This document shows, piece after piece, positions 1 through 64,000 of a stretch of DNA of 64,000 nucleotides (position 1 is the first letter of the stretch; every line of letters begins with the position of its first letter). A model generated the notes under the pieces. It ran no database searches. It worked only from the letters and a program-made list of their open reading frames with translations, and was not told where the DNA came from. This DNA comes from Vermamoeba vermiformis. Its lineage: Eukaryota. Position numbers and translations under genes: made by a program. The stretch is taken from assembly GCA_045837725.1 (NCBI GenBank), contig JBEWZL010000200.1, positions 62,001 to 126,000 of the forward strand, written 5' to 3'.

Positions 1-1835
1 GATCGGAGCTAGCGTAATACGAACAAATATATGACTATAATATCTATCTCAATATTAAATTCGAATGATCGTTTGACTTACAGGTCTAACGCCTCCGTCA
101 GGTCTGAAATGTCGTCTGCTAAGTCCAAAATCGATAATAATAACAGTACGCGGATTGCCAGTTCGTTTCGTGCCTAATACAAAATTGCCCTAAAATAATA
201 AATTGACCGTTAGAAAAAATGAATTGGGTGGCACACCACGCCATAAATCAAGTATTTAATTTGGATTGGCAAACACCGAAAATAATTCGAGCTATTTTTA
301 GTTTTAAAAATATTTCGACTAAAATTGAACCAGAAGGAGGAGATTTAACCAATCAAGATGAAGGATCAAGATCCGATCTAATGAAACAAATAAATAAAGA
401 CTTACGGGTTTTATATCTCTATGAAGATATCCTCGGTCATGCACTTCTTTAACTGCACGAATAGTTTGAATTGCTAGCAATGCCGTCGTAGTGAGAGAAA
501 ATCGATGATCTGCTTGTTTTCGTCTCAAACTGCTCAAATTATCGGCATAGAGGTCCATAACTAATATATAAGGATGATTAGTATTTTTCGCTCGGGAACT
601 TGACGTAAAAGCTCCAAAATAATACAGCGTTGGTAGATCCCGCTTGCTGATCGACAACGCCGTTCTGTGAATTCTGGCAATAATGAAATATTTCTCCAAA
701 ATAAAGAATGAGAGTTGTCATCTCTTTCTTGAATGATTCACGCAGAACGCAATTCGCAAAATAAATTATTTTCCTGATCGGGCAATCAAGACATCAAAAT
801 AATGGTATGTCCCATAACTTACTCATATAATTGACTTGGTCCTTATGGCGGCCAGTTGATAAGAGTCGTGGTACATATTTACAGCCTATAATCAAAACAA
901 AGTCCGTTAGTAATCTCGCTCCATGGATCTCGCATAGAATTTAAGGATTTTACAAAGTTGCACGTGCATAAATAAAGTTTAATATCGGTGACTATGAGGG
1001 TATAATCCTATAGCAATACGTTCTTCGGAGAGCTAAATTGTAAAACTAGATTTGCTCGTTGGAAAAAAGATATTGAATTATTGTGCGTTTGTATAGTAAA
1101 ATAATGATATGTGCGGTGATCAATGAACGTTATATGTTCTATTTGCGCGTAAATTTCCAATACCAAAGGTTTAATTATTGAATTGGAAGTTTGATCGAGC
1201 GTTAGAATCCGAAAACATTGCAAAATTAGAGCGGCTAATCGTATTTTCATTATATTTGTGTTATATTACATATAAATACGGTATTCCACGCTCAGAGAGG
1301 CTATTTGAAGGTTATCTATGACCAGATTTGATCGGGCCCGTAAATTTTTGAATGGGCGCAATTTGATAATTGAATAAAGTGGTCTTAAAAATATCATACA
1401 TATCAAATTATATGCACGTCCAATGTAATCATTATTGTATTAATTACGATATTTTTCCGTTATGATTTTTCAGTTTTAATAAAGATGCGAGTTAATATTT
1501 TCTCCAATGGCTTACCTTTTAAATTTCTTAATATCCTTTCTTCTTCTAATAAATTTCCAGGTTTACTAAGTCGTTCTACTTTCACAGCGACGGAGTCTCC
1601 GGTCCTAACATGTCTTGCTGAATATATTTCACCTAATTTATTGCATATTAAATCAATCCAGTAATAATAATATTGATAATATTGCTGGCGTATTAATAAT
1701 ATTATGATAATTACCATAACCTCCTTTGCCTAATCTCTTCACAATTTTGTATTTTTCATCAATGACGTCGCCCTCGCTGAAAATATCTTCCTCTTCTTCA
1801 GCGGCACTACCTTCATTTCTGCCTTGCTGCGCCAT
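1..1835 (-). CDS. Tau-tubulin kinase / casein kinase 1-group Ser/Thr kinase, multi-exon, 3' part runs off the window start
   Basis: Exons give LGKGGY/GEIY, VAVKVE, MDLYADNLSSLRR, GYLHRDIKP, NFVLG and IIIDFGLSRRH motifs, separated by GT-AG introns. Confidence 0.85.
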
Positions 1836-2131
1836 TGTGTTATTATTGATGTCTAGACAGGCCGAACACGCAACAAAAACACAAAATTAAAATTTAGCGA
1901 GCGCTAGATAAACTTCATAAAACGGATGCACAATTTTTTCTGTCAGGCGACTCCGACATTGCCAATTATGCTTGTAGCAAGTAATGACAACCCTCATTAC
2001 ATTTACCGTCGAATAATCCACTGTTGCTAATTTGTGAACACGCCGAGACAAACACGAAATCCGGAACCTCTGCTTTGGTTCGCTAACATCGAAATCAAAT
2101 AATAAAATCCGACCAATTATCATATCACAGT

Positions 2132-4637
2132 ATGGATTGGAGGTTCGAAGGATGCGAGCTACCGTCTGAAATCTGGCATCTAATTGCGTCCTATCTTCCA
2201 GTAGTAGCTATAGTGAGGTAATTACGTACATATATAAATACCCACTAGCAGTGTTTATGTAATTATAATTCACTGCTGCGAGATCCGCTCCGTTTGTTAT
2301 TAATACAAAAAATACGATAGATTTTTTTGAGCGGTTTCTTTCGTGAAAAATAAATGAAAAATTATTTTCAAGCGTTGAGTTTAGCATAATGATATATTAG
2401 AGCTTCGGCATCTCCAGATCTGATCTAACAATTATTTATTAGAGCTTCAGAGGTCAACAAAGAAAGCACTAAATGTCTCTACTACATCTACGACTTGGAT
2501 TTAACGAAAATGGAGATTAATGCTTCGTGGCACAAGTTCAGCAGCATCGCGCGACGCCTGCCAAATGTTCGACGGCTTTCTGTCCACTGTGGCGTAAAAG
2601 CGCGGCATTTTGGACAAATGCTGCACATAAATTTTTTCCTGCGCAGCAGAAAACAAAAAGTTGCACATTCGCACAGTTCGCAAAAAGATCAATCTCGTAA
2701 CAGTGTCACCACAGAAGGTAAAACAACATTAATAGCTGTAGGTCAATATTACATATTAATTTCATGTGTAATATTACCCTCCGCTAACAGCAGGACCAAT
2801 AGTAATTTATTTAGATTTAGATATCGAAGATGTAGTGGCGAGGATCAATTGACAACCATATATAAACTGGTAATAAATACTTTTAAGTTTTTAACAGTAT
2901 TTGTACTAATAAATTTAACGTTTCAGATTGCGGATCGAATCGAATGCGTGCAGACTTGCTCCCATTTATTCGTAAGCACTAGTACTGCAGTATTTGGTGA
3001 AAAATAATATATTGCAAGCATTTAAGGCATTAACAATATTAACTATAATTTTGTAAGGCCAGAGTTGGAGATCTGTCATTGGATTTAAATTTTGAATAAG
3101 GAACGATAGGGTCCCTTTCAAACTTTGTATGGGTGCGTATTAAATATGTAACTAATACTAGGCAATATTGCTAACTCATCTGATTTCAGGATCCTGAAAG
3201 GGTCGATCTGGTGACAAAACTCGGCCCGCACGTCAAACTCAGGCAAGTAATTGAGATAATATAATATTATATATTATTCGAAGTAATATTAATATTAATA
3301 AATATTTAGATCTGATCGAGGTTCGGGGCCTGATGATCGCGAAGTTACTGCTGAACTGTGACGAGAAGTCACTTCTGGTTGTTAACCATAATAAATGATA
3401 CTTCTAGAAGTAATGTACTGGAAAATGCTCAGCTTTTTAAATGCTCGGAATCTTCGCCGCTCAGCACTTCTAAAAATGCCGAGCTTTTACGCCACAGTGT
3501 CAATATTAGGACGGAAAGCCACGTCAATGCGATGCATAATATAACAATACTAGAGAATTTACAAGAATTATTGCTCTATGGAGGCGTCTATTTGAATATT
3601 GGACAAAGACCGCTGATCTGCGACATTACGCAAAAGCTCCTTCACTTACAACGCTTACTTCTCGAAATATATCCTCGCAATCTCGATCAAATAGTGGATG
3701 CTACACCCAATCTTACGAGTTTGGCCATCAGCACGGCAAGACGAGATAAATTAATGCATCTGAACGCGTTAGCGAAATTAACCAAGCTCAAAGAACTGAA
3801 GATAGCCGCAATTGGCAATAAAGCGCTAGAACCCTTCGACAAGTTTTCACAGCTAACAACATTAACCAAGTTAAACTTGACCGGAGCCGAGTTCAACGAA
3901 GTTTTGAATTTTGGAGATCTGACTCTACTTGCCGACTTGGGCGTATTGAAGCTTAATCAGATAAAATACGACTCAATGAATGGCGTCATGCACAAACTGA
4001 CGAATTTGCGGCGCTTAGACTTTCTGCAGCACATCCACGGCTCGTCCAGCGAAACACTGTTGGACGAGTGTGAGGGGCTTACACGACTGACTCACCTTTA
4101 TATTGATGATGTATACGGAAAAGAGGCAAAGATTTTGGCTCTTTCGCAACTTAAAAGCTTTGCAGTAAGTATTTAGCGCAACTTTTTACTCGTGCACACG
4201 TGGATCTTCAACACTTTCGGTCAACTTTAGATCATTTACTAATCCTTTTTTGGGCATAGGTACTTGGCATGTTCAATGGCATCGAGACAATGTCACATTT
4301 GCGAAAGCTGAAATTGATCAGCATGATTCAAGCGGATGCGTTCCATGCTGTGTGTAGCTCGATGACAGCTTTGGAGCGCCTCTACCTGTGGTCGTGGCTG
4401 AATTGGCATATTCACGACAAAGACTTCGAGGATATCACGAAGCTAAATAACTTGACCTCATTGTATATCTATGGAATGGATCTAGTCACCAACGAGGGAT
4501 TTGGATGCGTAACCAAACTCACTCGGCTGCGGAGGTTGGATTTTGCCGGAGAATTAGTGACCACGGACGTGCTTTCTGAATTGAGGCAACTAACGAACCT
4601 TAACTTCCTTTGTATTAATTCTTCAATGCCTAAATGA
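2132..4637 (+). pseudogene. F-box + leucine-rich-repeat gene interrupted by a DNA transposon
   Basis: Exon 1 MDWRFEGCELPSEIWHLIASYL is F-box-like; LRRs in 3502-4637. Removing 2585-3501 restores the frame ...RRLSV|NIRTESH...; paralogue of 4722-6123. Confidence 0.8.
2585..3499. mobile_element. Non-autonomous CACTG-ended (CACTA/EnSpm, CMC-like) DNA transposon, 915 bp
   Basis: Terminal inverted repeats CACTGTGGCGTAAAAGC(G/T)CGGCATTTT (27 bp, 1 mismatch); 2-bp TC duplication at 2583-2584 and 3500-3501; short AAATGC-type subterminal repeats near the right end; no transposase ORF. Confidence 0.85.
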
Positions 4638-4721
4638 ACAATCAAAGAAAGATTTTTTGATTTACTTTTAGTAACAGCTACCACAACCGGAGTTTTAATC
4701 CTTAAACCCCTTATTAAGATA

Positions 4722-6123
4722 ATGAATTGGAGAATAGAAGGTCAGAGTTTACCGTCTGACATTTGGGGTATCATAATGACTTTTTTAGAAACAACAGAAA
4801 TTATACGGTGAGCGAAAGAATACTGCGAACAAAATATAAATATTTATTACTATTTTATATAATTATAGAGCCTCTCAAGTCGACAAAATCAGCCGGGATT
4901 GCAGATCATTTGTTCGTTATATAAAATACAGCCGGGAAAACTGGAGCCTGTTTGCTGAAAGAATGGCTCCGTTTCGAGGCATTACAAAACTAGATATTCT
5001 ACTGGTTGATGTTCTTGCCGAATTCAAACACATAACAATGTTGCAAAAGTTGCGCCATCTTCATCTGTTTGTTGCAGATCAGACGAACGTGGTTCCAATA
5101 CTGGCGAAACTGACGTCCCTTCAAGCATTGGAATTAAATATTGATGAAAATATAGACGCTATTGCAGAGAACTGCACGCAGATTACGCACCTGTCACTCA
5201 GATCCTTCTTCAGCTCATACAGATTCCGGTTCGCGAGTGCGCTGCCCAGATTTACACAATTGCAACACTTACAACTAGCAATTGCAACCCGCGTGGATTT
5301 AGCAGACATCCCGGATCTGGCAATATGGAGTCGTCTCACCTCGTTAGTGCTTTCAACTTTCAGGACGTTCCATTCACCGTCTTACAATCACTTTGAATCA
5401 AATCTAATGCGGGGGCAATTAAGCGCGTTAACCAATCTACGCGTGCTAGAAATATCAAATGTAGCCATCAAAAAAGACGAGGCAGTGTATTTACAGTCAT
5501 TTGCAAATTTGACCAATTTGGAGCGATTGGAGCTAAACAGGCCGCCCTATCCATCGTATGAATGTGTTAGCAACATGCCAAACCTGACGTGTTTGATAAC
5601 GGCAGATAATAAATCCGCAGAAAACAATTACTACAAGCTGGAGAGTCTGACCAAGTTGCAAGCACTACAGCTCCTAGTATGTCTTTTTTACGTTACGTCT
5701 ATTCTAATACTCTAAAAGGTCTATCAAGGTTTACAAAGCAAGTTGACGTTGCTGCCGCAGACCATAACGAAGTTGCATTTGATTGAAAGTGGCTCCCCAA
5801 TGAACAAAAGCTTTGTTTTTGAGATGGTGCAACACTTGCCACGATTAGAAGACTTGTCAATGGAGCGCTGCAAAACCCTGTTGCCGCATCCAACGGTAGA
5901 AGACATTAGTCCTCTGACAAGCTTGGAACGACTGACTTCATTGAATCTGCATAAATACCACTCAATTACTAGTGAAGAAATGACAACAATAATCAAGCAC
6001 TTTACCAACCTGAAATATTTGTATCTAAAAGGCCACCAATTAAGCGCTTCAAAAATGTTGGAAGTCATCTCAATGCCGTCGTTAAAGAGGATACACTTAA
6101 ATGGTACCTTAGTAAAGGAATGA
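4722..6123 (+). CDS. F-box + leucine-rich-repeat protein (3 exons)
   Basis: MNWRIEGQSLPSDIWGIIMTFL F-box start followed by LxxLxxLxL repeats; introns near 4808-4868 and 5677-5718 keep the frame. Confidence 0.8.
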
Positions 6124-6299
6124 CGAGTTTAAAAATAAATTATACCGATTTGGCGTTGACACGTGTCATTAGCCTCGAGTTTTTTTGCTTGCATTTTACG
6201 AAGCACAAAATACGAACAACAATGCTCAGGCATTGAAATATTATTTATATATTTGTAATTTCTTCAATCCAAGGCAGAGAGGCTTTAAAGAGAAGAAAA

Positions 6300-9200
6300 A
6301 TGTGGCTGATCAGATCTCTGCTTTTGATAGTCGTTTTATACGGCGTAATTACTCCTTCCACAACGTTGGAGAGCCAAGAATATTCTTTTTTTCAGGATTT
6401 TTTCCTCTTAAATCCGCCAGCGTGGACACGCTATTTAACACCAGGATGGGACTCAACCCAAATCGTATCAGCTTGCGATTGGGCAGGTGTAATGTGCAAC
6501 AGTAATCAAACAAACGTTATACGATTGTAAGTTTAAAGATCAATATTGAAGCAAAAAGTTTCGAGACAGATCTGACATTTGATTTCAATAGAATTTAAGA
6601 CTCAACGAAATTATAAATTTAAATATCGTTTATTTATTTACGGCAATTAATTGCTACTAATATTTTAATTAATTAATGAGATACTGTTTGAATTCGAATT
6701 TTCTCGCGAAAGAGACGGCGAGCACAAACCGTCCATTCTACCTTTTAGGGCTTTTATTTGACTATAAATCATGTACTGAATTAAGGAATCACGACATAAC
6801 GAATCAATTTTATTACTAGGGTTTTGGACGGAATCCGATCTCTAACAACCTCGAACATAACATTGCCGCCGTCAATTAACAAATTAACGCAGCTGCAAGA
6901 GCTGTAAGTATTCATAATGAAAAGATTAGAACATGAACCTCATTGTGCACGTGCAAATCCGCTGTCGTTTGGCGGATTTTATTTGTGATTCACGCGGCAT
7001 TATTAGAACAAATATACTACCTCTTATTGATTAATATGATTCAGATCTCTTGGCCAAATTCCGCTGGGACGTTTGCCGGATGCAGTTACACAACTTTCGA
7101 ACTTGCAAATTCTGTAAGATCAGCGTTTTTAGAACCATATTATTTTTAATAATACTAATTCTCATTAAGGAACTTGGATCGGACGAATATTCCCTCTTTG
7201 CCAGACAATATTGGCGCGCTAAAAAATTTAACTCGAATGTAAGTGCTCCTAAATTACTATTTATTGAGTAATAATTGCTAATTTAATATTACAGTGATTT
7301 ACCAGCTATATCAAGTTTACCACTATCATTTAGAGACTTAACGTCACTTACGCAACTGTACGTCAATTTTTTTAGATCTTAAAAGCAGCTTAATTTACAT
7401 TGATAATTATAGAAATGCTAGAACGTTTAATTTTCGAGCGATGCCTACTATTTTATGCGAGCTAAAATCGCTTCAAATAATTCGTATTGTCGGTGGAATA
7501 CTTAGCGAAGCTTTCCCGCCCTGCTTTGGACAATTAACGGACTTGATTGAACTGTAAGTAAAACGCTATTAAGTAAGGCATATGAGCTAATCCGTATCAT
7601 TTTGCAGTAATATTCAATCGTCAAACTTGAACCACTTTCCTCTTTTTTCAACCTGGCAAAAACTAGAGATTTTGTAAGTAGAAAAAGAAAAGCTTATTCC
7701 CTTATAATTAATCGGTCATATTATTTAGGACGATTGGATACGCTAATTTGCAAGGCACAATTCCTGAAATAATTGGATCGCTAACCAACCTTCGTGAACT
7801 GTATGACAAGTCAACAATTTTTTCTACGACCATCAACTAATATTAATCTATTTGCAGTACTCTTCGCAGCAATATGCTTACGGGGACATTGCCCAGATCG
7901 ATCGGCAATCTGCAAAATTTGGTCTCTTTGTTCGTGGATGTCAACAGGTTAACAGGGACGATTCCAAGTACCATTGGTAACTTGACCAATCTAAGTACGC
8001 TGTAAGTATACTACTTGAAGCCTATACGACGGGCATATATTTATTGACTCAATTATAGCATGCTATTGTCCAATCAGTTCACCGGAACATTGCCTCGTGA
8101 AATTGGCAATTTGATTCATTTACAGCACTTGTGAGTTGATTTTATTTCGTGAAATATCTATTATTAACATTATAAAAGGGATATAAGCACCAATAGGCTT
8201 ACGGGATCGCTTCCTGAAGAGCTCGGACTTTTGACCAACCTGACAGCTTTGTAAGCGGATCTGACGCGTCTTCGCTTCAACCTATACTAATATATGAGTA
8301 TTATAGTGCCTTCACCGATAACTTGTTCAGCGGATCTATTCCTGCATCAATCGTCAATACCTCCTTGCGTTCAATGTAAGATTGGATCTGCAGATCCGTT
8401 TGTCACATTGCCGTTGATTCTAATTGCATTATTCATAGTAACGGAGGCAACAACCAGTTGAGTGGACAAATCCCTGAGGAAATTGGCAAATTGCCTTTAA
8501 GAACAGTGTACGCATCCGCAGATCAAATCCGTTATTTTCGTAACGTAACCTCGTTTTGCTTAGATTGCTATCAAATAATCAACTCTCTGGAACACTGCCG
8601 CCAAGTTTTGAGAATTGTACTATGATGAGAGATTTCAACGTCGCCTTTAACTTAATATCTGGCCCCGTGTTCGATTTCACGAAGTTTACTCAATCAGTCT
8701 CCTTGTACGTACTCGAAAATTATTTTTTCTACCTAAATTCAATCAATTAATGTAATTTTAGGTCGTTTCAATTCAATTTGCTGAACGGAACATTGCCCAG
8801 CGAAGGTTACGAACAATTAATTCGACTAGAAACAATTTCATTTCAGAATAATGACATTCGCGGAACAATTCCGTCGTCTTTAGGAGCAATTAATGCTCGA
8901 ACAATGTAAGCACAAAAATCAAAACTAATGGCTGAACTGACAACTTTTAGTAACTTGTCGAGCAACTGGCTGATCGGAACTATTCCGCCAATTCTTCTCG
9001 TAAACAACACGCGCGTTACGTTTATGTAAGTTTAACTTGTTAAAATTATCATAGTTCGAGCTAATTTTTTGTTAAAGCGATCTTTCTGACAACTTGATCT
9101 CGGGCACTATTCCTCCCATCGACCTCGATAACATTCAAACACTGTAAGAACGGCATTATTCTTTTGGATTTGCGTATCTTATATTAATTGTTAATACAGA

Positions 9201-12200
9201 TTCTTCGAGGACAACATACTTAGTGGTCCTACACCTCCAACAAGTCATTTGAATAATTTGCAGTTTTTGGATTTCAGTCACAATCATCTGTCGGGCACTT
9301 TGCCGGCTTTTTCATCGAGATTGATATATTTGTAAGTATTATAACTATATCTATATAATACATCAAGCTCATTAGTGAATAGGGCACTTAACTTTAACAT
9401 GTTAGAAGGCACTATTCCACCTGAAATTTTCAACATCAACGGCCTCGGATTGCTGTAAGTATTGCCATTTATGGTAATAGCCGGCATTGAATAACACGTG
9501 TGCCTAAATAGGGACTTGTCGTATAACTTCTTGAACGGCACCATTCCACGACTTCCAGCAAGTCAAACTAGTTTGCGACACATGTAAGCTCTAACGTGAT
9601 TTTGTTTTGTTTGTACGGTGCTAATTTCTATTTGGCCTAGTGACTTGTCAAACAATCGACTGACCGGAGAACTTCCGCAAAGTTTGGTTACGATGGTTTC
9701 TATTCAGAACATGTACGTCAATTTCAAACTATCATTTGATATTATTATGCAGTTACTCGATTGATCATTGAGTATCAAACGAGAGTTGTTACCTAAAATA
9801 CGGAGCGAGATCTAATGATTTTTTTTTCAGCATTTTGTCCAATAATTTGCTGTCTGGAAACTTCCCGTTCACTGGCACTCTGTTCAACATTAACATTCTG
9901 TAAGTATCGTATTGTTTAATATGGAGCCTTATACTAACATTGAATCAGTCGAATTGATCGAAATTTCTTGACGGGAAATTTCCCTCGGCACTTTTTGGCA
10001 GCGGTTAACTTGGAGATTTTGTAAGTATTTAACGTTAAATGGCCTATTTAATAATATCTTTGCAGAGATTTATCGGATAATGAGCTAACCGGAGTTATTC
10101 CGTCTACCGCTGATCGGCCACGCAGATTGAAGGAACTATCTCTCGCCAGAAACAAATTAACGGGTGCAATTCCACCGACTTTGTCCAATATTGCAGGTTT
10201 GGAACGATTGTAAGTACACCATTAGTCCTTATAATAATTCAGGTTCTAACAATGTTTTAGGGATTTGTCGGGTAATCTGTTTATCGGAGGTATTCCGCCG
10301 CAATTAGGAACTTTACGTCGATTACGAGCCATTGATTTCTCGAAAAATGATTTGATCGGAACCATTCCCGACACAATCGAAGACTTGACACAATTGGAGG
10401 TTTTGTAAGTGTTACGCTAACGGCCAGATGTCACGTGCTTAACTGCGTTTCATGAACAGGGATCTTTCAGACAATCACATCGAAGGCACGATACCCGAAT
10501 TCATCGGCAACTTGTTCCAACTTCAAGTGCTCAATCTTGGAGGCAACAACTTGATTGGCTCTATCCCGAACTCGATTTTCAATTTGCGAGCCCTGGTCGA
10601 GCTGTGAGTAACTGTCAATTACACGTGTCAAAAAAAAAGTTCAGTAACTGACACCTGTCCAGTGACTTAGGCGATAATCATCTTCAAGGCACAGTTCCCA
10701 GAACTTTATTTACTTTACAGCGTGCTAAGGGACTGTAAGTACTAATCTTTTAAAGTAAAATCTGACCCGTGTCTGACGTACTTTTCGCAGTGATCTCTCG
10801 GACAACAATTTTGTCGGAACCTTGCCCTCAACCTTGTCGCAGATGCGCACTCTCGAGTACTTGTAAGTCCTTAATAACCGCACCATTGACTTATTTTCTA
10901 ACGTGTTTGCAGTAACATTGCCGACAATGCCTTCACGGGTCAAGTGCCGCCTTTGCACAGCTTGGCTAATCTTAAAGAGATGTAAGCTACATTAATCAAG
11001 TGACTAGGCAGTATGTTAATGGTCCTTATAATAAGCTATGTGCAATCAAATAAGTTCAGTGGTTGCATCCGATTGCCGCCGCAGTTCTCGGATCTGGATT
11101 CGAACAGCACATGCGTCCTCGACAACAACAACTTTTGTTGCGCTGATTCAGCGTATAATTGTCGATTTACTGATGGTACGTGCGATGAATACAGTTTTTT
11201 CTAGCACTTGCTAATGGTTCTGCAATAGGCCGATGCGACATCAATTCAGTTCTCAGAATTTCCTCAGGAAATCGGGTGAACATCAACGACGCTGATAGTT
11301 TCACAAGTGAGTATCGAGTACAATGATTATATACGGCAGTTTCTCATATTATCGTTTTAGAGCTCGTTGTGGAGCGAGGTGGAACCTTGGTCATAACACC
11401 ATCGGCCAGCATGTCGCTTGATTGCTTGGAGCTGCAAGGCACAATCGACATTGAAGTAAATGAAGAGTATGAGAGCAAGCAGTTCGAAATGGACTTGTTC
11501 GTCTATACCTGTGGATCCACACAGAACGTGACTTTCCGCACCAGCAAAGGTTGTCGCATTTCACAGAACCGAACGATCAGTCAAATTTCAGGCAATTTCA
11601 GATACGAACTACAACTGGATTGTTCGCTGAATTATATCTCGCAAGGTACACTCAAGTTTTCAATTTTTTCACATTTTCGACATGCTGGATCCGCGGACCT
11701 AACCTACGTCCTATATTTAGGCACTGTCATTGCTATTATTGTAGCGTCGTGTATCGCAGGAGCACTCGCGATTATCGTTGGTGCGGTGACATACAGATAC
11801 TTCAGAGGCAAGCGCCGTGTGAAGCAACTGCTCAACAGAGTCGAGTTGTTGACTTTGACAACAAAAACTTCTGATTATTCCACTCTACCGCAATGGCACG
11901 CTCCCGAACATTACGCTTTGAAGCCAATAGAAGATATGCCTATATACGTTGGTGGAACGAGGTTTGATTTTGGGGCCAAAGGCAACTTGCTCAGAATCGA
12001 GACCCAGTACAAAGACGTCATGAAAGTGCAAATCAAAACAAAGCAAGCACGAAGAGGAGGTCGTGGCCCTGGTCTAATCGAACGATTGCTCGACAAAAAT
12101 ATTACGGTGAAACTGCACCCCGTACAATCGGAGAAGTACCAGCTCGCAATAGATCCGCCCGAAATCCAAGTCAACGAAAAAGACGCGGTAGACGTCACTT

Positions 12201-13276
12201 TATTACTGCAAATGAAGATGACAACGAAGACCAACGTGTCGTTATGGGTTGAAATCCCCGAGCTGAAGGAGTTCTCGTTGCTCGAGTTTACAGCCGCAAG
12301 TGAACCGTCACCTTGGGTCGACATTGACGAAGTTGATGGCATTACTGAATCACTTGGAGAAGGTGGTTTTGGCACAGTCTACAAGGCTCGATATAGAGGT
12401 CAAACTGTCGCCTATAAGAAGTTGAAGGTTAGTCTCACGGCATGCTTCAAAGTGATCACTCCTAACGCTCGATTTTTTTTTCACAGTTCCAAGAATTGAA
12501 CGTGCAACAGTTCGAAGAGTTCAATCGTGAAGTCGCTATGATGATGAATTTGCATCATAAGAGCATTGTTCAGTTCATTGGTGCGTCAAAAGTGCCCGGC
12601 AAACTTGCCATCTTGACCGAGTTCATTCCTGGCGGTAACTTGCAAACGCTGTTGAACACGAAAACTTTGGATATCACTCTCAAGCTTAAGATTGCGTTGG
12701 ACATTGCCGAGGCATTGCAATTCTTGCACACGAACAATATTCTTCATCGCGACATCAAAGCTGAAAATATCTTGGTCGTGACCACGAACAGAGACGCCGC
12801 GATCAACGTCAAGTTAACGGACTTTGGCACAGCAAGATCGGTATCTGAACAAGTCACTATGAAGTTTACTAAGGGCATCGGTACTCCGACGTACATGGCT
12901 CCCGGTACGAACACTTTTTTTGACACGTGTCAAACATGTCACTTTTGGTTGCTGAAACTAACTTCGTTTAATAGAAATCTTGGATAATAAGACATATGAA
13001 AAAGCAGCCGACGTCTACAGTTTTGGCATTCTATTGTGGGTGCTAATAACGCAAGAGCAGCCCTACTCGTTCGTCCAACAAGCATGGGAAGTCGCGAGTT
13101 ACGTAATCTCCGGAAAAAGATTGCCTATTCCTTCAGACACACCAGTATCGGTTGCAGAGCTGATTAGAAAGTGTTGGGCTCAATTACCAGCCGACAGACC
13201 GACGTTTGATGATGTAGTGAAAGAGCTCTCGGTCATCGTTGAAATTTCAATGACGAAGCTAATCAGCTTTTTCTAG
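6300..13276 (+). CDS. LRR receptor-like transmembrane kinase (TKL group), about 35 exons
   Basis: Signal peptide; LRR N-cap (SACDWAGVMC); many 24-aa LxLxxNxLxGxIP repeats; TM helix TVIAIIVASCIAGALAIIVGAVTY; juxtamembrane domain; kinase LGEGGFGTVY/HRDIKAEN/DFG/GTPTYMAPE. Confidence 0.92.
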
Positions 13277-13425
13277 TAGTTGTACAATATAACAAAGTGA
13301 TAGAAGTCATGGAGTTGTTTATTAAATAACAGATACCACATGATTTTAACTTCTGAATTAATATTAATTATTATTTATTTTTACAACGATATTATCATTT
13401 CGTGATAACCTTTTTTTATAGGGTT

Positions 13426-16047
13426 CTACGTGTCCTCGTCATCAAGGGAATCGTTTTCTTCACCCTCTTTAATGGGTATGGGTGCCAAACTCGTCAGTTG
13501 TTTCATCGATGGCATAGACCAATCGTTCTTGAAGAAATCAAGCATCAACAAGAATCCTGGGCCCGTTTGGCTGTCTTTGCTGGCAGGAATAGCGACGAAG
13601 CTGATTGGTGGAACAAGTAATTTTGGTGTAGGAATGTCTTCGAGCTCTACCCTAGCGGTCTCAAAGTCATTGTACGCGGCTAAAAAGCAAGTTAAACTAC
13701 TTAGGTTTTTCAGAGATTAAGTCATATGAAAAATATTACTTACAAGCAAAGTTGCAGAAAAGTGGCTCGTTGCCAAAGCCAATCATAATTTTGTCGTTTT
13801 CAATTAGTATCTTCTCCTTATCGATTTGATATTCTTGATTGAACAATACTAACGTAGAGGATTTCACTTCGAACAGGCCTTCTTCCAAAAGTTCCTGCCA
13901 ATTAGTATCGTCTTTTTCATAGCCTGCCATATATCGTTTCTTAATAGCTTTGAAATCGATCGGGCCTAATATTGAATTCGCAGAAATGTTTTGTAATTTC
14001 CTAACTTTGTTCCATAAATTTGATAAAATGAAGGCTGAGGTCTGAGTGGCCGGATTATTCGGATCCGAAATAACCTTTGAAATGCATTGCAATCCAAACG
14101 CTGTGAAAATGTTCGAGTTCGATGGTGCACCTTTGTCACGTGATCGACCATTAAAATAATCCAAAACAGCAATGACCGCTATTTCCTTCAGATAATCGTG
14201 TGGTGTACTTCCATTCACTGAACCAGGTTCATGAACGTAAGGGAACCAATAGTCGCATCCATTCGTTGCAAACACAAAGTTGCCTCGCCATCGTTTTTGC
14301 AGGACTAAAGGCGGCGCGGAAGTGTCATCTGTCAAGCCCCAGTGCAAATTGTTGACACGTTCGTAGAGCTCGTGAGCGTAGCGTGAGAGTGCAGGTTGAA
14401 AAGTGCTTTGAAGTGTCATGTAGACTGCTGAGTTGAACAATTTGCCGACTTCCGGCGTATGGTTCAATTTCCAGTAATTAAAAATGAGCTCGGTGCGTAA
14501 AAACACTTTGTTTGTCTTCATGAACGGATTGCCTTCGTGCAAGTACTGCTGGTCGAAAATGACGCAGTCGAATTGTTTCACTTTAGTCAGCTCAAACGTG
14601 CTGTTTTTCTTGGTATTTTCGTCGCTATTATCCCACACCTTCATAACAGGACTGCCAGATCCGCTACTGAGATAAATAATCATCGTGAATTTTGACACTT
14701 GCCCTTTAGCAGGATCATAATAAGGAGTGTCCATATGGGCCTCGAATTTTGCATCGCCCGGCGCAAATCTGTTGCAGCGGAACACGTGATTCACCGCCGT
14801 AAACCTCTTGCAATCCAGGTCGGCTGAATCTTTTTCCATAGCTTTAAATGCCTCGGTCAACGCACTGCTTAACTTCTCTGAAGAGAAAATGAAGCGCTCG
14901 CCATCTCTCGTGCTCGAATTTGACGGTTTTTGATAAAGTCCCAACTGATCCAATTGTAGCAGCAGATTCAGACTTGGCCCACCAATAGTCGTTTTGTAAA
15001 TATGCATCCTCTCGGATAAATTTTCAAGAGGAGACATTGTAAATGCCATGCTTTGTTTGTCGCCGAGATGTAACGCTCGATCCAGCGGCAAAATGCACTC
15101 AAAGTTGTGATAGGACAAGTCGCGACCATCGACCCATACAGCATATAGTGGCGTGCTTGAGTCGTTATTTTTGTTGTCATCGCTTTGTTTTTCGCTCATT
15201 TCATCGTCTTCCTTTTTGGTCGCTTTCTTGTGTCGGTTTGACGGTAACTTTGGGATGCTTTTTGGAGCCAGCTGTGCGACGGATTGAAGCAGCGATTGAT
15301 CGATGTCAGAGAGCTCTTCGAGGTCTTTGATATACTTGAGAATTCGTCTGTTCTTCGAGGGGCAGAAAGAGAACGGCAGTGCTTGAAACTCAGCGGAGGG
15401 CACAAAGTCGTCATCCAAAATGTCCAGAATTTTGTTCAAAATTTGCTTCTCGCTTTGATCTAACCAGCCACGCGAGTCAGCCAACCATAAGTCGCGCACT
15501 CCAACGCAAAAATAGAGTGCTTCTTGTTCGTTCAGAGAAGGCAGTTTTGAGGGATCTCGAGAAACTTGTTGCATGAAGGCTAGAGACCTTTTCGAGGCTA
15601 ATGGGTGGGTACTTTTGTCGATTATAAGCGGCCATAGCTTTCCAGTGATAATAGCTCCGGAAACAAGATTTTGCATCAAAAGTTGATCTTCGATCTCTGC
15701 AGATTCGAGGGCGTTGTTGAGCTTTTCATCGCACGATATCAACACTTTATCTTTTTTGTTCACTTTGAGCGTTTGTACCTTGCAATACCTTGCGATTTGC
15801 GAACTGTATTAAATTAAAATTCAATTATTAGATCGAGGTCAGATCTGATCAAAAATTCAAATCTGCTTACGAATCATTCACACGTTCATGTTCGTTTTTT
15901 ATAGATTCCTCTTTTTCCGTTTTTCTGGAGCTGAAAATATTTTAAGATCTTGAATACCTGCGTTTACTTCTCAGGTGCGTACCTAATTTTTGCTTTCTTA
16001 TTCGGAGCAAGATCTTCTTTATTGTTCAATTTTCTTTTGCGTTGCAT
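13426..16047 (-). CDS. Large protein with a 2OG-Fe(II) dioxygenase-like domain
   Basis: FRCNRF..FEAHMD (HxD), IIYLS, LHEG (distal His) and RTELIF; one ~2-kb exon plus small flanking exons. Confidence 0.7.
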
Positions 16048-16542
16048 AATGGCTAAACTCAAAAGAATAATGCGGAAAAAAAATTCAATCAAAAAGTTTT
16101 AAATTGCCATTTGGTCGCAAGAGAGCTCTGGTCCGCCTTCCACTTTTCCGGGAATTTATTGACGTAAAATTGTGCCATGTGTGCTGGACCGTAGAAGCGC
16201 AGAAGAAATAATTTTTTTACAATTGATCTGGTAACAAACAGTTCTGTTGAAGATCATTTTCAATCGTTATTTTTTAACATAGTATAATGCCCCTTATTAT
16301 TATAGTTCTTTAAAGATCAGGAGTCCCATTTTCCATTTATTTGATTTTTGAATCCATTTTCATGATTTAAAAATATAATTAGATACCGTTTAAACGTAGA
16401 GTACGAGGTTTCAAATATGCAGATTGATAATAGGATAGGGTACAGTATTTGTTAACTTCACTACTCCAGATCGAGTTCGGGCCTAGCGTCTACGGAGGTA
16501 AGTTAGCAAATCTCGCTTCACGTTATTAATTTCTCCGATTTA

Positions 16543-16700
16543 CTAGACCCGTAGTTCGTGTTCCTGGCAAGCGTAGTTGCACATATCGTCAGGAGCTTTG
16601 CCGCAATAGCAGTCGTAAAAGTTTTGCAATCCGGCGAAGACATAGCCAGCACTAGCACATAGGTACTTACAATAGTTAGGCGCATTATCTTCAACCAGCA
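16543..16700 (-). pseudogene. WSC-domain gene remnant
   Basis: Reads NAPNYCKYLCASAGYVFAGLQNFYDCYCGKAPDDMCNYAC; no signal peptide or first domain; internal deletion relative to intact paralogues. Confidence 0.65.
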
Positions 16701-16799
16701 GGAAATTGATTGTATGTAAACAAGGCCAAGAAAACGAAAACTTTCATTTCGAGTACGAGGCCTTAATTCGTGATAATAATTTATTTATTTCGTAGAACC

Positions 16800-17465
16800 T
16801 CAAACTCTGTAGATGGCATTTTTGTAGGCTTTACCACACATCTGCCAGAACAAGCTGCCGCAATACACGCATTCTGCTGAAGGTAGCGACAATTTTCCAT
16901 ACTTTCCGTACGAGTTTCCACACCAACATTGGTTCCAGTACTGCATGCCAGCAAATCTATAGCCAGCGCTATTGCAGAATGCCATACACGCGGTTGGATC
17001 GGACGTGTCAGGACCGCGGTAAGCCAGTTCACGGTCTTCAGTTTCATTGAAACAACCAAGGAACGCAGCTGGTGTTCGAGTGACGGAATTAATCGCTAAT
17101 CCGCCGCACTTTTCTGTCGCACTCTAAATATAACATCGTTAAATTTTAAATCTTAAACGAACTTTTAATTAACCTACGTTTGGATTGCCAGCGCATACTT
17201 TGTTGCACGACGACGAGTCCAAACTAGCAACCGTGCAATATTGATTACCGCACCAGCATTCATTGCCGTTTTGGGTGCCTGAATAAGCATAGCCTGCTTC
17301 ATAGCACCAACTTGAGCATGCAGAATTCGTGGTAGTGTTGCCCACGTAGAGTTTGAATGGCAGATCTGTTGCGCTGTGATCGAGACAACAGCCCACATAT
17401 TGAGCCATCGTAGCAATCGAGAAGCAACAGGCAATAAACGCGAGCAATACAACTTTTGGTGCCAT
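16800..17465 (-). CDS. Secreted double-WSC-domain protein (gene A)
   Basis: Signal peptide, two WSC domains (GC..D...C...C...GY.YAG.Q....CWCGN), one intron. Confidence 0.9.
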
Positions 17466-17542
17466 GCGTGGTCTTCAGTATTGACTTCGTAAGTGAATAG
17501 AATGCGCATACGAATCACTTTTTAATCCTGTTGTTCCATCGT

Positions 17543-17559
17543 GTCGCAGATATCGCCGC
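17543..17559 (-). promoter_or_regulatory. 17-bp WSC-gene upstream motif (GCGGCGATATCTGCGAC); one of 8 copies
   Basis: Related copies at 17709-17725(+), 24556-24572(-), 24685-24701(+), 26763-26779(-), 27092-27108(+), 29357-29373(-), 29631-29647(+), each oriented with the downstream WSC gene. Confidence 0.7.
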
Positions 17560-17791
17560 AATTGATAACGATTCTGAAACGAGCGGTACTATAATGCACA
17601 AGATAAAATCCGGATGGCAAAAATTGAAATGTTATTTAAGAAATGAATTGATTTATATGTCAACGGAATTGACATGTAAAATCTAGTAGGCAAAGTTTAA
17701 TAATAATAGCGGCTATAATTGCGATCAAAATTAAGTTAATAGACCACTCTTTTCATTTGCTTACTAAAATCGAAACAGAGGAGCATAAATA

Positions 17792-18885
17792 ATGACAAAA
17801 CTAATTTTTTTTGCGTTGATCGCTACTTGCTTATCAATGTCCGTAGTGGCCATAGTGATTGGTTCGGATCCGAATCCATCAACTCCGCCGCCGCCCTCGA
17901 CTTCTCCAACTGCAGAAGCTCCAATTGCAAATTCAGTGCCTATATCTTCAGCGCCAGTATCAGATCCGGTTTCGGTTCCAGTCGCCTCTCCGATCGACTC
18001 GCCAATTGCAACTACCCTGTCAGATCCGGTAGCAGCACCACCTGTCGATCCTATTGATGCACCAATCGCAACACCTGTTGATACTCCAATAGCTGCTCCA
18101 ATTAACTCTCCTGTCACTGCACCTATCGCGGTCCCAATCACAGTTCCTGTTGCCAATCCAATTGCTGTACCCGTGACAGTGCCGGTCTCAGCTCCAGTTC
18201 CAACACCTGTAGCCATCCCAGTTGCAGCGCCAGTTGCAGCACCAGTTGCAGCACCCAATCCAGTGGCTTCAGCGTTCATTGGCTGCTTCGAAGATTCTGC
18301 GTCAAGAGATTTGCCATACAAAGCTTATGCTGACTCTTCGAACACAAATGTCCGTTGCATTAACGCTTGCACGACTGCTGGCTACGCTTATGCAGGTTCA
18401 CAAAACGGAAATGAATGTTGGTGTGGAAATACGTATGGCAGCAAGGGCGTTTTTAATGAACAAATGTGCAATGTCGCCTGCACTGGCGATACTACTGTAA
18501 GTACTGTAACCGTTCGCAGATCCAAACTTAGATTATTAATACAATTTTCTAGCAATACTGCGGTGGACCCTACAGAAACTCAGTGTATAGAACGCCTTCA
18601 CGCTACATTGGCTGCTTCCAAGATTCGTCCAATCGTGACTTAAAATTCAACGGGTACTGGGGGAATGCCTACAGTCTGCCTTACAATTGTCAGGAGATCT
18701 GCAGAATGGCTGGCTATGCGTATGCTGGCTTGCAAACAGGCAGTGAATGCTGGTGCGGCAATAGTTATGGCTCACAAGGTCGTTTGAGCGAAGGTGCTTG
18801 CAATGTCTTGTGCACGGCGTCTAATCCACCTTATTCCACCGTCGTATGCGGCGAAAGCTGGATCAACTCAGTTTACAGAGTGTAA
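17792..18885 (+). CDS. Secreted Pro/Val/Ala-rich stalk + double-WSC protein (gene B)
   Basis: Signal peptide, xPV/xPI tetrapeptide repeats, two WSC domains, intron ~18497-18552. Confidence 0.9.
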
Positions 18886-19055
18886 AATCTTGCGTTGTAC
18901 CAGGTCCCGTTGAAAAATAAAGTTGTTCATGGCTCGGTAATTCGAAATGAAATTTTGATCTGAAAACAATTCAACAATTAAGGAGTGATACAGCATGAAG
19001 CAGAGATAATTTTAGGGCTCTTGTAAGTATATAGCAAGTATTATTGTAGATATTT

Positions 19056-19255
19056 GTGCAGCTACAGTGACGCAGCACTTAGCGTATGAATAGGCCAAGC
19101 GGATCGGTTTTTTGGCAGCCCTGGTGGAGAAGTCACGTGCGATTCACACCAAAATTGGAAGTTCGAGGAAATAGAAGTGTCGAACGCCAACGCCAAGACT
19201 ACCACAAGGCTCGTATATTTGACAGAGCCTAATATTCATTTGTTAATTTTTTCTT
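19056..19255 (+). repeat. Split direct repeat A1 (200 bp)
   Basis: Reads identical to 23406-23605 by eye. Confidence 0.95.
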
Positions 19256-19277
19256 AATTCGGAAATAAATTTCAACG

Positions 19278-20643
19278 ATGACTGCGAGACAATCGTTTAT
19301 CCAGAACCTAGTGGAGACACTCAAGACCCCACTACTCTCAAACTGGCCTGAAGCGCGACTCTGGAAGCAAGCTCTGGGATCCGTGAAATGGTCGATCATA
19401 GATCAGGCTGGGTCAGATGTGGACCAGCTTCGCTTCTTATGCTCCCTGGCGTTGGCGTACTGCTTAGGAGGGGAGTTTGATCAATTGGAGCGCAGCCCAG
19501 CAGTGTCGAAGGAGGAAATCTCTCGGATCTACTCCAAGGCGGCAGATTTAGTGGAGGATCCGGAGCTGTTGCCGTTGTTGGCCCCAGTGACTAAACGGGT
19601 GGAGAATTGGTCGTCCCAAGGACCTCCTCAGCCAGTGGATCGCCCATCGGAGTCTCCTGAGAAGATCAACTCGGATGGCGACCAAGATTCAGAAGACTCA
19701 GACAGTGCTGAAGCGGAGATTGCCCGAGCTGTCCGAGAGTACATGAAGAAGAAGCGCAATAAACGGCAGAAGATCGGAGAGTCTCAACCGAAGACCCCTG
19801 CTACAGCCCCAGCAGTGCAGATCACGGATGTCCCCCCTCCTAGCGCTTTGGCGAAAGACCCTAAGGTGGCGGCAGGTGCTGACGCACTCATCGCCCAATT
19901 GGAGCTCAAGTTGTCGTCGATGAAATCGCAGTTGGACTCGCTAGCTGGGAGCCTCGTTCCCCAGAGCCCCATCAACAACTTGCTTTTGCCTCAGCCCTGG
20001 GGCCAATCTTTGATCCACGGAACGTCGAAAGCCACCCCTGTTGGTCAACTGGCGGATGTCCAAGCGACAGTCGAGCTGAGGAAGCCAGGCCAGGTCTATC
20101 AAGGAGGCATTGGAGAAGAGGTTGCAACCCTCGCAGGCTAAGGTCCCACAGAACGCGGAGGATTATATCCGAGCGTCGTGGGAAGTCAAGGACCTCCTCG
20201 AGAAGGAGGAAGGTTTCGTCGAGCGAGATTACAATGCCTTTGTCCGCTGGATCGTGGAGCTTGGTGATGGCTACGAATGGCTCTCAGTTATGGCACTGGA
20301 CGAGCGCCTCAGATCGCTCCAAGCAGTGGGCAAGCTTCGCTGGAAAGACAGGCCCTTGGAGAGCCTCTTCACTACTCTTCGAGCTCGTCCAATTCATCAA
20401 CGTGCCGAGGCCAAGCAGGACAACAAGCCCAAGGCCTTTTCAGGCACCAAGAAGAAGAAGGGTGTCTGCTTTGCTTTCAACGGTCACAAGGGTTGTTCGA
20501 AGAGCGCTGATGCATGCGAGTACTCTCATTCGTGCTCTGACTGTAAGTCCTCCAATCACAATGTCCTTCATTGCTCCAGTGGCCCAAAAGGCCATCCCGG
20601 CAAGACGAGTTCATCGGGCGCGTCTGCGGAGCGCCGGGAGTAG
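19278..20643 (+). CDS. Gag-like protein of the YR retrotransposon, split over two frames (19278-20141 and ~20080-20643)
   Basis: Second part has YEWLSVMALDERLR and a C-terminal Cys/His finger CFAFNGHKGC..ACEYSHSCSDCKSSNHNVLHC, as expected for Ngaro/DIRS gag. Confidence 0.8.
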
Positions 20644-22205
20644 AGATCGTAGCCCGCTCTAGTGCAGTGACTCTCCGCTTCAATCAGTGGAAGAGATTCT
20701 TGGTGGGGGACTCTGACGCGGACTTCCTGACCGACATTTTCAAGCCTGGTGGTGGCCTTCGAGTTGTCAAGGAGGGTGTGGCTGTGCCAGCGTCTTTCTT
20801 GCCGAACTACGCTAGTGTCTTGGAGTGCGAAGACTTCATCCACCAAGACATTATGACGGAACTAGAGAAGGGTTTCATTGCAGTACTGCCAGTCCAACCA
20901 TACAAAGTCAATGCTCTTGGTGCAGTCAAGAAGAGCGAAGGCAAGTTCCGTCGCATTACTGATCTCAGTCGCCCAAAGGGCACGGCGTTGAATGAATACA
21001 TTGATTTGGTCAATTTTCAGTTTAGCACGGTCGATGATGCATGCGACTTCATAATGGAAAACCCTTGGGTTTTTGGCTGCAAGTTCGACATTGAAACAGC
21101 TTATCGTCATGTCCCAATCTGGCCGGGTGACTGGCATTACTTTGGCTTCGAGTGGCGTGGCACCTTCTACATCGATCTGCGCCTCTGCTTTGGTCTAGCT
21201 TCAGCTCCTTACGTTTTCTGGAGAATTTCTAATTTCATTGTCCGAGTAGGCAACAAGTTCTTTAACGTGGCCTTCATTTTGCCCTACATTGACGACTTCC
21301 TCGTGCTTTCTGTTGGCACTGACTCTGATGCTGCACGCACTCAAGCTTGGAAAGACTTCGTCAATTTCCGCGAGTGTCTAACCGAATTGGGTTGGCCAAT
21401 TTCGGAGAAGAAGATGGTTGAGCCCTGTCAAGATCTGGTCTTCCTTGGCATCGGCATCAATATGCATGATCGCATCATTTCTTTACCAGAAGACAAGCTA
21501 GCTGACCTTCTCGACATTCTACGGAGCTTCAAGGATCGAGTTTCGTGCACTAAGCGCGATCTGGAGCGCTTGATTGGTAAGCTCAACTTCGGCGCTAAAG
21601 TGATCAGGGGCGGACGCACTTTCCTCCGCCGCATGATCATCCTGGCCAACTCAGTCCCAGAGCGACATCACGTGGTGTCTCTAGACGATGAATTCCGTGC
21701 AGATTTGGATTGGTGGCTTCGATTTGCGAGCGCCTGGAATGGCAAAGCCGTTATGCTGGACCCAATGCCCATTGACATGCGTCGGTTTGAGGTGGACGCC
21801 TCAAATAGTGCTGCGTGTGCTATCTTCGACAAGCACTTCATCGTGCGGATCCACGACCCTTCGACATCTGCGTGGCACATCAATGATAAGGAGTGCCTTT
21901 CAGTCTACTTGGCTGCGCTTCGCTGGGCCCCAGAATGGGCCAACAAGCGGGTGATTGTCTCATCGGACAATACCACGACCGTTTCGGCCATCAACAAGGG
22001 GTCTTCAGCATCCCCAATCATCATGCGAATGCTACGGTCTCTGTTTTGGCTATCAGCGACACACAACTTTCACTTGACTGCGGTCCACATACCGGGGGTT
22101 CTTAACGACCTGGCAGATGCGGGTTCGCGATTGAACTTCGACAAACTGATTGACAAAGGGCTCTCCATGCAGTTGTGCCCCGAGTTTGATCCAGAATGTC
22201 TTTGA
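20571..22205 (+). CDS. Reverse transcriptase - RNase H
   Basis: KFRRITDLS, KFDIETAYRHVP, LCFGLASAP, YIDDF; RNase H VDAS..HINDKE..SDNTT..HIPGVLNDLADAGSR. Confidence 0.95.
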   Translation: MLQWPKRPSRQDEFIGRVCGAPGVEIVARSSAVTLRFNQWKRFLVGDSDADFLTDIFKPGGGLRVVKEGVAVPASFLPNYASVLECEDFIHQDIMTELEKGFIAVLPVQPYKVNALGAVKKSEGKFRRITDLSRPKGTALNEYIDLVNFQFSTVDDACDFIMENPWVFGCKFDIETAYRHVPIWPGDWHYFGFEWRGTFYIDLRLCFGLASAPYVFWRISNFIVRVGNKFFNVAFILPYIDDFLVLSVGTDSDAARTQAWKDFVNFRECLTELGWPISEKKMVEPCQDLVFLGIGINMHDRIISLPEDKLADLLDILRSFKDRVSCTKRDLERLIGKLNFGAKVIRGGRTFLRRMIILANSVPERHHVVSLDDEFRADLDWWLRFASAWNGKAVMLDPMPIDMRRFEVDASNSAACAIFDKHFIVRIHDPSTSAWHINDKECLSVYLAALRWAPEWANKRVIVSSDNTTTVSAINKGSSASPIIMRMLRSLFWLSATHNFHLTAVHIPGVLNDLADAGSRLNFDKLIDKGLSMQLCPEFDPECL

Positions 22206-23272
22206 CAGCGGAAGATTACATTGGCCTCGGCTATGTGGACTCCACGGTCAAGGCCAGGCAGGCAGTGGTTTTGGCCTTTGCCAGGTTCTGCTACGCTTCA
22301 AATCGAACATTCTTCCCGACAAACGAGTTTGTCCTGGCCGACTACGCGGCATATCTTGCAAATAATGGTGTCAAGGCAAGTTCGATCAAGACATACTTGA
22401 CAGCCATTTTCGCCTTTCAACAGTTGCATGGTGGCCCACACCCAGCACGTGACAGCCTTCGCCTCAAGGTGGTCCTCAAGGGCATTAAACGCGCACAGTC
22501 CTACACACCGTCGAGCAAGCACCCCCTCACTCCTGTGGAGTTGCTCAAAATCAAGGCATGCTTAGACTGGTCATCGTCTCTCCATCGCACCTTCTGGGCT
22601 TGCCTCGTGGTTGGTTTCTGGTCATTTCTTCGGGGTGGAAACCTAGTGCAGAAATCCGCGAAGAAATTCGACCCAGCGAAGCATCTCAGCGCGTTGAACT
22701 TGTCGAGGAACGAGCGTGGATTTTTGATTTCGCTCAATCGAACGAAGACAGTCCAATTCAACGAGAGAAGGCTGATCATCCCGCTACTCTCAGTACCGGG
22801 AAATGCACTGTGTCCCGAAGTGGCCCTGGAGGCGATGTGGGCCTTGTGTCCCATGCCTGAATCAGGGTCGCTTTTTTGTTTTAAGGGTGATGACGGTAGA
22901 GTTATGCCGCTGGTGCACTCAAAGCTTAACGATAGTAAGTATTGTGGCAGTAGTTGCATATTGTGCTTACTTACCTGTTTTTCTCCAGTGATCAAGAAGA
23001 CCTGCCTTCAGTGCGGGTTGGATCCGAAGGATTTCTCCGCACATTCGCTGCGTAAAGGTGGCACGACGGGAGCCTTCATCGCGGGAGCGGACAGGGTGAT
23101 GGTCAAAGCTCAAGGAGACTGGGTGTCAGACGCCTACATGCGTTATGTCACTTTTTCTCTGGATCAGCGCTTGTCAGTCCCACAGGCGATCATCGAGGCG
23201 ATGAGAACTCCTCAATTTTTTGAGCGCTGCTCTTCCTTGTCACTAGCGACAGCGGCGGCGATCTATCAATGA
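22196..23272 (+). CDS. Tyrosine recombinase with a predicted 54-nt intron (22935-22988)
   Basis: Catalytic R (FLRGGN), K (RTKT), HSLRKGG, GDW.SDAYMRY; ATG overlaps the end of the RT-RH ORF. Confidence 0.93.
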   Translation: MSLTAEDYIGLGYVDSTVKARQAVVLAFARFCYASNRTFFPTNEFVLADYAAYLANNGVKASSIKTYLTAIFAFQQLHGGPHPARDSLRLKVVLKGIKRAQSYTPSSKHPLTPVELLKIKACLDWSSSLHRTFWACLVVGFWSFLRGGNLVQKSAKKFDPAKHLSALNLSRNERGFLISLNRTKTVQFNERRLIIPLLSVPGNALCPEVALEAMWALCPMPESGSLFCFKGDDGRVMPLVHSKLNDSKYCGSSCILCLLTCFSPVIKKTCLQCGLDPKDFSAHSLRKGGTTGAFIAGADRVMVKAQGDWVSDAYMRYVTFSLDQRLSVPQAIIEAMRTPQFFERCSSLSLATAAAIYQ

Positions 23273-23300
23273 TCTGGTTTGGGGGCTCGTTCGCTGTGTT

Positions 23301-23740
23301 TGGGGGCTTTGGTGCTCTCGTTAGCCCCAACCCGTGGCGGGGGGTGACGGGGAGCCACCACCCCTAATAAAGCTGAATTTACCCCCACGAGCAGCGCAGG
23401 CATTCGTGCAGCTACAGTGACGCAGCACTTAGCGTATGAATAGGCCAAGCGGATCGGTTTTTTGGCAGCCCTGGTGGAGAAGTCACGTGCGATTCACACC
23501 AAAATTGGAAGTTCGAGGAAATAGAAGTGTCGAACGCCAACGCCAAGACTACCACAAGGCTCGTATATTTGACAGAGCCTAATATTCATTTGTTAATTTT
23601 TTCTTTTTAATTTTTATTTTTATCACGTTGTACAATGGGGGCTTTGGTGCTCTCGTTAGCCCCAACCCGTGGCGGGGGGTGACGGGGAGCCACCACCCCT
23701 AATAAAGCTGAATTTACCCCCACGAGCAGCGCAGGCATTC
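23301..23740 (+). repeat. Right-end repeat block B1-A2-spacer-B2
   Basis: B1 23301-23405 and B2 23636-23740 (105 bp) read identical; A2 23406-23605; each B contains AATAAA. Confidence 0.95.
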
Positions 23741-23832
23741 AGAGCGGCAAAGACGCGTTCTCTATTTTTAAAAATTATTTATTTATCGAGCGAAACTATT
23801 ATTGATCAATAACACTAATAATCCTACGTACA

Positions 23833-24482
23833 TTACAATCTAAAAACTGAATTTCTCCAAGGACCTCCGCACCATTGCGAATTGTCGCCAGCGCAAGGTT
23901 TGCAATCTGAGGCAGGAGCAGCACCGTAACGTCCGTAGATACCACCACAATAGCATTCGTTACCATTTTGCATGGCAGCGTAGGCGTAGCCCTTAGAACG
24001 GCACACATTCATGCAATAACTGGGATAGTCCACTTTGTACGTAAAACCAGACAGATCTCGAGTTTCTGTATCAACAAAGCATCCAATATAGCGCGCATTG
24101 GTGGCAGAGATCGAATTAATTTGAAATCCGCCACATTTTTCCTTAATATACAATCGTAAGATTTTTTAAACTTAATTTTACAAATTTAAATTAAACTTAC
24201 GTTCGGATTGCCAGAGCAAGGAAGAGAGCAAGAAGCCTTATCTAATTCACCAAAATTGCAAAATGTATTGCCGCACCAGCATTCGTTGCCGTTCTTAGTT
24301 CCAGCCCAGTCATATCCAATTTCCTTGCAATAGCTTCGGCAATCGGCGTTGGTCAAAGTGTTGCCCGTGAAAGCTTTTACTGGGAATGCGGTACCGTGCG
24401 GATCAAGGCAGCAGTCTTGTTGAGCCAGTACAGCCACTGATAGGCAAGTAGCGATCAATGCGAGTACGATAACTTTATTCAT
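23833..24482 (-). CDS. Secreted double-WSC protein (gene C)
   Basis: Signal peptide, two WSC domains, one intron. Confidence 0.9.
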
Positions 24483-24770
24483 TTGTGCTTGTCTTTTTAA
24501 ATGTTAATGAATCGAATGATAATTCAATAGTTATTTAACCGCGCGTGTTTGCGACGTCGCAAATATCGCCGCGTTGAATCATTGCGTGTCAAAAAATGTC
24601 ACAGATCTGAATCGACCATCATTATAAAATTAATGAAATATATAGGACGTACACAAATCTAATTTGGCAAATTTTAAACAAACTGCGGATATATATGCGA
24701 CAAAGAGTGATTTTCAACATGCGATTATAAATCATTAGACCAACACCTCGTCAATTGAACAACACAATCG

Positions 24771-25496
24771 ATGATCTTTAAATTTTTCGTCGTCGCGTTC
24801 CTAGTCTTCAATTTATCAACCGCCGCTCCACCACCAGCAAGTGAATACATTGGCTGTTGCAAAGACGGTGCTGGTGGAGTAAGAGAGTTGCCGGTGAAAA
24901 TGAACCTCACAGTGACAAGCAACCAGCAGTGTCAGACCCTGTGCGGCAACTATGGCTACGCTTTTGCAGGCACGCAGAATGGCAATCAATGCTGGTGCGG
25001 ATACAACAAATGCTCTCAAGGAATTTTTCTCGACACGTTCTGTGCCAAGCCATGTTCTGACACGACGGTAAGTCAATCTAATTATACATACTATCATTCT
25101 CATTTTATTTATTATTGCAGCAAGTGTGCGGCGGTATTTCAAACCGAAACTCAGTGTACAAGGTACCCACTCGTTACGTAGGATGCGTTCAAGACGCAGC
25201 AAACGCTCGCATTTTGCCGTACTCTGCGTACAAAGGCAGCATCAAGAATAAGCCCGATGATTGCATCGCCTATTGCAGAAGAGTCGGACATTACTTCGCT
25301 GGAGTTCAAAACAACGATTGTTGGTGCGGCAGTCAATTAGGTTCATTGCGCTTTGTTGCTGAAAGTCAATGCAGCAGTCCTTGTTCTGGAAACAGCACGG
25401 TAAGTTGGATGCACAAAATTATTAGTGTTTGGACTAATATTAATTCCTAAGATGACCTGCGGTGGCAACCTAAGAAATTCTATGTGGCGTGTATGA
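24771..25496 (+). CDS. Secreted double-WSC protein (gene D)
   Basis: Signal peptide, two WSC domains, two introns each just before the terminal xCGG of a domain. Confidence 0.88.
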
Positions 25497-25755
25497 AATT
25501 TGATGCTCAACAAAATAAACATTAGTTAATTATGCAATATTACTATGAAAAAGAAATTTGAAAATACGAGATCTTGCTTTTACGAACGTGCGTAAACACG
25601 ATTCAGCTTTATATTAATTAAACTCGGTAGATAGCATTACGAAGGTTGCCAGGATACTGGACCGCATCTGCAGCCTAAGATTGAGCCATCAGCAAGTTGT
25701 CAAAAGGTAATAGATCCGATTTATTCCGAATTCAGGAGGAGTTAACAAGGTTATA

Positions 25756-26695
25756 TTAGGCCCTATATACTGAATTTCTGTATGCTTCGCCGCATTTGTC
25801 TCCGTTGAGGCAGCTCGAGCAAGCGTTGTCCGGTGCTCGGCCGTATCTTCCGTATGAATTTCCGCACCAGCATTGGCTCATAAATTGTACGGCAGCATAC
25901 GAGTAGCCTGCACCAGCACATGCTGAGACGCACGTTGCAGCTTGATTTTGACGCACTTCCTGAATATAGAAAGGCAGATCTCGATCGGGGTCGTCAACAA
26001 AGCAACCGATGTATGTATTAGCAGCGGATCTGAAGACCGAATTAATTCCGATAGCACCACATTGGTCCTAAAATACTATATTAATATCGATTGACTTCTT
26101 AAAGTCCATATTTTACTTACACTAGGATTGCTAGCACAAGGTTTGTTGCAAGAAGACGAAGCCAAACGACCAACAGTGCAATATTGATTACCGCACCAAC
26201 ACTCATTGCCATTTTGAGTACCAGCGTAGAGGTATCCTGCTTGCGCGCGGCAATTCTGTTTGTCGCCACCACCGATCACATTTACGTGAGTACCCACGAC
26301 GAATTTTAAACACATCTGACCGATCTAATTCATGAAAATTTCAACAGGCGTATCAGTGGGAGATTGGTCGTTTGATCAGTTCATTTGCGCACGACAATAC
26401 AGAAGTGAATGCGATTCATTTTGTGCTGGATCAAGTGCTCGTCATTAGTTCGCCTCGTAGAGCTGACTACATGAAAATTAGGACTAAGCTCGAGTTTTGA
26501 GCTCTCTTGAACGCCTGCGATGTACAAGAAGTAAATGCACCAAGTCTGGCAATTGGCATTCGTAGTAGCATTGCCGATGTACGCTTTGTACGGCAGATCT
26601 ATTGCGCTGTGATCGAGACAACAGCCCAGAAATTGAGCCATCGATGATGTTGAGAGGAATATAGCGATAAGTGCAAAGAAAATGAGTTTGGCCAT
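25756..26695 (-). pseudogene. Double-WSC gene E (paralogue of A) disrupted by a 290-bp insertion
   Basis: NCQTWC|AQAGYLYAG is split by 26247-26536; the rest of the gene is intact. Confidence 0.85.
26247..26536 (+). other. Inserted fragment of another gene: end of an exon, a 62-nt intron, last exon, stop and 3' flank
   Basis: AAILFVATTDHIY | GTGAGT..CTAAT..CAACAG (26286-26347) | AYQWEIGRLISSFAHDNTEVNAIHFVLDQVLVISS...LEF* (stop 26498-26500). Confidence 0.75.
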
Positions 26696-27168
26696 TGTTG
26701 CGCTCGTGTTGCAGTAAGTTTAAATAATAGTTTATGCACGACAAAAGTGCTATTTTAATAGTGTCGCCGATATCGCCGCAATTTACAATAGTTGCTAGCT
26801 TGTCTGAAAGATGTCAACCAGCGAATTACATAAAATCGAAATAAGCTTATTTCTGACCGTTTTTATAAACCTAGGAATACGCAATCCGTCGAGCTATTAG
26901 CAGTCGTCGAATCAAATTGGCAACATTCGATATTGATCAGTCCTATAGTTCACAAGATTTTTAAGGACAACGTAGTGAACACGGCAAAATTTAAAATGCA
27001 GTTTAAGAAATGAAGGAATTTATAACGTAAGTTGACATTTGAATTGACAAGTAATTTCACTCTCTAATATTCCGGGCAATGATTGGCATTAGCGGCGATA
27101 ATTGCGACCAAACATTTTAATTGTTCCCGTCATTCACTAACTCTTATTGAAACATAATAGCACACATC

Positions 27169-28237
27169 ATGACGAAGCTAATTTTGGTGGCGTTGATCGT
27201 TGTTTGTTTATCAATGTCTGCTATGGCAATTGTTATTGGAGGAGATCCAGGCCCATCCACTCCACCTCCTCCTACCTCATCGACACCAATAGCAGCTCCA
27301 ATTACCACCTCCGTACCCACTTCTTCAACGTCAGTATCAGATCCGGTCGCTGCTCCTTTGGACCTTCAGATCGACGTTCCTGTTGCAACACCTGTCACTG
27401 CACCTGTTGACGCGCCTGTTTCTACTCCAATTGACGTACCAGTGACCACTCCTATTGATACTCCCATTGACGTGCCAATCTCTGCTCCAGTTGATGCTCC
27501 CGTTGACACGCCAGTTACCGTTCCCGTTGCTGTCCCTCTGACAGTACCATTAGCCACTCCCGTTGCAGTGCCTGTTGCAGCTCCTGTTCGAGCACCCGTT
27601 GCAGCGCCAGTAGCAGCACCCAATCCAGTCCGTTCAGCGTACATTGGCTGCTTCCAAGACTCAGCCTCGCGGGACTTGCCGTTCAAAGCCTACGCTAACA
27701 GTTCAAACTCGAACGTATTGTGCCTTAACGTGTGCAGATTTGCTGGGTATGCCTATTCTGGCACTCAGAACACGAATGAATGTTGGTGCGGCAATACTTA
27801 CGGCGGTCAAGGCAAATTCGACGATAAATTGTGCACCATGTCTTGCTCTGGCAATTCAAATGTAAGTACAGTTAGACCTCGTATTATTCCGATATAATTA
27901 ATAATGATTTTTCTAGCAAACTTGTGGAGGACCTTACAGAAACTCAGTGTATAGAACACCAGCTCGCTACATTGGTTGTTTTGCGGATTCGTCCAATCGC
28001 GACATGAAATTCAACGGGTACTGGGGCAACACTAAAAGCACTCCTGAGCTGTGTCAGAGTGTTTGTTCTAAGGCTGGATACGTCTTCGCTGGCTTGCAAA
28101 CAGGCACTGAATGCTGGTGCGGAAATAGTTACGGATCTCAAGGCCGGCTTAGCGAAAACTCATGCAATAAGGCCTGCACTGGAAAATCTACGGCTAAATG
28201 CGGCGGTGATTGGGCTAATGCTGTTTATAGACTATAA
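27169..28237 (+). CDS. Secreted Pro-rich stalk + double-WSC protein (gene F, paralogue of B)
   Basis: Same architecture and intron position as gene B; shares IVIG.DP.PSTPPPP. Confidence 0.9.
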
Positions 28238-28604
28238 TGAGCTGCGTGTAACGAGAAAATAAACTTGTTTTCATTTTTGAACCAAGTAGAACAGTAAACC
28301 ATAAGACAAAGAGTCAAAGACTTGCTCGCGGGTAAATACAGGTATATATATATTCAGAAATTATAAATTACTCTTTCGAACGTAAGGAGACAATTTGTAC
28401 AAATGCCAGCAGATCCAGCCCAAAGATTATTTATTAGACTCACAAATACCCTGAAAATTATTATTATAATATGCAATATCCTGTTCTTGGCGTTTAGTAT
28501 TATTTACTAATTTTTGACGATTTATTAGCATTTTATCAAAGCCAGATTTATTAGTTTACGACAATTATATCTGTCATTTAAATCTCCTTGTAATCTTTTC
28601 CACC

Positions 28605-29260
28605 TCACGCTTTGTAAACTGAATTTCTCCACCCAGCTCCGCACGTTTGCAAATTATACGCAGAACAAGCCAAGCAGTCTGAGGCAGGAGCAGCTCCGTA
28701 CCGGCCGTATGTATTACCGCACCAGCACTCGTTACTGTTTTGCACGCCAGCGTATTTATAGCCAGCAGTGCGGCACGTGGTAATGCAATCGCCGGGATAG
28801 TCCAGATTCGGTCCTCGGTAAGTCAGATCGCGAGTGTCAGCATCAATGTAGCAACCAATATAACGGGCGTTGGTCATATAGACCGAGTTAATAGCAAATC
28901 CACCGCATTTTTCCTGAATTATAAAGATATAAGATTTTTATTTAAATAATTTTTTAATTTCAGCAGATCTTGACTTACGTTTGCATTACCAGCGCAAGGT
29001 GAATAGCAAGATGAGGCATCTAATTTACCGAGACTGCAAAAGGCATTTCCGCACCAGCATTCGTTGCCGTTTTGAGTACCAGCGTAGTCATAATTAAGTT
29101 CGCTACAATAGCCTCTGCAATCTGCATTGGTCACTGTGTTGCCCCAATACGCTTTGAACGGCATATCTACGCCATTAGGATCGATGCAGCAGGCAGTCTG
29201 AGCGAGCACTGTCGTTGACAGGCAAGTAGCGATCAATGCAAGTACGATAATGTTATGCAT
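28605..29260 (-). CDS. Secreted double-WSC protein (gene G, paralogue of C)
   Basis: Signal peptide, two WSC domains; shares GNT.TNADCR and TNARYIGC with C. Confidence 0.9.
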
Positions 29261-29669
29261 CAGTAATAATAATATGAAGGTGTTATAAGTGTTATTAAAT
29301 ATTATGTCTATAAGTGAATGAACGGAATTGGCGCAATTTTAACCACGCGTTTTTTTGTCGCAGATATCTGCGCCAAGTGTCAAAAGTTCATTGCCATGCA
29401 CACAAACGAATTAATTAAGCCACAATAGACGCACAAATCTTCGCGCAAATTGCCGACGATGTAATTGACATGTAATTGACATGTAATTTGACAGGTAAAT
29501 TTAGATTACCCGCAATGTTTTAATATTTGTGAAATATATGAAAATTTAATTGGACATTAAAGAACGAGAGACATATATAGAACAACGACAGCTTGACTGA
29601 CAAATTTTTCACGATTCTCATTTGACATTCGCGGCGATGTATGCGACGTTCTGAAAAACACTAGTTTGG

Positions 29670-29932
29670 ATGTCTATTATCTTTTTCAGTATACTGTTAA
29701 CAACAGCAAATGAAGAACTTATCGTTCGTTGTACTTACAGTGCTTGGCCTCATCGCGAGGCAACGATAGAAACACTCCCGCTGATTGCAGAGCTACGTGT
29801 AAAAAGGCCGGTTATCTGCACGCAGGATTAATTGGAGGAACGGATTGTTACTGTGGAAACGCGTCAATAAGGAAAATTGCAGTAGCCACTATCCATCTTT
29901 TTCAGTGTGGCGAGTGCTTAGAATCACGCTAG
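29670..29932 (+). pseudogene. Degenerate WSC gene
   Basis: NTPADCRATCKKAGYLHAGLIGGTDCYCGN remnant; still preceded by the 17-bp motif. Confidence 0.6.
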
Positions 29933-30180
29933 CAAATAAAATAGCGCTAAAAACATATTCAATTCGTTTAGTGTCACACGATTCTAGCGCAACTTTTTTG
30001 AAGGTCATCTTAAAGATTTCGGTTTTTTATATTTTCACAATTTGACAGTTGCATTCACATGTGATCACTTAATGGCAATAATAAACAACACGTGGAAAAG
30101 ATATGTGATCACGAGAACTACACAAACTAAAAATTAAATGCAATCTTGTTTTTTTTCTAATTACGATCAACACAAGCAAC

Positions 30181-30898
30181 ATGACCAACATTTCGCTCCG
30201 TGCATTACTCCTTACATTAGCTGTGTCAATTGGCATTGCTGCGGCCGTTAGCAACCCTGCTTACGTGGGATGCTTCAAAGACGCCTATTCTAACAGAGAT
30301 CTGAGTGGACTCAGCAGCGGTGAAACAAGTCTCACCATAGAAAGCTGCATTGCTTTCTGCAGTGAGCGTAAATACGCTTTTGCTGGTGCTCAAGGAGGCA
30401 ACACTTGTTGGTGCGGTAATTCATACGGAAGTTACGGAACATTCGCGGATCGGATGTGCAATGTTCCCTGTTCAGCTAATGTGACGGTAAGTCTCATCTA
30501 TACTCAAATCAGACCTAATTTATCTTAACGGTGGTTTTATTAGCAAATTTGCGGAGGCTACCTCCGAAACTCGATCTACAAAACTCCTCCAAGAGAACTA
30601 GGCTGTCTTCGAAGAGGATTTATCCGCCAAGGATATACAGGACTTGCTACCAACAACCCTACAGACTGCCGCCTAACTTGCAGAAAAGCTGGGTATGAAT
30701 TTTGCGGCTTGGAGGGTCAAAACTGCAGGTGCGGCGAAGCTTGGAGCAATATCTCGCCTGGAACTTCATGTGACTTGCCTTGTCCAGGAGATAATCAGGT
30801 AATTTTGATATTGGGCTACAGTAGTGATACAATTTACCCTTCCTTTTATCCAGTACAAATGCGGTGGCGCGTTTCAGATGACAGTATGGAGAGCGTAG
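30181..30898 (+). CDS. Secreted double-WSC protein (gene H)
   Basis: Signal peptide, two WSC domains, two introns. Confidence 0.88.
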
Positions 30899-31303
30899 CG
30901 GATCAGCAAGCTAATTTTGGTTGCAGAATTGTGCTAAATTGCTTTTTAAACGTTCGAAATAAATATTTTTGAGCGCTTTGACTCGGGATCAAGCAATCTT
31001 TCAAAATTCGGCAATTAGCGCGACAAATTATGTTTCAATCATTATTTAATATCTAAATATAGATCTATCTTATTATTGTAAATTTTGTTTTTTATTTATC
31101 AACATCTCAGACAGCAAGAATTACCATTCAGATCCGATCAACTCTAATGATCTCTGTCATTAACTTCGAACTTAGCTCAAATTATTTTTTGTGACCGTTA
31201 CGTAACAATACCTTACGAGGCCGCAAAAAAGGTTTAAATCCGTTTCTCCGTTTGTCCGTGTTCGAAAATAAATACCAGAGCAGGCCATTGTGATACAATA
31301 ATT

Positions 31304-32345
31304 ATGAAACAACACGTATTACTATTATTAACATTTATTATCGCCTTACAAGTCGGCACGATGATGGGCAAAGCGTACAAAGCTGTGATTATTGGTGCAT
31401 CTGGTGAAGTCGGTGGTCACGTCTTAAAAACACTTTTGAGCTCACCAAACTGCACTCATATCACTAGTATTGGCAGAAGAAAATTGGAATTTCCTGAAGA
31501 TCAGCAAGGCCTCGAGAAATTGAGCCAGCACGTAGTCGACATGGACAATCTGGAACAAGAAGTAAGTTAAATATTATCTCAATAATTTTAAAATAATTTT
31601 AGGAATATTTTGTTAATATTTTAAATTGTATTTGTAATATTTGAGTTGTCTGGAATTTTTCACTAAATTTTTCAAGGCGAAAGATCTCGTGAAGGACCAC
31701 GAAGTCGCTTTCATTACTCTCGGAGTCGGTAGACCGTCGAAAGAAACAGAGGAATACTTGAAGAAAGTTGAAGTTGGATATAATACAGCTTTTGCAAAGG
31801 CGTGCAAGAACGGAGGCACAAAACACATCTCTTTCTTGTCCTCGCCTGGAGTGAGTCACAGCTCTTGGATTCCTGTACTAAGAGTACGTATATAATACAA
31901 GCATTACGGATACGATTACTAGGTTCCTATAGAAAATGTTCTGAGCATGTACGGAATCTGACTGCATCCGGTTTTATTAGGTCAAAGCTCAACTGTACGA
32001 TAATCTAAAGGAGCTCAATTTCGCAAGAACGAGCTTTTTCTGCCCAACAGTAATCATGACACCTCAAGCGCGCTACGGATGGGTGGATTCGTTTTACATT
32101 AACTTGTGGAAGGGTCTCTCGCCTATTTTACCGAGCAAATACAAAGGCGCGACATCAGAAAGCATTGGAAAGTCGATGGTATTGAACGCAGAGTTAACTG
32201 AAGTTACTGGAGTGGAAGAACTTTATTGGAACGTAAGCACCTTACACAAGTTGGGTCAGACCCGGTTATACTAATGGTTTGCTAATAGGACTTCAAAAGA
32301 ATTCTCAGATTGAAAGATCCAAAAGCAGATCCGAGCAAGTGCTAA
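31304..32345 (+). CDS. NAD(P)-binding atypical SDR, TIP30/HTATIP2-like
   Basis: VIIGASGEVG Rossmann motif, SIGRR, FITLG, FAKACKNGG..HISFLSS; 3 introns; start could be 31361. Confidence 0.75.
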
Positions 32346-32794
32346 ATACTAGTGTAAATAAACAATGTTTAATTTATGATGATTTACTTGCTTGAACGAA
32401 AGCTAGATAAGCTATCTTTCTCATCTCATCACTGCTTGTTTTCATCATTGTCGGTCTTGCGCTAGTGCCTAAAAACCAACCGCTAAAACTGTTCGTCCCT
32501 CCTTGGGCGATCAGAAAAAATTGATTTTTAACCAAACAATCACAACTCGCAATAAATTGCGTCTGATAGCTATAGTTTGCAATAATACCACGATATTATG
32601 GCGGAGGTAATAATACTGCGCTTGATGTAGGAATTTAATCGAAATATTTCTATTTCCCAAAATTAATTAATTTGATTCGTATGTTATGTAGAGATATTAA
32701 GATAACTCTTAACATTGCATTCGCAGATCACTATTACAGCCGATATTCCCCGGATTTCAGATCGATCTGACATCAAAAAGGTCACTATTTCGCT

Positions 32795-35700
32795 TTACTT
32801 CACTGAAGAACTCGTGGCGTCAGTGTCCGACGAAGAGTCACCTGATTCAGACGAAGACGAGCTCATTGAGGCCTCAATTGCCAACTTGCCAAATGCAGTC
32901 TTAAGCACATCACGTGGCTTAGGGCGTTCACTGAAAACGATCGCATGAGTTAGAATTCGAAAGGCTGAAAAGTAAAAGAGACTTACAGCGCACCAAAGCC
33001 GTTGCTCAACTTGGGGTTAGATTTCCAAGAATAGACACACTTTCCTTTTTTGGAAAAGACGAGGACAGCAGGCTGAGCCATACCGTTAACATATCCGTGT
33101 CGCCTAATAACCTACAGTCAGCAAGGGTCGCTGAATAAATGAACGCAAAGGTACGTACTCTGAGACATTTAACATGAACTGATCGGCAATAGTATTTTCA
33201 GGCTCGCCGATCACAGGATAAGTCAAGCCCCATTTGTTAGCGGTCTTCGTGATGCTGCGTTGGTTTTCAGATGAAATTCCAACTAGCATGCCTCCCTTAG
33301 CAAGGATCTTCGTGAAGTACTTGTTCCAGTTTTGCATGTATCGCTTCATGAAAATTGTTTAGATCCGGATCCACTTCAAAATAAACGTGCTACTTACGTT
33401 GCAGAATGGGCACCATGAACCACGAAAGACCACGACAACGAGGAATCGGTGCTTTGAAATTTCATCGTTCAACCAATCAACGAGTCGCTCGTACTTCTCG
33501 GGAGATTTTGTCAAAAATCCAACGTTGGGAATGAGACTTGAATTAGCGCTTGTCAATGATCTGCTCGATACGGAAGTCAATGAGCTACTTGACACTCTGC
33601 TGTCTAGTGACGGTCGGTTCTCAACGGAAGATTCGATTTCCGAGTCCTCTTCTTCGGGGAAAGTACCAGGAGGTGCGAACGCTAGATATTTAGCATTAGT
33701 AAATTAAACATTTTTGCACATAATTTTCTGTCGTACCTTTGAGAATGGCCTGTTGGATGTAATCAGTAACGCCCTCTTCGTCCCCGACATCCCCAGCACA
33801 ACGAGTGCACATTTGTCGGGCTTCAGGCATCTCTTCGGCTTTCTGTTTGAATTTTCTCAAGACAGGAAGGTACTGAGAGATGTTCTCGTTCAAACGGTCG
33901 ATGATCTTAGGCGACATATAGAGCACAAATCCACCGACCATGAAGTAGTCTTTGTCGAGCATCACGCGATCAGGGTTCAATGACTTTGTGATTCTCTTTT
34001 GCGAGATGCGCTTTGTGACCAACGTGCTCTTTTTCTAAAGGGTCGTATTGTTAGTTACTTCAATACTTGACCACATGTTAGTAACTTACCGAAATGGTGT
34101 CGAGGAGTATGCTAATTTTAGTGGCATTTTCTTTGCAGAAATCTTGCAAAGCTGGCTCTGCTACAGGTTTGCCTAAGGCGACGCTCTCAAGCAACAGTGA
34201 CAAGCGAGACAAGTTGTAACGAGCAGCAGGTGAGATGGGCTCTGTTTATATCACGTTGTTAGGATTGGTCGTGAAATTTCACGCAGACGAAGAGACGTAC
34301 CTTCTGTTAAACCAGCCGCGTCAGGAGCGGCAATAGCGCGGCAATAGAACTTCTCGAACATAATTGCTGAAATACCCTTAGTCCTAACAACTTCTTCATG
34401 AGCAAAAGAGAAGGTCGATTTCATCTTGGCATCGATGCGTTGTAGCAAACCGACCATTTGAGTCGGGATCGAGTTCTTATTGTCAATAATTCCGTTGATC
34501 ATCTTCGCGGCAAACTTGATTAGTTGCTTGGCATTTTTAGCGCTTTCATTTTCTTCTTTAATTCGTTTCTTATTGCTGACCATGCTCGACACTTGGAGCT
34601 CCTTGTCGTACTTCAGAACATCAGCGATGGCGTCGCCGAACATTTTTTTCATGTGAGACGAGCAAGTCAAGCACAGGTATCGCACGATGATTTGCGTAGT
34701 GATTCTAGTGTCGTAGAATAAGAGCTCGAAAGATGGGAAATCATCTTTCATGATGAAGCCCCAGTTGTCTTTGAAGTTTTGTTTCACTGAATCTAATGAC
34801 AGAGCCGATGTTAGGTTAATATATTATTAATAATAATCTCGTTAGAATGGTAAATACCTGATGACGTGAACTCAAGGTCAACAGCCCAGTTAAGCAGATC
34901 CGCCAATCGACCCTCGTCATTGAACACGCGTAACAAGCTGTCAATAAGCGCGACATCGACACGTGCTCCGTAGCTGCTTTGGAACAAGACGTTCATGAAA
35001 TTCTTATCAGAAGTGAGGGTATTGAGCATTTCCTGGCCGACCACGTTTTCGGTGATTTGTTGATACTTAACACTCTGTAATAAACGTCAGATCCGGTCGC
35101 CAAAAATAAAACGAATATTAACTAAGTCTTACCTTTTTGACTCGCTTCGAGAGTTTCTTGTAGAGTCTATTATTAGGCTTCCAATGGCAAACATCAATTT
35201 GCCCACCTTCTTGGTCTTTGTCAGTGTTGAAGTATGAAACAAAGAACTCGCCCTCAGGGGTCATTAAAAATCGATGTTTTTTGCCAGGAAAAGTCTTTGA
35301 TTTTAACGGCACGAAGCGCTCGTCCAAGGAAATGTCCCAGACGTTGATTTCTATAAATAGACATATGAGTAATTCTCCAAATTAGGTAATAACTACCTTA
35401 TTGCTAATCCATATCGTATGACTTACTGTTTTTAACCAAAACTAGTAAAAATCCATTCCTGAAGCAAATCCAGTTCACACGGGCCTCCATTAACTCCTTG
35501 AAATTCTTCTTTGAGGCGCCCATTGACGAGGCATTATGGAAAGATTGTCCCTTCATATGGCTAGGCATGTAGTAGAAGTCTACTAAGCCCTTGACGTTGC
35601 CAGTAACAAGCGTGTTTTCGTAGATCTTCATAGCGGAGATTGCAAATTCGGTTGATACTTCATAGTCGCGAGCTGGTTGGGAAAAACGGTTAGATACAAC

Positions 35701-36670
35701 TGTGCCCAAAATATTGCGAGAGAAATTTTAGTTAAATTTCATAATTAACAATTTCCAAAAACGGAAAAATTAATTTACGTATTTTTAGATTAATTGATTT
35801 TAACTTACTCTCATCCGCAATATTCCAGATATAAAGCTTCTCAGAAGTAGCTGCGGCGATAAACTTTTCGTCTTGCTCGATCATAGTCATTTTGAAGTAA
35901 TTTTTGAGTATTCTTCGGAAGATCAATTTGCCGCTTTCTGTGTCGAACATCAAAACCGACAAGCCATCACTTAATAACAATCGCTTGTTATTAATAGATG
36001 ACAGTTTATGGTCGAATTGTTCGGTGGTAGCGACTTCTTCGCCTTCTAATTGCAGGGGCTTGGATTTGGCCGCTAGAAAACCTTTTAAAGTCAAAAACAT
36101 TAGTATCTATCACTCAAGGAGATAAGTAACGATATTTTAAAATATGACTGAGCGATAAAGCTTACTTTGTGACATTTCTTCGATGGATCCCTTCGGGTCT
36201 AGATTCGCGGTGTTAGACAATGCTTTTTCTCGTCCTATATGTTACATACCTTGCCATTTAATATTCAGAAGCGAGCCACCGGTTAATACGCAGAATAAGG
36301 ATTCTTCCGAAGCCAATGTAACGGCGATCTTCAGATCTTTTTCTTGCGAGGTTGAAAATTTCTTCTTTGACTCCACATTGTAAATTTGAAGCTCTTGGTA
36401 CTGAGTCGTCCTTTGATGCACGGAGGCAATGAAGGGATAGGCAAATTGGAATGATACTGTTGGGTTTTGATTCTTTACCGTGATCTCGTTCTTGCGTGCC
36501 AGATCCGAGAAGATGTAGTCGCCGGTATTGTTGAATGCGGTGACTACATAGACGTCTTCTTGAGTAGCAATATCATTCTTGCTTACGAGGCTATAAGCTT
36601 GACGGCCATAGTATTTTTCTTTCAAGAAACTAGGACTGATGTCGCTTGCTATCGCAATCGTAGTAGCCAT
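32795..36670 (-). CDS. Fusion protein: WD40-like beta-propeller + RasGAP-like domain + C-terminal AhpC/TSA redoxin (CxxC)
   Basis: Exons splice in frame at the junctions checked; LLNWAVDLEF..LFYDTRITTQ..ISAIMFEKFYCRAIAAPD (RasGAP-like); VVVFRGSWCPFC..LVGISSE..YPVIGEPEN..QPAVLV (redoxin). Confidence 0.75.
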
Positions 36671-36825
36671 TTGTGTTGTTCTATTAATCTATTTAATTGT
36701 AAATAATTGTCCGAGATTTCAGATTTGTTTTGATGGCAGCAAAGTTGTAAACTTGGTTAATTTAAATGAACTACCATAAAAGGATATTTTTACGAAATTA
36801 AATCAGATCAGAACTTACTACTTTT

Positions 36826-38524
36826 TCAATGCCAGTCAAAATGATGCTTGATCCGATCGAACCTCTGGGCGTTCAGATCGTGTTGATGAATAGTAACTTC
36901 CATTAAGCCATTGTCACCAAACATCCAATCCTGATCCGTCTCCACTTCCATAAGCAGCCGATCTTGACATTGGTGCGGGAAATCACGCGAGCAAACGATA
37001 TGATCGCTATGGTAGCTATTATACATTCGCTCTTCATGTCCGTTTTTGGCAGACGGAGCACAACTCCGAAGGTTCATCTCGTCGCAGTACTTCGCCAGAC
37101 AGGCCTCGTATGTCCTTTGAAATGGCGTGCTCAATCCTAACAGCGCGTGCTTGCCATACTTCTTGCGTAGAAAATTCGTGATTGTGGTGAGAGCGAGGTC
37201 TTCGTCGTCTGTCAAATCAAACAGCGGCAAGTTGTGCGAGTACTTCCCGATCGTGAGGATCTGCGTGAACTCCGCGCGACAAGACTTGTAGATGTGTCGC
37301 GCCTTCTCGGAATTTGTGCCCACAGGTCTCGTTCTGATTAACTTTTCGTTTGTGTTAGACGCGTAGAAGTGAAGTTTAGCGTTGCTGTGAAGGTTCTTGT
37401 TGTCACTGTTAACGAGCACGTAATATATTCCGCGCTTTGGCAATAATCGCCTAATATGGAAATCATCGGGGATATCTTCAAGATTCAATTGAAATAGCAG
37501 CTGCGGGATTTCTAAGCCCTTTTCCGATTTGAACTTCGACTCGAGCCAACTCTCGGGCAGATCGGGACATCCTCCGAACTTGCTTCGTCCTACAGGTATG
37601 TTGTCTTTATTGGGCTCGGGGACTGTATTAATTCGCACCTGCCAGTACATTTGATAGGCTGCTTTGTATAGAGCTCGGTCGTTCTTGAAACGGCTCGTAG
37701 ACTTGCATCCGTAACTCGTTCTTGTGATCTTCAAGCAGCTTCTTTAAATACTCTCCTTTATCTCTGACCTCTATAATAATATGTTAGTACTGTTTAAACA
37801 AATGTTTGCAATTGATTAGCGAGAACGGATCTCGCGATCAAGCGCAGTTGGAGATCTCATCGTACGTACCTCTTATTTTCGATATCCACTTGCGCCACGA
37901 GATATTTCCTAATTTAGGCACACCCTCTTCTTTCGTAATTTTAATTGCGTTTGCGGGATCGAATGACAGTTTGGCACGTCGCAGTTTTCCGCACCACCGG
38001 TCCCATAGAGCTTGATTGTGGCTATTGACGATATCAATCCACAGCCGGAAGTGCGGAGAAGAGCTCAATTCCTATGTGATTCAAGTTGTTAGCTGCAGTT
38101 TCAAATTTTATGATTAATCCGTTACCTCGTGCAACGTGAACCATTCAGCCAATGCAACACTTTGCCATTGCTTGCAAACGTGAAGTAAATATTTTGCATC
38201 AACGAGCGAGAATATGTAATGCTGAATCTCGGCTGGTAAGGAGCGCCAACATTTGGAACGGATGGCGCTATTTAATTTTGCAATTTTAGAATTAATATTC
38301 GCGCTATAATTTTTTGTGTCAATGCTGTCTAATATATTTTGTGCTTGGCTAATATTCCCTTGATTTATAAGCGCTAATGATTTTTGTAAGATGGCGTAGA
38401 TGTTGCCAGGATTTGCTAACAGAATTTGATCTACGAGCTTAAGCGCCAGACTCGTATTATTGGCATCAATTAATGTTGCAACATGGTGCAATTGCTTCTT
38501 CAGCGCCTCAGATGAGATGTCCAT
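36826..38524 (-). CDS. TPR + F-box + DUF1963/YwqG-like protein
   Basis: TPR-like helices, WRSLPAEIQHYIFSLV F-box, SKFGGCPDLP..LLFQLNL..LLPKRG..WMFGDNG..IHQHDL..RFD. Confidence 0.75.
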
Positions 38525-38774
38525 CTGTCAATTCGCAACGGTAACTTGAAGTAATTATTACTTTAAGGCTGGTCTGCGCACGTAACTTTGTAGTACTGAA
38601 CTAACATCCGTGTATTCATCAACACAACTTTGAACGAAAAGGCAAAACCGAAAAATTCTGGATGCCAAAAAGCGAAAAATCGAAAGCGGAGCGTTCGGTA
38701 CAAAAAAGAAAGAAAGGATTCTTCTTACTTCAAATCACATCGCCACGAACAACAAAACACAGTGCAATCTTCAA

Positions 38775-39955
38775 ATGAAAGCAGTCTTGGTATTGCTTTT
38801 CGCTACCAGCGCGATGGCCGACAACACCCGAAGTTACGAACCACCAGTGACCTCTATCATATTTAGTAAGCTCCGTAACACGATAGCCTTCTTGTATGAC
38901 ATATTAATAAGTATTTCAGCGATCATTTTTGGCACCGTTTCGGTTCTTAACGTGATCTGGCTTGTAAAGCTCAGGCGACGAAAAATTGACACTGCTCCTC
39001 TAAATGTTGAGAAGTAAGTAATTAACTATCAAAAAAATTTAAATGACGAAAAGAAAGTAATTTGAGCGGATCTTATTCGCGCATACGACTAAAAATGAGG
39101 ATTAATCTAGATTTTTAGGCAAACGTTAGTAAATTCAACACTTCCCGAGGGAGTAGTTGCGAGCAACATCAATGTTTCCGATAAGAGTCGTCCTAGCTTG
39201 TTACGCGAAGTTCGTCAGGATGAGCAGCTCGCTTGGGCTCACGAAAGGCCTGCTCCAAGTAAGTACTATACAATTACTAAACATATATAATATTCATTAT
39301 GCTGATGTAACTAATTTCTTCAGTGATGCAAAACCTTACCGTCTTTTTGATCTTGGCTACTTTCTTGTCCGTCGGTACATTCGCTGTTGCCTTGTCATTT
39401 TCTTTTGTGCAAGGTTATATCGACATTGTTTTCTTAACTTTGTACTGTCCTATAGCTTTCATTGTGTAAGTTGAAATGTTTCCAAATCTGGATTTCGCGA
39501 ATCCAGTACTTACTTTTTTTTTAGTGGCATTTTCGATCTCACAACCTTTCTTGTCTCCAAACAAGTGAGCTCCTCTGTGATCTACGCAGTCACTAGCAAA
39601 CGAGTTTTCATTTTTTCATCGGTGAGATCTGGTGGTTGCTGCGGCGGAAAAAATCGAAACAGTGCGTGCTTATGACCTCGATGGCATTCATCAAACTACA
39701 ATCACTCGAAAGGATGACGGTAGTGGTACTTTGACTTTCAGCGCTAGTGCTGTTGATGAGGGTACGTTGTCAAATGATCTGCTTGCGATCCAAAAAATTT
39801 CCGCTAACTTACAATGAATGATAGATTTCAACCACCATGACCACCACAATTACGGCTTGTCCTTCGCCTTCACTGACATCCCCAATGTTACCGCGGTCAA
39901 GGATCTGATCGAGCAGTACAAAAGTCTCAGAAAGAAACAAGCTGTTAACCATTAA
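38775..39955 (+). CDS. Membrane protein with a bacterial-PH-like C-terminal domain, copy 1 (extra A at 39648-39653 shifts the frame)
   Basis: Signal peptide, TM segments, IYAVTSKRVFIF..DGSGTLTF..IPNV; paralogue of copies 2 and 3. Confidence 0.65.
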
Positions 39956-40155
39956 CAAACTTAAGTAGTAGTCAGTTGTACGGTATAATATATGCTGTTA
40001 ATTATTCGTGTTCAATTCTCGTGTAATTTCTGGATGCCAAAAACGCGAAAAATCGAAAGCGGAGCTTTCGGTACAAAAAGTAAAGAAAGGATTCTTCTTA
40101 CTTCAAAAACATCATATCATTGCCACGAACAACAATGGTCGCACTTAATTTTCAA

Positions 40156-41356
40156 ATGAAAGCAGTCTTGGTATTGCTTTTCGCTACCAGCGCGATGGCC
40201 AACCATACCCGTGGTTATGATCCTCCAGTGACCTCTATCATATTTAGTAAGCTCCTTAACACGATAGCCTTCTTGTATTACATACTAATACGTATTTCAG
40301 CGATCATTTTTGGAACAGTTTCGGTGCTTCATGTGATCTGGCTTGTAAAGCTCAGGCGACGAAAAATTGATACTACTCCTTTAAATATTGAGAAGTAAGT
40401 AAATTAAAATACTGTCAAAAAATTTTAAATGACGAAAAGAAAGAAATTTGAGCGGATCTTATTCGCGCATACGACTAAAAATGAGGATTAATCTAGATTT
40501 TTAGGCAAACGTTGGTAAATTCAACACTTCCCGAGGGAGTAGTTGCGAGCAACATCAATGTTTCCGATAAGAGTCGTCCCAGCTTGTTACGCGAAGTTCG
40601 TCAGGATGAGCAGCTCGCTTGGGCTCACGAGAGACCTGCTCCAAGTAAGTACTATATAATACTAAACGTAGATAATATTCGTTATGCTGATGTAACTAAT
40701 TTCTTTAGCGATGCCAAGCGTTATCGTCTTTTTGATCCTTGCTACTATCTTGTCCGTCAGTACATTCGCTGTTGCCTTGTCATTTTCTTTTGTTATGCAA
40801 GGTTATATCGACATTGTTTTCTTAGCTTTGTACTGTCCCACAGCTTTCCTTGTGTAAGTTGAAATTCATTTCCAAATCTGGATTTCGCGAATCCATTACT
40901 TTTTTTTTTAGTGGCATGTTCGATCTCACCGCCTTTATTGTCTCCAAACAAATGGGCTACTCTGTGATCTACGCAGTCACTAGCAAACGAGTTTTCATTT
41001 TTTCATCGATGAGAGCTGGTGGTTGCTGCGGCGGAAAGATCGAAACAGTGCGTGCTTATGACCTCGATGGCATTCATCAAACTACACTCACTCGAAAGGA
41101 TGACGGTAGTGGTACTTTGACTTTCAGTGCTGCTGCTATTGCTGACGGAGGTTCGTACCAAATCCGGATCACGAGTGATTAGAAAATATCTTTAAATCGC
41201 TTAACCATGAACTTATTTTTGTTATTAATAGCATATCATGGCCAACAACATCACTATGGCATGTTTGCCTTCACTAACATCCCCAATGTTACCGCGGTCA
41301 AGGATCTGATCGAGCAGTACAAAACTCTCAGAAAGAAACAAGCTGGTAACCAGTAA
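40156..41356 (+). CDS. Membrane protein with a bacterial-PH-like domain, copy 2
   Basis: Tandem duplicate of copy 1, including upstream DNA from ~40028 (matches ~38656). Confidence 0.7.
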
Positions 41357-41544
41357 ATTTCTACAATACGCAATAAACTACTGGAGTCCTTCCTTTATTT
41401 CGTTCGAGTTTAAGCTGTTTGAATTTTGGCCAAAATTGGCAAATCCTGTTTTTTTTCGTTCGCGCAAACTCATTCTTAAAATCACGTTTCTTTCTAATAT
41501 TCATCATCAAAGCAAATTTAAATTAAGACAAAATAATCAAAAAT

Positions 41545-42883
41545 ATGTCGTGGTACAATGCAGTAAGTACGAAACACGATCACCATTTTTTAATTATTTG
41601 TTTAGTCACTTAATTTGTTTAGTACGGCATATTTCAAAATATATATAACATTTTAGAATATTCTACGTTTAATTGTAATATTTTTCGCCACAGGTTCTGG
41701 CACCTACCAAATTAACTCGGATTTCGGAAGGACCCAAGCTTGTCATAATTGGAGAAGATGTACTATCCATACTAGATGATATTAAGCAATGGAACATTAA
41801 TTATCAAATCAACGAGATTTGTTTTGAGCTGAATTCGATGACAACCCGCGAGCACATCCAACTCCTTTTTGACGCAATTGAAGAGTACAATAGCAATAGC
41901 AATCGTTGCAATATCGAAATTATGACGCTAAAAGTTGCAAGGGACGAACAGATGTATCGACCACACAAGCTATTCGGCTCACTCACAAAACTGAACGGTC
42001 TTCACTGCCCAACAAAGTATTTCAAATTGGATATTCCTTGCATTGGAACTTGGACTAATTTATTCACTGAAATCGCTGCAACACTTGCAAGTGGAACGAA
42101 TTTCAACCAATTCTCATTCGCGGATGTCAAAATTTTCCTTACTGTGATATTCCAGTTGAAGGATTCAAAGAATTCTGTGAATATTTTATCCATAATAAGG
42201 ACCGATCGCTATCATTGGAAATGAAAGGATTATCTTTCTCTGAACCAACAGTACCGCATCTACATCGGCTGATCCGAGAATCAAAAGGACTGACGAATCT
42301 AATGCTTACAATGCATTTTACCGATGTGACTGAAGTAACCATATTCGAAGTATTGGCTAATAGCAGCGTCAAGACATTGTACTTGGAACTACAAGACGCA
42401 AGAGTCAAATCGAATCGAAATCTGTACACTGCGATCGGAAAAATGATTGGCAACTCTCCAATGTTAGAAGATTTAACGATACAGTTTTATAGCTATAATT
42501 TGAAAGACGATGACATAAGAAATGGATTAAAAGCGACGCAGTCTTTGCGGAAACTTAAGCTTTGGCTGCTAGCCCCACTAGACAATCTGTCCATATTGCC
42601 AGAAAACGAATCAGTAGTAGAATACTGCGCTGTTCGATATGCAGATATACCGCTTCGTAACAGAAAATTGCAGAACGATCGGGTCCGATCGATGATAGTG
42701 CTGTTGTACAATATTGCACGATCAAGTCATTGCAAAAATTCATCAGACGAATCAATGCCAGTACTACCACGTGACGTTTGGGCGTTGATCGTGTCACATG
42801 TCAAATATCCAGGAGTGACACTTGACTTTGGTCCAATTGCACGATCAATCTTCAAAGACCAATCAATTAGACGTGTAATATAA
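41545..42883 (+). pseudogene. RNI-like LRR protein with C-terminal F-box-like motif, frameshifted near 42140
   Basis: Paralogue of 43165-44538; 8 nt instead of 6 between the F and D codons at ~42138-42145. Confidence 0.65.
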
Positions 42884-43164
42884 AATGAGGAGATATAAAC
42901 ATGTTTATAGGTGTTCAGCGAACTGACAAAACCTCATTTGGTGGATCGAGATGAAACGTGAAAAATCGTCGCCACGCAACATCGTTTTATTTGGCATTGA
43001 GTGGTTCAGAGAGAGAAATATTTTTAGGAACTAATCTCGGTTTAATTCACTTTAGCTTCCGTATCTTGACCGGTCACTTTTCAACGGATTTTCTTTTTTG
43101 TTGCTTTTGTCATTGGCTCAGCACCACAAGATTGCCTCAAAATTATTTTTATATCAATATAGTC

Positions 43165-44538
43165 ATGTCGCAGAGCAATGAGGTAATCATTTAAATTAGA
43201 TCGGTCAAAGATTTCGAATTATCTTTTAATTTTCTTGTTTATCAACTGTTATGATTTTATTATCGACCCAAAATTTATCTATGGAAGTATTATTATGTAT
43301 ATTAATTATTATGCACTCAGATAACAATATCAAAGAAAGACACCAGAATTTTGAATTACTCGAGCGTTAAAAAAGTCAGCATTGCTCTAAGCCAGTTTGC
43401 AGAGGACATTAAATATATTTTTGATGATATTAAGCAACCGAATATGAATTATCAAATCAACGAGATCCATTTTGATTTGGATGCGAAAACAACCCGCGAG
43501 CACATCCAACTCCTGTTTGATGCAATTAAGGAGTACAATAACAATAATAATCGCTGCAATATAGATCTTGTGACTTTGGAAGTCAACGAAGATGACAGTT
43601 CACGTGCACCGCTCAATACAAAACTGAACGGTCTTCACTGCCCAACGAAGTATTTCAAATTGGATGTTCCTAGCATTGAAAATTGGACTAATTTATTCAC
43701 TGAAATCACAGCAATACTTTCAAGTGGAACGAATTTCAATCAGTTCTCATTCGCACAGCTAACTCTGTTTGGCGACGATGTTCCAGCGGAAGGATTCAAA
43801 GAATTCTGCGAATACTTTATTGAGCATAATGACAAATTAGTATCACTGGAATTGGCGCATGTAACGGTCACCACACCGGCAATACCACATCTAGCTCAGC
43901 TGATCCAACGATCAAAAGCATTAACGAAGCTGAAATTTGGGTTAGATTGTGAAAAGGACTCTAGATATGACATATTTGATGCTTTGGCAGACAGTAGCGT
44001 GAGGATTTTACAGATGGTGCTTTACGACTACCTCATGCCGGATCTGTACTCTTCGGTCGGAAAAATACTAGCCAATTCTCCGAAATTAGAAGATTTATGT
44101 TTAACTGTGTTTAATGATGCCATAGTGGATAATATCGACTTTAAAAATGGATTAAAAATGGCACAGTCTTTGCGAAAGTTGGAACTCATTTTGAAGTCTC
44201 CGCTCAATGACCTGTCAATGCTACGAGAGAACGAATCAATAGTAGACTGTGAATTATATCGTAACACTGATAAAGGGCAGATCAAAGAGATAACACTTCG
44301 TAACAGAAAACTTCAAAACGAACGAGTTCGATCGATGATAGTGCTGTTGTACAATATTGCACGATCCAGTAATTGCTATAATTCATCAAATGAATCAATG
44401 CCAGTACTACCACGTGACGTTTGGGCGTTGATCGTGTCACATGTCAAATATCCAGGAGTGACACTTGACTTTGGTCAAATTGCACGATCAATCTTCAAAG
44501 ACCAATCGATTAGACGTGTCATACATCGTGTAAAATGA
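43165..44538 (+). CDS. RNI-like LRR protein with C-terminal F-box-like motif
   Basis: Tiny exon 1 (MSQSNE), intron, long exon with LxxLxL repeats ending PVLPRDVWALIVSHV. Confidence 0.7.
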
Positions 44539-44842
44539 CTCTAATAAATGAAGCATTGATGACGAGGAATATTTGCTTACAAGCCGCTCCATCTCGGATG
44601 CGGTTGATCCTGAAGTTGCAAGATCGCTCGAGCGTCTCCAAAACTAAACTTGTTTTGATCATCAGAAAGGGACTTGCCAAAAGTCTCGTCAATGAATTAA
44701 TACAGATTTTTCGGTGGACCGTTCCAGAACGAAATTCGCAAATACGAAAATGTGCGATCGGAAAAAAAAATGAGATAAAAATCTTTGGCCCTCGAGTAAT
44801 TTTAGTTATCAAAACTTATCGATCGAGTTACAACGGTTGAGA

Positions 44843-46103
44843 ATGAAAGTTCTTATGGTTCTATTGTCTGCTACCGCCGTATTGGCAAGCCACACCCACA
44901 CATCTCCGTCCTACTCCACCAACCCTCCGCCTTTTCCGGCTACTTCCTTGGCATTCAGTAAGTCAATAGTATTTTTAGTATGTGCACAATATTAATTTAC
45001 GATAATAGCTATTATCTTCTCGGTAGTAACGCTTTTGAATGTTTTTTGGATCATTAAAGTCGCTAGAGCGAAGTCAAACCCGACCTCTGCAGACTTAGAA
45101 AAGTGAGTAAATATTATTGATCAATAATCAAATTATTTATATTCGTAATTGCGAAATTTAATAATTAATAAAACTATCTTGCGAAATCTGCTTTTGTTTA
45201 CGCTCGTTTTACGCATTTACCTAAGCAATATTAATCACTAATATTTTGAGCAGTCAATCATTGGTAAACTCAACATTGCCCGAAGGTGTGGTGTCAACAA
45301 ACATCACTGTCTCCGCAAAAAGCCGTCCTAGCTTGCTCGGAGAACTTCGTCATGACGAGCATCTTGTTTGGGCCCACGAAACCGGCTCTCCTTGTAAGAT
45401 ACAAGACCTTTTGTTGTTGTAGTTACAGCTCGATCTGACCAGATTTGATTTTTAGTGCGTAACGGCATCATTATTTTATTGGGCATCTCTTTGTTCTTCG
45501 CTGTTGGTGGTTTGGCCACTTCTATTGCATTCTTATGTGTATTGGACGGCGATATTGACGTTGTTTTCCTTTCGATGTGGATGCCGATCATTTTTACCAA
45601 GTAAGATTCGAAAATTGCTGGATCTTCGTTTCCAATCTAATTTTATTCTCTTTCGTAGCTTAATGTTCTACATGATTGCTGGATTAATGCAAAAGATGTC
45701 TGCTAACTCGATTATCTTTGCTTTGACTAGCAAACGAGTTTTCATTTTTTCGTCGATGAGATCTGGTGGTTGCTGCGGCGGAAAGATCGAAACAGTGCGT
45801 GCTTATGACCTCGATGGCATTCATCAAACCACACTCACTCGAAAGGATGACGGTAGTGGTACTTTGACTTTCAGTGCTGCTGCTATTGCTGACGGAGGTT
45901 CGTACCAAATCCGGATCACGCGTGATCCAAAAACATCTTAAAATCGCTTAAACATGAACTTATTTTTGTTATTAATAGCATATCATGGCCACCACCACCA
46001 CTTTGGCATGTTCGCCTTCACTAACATCCCCAATGTTACCGCGGTCAAGGATCTGATCGAGCAGTACAAAACTCTCCGAAAGAAACAAGCTGGTAACCAG
46101 TAA
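44843..46103 (+). CDS. Membrane protein with a bacterial-PH-like domain, copy 3
   Basis: Same exon layout; divergent 5' half, 3' end nearly identical to copy 2. Confidence 0.7.
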
Positions 46104-46814
46104 ATTTCCTAATATTATAATACTATTAGCCATAGTTTGCTAATGCAATATTTAATTGTAAATTTTATTACCTTTGTACATACAAAAAAAAACAAAAATT
46201 AAAAAAAATGTTCAACGCGAGGTCGCAAGCTCTTGCGCTGGACTACAAACATTTAGTATCTAATATTAATCGCGTAGTATTAATATACTCCTAATAGAGA
46301 AGCTAAATGAAATACAGGTTGATCTGAAGGCAGATTAATTTTCATTTCGATGCTAAAGAGGGACTACGCTGATGGACAAGTAACAATATTATCGAACGCT
46401 TCCTTCGACGTACGTTAGAGGGAGATTCGTTAAAATGTCAGCGGATTTAGGTACGTTTCGGTAACGCGATAGCTTCGAATCATTATGATAACATATGATA
46501 TTATGGTCTAATGGATCTTGACATTTGTCTCGAAACAACCGTACTGGACTTATTTATCAAAATTATGCGCAGTGCGTGTTAGGGGATCCACTGAATCATT
46601 TGTTATTTTCGGACTTTTCAATGGAGACAACCCGACAGCTGCCATTATACTGCGGGTCGAATTAAATTGCTTGCTTTATTAGTACCAGAATCCACTAATA
46701 GGACAGTTTAGTCCACACTTTTGAATCACATCATCAAAAAGTGAATCACTCCGCCCGTTAAATGAGAATCTTTTCGTCTCGAACCATAATCTATTTGATT
46801 CAATCGAGTCCAAA

Positions 46815-49223
46815 ATGACCACAACTCGTGTCGTATTTTTATTAGCCTGTTTTGTGGCCTTATCATACGGCTGGACCATCGCCGTTGGCCAGACTTATTT
46901 CCCTGACTGCAGCGGTGAGTTGAACTCGAACTGGCATTTGAATTTCGATGCGGATAAGAATCTAATCGCAGGTTGTAATTAGCGCAACCTTCTTCATACT
47001 GCAAACGCGACAACTGCAATATTTGGTATGTGGATCCGGTTGGAGGCTCAGTCGACGGAGATGGAACTTCTTCTAAGTAAGTCTTTGATGTTATAATAGA
47101 AAGTATATTAACTCAAATAGATTGATAATTTTTTCTTTTTTTTATGCCCACCCCACAATACTTGAGCGCAATATTATTTTTTCTTGATGTAGATATTAGC
47201 TACTTATTCTCCGGTAAATTAGATCAAATTACTGCGGTTTGTGTAATTTTGACAGATGTGTCACGCGGTCCAAATAACCTTTTTACGACTATTCGCCGCT
47301 GGAAATTTCTGTAATAGGCAGAAGATCTTCTTCTATTTTATCTATTATACTTATTACTCTAATGGAAAACTGCTCGTTTGAAACTTTCATTAACGACGTC
47401 TTCAAATAGCCCTGGGATCAACACGACCTTCGTTTTAAATAACATTCGATCAAAAATGATCGGCAAAGATGTTTACAAAGGTCCTGTTCCGGTTCCCGAC
47501 GATTTATTCAGCCAGTTGCCCGACAGAAATCCGAACGGCGTGATCTTGCCTGGAGACGTAGTCGTATTTCGTAGTGGAAATTATCCTCGTCTCGATATCA
47601 GAAACTACTTACTTCAAACTCCTATTACCTTTGTTGGAGAGCCTGGAGCTCGTCCGGTCATCGATCGCCTCGTCTTGCTTCGTACATCCAACTTCATTTT
47701 TGCTTGCTTGAACTTTACAGCCTCAGATGCCTCTAACGTTGAGGACCATGTCGTAACCTTTAGTCCTATCAATTATATGGGTAAGTGGAGTCCACCACAA
47801 TGAGTTTTAGATTTTTTCTGAATCCGATCTGATCTCTTTTGTTCTCGACAGGGGCGCCATCGTATTACAATATATTCACAAAGAATACTATCTTCTGCTA
47901 CCCCGATATCAGCGTATTCAGAGGCAAGACTCAAGATCACATCTTTAACGCCAGCATCGGTGGATTTTTCACTCGCGATGCACTGTACACTGAAGTGTCT
48001 TACAACTACCTCTATAACCTCAAGTAAGACAAGTTAACTTTATTACTCTTAAGAATACTTCTTTGTATTATTTCTACTAAGCCAATTTGAATGCGAGAAC
48101 CCAGATCCGGAAGAATTTTTTTGTTGCTCTTCGCGGAAATTTATTCCTTACTAACCTTAATTTTTTTCAAGGCGTGGTTTCAGTGGCATGAGCGCGTACA
48201 CGACCTACAAATGGAATGTGATCAATTACTTCATCGGCGATGGTTTCAGAGTGCTTCAAAACAACACTATTGTCGAGCACAATCTCGTCATGAACAGCAT
48301 GAACGTCGATAACAATCAAGATCATCGTGACGGCGTTCAATTTTTCACTAACGGCAATGCCTACAGTTTGACCGACATAATCATTCGCAACAACGTGTTC
48401 ATCGCTGATTTGGACAAGACCAGACCGTTCTTTTCAGGATTCCAAGGCATTTGTACGCATCAGCTTTTTTTGACATATTGACACTTTGACACTTGTACTG
48501 TCATTTGACATTATTGACATTTCTAACTTGTTAAAATATACTAACGTGTATTATAATAGCTGGTTTCGACGTTCCGTTGAACAATGTAACGGTCGAGAAC
48601 AATTTGGTTGTGACCATTTGGAACTGGCACGGAATTTCGTTGTGGAAGGCTTCGAACAGCAAAATCATTGGCAACACCGTCTTGGACGTGTCCGGAAACT
48701 ACACTTTTTACCCTTGGATTTCAACCGTAAGTCATAATTTCCTTTTTTGGGTTCTTATGCAAGATCACGTGACTTACCGACCTTTCACAGAATATGGGAG
48801 GAACTGGTAACATCGTCCAAAACAACATTGCCCACGCGGCAGTACAACTCGATGGTGTCGTTAATATGAACTCTAACGCATTGAAGCGCTGGACCGTGCA
48901 AGATCTAGAAAATTTGTTCGTGGATCCGTTCAATTTTAACTTGCGATTGAAATAACGGTTCTAATCCTTTCATTGGCACTGGCAATTCTACGAACGCACC
49001 GACTATTGATAATGACGGAAATATTCGTGGCGGAGACTATGATATTGGTTGTTATGCCTATCATCCGCTCGATCCGAACACCAACGCGCCTACAATTGGC
49101 AACGCTCCTAGTGTCAACTCGAACAACCCTTCGAACTTATCGCGTGGTGTCTCGATGACAGATGTCAACGGATCTATTGTCGCGATGATAAGTCTCATCG
49201 CTTGTCTTGTACTTTATTTATAA
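46815..49223 (+). CDS. Secreted, probably GPI-anchored right-handed parallel beta-helix (pectate-lyase-like fold) protein; +1 frame break at ~48951
   Basis: Signal peptide, WYVDPVGGSVDGDG, PGDVVVFRSGNY, repeated xxNNxx strands, DHRDGVQFF, tail DNDGNIR..DIGCY and hydrophobic C-terminus. Confidence 0.75.
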
Positions 49224-49640
49224 TTCATTTTAGTAAATAGCTGAATGCTTACAATGCTTTGGTAGTACTAGATTCAATCAATTAGAACTAACGATACTTT
49301 TGACTCGGATGTACGGCACCGAAAATAATTCCATTTATAGTATTTGAGTTGAACTCGAGTGTCTCTGTATTTGATCAGTTAGTGTAAACTTTTATAGATC
49401 GGTGGTTGAATCACTCACTTTGATAATAGTGATCGCTGATCAGTCTCCGCCGGTGAACCGAATTTCAGCCAACTCCTCGATACATCGCAAAATGCACTCA
49501 ATTACGAAGCTCTATAACCTAGAATTCTAAAAGAATGTCAATCACAGAAACGTAGGTAAATCTGCCTGTCCACAATTCAGCGAGTTTGATGAGGATAAAT
49601 TTTTTAATTTGAACCATTTTGATTTGATTGAGCCACCACA

Positions 49641-52600
49641 ATGGCTAATAATCTAAAAAACGCCGCAGAGGTGGCTCGTAACTTAATTTCAAGCTTCCTT
49701 AATAAACCAACCGTTGGAAATAACACTGTGGCGCAAGATTCGAACGACAAGGTAAGTTAAATCAACAATTTTAGTACGAAATAAATTGTAGTAATTTAAT
49801 ATTAATTTTAGAGTCCGAAATCAACGGATACGCCCAAAATTTCGGTTAAAATTGGTGATCGAGAAACAAAGGATGCACCAACGGCCTCACCAAAGCCTAA
49901 AAACAATCCAGCTGAAAATCCTGAGCCTATTCCAGTAAAAATTAATGATAGCGATATCTTGATTGAAGGAGCTGTTCGGGCTTACGAAGAGCAAACCAGA
50001 AACTGGATCGACGTGAAGTTAAAATTAACGGTCGACGGCAATTTAACTAAAGACGATAAGGTACGACTTACTTATATTATGCGCTTCTTATAGTGATACA
50101 GCAAATAATTTACTAACCTCATCCAGCCAATAGAAATTTCTCCTCTGAACCGAATTGGCCCTTCTCACGTCGTCAACGTACCTGGGGCATTCAATCTCGA
50201 TACTTATCACGAAAGTGATTGGCACCCTGGTAATTTATTCGCTGTGAGCTCGGTTCAGGTAAACAACCGGATTTGGAATTCCAAATCTGCAGTTAATATC
50301 TGTCTAATCGCTTGCATTACTTATAGGACGGTGAAAAATGGTTGAGATGCCTTAATTATGTTCGTTATCACAAGATTAACGCCAACCTACACGAGCATCC
50401 GTTGGACGAAATCTGTCGTAAGGCTCCTTGCCGCATCTGCAAAAAAGAACCAAAAGGCGATAATTCTACTAGTTATTTCGGGTACTCCGATGGATTTGCT
50501 TGCATGTTCTGTAAAGAAGGCGAGTACGAGATCTGCTCTGAATGCCAGCCTCAAGTTGAAGAGCTCCCTAAAGACCTACTTATTACTACCCCTCATCACC
50601 CCCACAAATTAATGGCGTTTGATTCTCCTCGACAACTACATCCGTTCGATCCGCTGTCAAAAGCAGATTCAGGCTTGCCTTGCAACAACTGTGGCAAAAC
50701 TATTATGGGACGCATGTACTACTGTCCCAGATGCGATTACGCCGAATGTATTAGCTGTGCGCCGAGTTCTAGCGGGACAGATCCAGCGATCGGATCTGCT
50801 CCGATGCAGCTCGAAGTCAAGAACTTAAAAGACTATCTTAAGAACGACGAGCCTAACCACTTCAAGCTCTCGGTCAAAGAAAGTCAACGCATGCCTCAAC
50901 GCTTAGCCCTGGTCTCAAACAGACCTTGGAACCTGTCACAAATTGACACCTGTCACGCAGTTGACGCGTACTTTGAAGTGACATTTGAACAGCTCAAACA
51001 AGGCTCGTACGTCTCTGTGGGCGTGGGCAATCAGATCTTCGTGCAGAACAAAAACTTGGGCAATCAGCAGAACAGTTTCGGGTACTGGAACGACGGCTCT
51101 GTAAGTCACCAAACAATAACTCAGAAATAACAATATTAAGCATAATAATAATAATGCTCCTTAATATTGTTTATATTGTTCTAGATTTGGGATTTGAATT
51201 TTTTTTTCAAAGTTTTGATTTAGATCTACTATGCACGTAACTTAATTACATCGCATATGTTTTACAATTCCAAAGACTTATATTTGCATTTGCAGGTGAG
51301 CAGAAACTCCGTGTATGACAACGAAGAGGATTACGGCGCTTACGGCAGCGGTACGATTGGTTAACTTTAAATCTATTTTTGAATATGTTACTGGCGCAAA
51401 TGAATCGATATATATACCTCTATAGTATCATAATTATGGAGGTGTACCTAATATGTTTTTGTTATTGTAGGCGACACGATCGGTGTGGGCGTGTTGCTCG
51501 ACAGCTACAACGAACAAAAATTGTACTTCACGAAGAACGGACAGTTCATTAGTAAGTCTAATTATACCGTTCATGAATCAATAATTATTCCTCGATATTC
51601 ATGAATAAGAACTATTTGCAGTGAGCGTTGATTTACCAAAAAAAGAAGTTTTGTTTGGGTGCAGTAAGTTTTAACGCATCTTTCTATTTTTAGAATCGTT
51701 TGGCAAAAAAGTCCATCGTGGCATGGATTGCTTCCCAGGCGTGTCATTCTCGAACGACTCAGAAGTCAAATTTAGCGTCAATTTCACTGGCCCATTCAAA
51801 TTCGACGTAAATTCAGTGCCTGATTACAGAAACGATCGTGCATGCAGATTCGGAGCTGCTCCGACAGAAATCATTGCACAAATTTTTTACTGGGCCGCTG
51901 AAACTCCGATGCAAGCCGCTGAGTGGCGCACAGTAAGTCACCAAAAAAAACTTTCCCAAAACGAATTTTCAACGAATTTTCTCATTTTTGCATATTTGCA
52001 GCTGTCCAAGAAGATGAACGAAGCAGCGTCGCACAATATCTTGTGGAGGGCTTTATATTTGCAAAAATTTCCGAACCAAAACTCGAACTTGAAGATCAAG
52101 TCATGGATGAACTTTTATAAGCGTCGTAACGTCGCAAACAAGGAAAAGGGACCTTTTGGCAATACGTATCAACTCATTGGTACGTAACAGACCATTTCTC
52201 AGAAAATTTTTGGTCGATCCAAAATTTTTCTCTCGAGTTTACTTCACAACCAGTATTTACTAATTTAATGTTTAAAATGTTTTCCAGGGACTAATTTTTT
52301 GTTTCTACAGAGAACTGTGACTTTGAGTTCGAGTGTCCGTTAATCTTCGACAAGTTGGAACAAAAAGATCCAAGCCAGTACCAAGAACGATTTTGCAACA
52401 AATGCAACAAGACTGTTTATCAAGGTACGTTATATATATAGACAATATTATAGTCCAAACAACTACAGAACTTTTTAGAAATTTCCTAAAATAGTAATCA
52501 AACTTTGATGCGACGGATCTGATTTCCGAAATTTTTTAATTTGAATAATTCTGAGTACTTATTATTATATAATTGTATTAACTCTTGGTGTCTTCAGTGT

Positions 52601-52797
52601 TTGGCGAGGATCAGTTGAAAGAATACATCACCATGGGTCGTTGCGTGACATTGTATTCGAGCGAGAACAGTGGCATCATGATGCCGAGAATGGGCTCAGC
52701 TCCTGCTCCGAGAATTCGGATCCCTAAGCCTTTTGCAACTCCCAATCTGCCACTCGGTGGTCCACCACTGCCTGATCACGAAGAACTGTACTATTAA
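49641..52797 (+). CDS. PH-like + Cys/His-rich (C1/DC1-like) + SPRY + F-box protein
   Basis: HxHxL..CxxC fingers, YFEV..VSVG..SFGYWNDG..GDTIGVG..YFTKNG (SPRY), PTEIIAQIF..LWRALY (F-box). Confidence 0.75.
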
Positions 52798-53826
52798 CGA
52801 ATCTCTTTGAAATTTTTCTGGGAGATTAAATACTATACAATATATTCTCAAATTTACCCTTGGATGTATTCTGCCGAACAAAATTGTTTAATATCGCAAT
52901 CGAGCGCTCGATATTGGCCAATATTCCAGGTCCTTTAGTGGAGCAGCTCCAATGTTCGCATTGCGTTGTTCGTCCAGCCAAATGTTACAGTGGGGTAGTA
53001 CAAGGCTTAGCATAGAGAACTTTTCGCTCTATTTTTGTTGAGAGAATCATGCGCCTTCTAGCCATATAATAATATTGTTAATTAACAACGTACTTGCACG
53101 AGGTTAGCTGCTTAGCAAAGTTCAAATAGACCTTCCTAAATATTGTACAATAATGCGTATGACCAAAGGAGGGAGCATGAGACAACATTTGCGATTGCAC
53201 AGGAAAGATGGAATAAGATTGGAATCGGTCCCTATCTTCGCCATCCAAGCTTTGTACGCAAAAAGAAGTCCTATAATACCAAAGTATCGCGTAATTTGAA
53301 CCGTAGTTTTGTCGAGGACGGTGGTGTGCCTAAATTGGTTTAAAAAAATGTTTCCTTTAATTGAATGAACTTACCGTTCGGAATGACAGATTGGTACGTC
53401 GACTTGACATGAGAAGAGACGGCGAATTATTTGCGTTGAATAGTTGTTCATACAAGAGCATTATCATCGACTGCTCGTTCATTTTGAAGTTCTTCTATTC
53501 TGCTGTATTGTGGTGGACGAGCTATATTTGTCTTTGATACTTTGCTTATTAATATTCAGATTTAATAAGGACGTACCTAGGAGGTGCAAAGTTAATCTTG
53601 CGAGTGGGTTGAAGTTGTTCTGACTCGGGATTGGATCCGCAGAAACTTTTTCGTTGTTACTTTTTTGTAGGCCAGACTGATGGACGACTATGTATGTGGT
53701 ACCTGCACTATTTATATTAAGAACGCTTACGTATGATTTTTGCAATTGAATTTTATTTCGCGTTGATCCGGGCTGGATTCGTTTCGTTTAGAGTCTCTGT
53801 TTGTTTTAGAATATTATGAATTATTC

Positions 53827-56411
53827 TTAGCGACCCCATCCAAAGAGCATAGGACTGGCATATGCCATAGGAGGTACGTTTGGATGCGGCACGCATTCGT
53901 ATGAAACAAATTCAGGCTTCATTGCCGGCGCTTTGAAATTGATAAAAGCTCCCTTATTGCCGATTTGATCGCAGTAGTTAGGTGCTGAGAATACTGTAAT
54001 CAACTTGCCATCAGCTTCGACCTAATTGAATAAAAATAAAATTAGATCCTGCGATCGCGTACTGAATTCAAATCCGCATTTTTTTAAACTTACTTCATAG
54101 CCTTCATCCTTGACCTCATGCGATCTCACTACGAGCTCCAAGTTATTAGCCTTCAAGAACCGTTGAACTACGTCAGGACCGAATGATTTGCCAACTCCTC
54201 GCTTGCTTGGTCCCCATCCGTTCTGAGGTTGAGGATCTGCCCATAACATATCCGACATCAAGCCTAATATACATAATTAGCCTCGATTACAATTTTGGCA
54301 TCAATCTAAACGCTCTAGAAACCGCTACAAATTTCGAAGAAAAAAAGATCCGATCTAAAAAAAAAGACGTACCTTCAATAGGAGGCTCGCAAACGCGTGG
54401 AATTTTTCTGATTTGTGATAAAGTAATTCCGTCTTGGCTGAACAAACCACCGTGCACGACGTAGACTTTGTTGTTGATAACGTGAGCCAGAGGCAAGTAG
54501 CAGAACACTTCGCAGAACAATTCATAAGCCAATTCGCCGTATTTAACTCGCACTTCTCCTTCGAAACCTAATTGAAAAAATTAGCATTCGAATTTCGTCA
54601 ACGAAGTTTACTGTAAACGGATCGAAAGCAGATCTTGCATTAAATTGATTTAAATTAGTATTGATTAATGCCTAATTATGAGAAATAATATACTATATAC
54701 GCTATAGTGTCAATTAATTTTGATCTTGCTTAAATGTTGGATTCAGCATGCAAATTTGATCGCTGTTTGGTAACGATTTCGAGCAGGTGTGTATAATAGC
54801 CTAATAAGGAAATAAGACCACGTACCATAAAATCTGTTTTGCTGTCTCGCCTCGTGGTTACCACGTGCCAAATGGAAGTGATTAGGGTACAAGCACTTGT
54901 AGGCCAATAGCGTCAATATGACCTCGCACGAAAAACTTCCTCGGTCAACGAAATCTCCGTTAAACAAGTACGGATTGGTCGGTGACGGTTCACCGTTCAA
55001 TTTGAATATATTAAGCAAGTCGTAGTATTGGCCGTGAATATCTCCGCAGACAGTCATTTTGCCCTCGTCGGGAATGTTAATGTCGACCAGTGTCGGTAAC
55101 TCCGCCAAAATTTGTTTTGAAAGCTGCAAAATTTGATAAACATACCTATATATAAAGTATTATTATATATACGCATCATAATAATTAATAATAAATAAAA
55201 AAAATTGTTAGGTCTTGCGAACAAATTTGCCGTACAATTTTAGCATTAATAATAATATGATCCATTTGCTAATATTATAAATATGAATACTATGGTAGTC
55301 CTAAGACTAATTTAGAATTCGAAAATATTTTCAGATAAATTAAACTGAACCGTCAATTCCATCATCAGCCGTCCCATATTAAATTTACCGATCTTAACGT
55401 ACTTTTTGTGAATTTTTCGCTGCGCTCTGAAGTCTTCAATCATTGCTTTAACAAACTCTTCAGTAATAGTGCCAGCCTCGAATTTGGGACCAGTATAACC
55501 ATCAGTAGCTACATCATTATTATTAGTTATTATCGAATAATATTATATTATTATTATTCAATATTTTTCTTACTAATTTTTTCCAATTCTACGCGTTTAA
55601 AAGCTGAATTTTGCAACATTTCTTTTTCGATAGCTAATTGAGCCTTGTATTGTTCGTATTCTTTGCGGCATCGTTCATATTGTTCTGATGCTTCGCGATC
55701 GCCAGGCACGATCTTAGTTACCTACAATTAAATGTTAATTAACGGATCCACTTTTGCTAATTTACAGAGAAAATTCGTTTATTTTTTGCTTAACCGATTA
55801 GTTTCTTAAATTAAGGACTTAAAAATACTATTATCTGCGTATCACTTATTTAATAAATTTATATAAATATGACTGATTTGATACTAAAAATATCGAGGTG
55901 CGATCTGCATCCAAAAACAAGTTCTCACGTGTCAAGAAATAACTTACCCTCCGCAGGTCATTAATAGCTTCTGTGTATTTACCCAAAGCCAAGTAGCAAG
56001 TACCACGGCGATAATAAGCTGTTAAAAATCAGTTAGATCAAATCTGGTTTTTTAACGTCTAGAAACGAGATTAAAATATGTGAATAAATTGACAATATAA
56101 TAATATGTTATTAAATATAATTAATATCAATAATTGACAGCAGTTTAATTTTTGTGTCGTAATTAAAATTTAAAATTACCTTTTACATATTTAGGGTCGA
56201 GTTCGATGGCTCTGGATGCGTCGTCGAGACCAAGACCGAATTGTTCTATTTTAATAAAAGTCATAGACCTGTTTGCATATAAAATGGCATTGTTTTCGTC
56301 CAAATCTATGGCTTTTGTGTAAAGATCGATCGCTTCATGCAACTTGTTTTCTTTGAAGAGATTATTAGCTTGAAGCTTTAATTGTTCAGCTTTAGCCTTA
56401 TTGTCGCTCAT
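53827..56411 (-). CDS. PPP5C: Ser/Thr protein phosphatase 5 (TPR + PPP catalytic domain)
   Basis: N-terminal TPRs; [35 protein letters not shown]-terminal [11 protein letters not shown]. Confidence 0.95.
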
Positions 56412-57146
56412 AGTTGCTTCGGTTGGGCTCTTCTGGTGGCTAGTTTGGTCGATCAAGAACAAAAACCTGGGATAATATCCACGAGTTTAATTTACGTTCG
56501 AAACCGTTGCGGTTGAATAGAACTCATGGAATATATTAATATCTATCTTACTCTAGGGGTCCGTATGGATAATAGATTATAACGGTCTCAAATATTTTTG
56601 ATCAAACGATCCAAATCCGGATTTCTGTTTTAAAACAATAATTTTGCGCTTATTACGATAATTTTTAACATAATACTTGCAGTATGAATCAATTGCCTAA
56701 CGATAAATAATGTTTTTTAAAAAGAAAAATCTTTCTTTATGCCAGTGCGGGCGCTAGCGAACTAATTTGAAAGCCTTAATATAGTAACCGTAATATACCG
56801 AATAATGGTCAGGAAAAACAGTTGCATAGTGGTTGTTTGAAGTAAGTTCCCAGGCTTGTTTAGATCTACATAATCAGTACTAACGGATTGCACTTGTTTT
56901 CAGATTTTATAACGATACTAACGCTACGCTACTACTATCCTGTATCGCAAAATAACATGTTATTATTAATAACACATCACTGTGAAATCTACGCGCGTGT
57001 GATTTTTTTAATGCGACCCTTCCCAAGAGCGGTTCACAAACGCGTTCTTATTAACTGCATTGCTCGGCTTTTTTCAACAGTTTTAAGTTAATTGGATTAA
57101 TAGTGCACGATAAACACGTCTGATCGCTCGAAGAAAGAACAGAATA

Positions 57147-58533
57147 ATGAACAACAAATCCGTCCTTTCGATTGCTCTTTTGGTTTTAATAGCCTGCCAA
57201 GCAACACTCGGCCAATGGTCTTTTTCTTCGGTAACTGGATTCTCACAAGTCACTCAATTGCAACTACATTCGGATGCGTTTTTTGGAATCTGCTCTAGCG
57301 ACGTACCATACCTCAGACAGCTATGTCGGGCGACTCTAACTTCTTCAAATTCGCTCGAGGTATCGAATATCTTGCCTTTCGATGCGCCTATCAGCAATTT
57401 CGCCGCGGTCGCATCTCCTACAAACGATCTGTTTTTTACCGGAGGACTTTCCGCTCCCGTTGCAGTAGCTTCACGTAAGTTATAATATATTCCCATAGTA
57501 TATAGTACTGATTAACGTCATATAGGCAATAATACCGAGTTTGTGACCTCGTCTTTCGAGTATCAACAATCGAGCCGGAACGTCACCTTTGCACCCCGTT
57601 ATTTCGGTACTGTCGTCGCCAGTGCCATTGACTTCTTGACTACATCTCAAGGCCCTGTCCTCGCACAATACCATCTTGCGTACGACATCAACAGAATGAA
57701 TAATACTGTTACGTGGCTCGTGCAACGTATCGTTCCAGACAGATCCGATTTGGACCTTGCATGGACTATCAACGACTTTATTCCTGCTAGATGCGCTGCA
57801 ACATTTCTTGTCGAGCCCGTATATACTTCTATCTCTACTTCAACCAATGGCAGCAAAATTTTGTCGATCGGATTCGCTGGACCTTCGCGCGACTGCTCTG
57901 GACTTTACCAATTCACTTTGCCTACGAATGCTGCTCTTAATGACTTGGCTCCACGAAGAAGAGTTTTATTTGCATCAACCGCCATGGCAATCAACAACGA
58001 CGTCATGTTTTATTTTTCAGCGAGTTTGTGCCGCATCGGCTTAGTGAACGAAGGAGTTGCTCAATGCACGCCCGTGACTGCCAATACAGATGCTACGCAA
58101 ATAGTAGTGAACAATAACATGATCTACGTCGCATACAGCATGAGATGGATCGAAATTTATGATCTCGATCTTCAATCGAGCTTGTCGAACCGATTTTTGC
58201 GTATTAACGTCACAGCAGACTGCATTAGCTATTAAAGGTGACTCTATAATCATGACCTACAGAGAAATGCGCGACGGAAGAATGGTTGCCATGTCTGCAT
58301 CCGCACCCGTTTCAACTTCATTCATTACGCTCCAACAATTACAAGAACCGATCTTCGAAACAGTACCGACAATATACGGTGCCGATGTGGTGGTTGGACT
58401 GGCTGTTAGCCTTGCCGTTGCTGGAGTACTCGCTATCGTCGGATGGGCTTTGTTTTTCGTGATGAGAAGAAAAGCGCTGCCCTATTTCAAAGCTGACGCG
58501 CATGTAATGCTTAACGAACAGCTTGTTAAATAA
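57147..58533 (+). CDS. Type I membrane protein with beta-rich ectodomain; +1 frame break near 58210
   Basis: Signal peptide, one intron, TM VVVGLAVSLAVAGVLAIVGWALFFVM followed by RRK. Confidence 0.6.
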
Positions 58534-58628
58534 ATTATCCCTTGGTTTTAAACTACTTATTAATTCGGAATAGCTAAAAAAGGATCGCAAGAGCGAACTT
58601 TTTATTTTTAATAAGAATATCTCGTTTA

Positions 58629-60009
58629 CTAAGTACTTCTCACGTACTGAATCTCGTCGTCGGTCCAAATGAGAGAAATGGTGCTGTTCAAGCTGACAGC
58701 GTACACGTGAGATCCCTGGCCAGAAGGGAATTTCATAAACGTGACTGGTTGATCGGGTAATTCAACACCCGCTTTGAAATAAAATGCCACGTTAAACTTG
58801 GTATCTTTCAGCTTGCCAAATCTGAACACTCGAATGACAGGAGAGGCAGCGCTATCACCGACGGTAACTTGAACTAAGGCTGGATTTGCTGGATTCGCTG
58901 ATTTAATAGACAAGCTGCCGTACTCAATGGTCAAGTCGTTGTATAAATCGATGCTATGCGAAACAATGATATCGCCTTGGATGGTAGTAGCAGTACGCAC
59001 AGTGAAAACATTGTTCAATGTAATGCTTGGCGCTCGTACAAAGTCAAACGCTAAAAGTTACCGTTAAAATCGTCGTATTAATGAGGACATAATATTACTT
59101 ACAGACTGGATAGTTGAAAGTCAAAGCCTTTTGTGATTCAAGTTCATGAAAGTCCACTTCCCTCTCGACATCCAATAAATCCACAGACAGCCTGGCAGGA
59201 AGATAACTATAACCGTAGACTGGGGAGACGTAGAAGTATCTTGCGATTATCTCTGTTCTCACGGCATATAGCATTCCTCTCTCAATAGTGCCGAGTAGTT
59301 GTAAACTGTCCGTGAAATATGTATCGCCAAAAAGATTCACAATGCCGCCGGCTATGAGGCTAGCAGCTTCAAGACTTCCGTACATTTGAATAAAAGTGGA
59401 GTTGATTGCGATATTGCCTGCCTGTTTGTGAAAATTCAATAAAACCAAATCAAGACGTAAATTTTATAAGGGTCTATTACCTTCACATCTCCATATACTC
59501 TCATACTATTCACGTTAATGTCTCGAAAAGAAATAGCGCCCTTAGTAATGAGGTCTTCACCTTGATTGTGGTCGTCCAGAGTAACAAACACACTCCCGTC
59601 GGTTGCGTTGAATGAACCCATTGCGTTGAGCATACCAACAGCTAACTGCGCACCAACGGTAATTCTGATGCCCCGTGGGTTGACGTTGAGGTTTACATTA
59701 AATTTAAGCGAGGCGAGTGAGAGAGGAGTAAAGGTGATCAGATCTACCTCTACACGTTCAACGACCAAAGAGTCTCCATTGCCTAAATAATTATTATTAA
59801 AGTTTTTTCTTTTTAAATGCAAGTAGATCGCGAATATTACTTGGTACAACGGCTTCGTTCCAAAAGATCGGATTCGCTATATTGCACTTAGGGCCGCCCC
59901 GCATCAGAGGGCAACTTGAAGCCATTGAAGTATTGAAGTGCAATGTCCTGCAGTGCACGGAGGCAAGCGCCAAAGCAAGTACGAGTAGTAGCAACGAGTA
60001 CGATCTCAT
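58629..60009 (-). CDS. Secreted beta-strand-rich protein of unknown function
   Basis: Signal peptide MRSYSLLLLVLALALASVHC; 4 exons with GT-AG introns. Confidence 0.6.
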
Positions 60010-60419
60010 TTCGGAGTTTGTGGGCTGATGTGTTGTTAAGCGAAAACGACAAAAATAAATAAGCGACGTGGTCTTCGTACCAAAACGATGGAACAAAGAT
60101 GACCAAATCGAACAATATAAACGAGAACACTTTTTTCGGGACTATTGGAGTACCAAACTTGCTAAGGCCCCCCATTCGGCGTTTTTAGGCACGTGATAGT
60201 CCCGTTACGCGAACCATGTTCTGTTACCTAATTTGGCGTCCGTAAAAATGTCAAACCCCTGAAATGGTGCCCAGATTATTCCCGGCCTTTTTGTACTAAA
60301 TTTTGAAAAAGTAAATCCGTAGTTCAAATTACGGTAGCAAAACCTTTTAATAATTATATCTGTGAATATATAATACAATTAAATACATACTTTAATGGAT
60401 GCATTCGTTCGGATGAAGC

Positions 60420-61080
60420 CTAATCGTCTTTGGATGCAGTTTTTGGCAATTGTTGTTTGATAACGTCGTAACCCAAACAAAGAGCCATTAACGCGCTCAT
60501 GCCCCAAGTCATCAACACACCAGCAGTGGGCTCGAAGGTCTTGTAATAGAACACTTCGCGCGTCATAGCAACTAACGAGGCCACGTACGAGAAGAAAGTA
60601 GCCATTGTCAACGGACCGTTCTGACGATCAAAGGATAAAAGGAGCTAATCGAAGAAATATATGAGTACGTACTAACATTATAAATTATTTAATTAGCAGC
60701 TAAAAGGAAATTTTGGTAACGAGTGAAATCACTGATCCACCCATTCCGAAAAGAAAATATAATAATAGAAATTAATTTAATTTTAAAATATACCGTCATG
60801 ATAATCGGTCAGGAGAGCAATAGATTTTCTGGAGTTTAATTAAATATTTTTTATATTAATTTGAAAGAATCTTTACCCTGAGAGGAGATACGCCAAGATC
60901 ATAATAAGTCCATACACGTCCACTTAATTGATTATTTAAGGGGTGCACCATACCGCACATCTCTTTGTAAAGAGAAGGCGAATACAGATTTAAACCAATG
61001 TTGAAGAAGCCTTGAAAGGCGCTGTAGCGGAGCAAATACGTGACTGACTTGGAGACGAAGGCTGATACTTTGTTGTCCAT
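60420..61080 (-). CDS. ERG28: ERG28-like small membrane protein
   Basis: SGRVWTYYDLGVSPLR|LLLSFDRQNGPLTMATFFSYVASLVAMTREVFYYKT fits the ERG28 pattern in size and motif spacing, though divergent. Confidence 0.55.
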
Positions 61081-61494
61081 ATTGACGTCGTGAGTATTAA
61101 TACTGAAAAAACACCCCAACAAAAAATAAGGCTTTGTTCCCCACGTCCCCAAGAATTGAGTGCAGATCGGAATTTTTTTTCAATCTCGCGCACGACGAAG
61201 TTGAACAATTTAGTATTTGCGAAAAACGCCAATCTTTCCCTAGAGGAAGACCACAAAACCGGGACTTAACCTAATTCCTTTTAAGGACTTAGTGGATTAG
61301 ACGAACGTTAGTTTATCACAGTCAAAATCAAAGATATGCATAGAATAATAGACACGCCTTAGTAGTGTTAAGTAATGACTATCAATAAGGTGACATGATA
61401 AATCACAACTTCAAAAAGAGAATCACATCCTCTTAGCTAAGTTTTTCGCTTTTAATTTTTCAAAATCAAAGCTAAGCTCAATAATATGCACACA

Positions 61495-62366
61495 ATGGCA
61501 CGCGCAATTATTTTATTCCTCGCTGTGTTCGCCTCAAGCTGCCTCGCCCAGAACATCACGTGCGCGAGAGACACTGATTGCCCAAGGAGCGCATTTTGTC
61601 TCTTTCCACCTGGATTGTGCGGTGCTCCTTCTTTATTTTCGGAGGGAAGTCCAGCGCTAGGCACTTGTCAAGTCATTCCTTCAGACTGCAGCGACTGGCC
61701 TAAGATCCCAAGTAAGATCCATCCCAATAATTTGTACTTTTTTATTTTAAATCGCTACGGTATTTGCAACACTTCATAATAATTTTAATCCTTATCGTAG
61801 TTTAATTAAAATTATTAGTTAATTTTTTAAAAAGATCTCATTTTTGACACTTTGACACTCTCGCGACGTAACGTCGGCAATCCATGAAGTTACGTTCTAA
61901 TATGACAATTATATGTAGCATGTGGATGTGATCGAAAGGACTACCCGAACCCTTGTTACGCGTGGCAAAATCGAACTTCGGTGTTTCTTCAGGGCAGCTG
62001 TTCTCGTGAGTGTCAATCAACCGCGTTGATTTCAGTGAAAATCACTATGAAAATTTTAACTAATTAAGTAATATTAACGAAGTAGAGATGAAGACGTGCC
62101 TTTCCAGCAAGGATTGTCCTCAAACTCAATATTGCCAATTCTCAGATGTAAGTGCGCTGCTATAGATATAGTATATATAACAGATATATTATACTTAGTT
62201 GTATTGCGGTCAAACGAGCCAAGGAATATGCGCTCAACGGCCGAACGTCTGCGCTACAAATGACGATGGAGCCTGTGCCTGCGATGGCTATTTCTACCGC
62301 AACTCGTGCTATGCTGCTGCAGCGGGCAACAGTCCGTGGTATATGCCTATTTGCCCAAAAGCGTAA
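61495..62366 (+). CDS. Secreted Cys-rich protein with two Kazal-like domains
   Basis: Signal peptide; CGCDRKDYPNPCYA and CACDGYFYRNSCYAAAAG. Confidence 0.75.
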
Positions 62367-62671
62367 ACTTTAAGTCTTGGTCTCGCAGGATCCTGAATCC
62401 GAACTCGTTACAAATTTTGGCGCTCTGTTAAACAAAAATAAATATTTTGACTAAACTGGTGGCATATTGGTCGAATAATGAACTTCTATCATTTGGATGC
62501 TTAATGAACTTTGCTGATTACCAGATCCACAGCTACGGAAAAATGACGAATTTTCTTGTTTCATAAAAGCGTGTGACACCAAGGGCCCGACCTGTGCATT
62601 TAAATTCGTATTCTTTTATTGCTAAGCACCTCAAGAGGCAAGTAAGTTGAGAGACTAGTCAGATTTCGAAG

Positions 62672-64000
62672 ATGTCGGAGAAAGAAGAAAAACAACAGGC
62701 TCAAGAGGAACAGGAAGAGCAACAAAATAATAATAACAATAACATGGACGAAGATAGCGATGAAGAAGACGAGGGCATTAATCAGGTAATTAAGGAGCCT
62801 CAAACAAATTGGAACTCTTCAAATTTACTGAAAATCTTCGAGAAAATAAGGTTCAAATTTAGCTTTTGTGCCTCTAAATGCCATAATATACGCGTTCATA
62901 ATTATCAACGATTTTTTCGCCTTTTAGCAAGCAAGAGAAGCATTGCTTCAGCACATCCTCAGAAATGTTTTCCACGTGCGAGCCAATTCTGAAACAAACG
63001 AAGATTTAGTGCAGCACTTGCAAAAGAGCGGGCTGTTGAAGAACGAAAGGATTATTAAAGGTAATTATTTTAATGAAAAGAACAAAACTTTTCAAACTCC
63101 GAACCAAAAGTTCATTGGATCCGCCTATTTAACTCAAATGGCGGTACCAATCCTCATTAATGTTAATACATGTCATAATCAGTTGTTTGAGAGAAATATT
63201 TGCCCTTTGCTTCCCTGTCTATCGTTCAAAATTTGATGCAAATTTGGCGCTCTTTTTCGTAGCTTATTACAAATACAAAAACTGATAATATCAACAGTAA
63301 TATAATATAAAATGATTAACAACGTTATTTTTACTTACATTAGCCTTCTCCGCGATAAGGGTGTTCAATTTTGAATTTTCTATTTTCAGTGAATTAACCC
63401 TTTTCCTTTTTTAGCAATGCTGGCCATACCACGAGGTCTCTTCGTAACCGATGATGTACGCGATGAGGCCTATATTGATACGCCGCTACGTCTCGCCAAA
63501 CACAACTTCAACTTCAGCGCGCCACACATGTACGCGATGTGCTTGGAGAACCTCGACATTCAACCAGGGCATGCAGTGCTGGATATAGGTAGTGGTACCG
63601 GCCACTTTACTGCAGTAAGTATATAACGTCACTATAATCATTACAACTAGCGCTAACGTCCGTTACAAAATCGATCGAACATCATTTTCGTTCCGTTACA
63701 AAAATTTATCAAATTTATTTTTCATCGTTGAAATTCTCAGAAGTGATCGCCTATTATCGCGCTTCGTTGCTCCAGTGACTCAAATTTCCTATTTATAGCT
63801 ATCAGCGTTCTTAGCGGGTCCGAATGGTTTCGCGCACGGAGTGGATTTGTTCCAGTACATTATCGACTTTGCCGAGAGTAATGTAAAGAAAGTAACAGCC
63901 GTAACTGGTAAACCGAATCAAAAATATAGTTGCCTGGATGTTAATTATTGACGAATACTTTGCAGGAATTCAATTCCCTAACTTGAAGTTCTTCGTGCGA
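62672..64000 (+). CDS. Protein-L-isoaspartate O-methyltransferase-domain (PCMT/PCMTD-like) protein, runs off the window end
   Basis: NEDLVQHL, AYIDTP, SAPHMYAMCLE, VLDIGSGTG, HGVDL. Confidence 0.85.

Follow-up and report, generated by a model that had tools for sequence, protein, structure and literature searches.

Structure of the element

The window, by which we mean the whole 64,000-nucleotide stretch of Vermamoeba vermiformis DNA analysed here, contains at positions 19052–23740 a 4689-nt retrotransposon copy that encodes gag, an RT-RNase H (RT-RH), and a Cre-like tyrosine recombinase (YR), and that carries split direct repeats (Table 1). The element, classified by structure alone, is a Ngaro-type tyrosine-recombinase retrotransposon of the DIRS order. 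As expected of this type, the repeats follow the order A1-[ORFs]-B1-A2-B2, RT and RNase H share one ORF in which no Pfam match to a methyltransferase domain was found, and the R-K-H-R-(H/W)-Y catalytic set lies downstream of RT-RH. Among the Pfam matches of the RT-RH ORF, RVT_1 scored above the cut-off, and RT_RNaseH and RVT_3 were weaker and below theirs; Pfam returned nothing significant for gag or for the YR. In the YR ORF, R146, K184, H283, R286, W309, and Y317 were invariant among six aligned YR ORFs (alignment A6), and a profile search against solved structures matched Cre recombinase (E = 3e-14). Unlike retroviruses and LTR retrotransposons, the element has neither a protease nor a DDE integrase; its pol consists of RT-RNase H only, and integration is via the separately encoded tyrosine recombinase. 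Judged from its sequence, the copy is young: the two copies of each repeat match at 100%, and its RT and gag share 99% identity with siblings for which an intact gag of 460 aa and an RT of 500 aa are predicted.

The gag gene of this copy is broken. The ORF at 20080–20643 lacks a start codon and represents the 3′ half of gag; the 5′ half lies in another frame. The 5′ part corresponds to residues 1–274 of the intact sibling gag P0054, with 273 of 274 residues identical, whereas the 3′ part, which carries a CCCH-like finger and a CCHC zinc knuckle, corresponds to residues 281–460 of the same protein (179 of 180 identical). In three siblings (P0054, P0200, and P0201), six residues separate a Tyr (TAT, 20097–20099) from a Lys (AAG, 20101–20103), where the window has a single base, and the two halves are in different frames because of this 17-nt deletion near position 20100. 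The initial annotation used the 3′ ORF as gag and overlooked the deletion. A 43-nt GT..AG interval (20094–20136) was considered as an intron joining the two halves and was dropped, because the siblings show that the window merely lacks 17 nt. Gag-like relatives numbered 146 at E ≤ 0.001.

Table 1. Features of the Ngaro-type element and of its gag/RT-RH junction (positions in the window)
Feature	Position	Strand	Evidence
Split direct repeat A1, left element end	19052–19255	+	100% identical to 23402–23605 over 204 nt
gag 5′ part, frame 0, ATG 19278, premature stop TAA 20139–20141 (ORF 19269–20141)	19278–20141	+	ORF list
gag 3′ part, frame 1, stop TAG 20641–20643	20080–20643	+	ORF list
17-nt deletion site, frameshifts gag	20097–20103	+	Comparison with siblings P0054, P0200, P0201
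RT-RNase H ORF, frame 0 (−1 relative to gag 3′ part), first ATG 20853	20547–22205	+	Pfam RVT_1 5.5e-08, RT_RNaseH 0.0021; 53 homologues
Slippery heptamer C CCA AAA, gag frame (..S G P K G..)	20583–20589	+	Sequence
5-nt spacer GGCCA	20590–20594	+	Sequence
Stem-loop: 7-bp outer stem, 5-bp and 4-bp inner stems, minor 2-bp helix	20595–20639	+	MFE −20.9 kcal/mol
Tyrosine recombinase ORF, frame 2 (−1 relative to RT-RH)	22196–23272	+	Alignment A6 and profile search
Split direct repeat B1	23301–23405	+	100% identical to 23636–23740
Split direct repeat A2	23402–23605	+	100% identical to A1
Split direct repeat B2, right element end	23636–23740	+	100% identical to B1

The gag/RT-RH overlap

Codons of the gag-frame ORF start at positions of 1 mod 3 and those of the RT-RH ORF at 0 mod 3, which places RT-RH in the −1 frame, and the two ORFs overlap by 97 nt (20547–20643). 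Within this overlap, a heptamer of the form X XXY YYZ (C CCA AAA) lies in the 0 frame. The initial annotation had described these frames, the overlap, the heptamer, and the 5-nt spacer behind it, and all were confirmed; its trans-frame peptide was likewise reproduced, the −1 reading giving ..PKRPSRQDEF... No other strict X XXY YYZ heptamer occurs within the gag coding sequence, and the 4689-nt element contains seven. The probability that an in-frame heptamer falls in the overlap by chance was 2.5% when the overlap was mononucleotide-shuffled 20000 times, about 0.05 when calculated from the density in the element (7/4689 positions, 31 in-frame positions), and 0.14 when calculated from the density in the whole, AT-richer window. 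CCCAAAA is among the 20 heptamers known or suspected in vivo in a list from the Recode database, as excerpted from a preprint.

The RT-RH ORF has no ATG from its beginning to that at 20853, which encodes residue 103. In alignment A1, which comprised the RT ORF of the window and 22 of its 53 homologues (23 sequences), RT homology began near residue 36 (about codon 36–41), just past the gag stop, and G70, N87, and S90 were nearly invariant across the 23 sequences. The first RT-frame ATG lies 67 codons into sequence that is conserved in the 22 aligned relatives, and these three residues are upstream of it, which bears out the earlier observation that no ATG occurs until well downstream of a conserved N-terminus. 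The downstream ORF, in the −1 frame, is not complete from an AUG of its own.

The downstream hairpin

In the stem-loop behind the spacer, the outer stem pairs TCCCGGC (20595–20601) with GCCGGGA (20633–20639) and an inner stem pairs AGACG (20603–20607) with CGTCT (20621–20625), exactly as originally drawn. The 45-nt hairpin has a z score of −1.48, with 13 of 200 dinucleotide shuffles folding as well, and a 50-nt segment folds at −21.7 kcal/mol (z = −1.88), with 4.3% of 300 shuffles as good. The region has about 70% GC, and compared with shuffles the hairpin is marginal. No 50-nt segment of gag plus RT-RH folds more stably, and among the 4639 50-nt segments of the element this one ranks in the best 1.2%, or in the best 3% after adjustment for GC. 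The RNA folding proposed as a check in the initial annotation thus gave a structure that ranks high within the element and is marginal against shuffles. In contexts of 80–120 nt, the z scores ranged from +0.7 to −0.6 and were not significant, with alternative folds in the larger contexts, and in a 118-nt fold starting at the heptamer, the heptamer itself was paired. A pseudoknot between the hairpin interior and the next 60 nt was considered and rejected: the fold reached −22.2, compared with a shuffle mean of −21.0, and 34% of the shuffles were as good. A sibling difference in the overlap, Ala→Val in gag, would imply a C→T change at 20627 that is synonymous in the RT frame and converts a C-G pair of the hairpin to U-G (deduced from proteins, n = 1).

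Junctions in related elements

The same junction was compared in eight related loci (L001–L008), whose RTs were 32–42% identical to that of the window; the contigs of L002–L006 are filed under bacterial metagenome-assembled genomes. In five of the eight (L002, L003, L004, L005, and L006), RT is in the −1 frame relative to gag, and an A AAA AAC heptamer lies in the gag frame inside the overlap. These five loci resemble the window in gene order, in the −1 position of RT, in the presence of a canonical in-frame heptamer inside the overlap, and in the location of the shift site, which is 16–33 codons upstream of the conserved N-terminal Trp of RT. They differ from it in the heptamer itself (A AAA AAC rather than C CCA AAA), and their RTs are only 32–35% identical to that of the window. 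They form two clades, and in each junction alignment no invariant block is longer than the one that contains the heptamer. The gag stop follows the heptamer directly in L004–L006, whereas it lies 30–36 nt downstream in L002 and L003. A K-N-stop ending, which matches AAA AAC-stop as in L004–L006, occurred in 7 of the 146 gag-like representatives, compared with 0.59 expected. The remaining three loci do not fit: RT is in the gag frame behind a stop in L001 and L007, and in the +1 frame in L008. Downstream of the heptamer in L002–L005, no significant nested structure was detected (z = −1.4 to +0.9), so no stimulator is conserved across the family.

In the nearest relative, P0210 is the gag encoded on the same contig as the RT P0002, which is 76% identical to the RT of the window. 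This gag is about 55% identical to that of the window overall, but it keeps SGPKGHPGKTSSSG, a run of 14 identical residues that starts from the heptamer and is the tied longest, and its last 23 residues contain 20 identities, which ranks in the top 2.1% of such stretches. The peptide kept in this way, G-P-K..SSSG, spans both the heptamer and the hairpin. Conservation of CCCAAAA itself in close relatives would follow only from a G-P-K peptide. A Pro-Lys pair was found within 12 residues after the zinc knuckle in 11 of 106 proteins, compared with 6.9 in shuffled tails, which is not a significant enrichment (p = 0.068). Seven of the 16 best matches have a Pro-Lys after the zinc knuckle, taken as a proxy for CCA AAA, which is suggestive. 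In the conservation check that the initial annotation had called for, a canonical heptamer was thus present in five of eight loci and the peptide was kept in P0210, but the heptamer of the distant relatives is not C CCA AAA, and the hairpin was not seen in them.

At the other junction of the element, the YR ORF is also in the −1 frame, overlaps RT-RH by 16 nt, and has its own ATG inside the overlap. With the window counted, a strict in-frame heptamer was present in all six −1 overlaps between gag and RT, compared with none of the five −1 overlaps between RT and YR. The YR thus has its own start codon and lacks a heptamer, which means that one downstream ORF of this element is expressed by means other than programmed ribosomal frameshifting (PRF). 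PRF has been proposed for Ngaro elements at the RT/RH–YR junction (Poulter and Butler 2015, as quoted in PMC13003380). The passage quoted there concerns the same class of element, a short overlap, and a downstream ORF in the −1 frame, as at the RT/YR junction of the window; however, it refers to the YR ORF, whereas the canonical heptamers found here sit at the gag/RT junction instead.

Probable expression of RT-RH by −1 frameshifting

From the comparison of sequences, we consider it probable that a −1 PRF signal joins gag to RT-RH in intact members of this family. On reaching C CCA AAA, just past the CCHC zinc knuckle of the 460-codon gag, ribosomes would be slowed by the stem-loop 5 nt downstream. 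A fraction would slip back by one base, with tRNA-Pro re-pairing from CCA to CCC and tRNA-Lys from AAA to AAA, and would continue as ..SSGPK-RPSRQDEF.. into RT-RNase H. The outcome would be a Gag-RT/RH fusion whose amount is fixed relative to Gag, an arrangement shared with retroviruses and many LTR retrotransposons. The slippage, its efficiency, and the role of the hairpin as a stimulator are what we infer from this arrangement.

Well-known −1 PRF signals between gag and pol in retroviruses and LTR-derived genes include U UUU UUA with a stem-loop in HIV-1, A AAA AAC in several retroviruses, and G GGA AAC in mammalian PEG10. The junction described here resembles these systems in that the heptamer lies just past a nucleocapsid zinc knuckle and is followed by a 5-nt spacer and a stem-loop, in that the pol ORF is in the −1 frame without its own start, and in that the predicted product of the family is a Gag-RT fusion. 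It differs in that C CCA AAA is a less common type of heptamer and in that the candidate stimulator looks like a simple branched hairpin without support for a pseudoknot. The retroviral −1 PRF architecture recognised in the initial annotation is partly supported by the comparison, namely in its heptamer, its frames, the RT N-terminus, and the tail of P0210; the hairpin is marginal, and the gag of the window is broken upstream of the signal. A search with RT residues 1–200 through predicted proteins of 967–2760 residues returned no Gag-RT fusion; this is weak evidence, and gene callers would not be expected to call such a fusion.

The signal in the window copy is intact but orphaned and probably idle. 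Ribosomes that start at the gag AUG end at the premature stop and so never reach the heptamer in frame, which means that the signal describes the family and not the expression of this copy. The copy could yield Gag-Pol only if intact siblings supplied it in trans.

Alternative explanations

The strongest competing explanation, which we regard as unlikely for the family but as a live alternative in the relatives, is that RT-RH is translated separately, by reinitiation after the gag TAG or from a near-cognate start (e.g., the GTG at 20667) where the conserved N-terminal region of RT begins, with the heptamer and hairpin being incidental. That RT homology begins only at the codons just after the gag stop is consistent with such a start, as are the predicted RTs of close relatives, which begin with M at columns corresponding to codons 36–44; four of them (P0005, P0007, P0009, and P0013) start with 'MT', aligned to the GTG-ACT of the window. 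Starts other than ATG also appear as M in the output of the gene caller, as in P0001, whose 'MGDSDA' matches V(GTG)GDSDA in the window, so these initial M residues are not evidence of AUG; their positions, moreover, vary between clades. At the nucleotide level, an RT-frame ATG lies 0–15 nt from the gag stop in L003, L004, and L006: L003 reads TAATG at the stop itself, and in L004 and L006 the ATG follows the stop by 12 nt. It is these ATGs, together with the M starts near the beginning of the conserved region, that keep reinitiation alive in the relatives. The RT ORF of L008 has an early ATG, and the YR of the window shows that a downstream ORF can carry its own start in a short overlap. However, the window has no RT-frame ATG from 20547 to 20853, L002 and L005 have no nearby ATG yet keep the heptamer, and the heptamer is invariant where the ATG varies. 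Separate translation would also leave unexplained the strong conservation of the P0210 gag tail upstream of the gag stop.

Chance is a quite improbable explanation; on this reading, the GC-rich overlap of a dead copy happens to contain a heptamer and a hairpin, and there is no present or recent recoding signal. The z scores of the hairpin, only −1.5 to −1.9, the chance of up to 0.14 for the heptamer on the whole-window density, and the already broken gag are all compatible with such a coincidence. What argues against it is the joint placement, with the sole heptamer of gag lying in frame, in a 97-nt overlap, and followed after 5 nt by the most stable fold in the two genes, as well as the youth of the copy, with its identical repeats and intact siblings, and the canonical heptamers at the same junction in the relatives. 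A joining of gag and RT-RH in the RNA, by splicing or by polymerase slippage on an A-run, is the least credible explanation: there is a consensus-like GTAAGT at 20543–20548 with an AG at 20578–20579, and the junction A-runs are longer in the relatives (A7 in L004–L006, A6 in L002 and L003), but removal of the 37-nt GTAAGT...AG interval (20543–20579) gives the wrong frame, the A-run of the window is only 4 nt, and three contigs of 4122–4622 nt carry separate, unfused predictions of a 460-aa (or 305-aa) gag and a 500-aa RT.

Implications for YR retrotransposons

Frameshifting of gag into RT-RH would be an ordinary mechanism in a little-studied class of elements, and the gain is incremental because the mechanism itself is textbook. 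In the initial annotation, pol expression in Ngaro and DIRS elements was regarded as poorly established. This is fair with respect to experiments, as our full-text literature search found no tested frameshift in a YR retrotransposon, but PRF had already been proposed for the YR ORF, and the only statement on PRF in Ngaro elements that the search returned was this suggestion in a review (quoted in PMC13003380). With regard to the ratio of structural protein to polymerase in YR retrotransposons, a concrete candidate for a recoding site between gag and RT-RH is now defined, comprising the heptamer with its spacer and hairpin as well as a predicted junction peptide. In the relatives, canonical heptamers recur at the gag/RT junction and not between RT and YR. 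Annotations of such elements should treat gag and RT-RH as two ORFs joined by a frameshift, and the window copy should be flagged as gag-defective.

More broadly, the evidence leaves evenly poised the proposition that a Gag-RT/RH fusion made by −1 frameshifting is an ancestral and widespread mode of polymerase expression in Ngaro-type elements, with at least two interchangeable types of heptamer (A AAA AAC, in many cases directly before the gag stop, and C CCA AAA followed by a hairpin) and with the YR made without slippage. If this is true, the published suggestion placing PRF at the YR junction would need revision, and YR retrotransposons would have a retrovirus-like device for Gag:Pol dosing.

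Structure and genomic setting of the element

The mobile element spans 4689 nt (window 19052–23740, + strand) and is bounded by split direct repeats in the arrangement A1-[ORFs]-B1-A2-B2, between which four ORFs were found in a stop-to-stop list. The RT-RNase H (RT-RH) ORF matched Pfam RVT_1 (5.5e-08), with weaker matches to RNase H models, and no methyltransferase domain was detected in it with Pfam. The tyrosine recombinase (YR) ORF had no Pfam match; in an alignment with the ORFs of five related loci, R146, K184, H283, R286, W309, and Y317 were invariant, and the alignment profile matched Cre recombinase (E 3e-14). By its structure, rather than by phylogenetic placement, the element is a Ngaro-type tyrosine-recombinase retrotransposon. 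Its G+C content is 52%, versus 41% for the window, and it is surrounded by eukaryotic genes with WSC, LRR, kinase, and RasGAP domains.

Repeats and ORFs of the Ngaro-type element (window coordinates)
Feature	Position	Strand	Remarks
Repeat A1	19052–19255	+	100% identical to A2
gag 5' part	19269–20141	+	Frame 0; ATG 19278
gag 3' part	20080–20643	+	Frame 1; CCCH-like finger, CCHC knuckle
RT-RH	20547–22205	+	Frame 0; first ATG 20853
YR ORF	22190–23272	+	Frame 2; ATG 22196
Repeat B1	23301–23405	+	100% identical to B2
Repeat A2	23402–23605	+	100% identical to A1
Repeat B2	23636–23740	+	100% identical to B1

The insertion site is a cluster of short, secreted-looking WSC genes (window 16800–18900 and 23800–29350; Pfam WSC 2e-17, 1e-09, and 4e-16). 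Diverged duplicates (64–77% identity) in the flanks lie ~9.2–9.4 kb apart across the element, and those within the right flank are spaced at ~4.8 kb. Elsewhere, at 38766–46103, tandem or dispersed repeats of 90–95% identity (start-to-start ~1386, 1640, and 4747 nt) carry ORFs without a Pfam match and look like a recently duplicated gene family.

The junction of gag and RT-RH

The initial annotation described a –1 programmed ribosomal frameshift (PRF) signal joining gag to RT-RH, and its sequence details were all correct. CCCAAAA (20583–20589) reads as C CCA AAA in the frame of the gag 3' ORF (..AGT GGC CCA AAA GGC.., S G P K G) and is followed by the 5-nt spacer GGCCA (20590–20594) and a hairpin, in which TCCCGGC (20595–20601) pairs with GCCGGGA (20633–20639) and, within it, AGACG (20603–20607) with CGTCT (20621–20625). 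RT-RH is in the –1 frame, open from 20547, and gag stops at TAG 20641–20643. That conserved RT sequence lies upstream of the late first ATG was demonstrated by aligning the window ORF with 22 of its 53 homologues: conservation starts near codon 36 (VARSSAVTLRF..W..FL.GD), with almost no variation at G70, N87, and S90. Since these positions all precede codon 103, where the first ATG stands, a start there would remove conserved sequence.

Strict heptamers (X XXY YYZ) occur seven times in the element, and C CCA AAA, the only one within the gag coding sequence, is in frame and inside the gag/RT-RH overlap. A heptamer appeared in 2.5% of 20000 shuffles of this overlap; the chance of one is ~0.05 at the density of the element and 0.14 at that of the AT-richer window. 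CCCAAAA is one of the 20 heptamers, known or suspected in vivo, that appear in a preprint list from the Recode database.

Folding recovered the predicted hairpin and gave it a high rank by position, but only a marginal advantage over shuffled sequences, because the region is ~70% G+C. Over 45 nt, it has –20.9 kcal/mol (z, the fold energy relative to shuffles, –1.48; equalled by 13 of 200 shuffles), and over 50 nt, –21.7 (z –1.88; equalled by 4.3% of 300). Ranked against 4639 overlapping windows of 50 nt across the element, it falls in the best 1.2%, or the best 3% after adjustment for G+C. Distinct stabler folds were confined to the B repeats and the YR ORF, so that no fold in gag or RT-RH is more stable than the hairpin. 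Longer sequence contexts produced competing folds and insignificant z-scores, and a test for a pseudoknot at the hairpin gave no support. The B1 and B2 repeats (23311–23360 and 23646–23695) hold the most stable 50-nt fold of the element, at –30.0 kcal/mol, and the YR ORF contains a third strong one (22822–22871; –26.0); these folds might have a role in replication or recombination.

Deletion in the gag of the window copy

The gag 3' ORF has no early start codon. Among 1.84 billion representative proteins searched, the sibling gag P0054 (460 aa) corresponded to both gag ORFs, its residues 1–274 being identical to the 5' ORF at 273/274 positions and its residues 281–460 to the 3' ORF at 179/180. 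P0054 and two further members of its cluster, P0200 and P0201, have six residues between Tyr (20097–20099) and Lys (20101–20103), where the window has one base; the window copy thus carries a 17-nt frame-shifting deletion. Translation from its gag AUG stops at 20139–20141, and the lost residues are part of a ..YLPR.F.. motif common to other gag relatives. Outside this deletion, the copy looks young, judging from an RT-RH that is stop-free and 97–99% identical to four sibling proteins. Because of the deletion, the frameshift signal is a property of the family: in the window copy it is intact, but out of in-frame reach from the gag start.

Three contigs of 4122–4622 nt, close to the element unit length, each carry a family gag and an RT prediction (P0054/P0203, P0200/P0202, and P0201/P0204), which suggests transcripts or a multi-copy element assembling on its own. 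The P0200 gag prediction, of 305 aa only, begins at an internal Met.

Comparison of the junction with relatives

Within the overlap, an Ala to Val exchange is the sole difference between the window and P0200 and P0201. It would correspond to a C to T change at position 20627 that is silent in RT (TGC to TGT) and retains the pairing, as G-U, in a minor helix; this is one observation, deduced from protein sequences. The closest gag outside the family, P0210, shares an 8089-nt contig with P0002, whose RT is 76% identical to that of the window. Overall, P0210 is 53–56% identical; it retains SGPKGHPGKTSSSG, a run of 14 residues that ties for the longest identical one, begins at the heptamer, and spans the hairpin's 5' arm and its inner stem. 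Of the last 23 residues of P0210, 20 are identical, which ranks among the top 2.1% of windows of that length. The post-knuckle tails of the other gag relatives are unrelated. In a comparison of gag proteins, P-K follows the knuckle in 7 of the 16 best matches; across all tails its frequency (11/106 vs 6.9 expected, p 0.068) was not significant.

Scanning genome contigs of bacteria and archaea yielded eight Ngaro-like loci (L001–L008; RT 32–42% identical) with complete or partial elements comprising gag, RT-RH, and YR. The contigs are catalogued as Sedimenticola, Ca. Thiodiazotropha, Bacteroidetes, and unclassified bacterial MAGs; given this gene content, they are most probably eukaryotic (host) DNA misbinned into bacterial MAGs. 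As to conservation of the signal, a canonical heptamer was found at the junction in five of the eight loci (L002–L006), where RT-RH occupies the –1 frame relative to gag and the overlap contains A AAA AAC in the frame of gag; this heptamer differs from the C CCA AAA of the window, and no comparable hairpin was found after it in L002–L005. The five loci represent two clades, and in each the heptamer lies in the longest invariant block of the junction alignment (AAAAAAACTAG in L004/L005/L006 and TCAAAAAACT in L002/L003). In L004, L005, and L006, the gag stop directly follows the heptamer, and the 10-nt overlap of L004 is essentially the heptamer alone. The dipeptide KN, which a stop after AAA AAC would leave at the C-terminus, is the commonest terminal one among the 146 gag-like representatives: 7 of them end in K-N-stop (0.59 expected).

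In the remaining loci, RT is in the +1 frame with an early ATG (L008) or in the frame of gag behind a stop (L001 and the visibly decayed L007). A single stop separates the same-frame gag and RT-RH at L001 3540–3700 and L007 2090–2260 (TGA in both; TGA CTC in L007), and L007 has additional stops and a frameshift. These two junctions could reflect stop-codon readthrough or simply decay.

Termination-reinitiation or near-cognate initiation is a real rival to frameshifting as the source of RT-RH. The gag stop of L003 lies in the sequence TAATG, an RT-frame ATG occurs 12 nt past the gag stop in L004 and L006, and several close RT homologues have a predicted M start at columns aligned to codons 36–44, although the gene caller renders GTG starts as M (the RT homologue P0001 vs the window), so that such predictions do not prove AUG. 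A search of long predicted proteins for a Gag-RT fusion was negative, which is weak evidence.

The junction of RT-RH and YR

The YR ORF is –1 to RT-RH, with a 16-nt overlap (junction 22187–22205) in which the YR ATG stands 7 nt ahead of the RT stop TGA (22203–22205). According to a review of Poulter and Butler (2015) quoted in PMC13003380, the YR ORF of Ngaro elements overlaps RT/RH in –1 and is probably expressed via programmed frameshifting; excerpts of other papers state that the YR ORF may be 'frameshifted' with respect to RT-RH (PMC3783388) and that two Xenopus Ngaro-like families have overlaps between all ORFs (PMC9210276). Whereas a strict in-frame heptamer was present in 6/6 of the –1 gag/RT overlaps, a strict heptamer was present in 0/5 of the –1 RT-RH/YR overlaps (window, L001, L002, L003, and L008); only L001 has a loose one, C CCT TTG, in the frame of RT. 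The published suggestion therefore lacks canonical-signal support at this junction, and YR, with an ATG of its own, is probably expressed by other means.

Proposed expression of RT-RH

Examples of –1 PRF between gag and pol are known from retroviruses and LTR retrotransposons, and the window element has the same architecture; its signal belongs to an already known kind. In our literature search, with the original Ngaro paper outside its coverage, no YR retrotransposon was found for which frameshifting had been tested. Judged from sequence, there is a fairly good probability that a –1 PRF signal joins gag to RT-RH at the level of the element family; the interpretation is supported for the family, but not for expression of the gag-defective window copy. 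The analysis shows the frames, heptamer, spacer, and fold, the missing early ATG, the conserved RT N-terminus, and the heptamers of relatives; slippage, its efficiency, and a role for the hairpin are inferred from these. In intact family members, a fraction of the ribosomes translating gag would pause when C CCA AAA is being read and the hairpin stands at the mRNA entrance, and would slip back by one base (P site CCA to CCC, A site AAA to AAA). Reading would then go on as ..SSGPK-RPSRQDEF.. into RT-RNase H, and the family would thereby produce Gag and Gag-RT/RH at a fixed ratio.

Follow-up and report, generated by a model that had tools for sequence, protein, structure and literature searches.

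Introduction

The intron of the legume element Ogre is reportedly the subject of primary papers by Neumann in 2003 and by Steinbauerova in 2008, and a Nature Genetics paper of 2003 is said to deal with Penelope-like elements with introns. In Ogre, a Ty3/gypsy LTR retrotransposon, passages of PMC6317226 and PMC3735527 describe a sense-strand intron of the polyprotein region that is present in the genomic copies and is spliced from a subset of the transcripts, from which the downstream enzymes are translated. Penelope-like elements are presented, in the portion of PMC4209133 devoted to them, as retroelements keeping spliceosomal introns in their genomic copies. In addition, sections of PMC3735527, PMC5580714 and PMC10309623 outline for retroviruses, copia, BARE and the Arabidopsis Copia a scheme in which the unspliced RNA is the genome and the spliced RNA alters the protein that is made.

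[quoted passage not shown] Introns, in turn, serve as an argument for the DNA transposition of Cryptons. In these YR DNA transposons, the YR gene may contain introns (PMC13465315). Here we describe a YR retrotransposon, located in a stretch of 64,000 nucleotides (hereafter, the window), whose subfamily would show that this rule can fail. Taken together, the comparisons presented below make it probable that the segment 22935-22988 (+) of its recombinase gene is a genuine phase-1 spliceosomal intron of the U2 type, gained once at the base of the subfamily and inherited via retrotransposition, and that the recombinase is splicing-dependent.

Results

Architecture of the element

The interrupted YR open reading frame (ORF) sits in a 4.7-kb element (19052-23740) with split direct repeats, arranged in the order A1 - internal - B1 A2 B2 on the + strand. 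Specifically, the A1 repeat, which forms the left end (19052-19255, +), is 99.5% identical over 204 nt to A2 (23402-23605, +) and 78% identical to positions 1805-1999 of L002, a relative recovered from metagenomes. The B1 repeat (23301-23405, +) is 100% identical over 105 nt to B2 (23636-23740, +), which forms the right end, and the B1/A2 junction reads ...GGCATT/CGTGCAG. The GC content ranges from 0.48 to 0.58 inside the element, compared to 0.35-0.46 in the flanks.

The first coding region is a gag-like ORF1, to which no Pfam family could be assigned. Its first part starts at the ATG at 19278 (19278-20141, +, in the stop-to-stop frame 19269-20141) and matches amino acids 61-349 of the L002 ORF1 up to position 20099; its second part lies in another frame (20080-20643, +), with amino acids 356-534 of the same protein matching 20101-20640. 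The frame of the window copy breaks at about 20099/20101, while L002 has one continuous ORF1 of 534 aa, and an indel at 20099 separates the window from the dominant DNA contig of the element's family. Given this defect in ORF1, the window copy is probably not autonomous. ORF1 is broken in this copy although the terminal repeats are 99.5-100% identical.

The second coding region, ORF2 (20547-22205, +), encodes a reverse transcriptase and an RNase H, with Pfam matches to RVT_1 (E 5.5e-08, above the curated cut-off) and to RT_RNaseH (E 0.0021, below the cut-off). Pfam returned only these two domains on ORF2, and no methyltransferase domain, which is a DIRS-like feature; there is no space for a further domain, since the YR ORF begins within the last codons of ORF2. 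The YR start codon, the ATG at 22196, is located inside the last codons of the RT/RNase H frame, whose stop is at 22203-22205, an overlap that would suit a mechanism of termination-reinitiation. The YR gene consists of exon 1 (22196-22934, +) and exon 2 (22989-23272, +, stop codon included), separated by the 54-nt segment under study.

By its structure, which combines split direct repeats, RT/RNase H and a Cre-like YR, the element is of the Ngaro type as defined in PMC13465315; the label is a structural one, applied according to the definition quoted there. This architecture agrees with the original prediction, according to which the YR gene of such an element is interrupted, in the sense orientation, by an intron of the spliceosomal type.

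The element is nested in a cluster of genes that encode WSC domains and occupy both strands (16800-18885 and 23833-26719), where four ORFs match Pfam WSC with E-values from 5.7e-13 to 2.3e-17. The cluster represents a tandem family, as 23844-23982 is 76% identical to 28616-28754. Elsewhere in the window, a 690-aa open frame (13736-15808, -) matched no Pfam family at E 0.001. At least half of the words sampled from the element (19052-23740) were found in eight of the DNA runs X1-X10, including water and aquifer metagenomes as well as runs labelled organism A, and this word content indicates that near-identical copies occur in several studies; the search for runs containing the element returned no RNA run.

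The recombinase and its active site

On the YR, Pfam gave weak matches only, all below the cut-offs, and the family assignment is based on the PDB profile search and on the fold. A profile built from 60 YR sequences matches Cre with an E-value of 7e-20, and the AlphaFold (AF2) model of the protein, with a mean pLDDT of 92, aligns in Foldseek with Cre structures at TM scores of 0.62-0.75. The 60-sequence alignment shows no variation at R146, K184, H283 or W309, and at least 90% of its sequences retain R286 and Y317 (residue numbers are those of the read-through product). We take these residues to be, after Cre, the R, K, H, R, W/H and Y of the catalytic set. According to the alignment, exon 1 carries R146 and K184, and exon 2 the other four of the six conserved active-site positions (H283, R286, W309 and Y317).

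The confidence of the AF2 model drops to a pLDDT of 55-74 over residues 241-260, overlapping the insert that the 54-nt segment would encode (residues 247-265). In the profile alignment, Cre has 12 extra residues at the exact site of this insert.

A probable host-like intron in the YR gene

The original prediction placed at 22935-22988 a 54-nt segment with the structure GTAAGT...CTTAC...YAG, AT-rich, host-like and contained in the YR ORF, and it is exact on reading the sequence. The segment starts with GTAAGT (22935-22940). Two overlapping CTTAC motifs (22966-22970 and 22970-22974) are located 15 and 19 nt from its 3' end and are followed by TGTTTTTCTCC, which provides a branch-point-like motif and a pyrimidine tract. 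The 3' portion includes a T tract (22978-22982) and TGTTTTTCTCCAG, which extends to 22988 and ends in CAG, a YAG-type acceptor. The GC content is 0.389, against 0.52-0.54 in the two flanking exons. The stop-to-stop frame 22190-23272 (+) runs unbroken across the segment (...KLND SKYCGSSCILCLLTCFSPV IKK...). The intron is in phase 1, the last base of exon 1 being the A at 22934 and exon 2 opening with TG at 22989, and the product of its excision reads ...KLND-M-IKKTCLQCGLDPKDFSAHSLRKGG, in agreement with the original prediction.

The splice-signal motif is not, by itself, above chance: of 1000 dinucleotide-shuffled versions of the YR ORF, 21% contain a loose form of the pattern. What sets it above chance is its position, which coincides with an 18-column gap in 11/11 insert-free relatives and with a site that is interrupted in 15 other close relatives, as detailed below.

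Many short GTAAGT...YAG segments are present in the host. In one host gene (7239-11360, +) we counted at least 14 candidate introns of 45-66 nt, most of them of this form, with a median length of 54.5 nt and a mean GC content of 0.32; the length is a multiple of three for seven of the 14, and cutting seven candidates out produces a frame of 282 aa, compared to 76 aa for the uncut sequence. The segment 22935-22988 is host-like in size, and in length and composition together it resembles the candidate host introns.

The branch region contains TACTTAC (22968-22974), a stretch that resembles the 5' end of U1 snRNA and is exactly complementary, in reverse, to the GTAAGTA (22935-22941) with which the intron begins at its 5' splice site. 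The minimum-free-energy fold of the intron alone pairs the two heptamers at -11.7 kcal/mol, a value equalled by 18 of 200 shuffles, and the corresponding intron of L001, a second metagenomic relative, folds otherwise.

Interruption of the same codon in related recombinases

A search of a set of 5.8 billion proteins returned 20 relatives with 46-98% identity, which were aligned with six more distant YRs; the close relatives counted here are 21, namely the 20 database proteins and the window copy. Five of the 21 show an exact 18-column gap at the site (P0006, P0008, P0010, P0011 and P0012), and the same gap is found in all six outgroup sequences (P0025, P0027, P0029, P0030, P0031 and P0035). The remaining 16 are interrupted at the same codon: five of them, the window copy, P0004, P0005, P0007 and P0009, read through an 18-residue insert, and eleven (P0001-P0003 and P0013-P0020) terminate inside it. 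Excision of the insert gives a gapless match to each of the 11 insert-free relatives, five close and six outgroup. The fragments P0040 and P0074, which are absent from the tree described below, are also without the insert. These alignments bear out the expectation of the original prediction that homologous YRs would show an 18-aa gap, and that removal of the segment would restore the usual YR spacing; as protein sequence, the 18 residues are not common to the homologous YRs.

The peptides, from which the splice signals of the 18 protein-only relatives were deduced, are compatible with splicing throughout. In 16/16 interrupted relatives the residues following the junction (S/C/R, then K/E/M/T) fit a codon split as N/GT and followed by AAG, GAG, ATG or ACx, and in all five read-throughs the final residues of the insert fit xxA G/Tx, as required for a YAG acceptor.

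Length versions of the intron

A metagenome scan yielded two close loci, L001 and L002 (79% protein identity), and nine distant or partial ones. Both L001 and L002 carry at the same codon a 66-nt GTAAGT...TTAG segment (with a TAG end) that contains two in-frame TAG codons and differs from the window intron by indels of 1, 2 and 9 nt; TACTTACC is retained in both. No insert was seen in the six alignments viewed of distant loci (L003-L008), and scans of viral contigs and of genome contigs provided no further DNA relatives.

A third version is implied within the window element's own family. The contig of DNA run X7 that covers 21183-23331, the dominant one in this family, has one T fewer in the T tract, at 22978, and P0001 and P0024, two proteins with 98% identity, terminate in ...CFLQ followed by the stop; both observations point to a 53-nt, out-of-frame intron. 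Furthermore, the X7 contigs show no joint skipping the intron and, as contigs lose rare variants, this means that the common form is the one carrying it (depth over the element, 967-4119 in this run, read without a single-copy baseline). The original prediction had proposed a check for genomic copies devoid of the 54 nt, and none appears among these contigs, from which rare variants are dropped.

The downstream exon is conserved at the protein level. Between the window and L001, pN and pS are 0.085 and 0.788 in exon 2, and 0.127 and 0.813 in exon 1, values which indicate purifying selection on exon 2 across a lineage whose introns contain stops. The intron segment, instead, behaves as a sequence free of coding constraint, considering its versions of 53, 54 and 66 nt, the in-frame stops of L001 and L002 and the truncation of 11 of the 16 interrupted relatives. 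In conclusion, the retention of GT...AG ends and of a branch-like motif, the length changes by amounts that are not multiples of three, the accumulated stops, and the conserved catalytic exon downstream are the reasons for which the segment is identified as an intron, and a splicing-dependent production of the complete recombinase is likely in most members of the subfamily.

History of the intron

A maximum-likelihood tree with 27 rows was built from the part of the alignment that precedes the site. It brings the 21 close relatives together (98/96) and places the insert-free ones in two clades, of which one is the sister (95/91) of a clade of nine intron-bearing members. One intron gain followed by two losses would be the simplest account of this topology, a count on which the base of the close-relative group, unsettled in this tree, has a bearing. 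The insert-free relatives could be spliced transcripts, lineages that lost the intron or lineages ancestrally free of it, and one would expect the intron to be lost occasionally, by the copying of spliced RNA.

The existence of insert-free relatives, seven in all, also lends itself to a different explanation, according to which the intron-bearing copies are non-autonomous passengers, mobilised in trans by the recombinase of intron-free masters, and the intron is spliced poorly or never. The broken ORF1 of the window copy would fit this scenario, as would the lack of spliced RNA in the three RNA runs X22-X24, except that these runs, which bear the same species label, have 0 reads on 19052-23740 and are no test of expression or splicing. 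The candidate masters, on the other hand, are at most 56% identical to the window element's family, and the X7 DNA contigs contain no intron-skipping joint, with the proviso about rare variants given above. In addition, purifying selection persists on exon 2, and all of the interrupted relatives that were examined have retained their splice signals. On balance, we consider the passenger explanation improbable.

Equally to be weighed is the proposal, central to the original prediction, that the stop-free state of the intron is a selected device, in which the unspliced RNA would give an inactive or regulatory YR with an 18-residue insert next to the active site, and splicing would activate the enzyme. 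In its favour, the insert is 18 residues long in each of the five interrupted relatives, out of 16, that read through; moreover, an insert may be tolerated at this position, given the extra residues of Cre at the same site and the unperturbed remainder of the AF2 fold. Nevertheless, three independent changes on the tree are required for the read-through state, and the nearest relatives do not show it: within the family, neither the dominant contig nor the two proteins with 98% identity are in frame, and L001 and L002 each have two in-frame stops. A stop-free frame is also easily obtained, as 49% of 20,000 interior shuffles of a 54-nt intron of the same composition are free of stops. Finally, P0004, P0005, P0007 and P0009, which share the length and the stop-free frame but belong to another clade than the window, have read-through peptides that differ at about half of their positions. 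A selected device of this kind is hence quite unlikely. The stop-free condition of the window copy looks like an accident, a by-product of the 54-nt length and of a T-rich composition rather than a conserved device, although the read-through product may be of use in some lineages.

The claim that splicing switches on the recombinase is retained, as a consequence, in one respect and abandoned in the other: most members would depend on splicing to make a complete YR, but the in-frame, stop-free state does not hold as a designed gate, in view of the 53-nt and 66-nt versions, of the 11 relatives out of 16 that stop inside the segment and of the shuffling result.

The last alternative, that the 54 nt are a lineage-specific coding insertion of 18 residues and no intron at all, relies on the frame being open in the window copy and in four relatives, and can be dismissed as hardly credible, being already contradicted by 11 of the 16 interrupted relatives, which contain stops or frameshifts, by length classes of 53, 54 and 66 nt with indels of 1, 2 and 9 nt, and by the retained GT...AG ends and branch-like motif, along with a GC content of 0.39 against 0.52-0.54 in the exons and a low pLDDT over the insert.

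Conservation of the intron and of its flanks

The spliceosomal intron was compared between the window and L001 over the stretch 22899-23024, corresponding to L001 1977-2114. The intron is identical at 46 of 54 positions, against an identity of only 41-44% at third codon positions. If the rate of the third positions is assumed, at least 46 identities out of 54 have a probability of 7e-11, which becomes 0.019 with the rate of the exons overall; among 914 exon windows of the same 54 nt, only 47 attain 45 identities. The similarity extends to the flanks: third positions are identical in 10 of the 12 codons that close exon 1 and in 8 of the 12 that open exon 2, compared to an average of about 5 in 12. 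The conserved part takes in the middle of the intron, beyond the usual splice signals, and suggests a function that goes beyond splicing signals, on the strength of a signal that derives from one pair of lineages. Alternatively, a patch of local recombination would explain the similarity of intron and flanks.

No support for an RNA structure in or around the intron was obtained, with z-scores from +0.27 to -1.54, nor were compensatory changes seen in any of the 17 consensus pairs among three sequences. Rfam gave no family for the region, and a sub-threshold snoRNA match fell elsewhere, on the minus strand.

Discussion

The data presented above depict the following scenario for the life cycle of the element. 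The intron would have been gained once, at the base of the subfamily to which the window element belongs, and then inherited through retrotransposition. The template that is copied would be the unspliced, full-length RNA, as the original prediction proposed. The intron persists throughout a diverged subfamily with saturated synonymous sites, which implies that the RNA that is reverse transcribed would normally have to retain it. In most members, the complete recombinase would be translated from the spliced RNA fraction only, because the stops and frameshifts precede H, R, W and Y. The transcript pool would be split in this way into an intron-bearing template and an intron-less recombinase mRNA, similarly to what the pol intron of the plant Ogre brings about.

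It is tempting to speculate that the intron, with about 36 nt on each side, constitutes a conserved cis-acting RNA element, a tentative idea that we regard as possible rather than probable. In its boldest form, the block might mark the unspliced RNA as the template, in analogy with an intronic retroviral packaging signal, or might throttle splicing. If true, such a cis element would explain how an intron is retained in an essential gene over many rounds of reverse transcription, and the conserved block of about 130 nt would be a small and concrete target for studying how a retroelement guards its intron against loss. From a practical point of view, ORF-based annotation will give truncated or odd recombinases for elements of this kind, as is the case for 11 of the 16 interrupted sequences considered here.

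Intron-bearing retroelements are already known, as in the case of Penelope-like elements and Ogre, and the intron in a YR retroelement is apparently an unreported variant, no report of one having been found. In full-text literature we found no DIRS-order or Ngaro element described as containing an intron, although an earlier mention is possible, for example in the founding Goodwin and Poulter papers, in a 2015 review or in supplements. The word 'intron' occurs 0 times in the YR-retroelement surveys PMC3783388, PMC3266345, PMC6681497, PMC4157794 and PMC9210276.

The Ngaro and other DIRS-order YR retrotransposons resemble the window element in the A1...B1-A2-B2 arrangement, the gag-like ORF, the RT/RNase H and the YR (for the definition of Ngaro, see PMC13465315); the window element would differ from those surveyed in having an intron within the element. 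Cryptons share with it a Cre-like YR gene, possibly with introns, but possess neither a reverse transcriptase nor split direct repeats, both of which are present here; the two features rule out that the window element is itself a Crypton.

A further comparison is offered by retroviruses, copia, BARE and Copia, where, as far as the cited sections go, splicing removes coding sequence in favour of Gag or Env and the unspliced RNA encodes every enzyme; in the window element, by contrast, it is the enzyme gene itself that is interrupted. Penelope-like elements, as portrayed in the portion cited, have in common with the window element that introns are retained in the genomic copies, but they rely on a telomerase-like RT and a GIY-YIG endonuclease, integrate by another mechanism and have no tyrosine recombinase.

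The parallel with Ogre, so far as the passages cited describe it, lies in a sense-strand intron present in the genomic DNA and in the splicing of some transcripts, which is needed for the enzymes and would play the same role in the window element. Ogre differs in being an LTR element with a DDE integrase, while the window element, known here from DNA and protein sequence alone, has a 54-nt intron inside the catalytic domain of its YR. In this respect the element adds, outside the LTR and Penelope-like elements, a case where the splicing machinery of the host may determine how much template RNA there is relative to enzyme mRNA.
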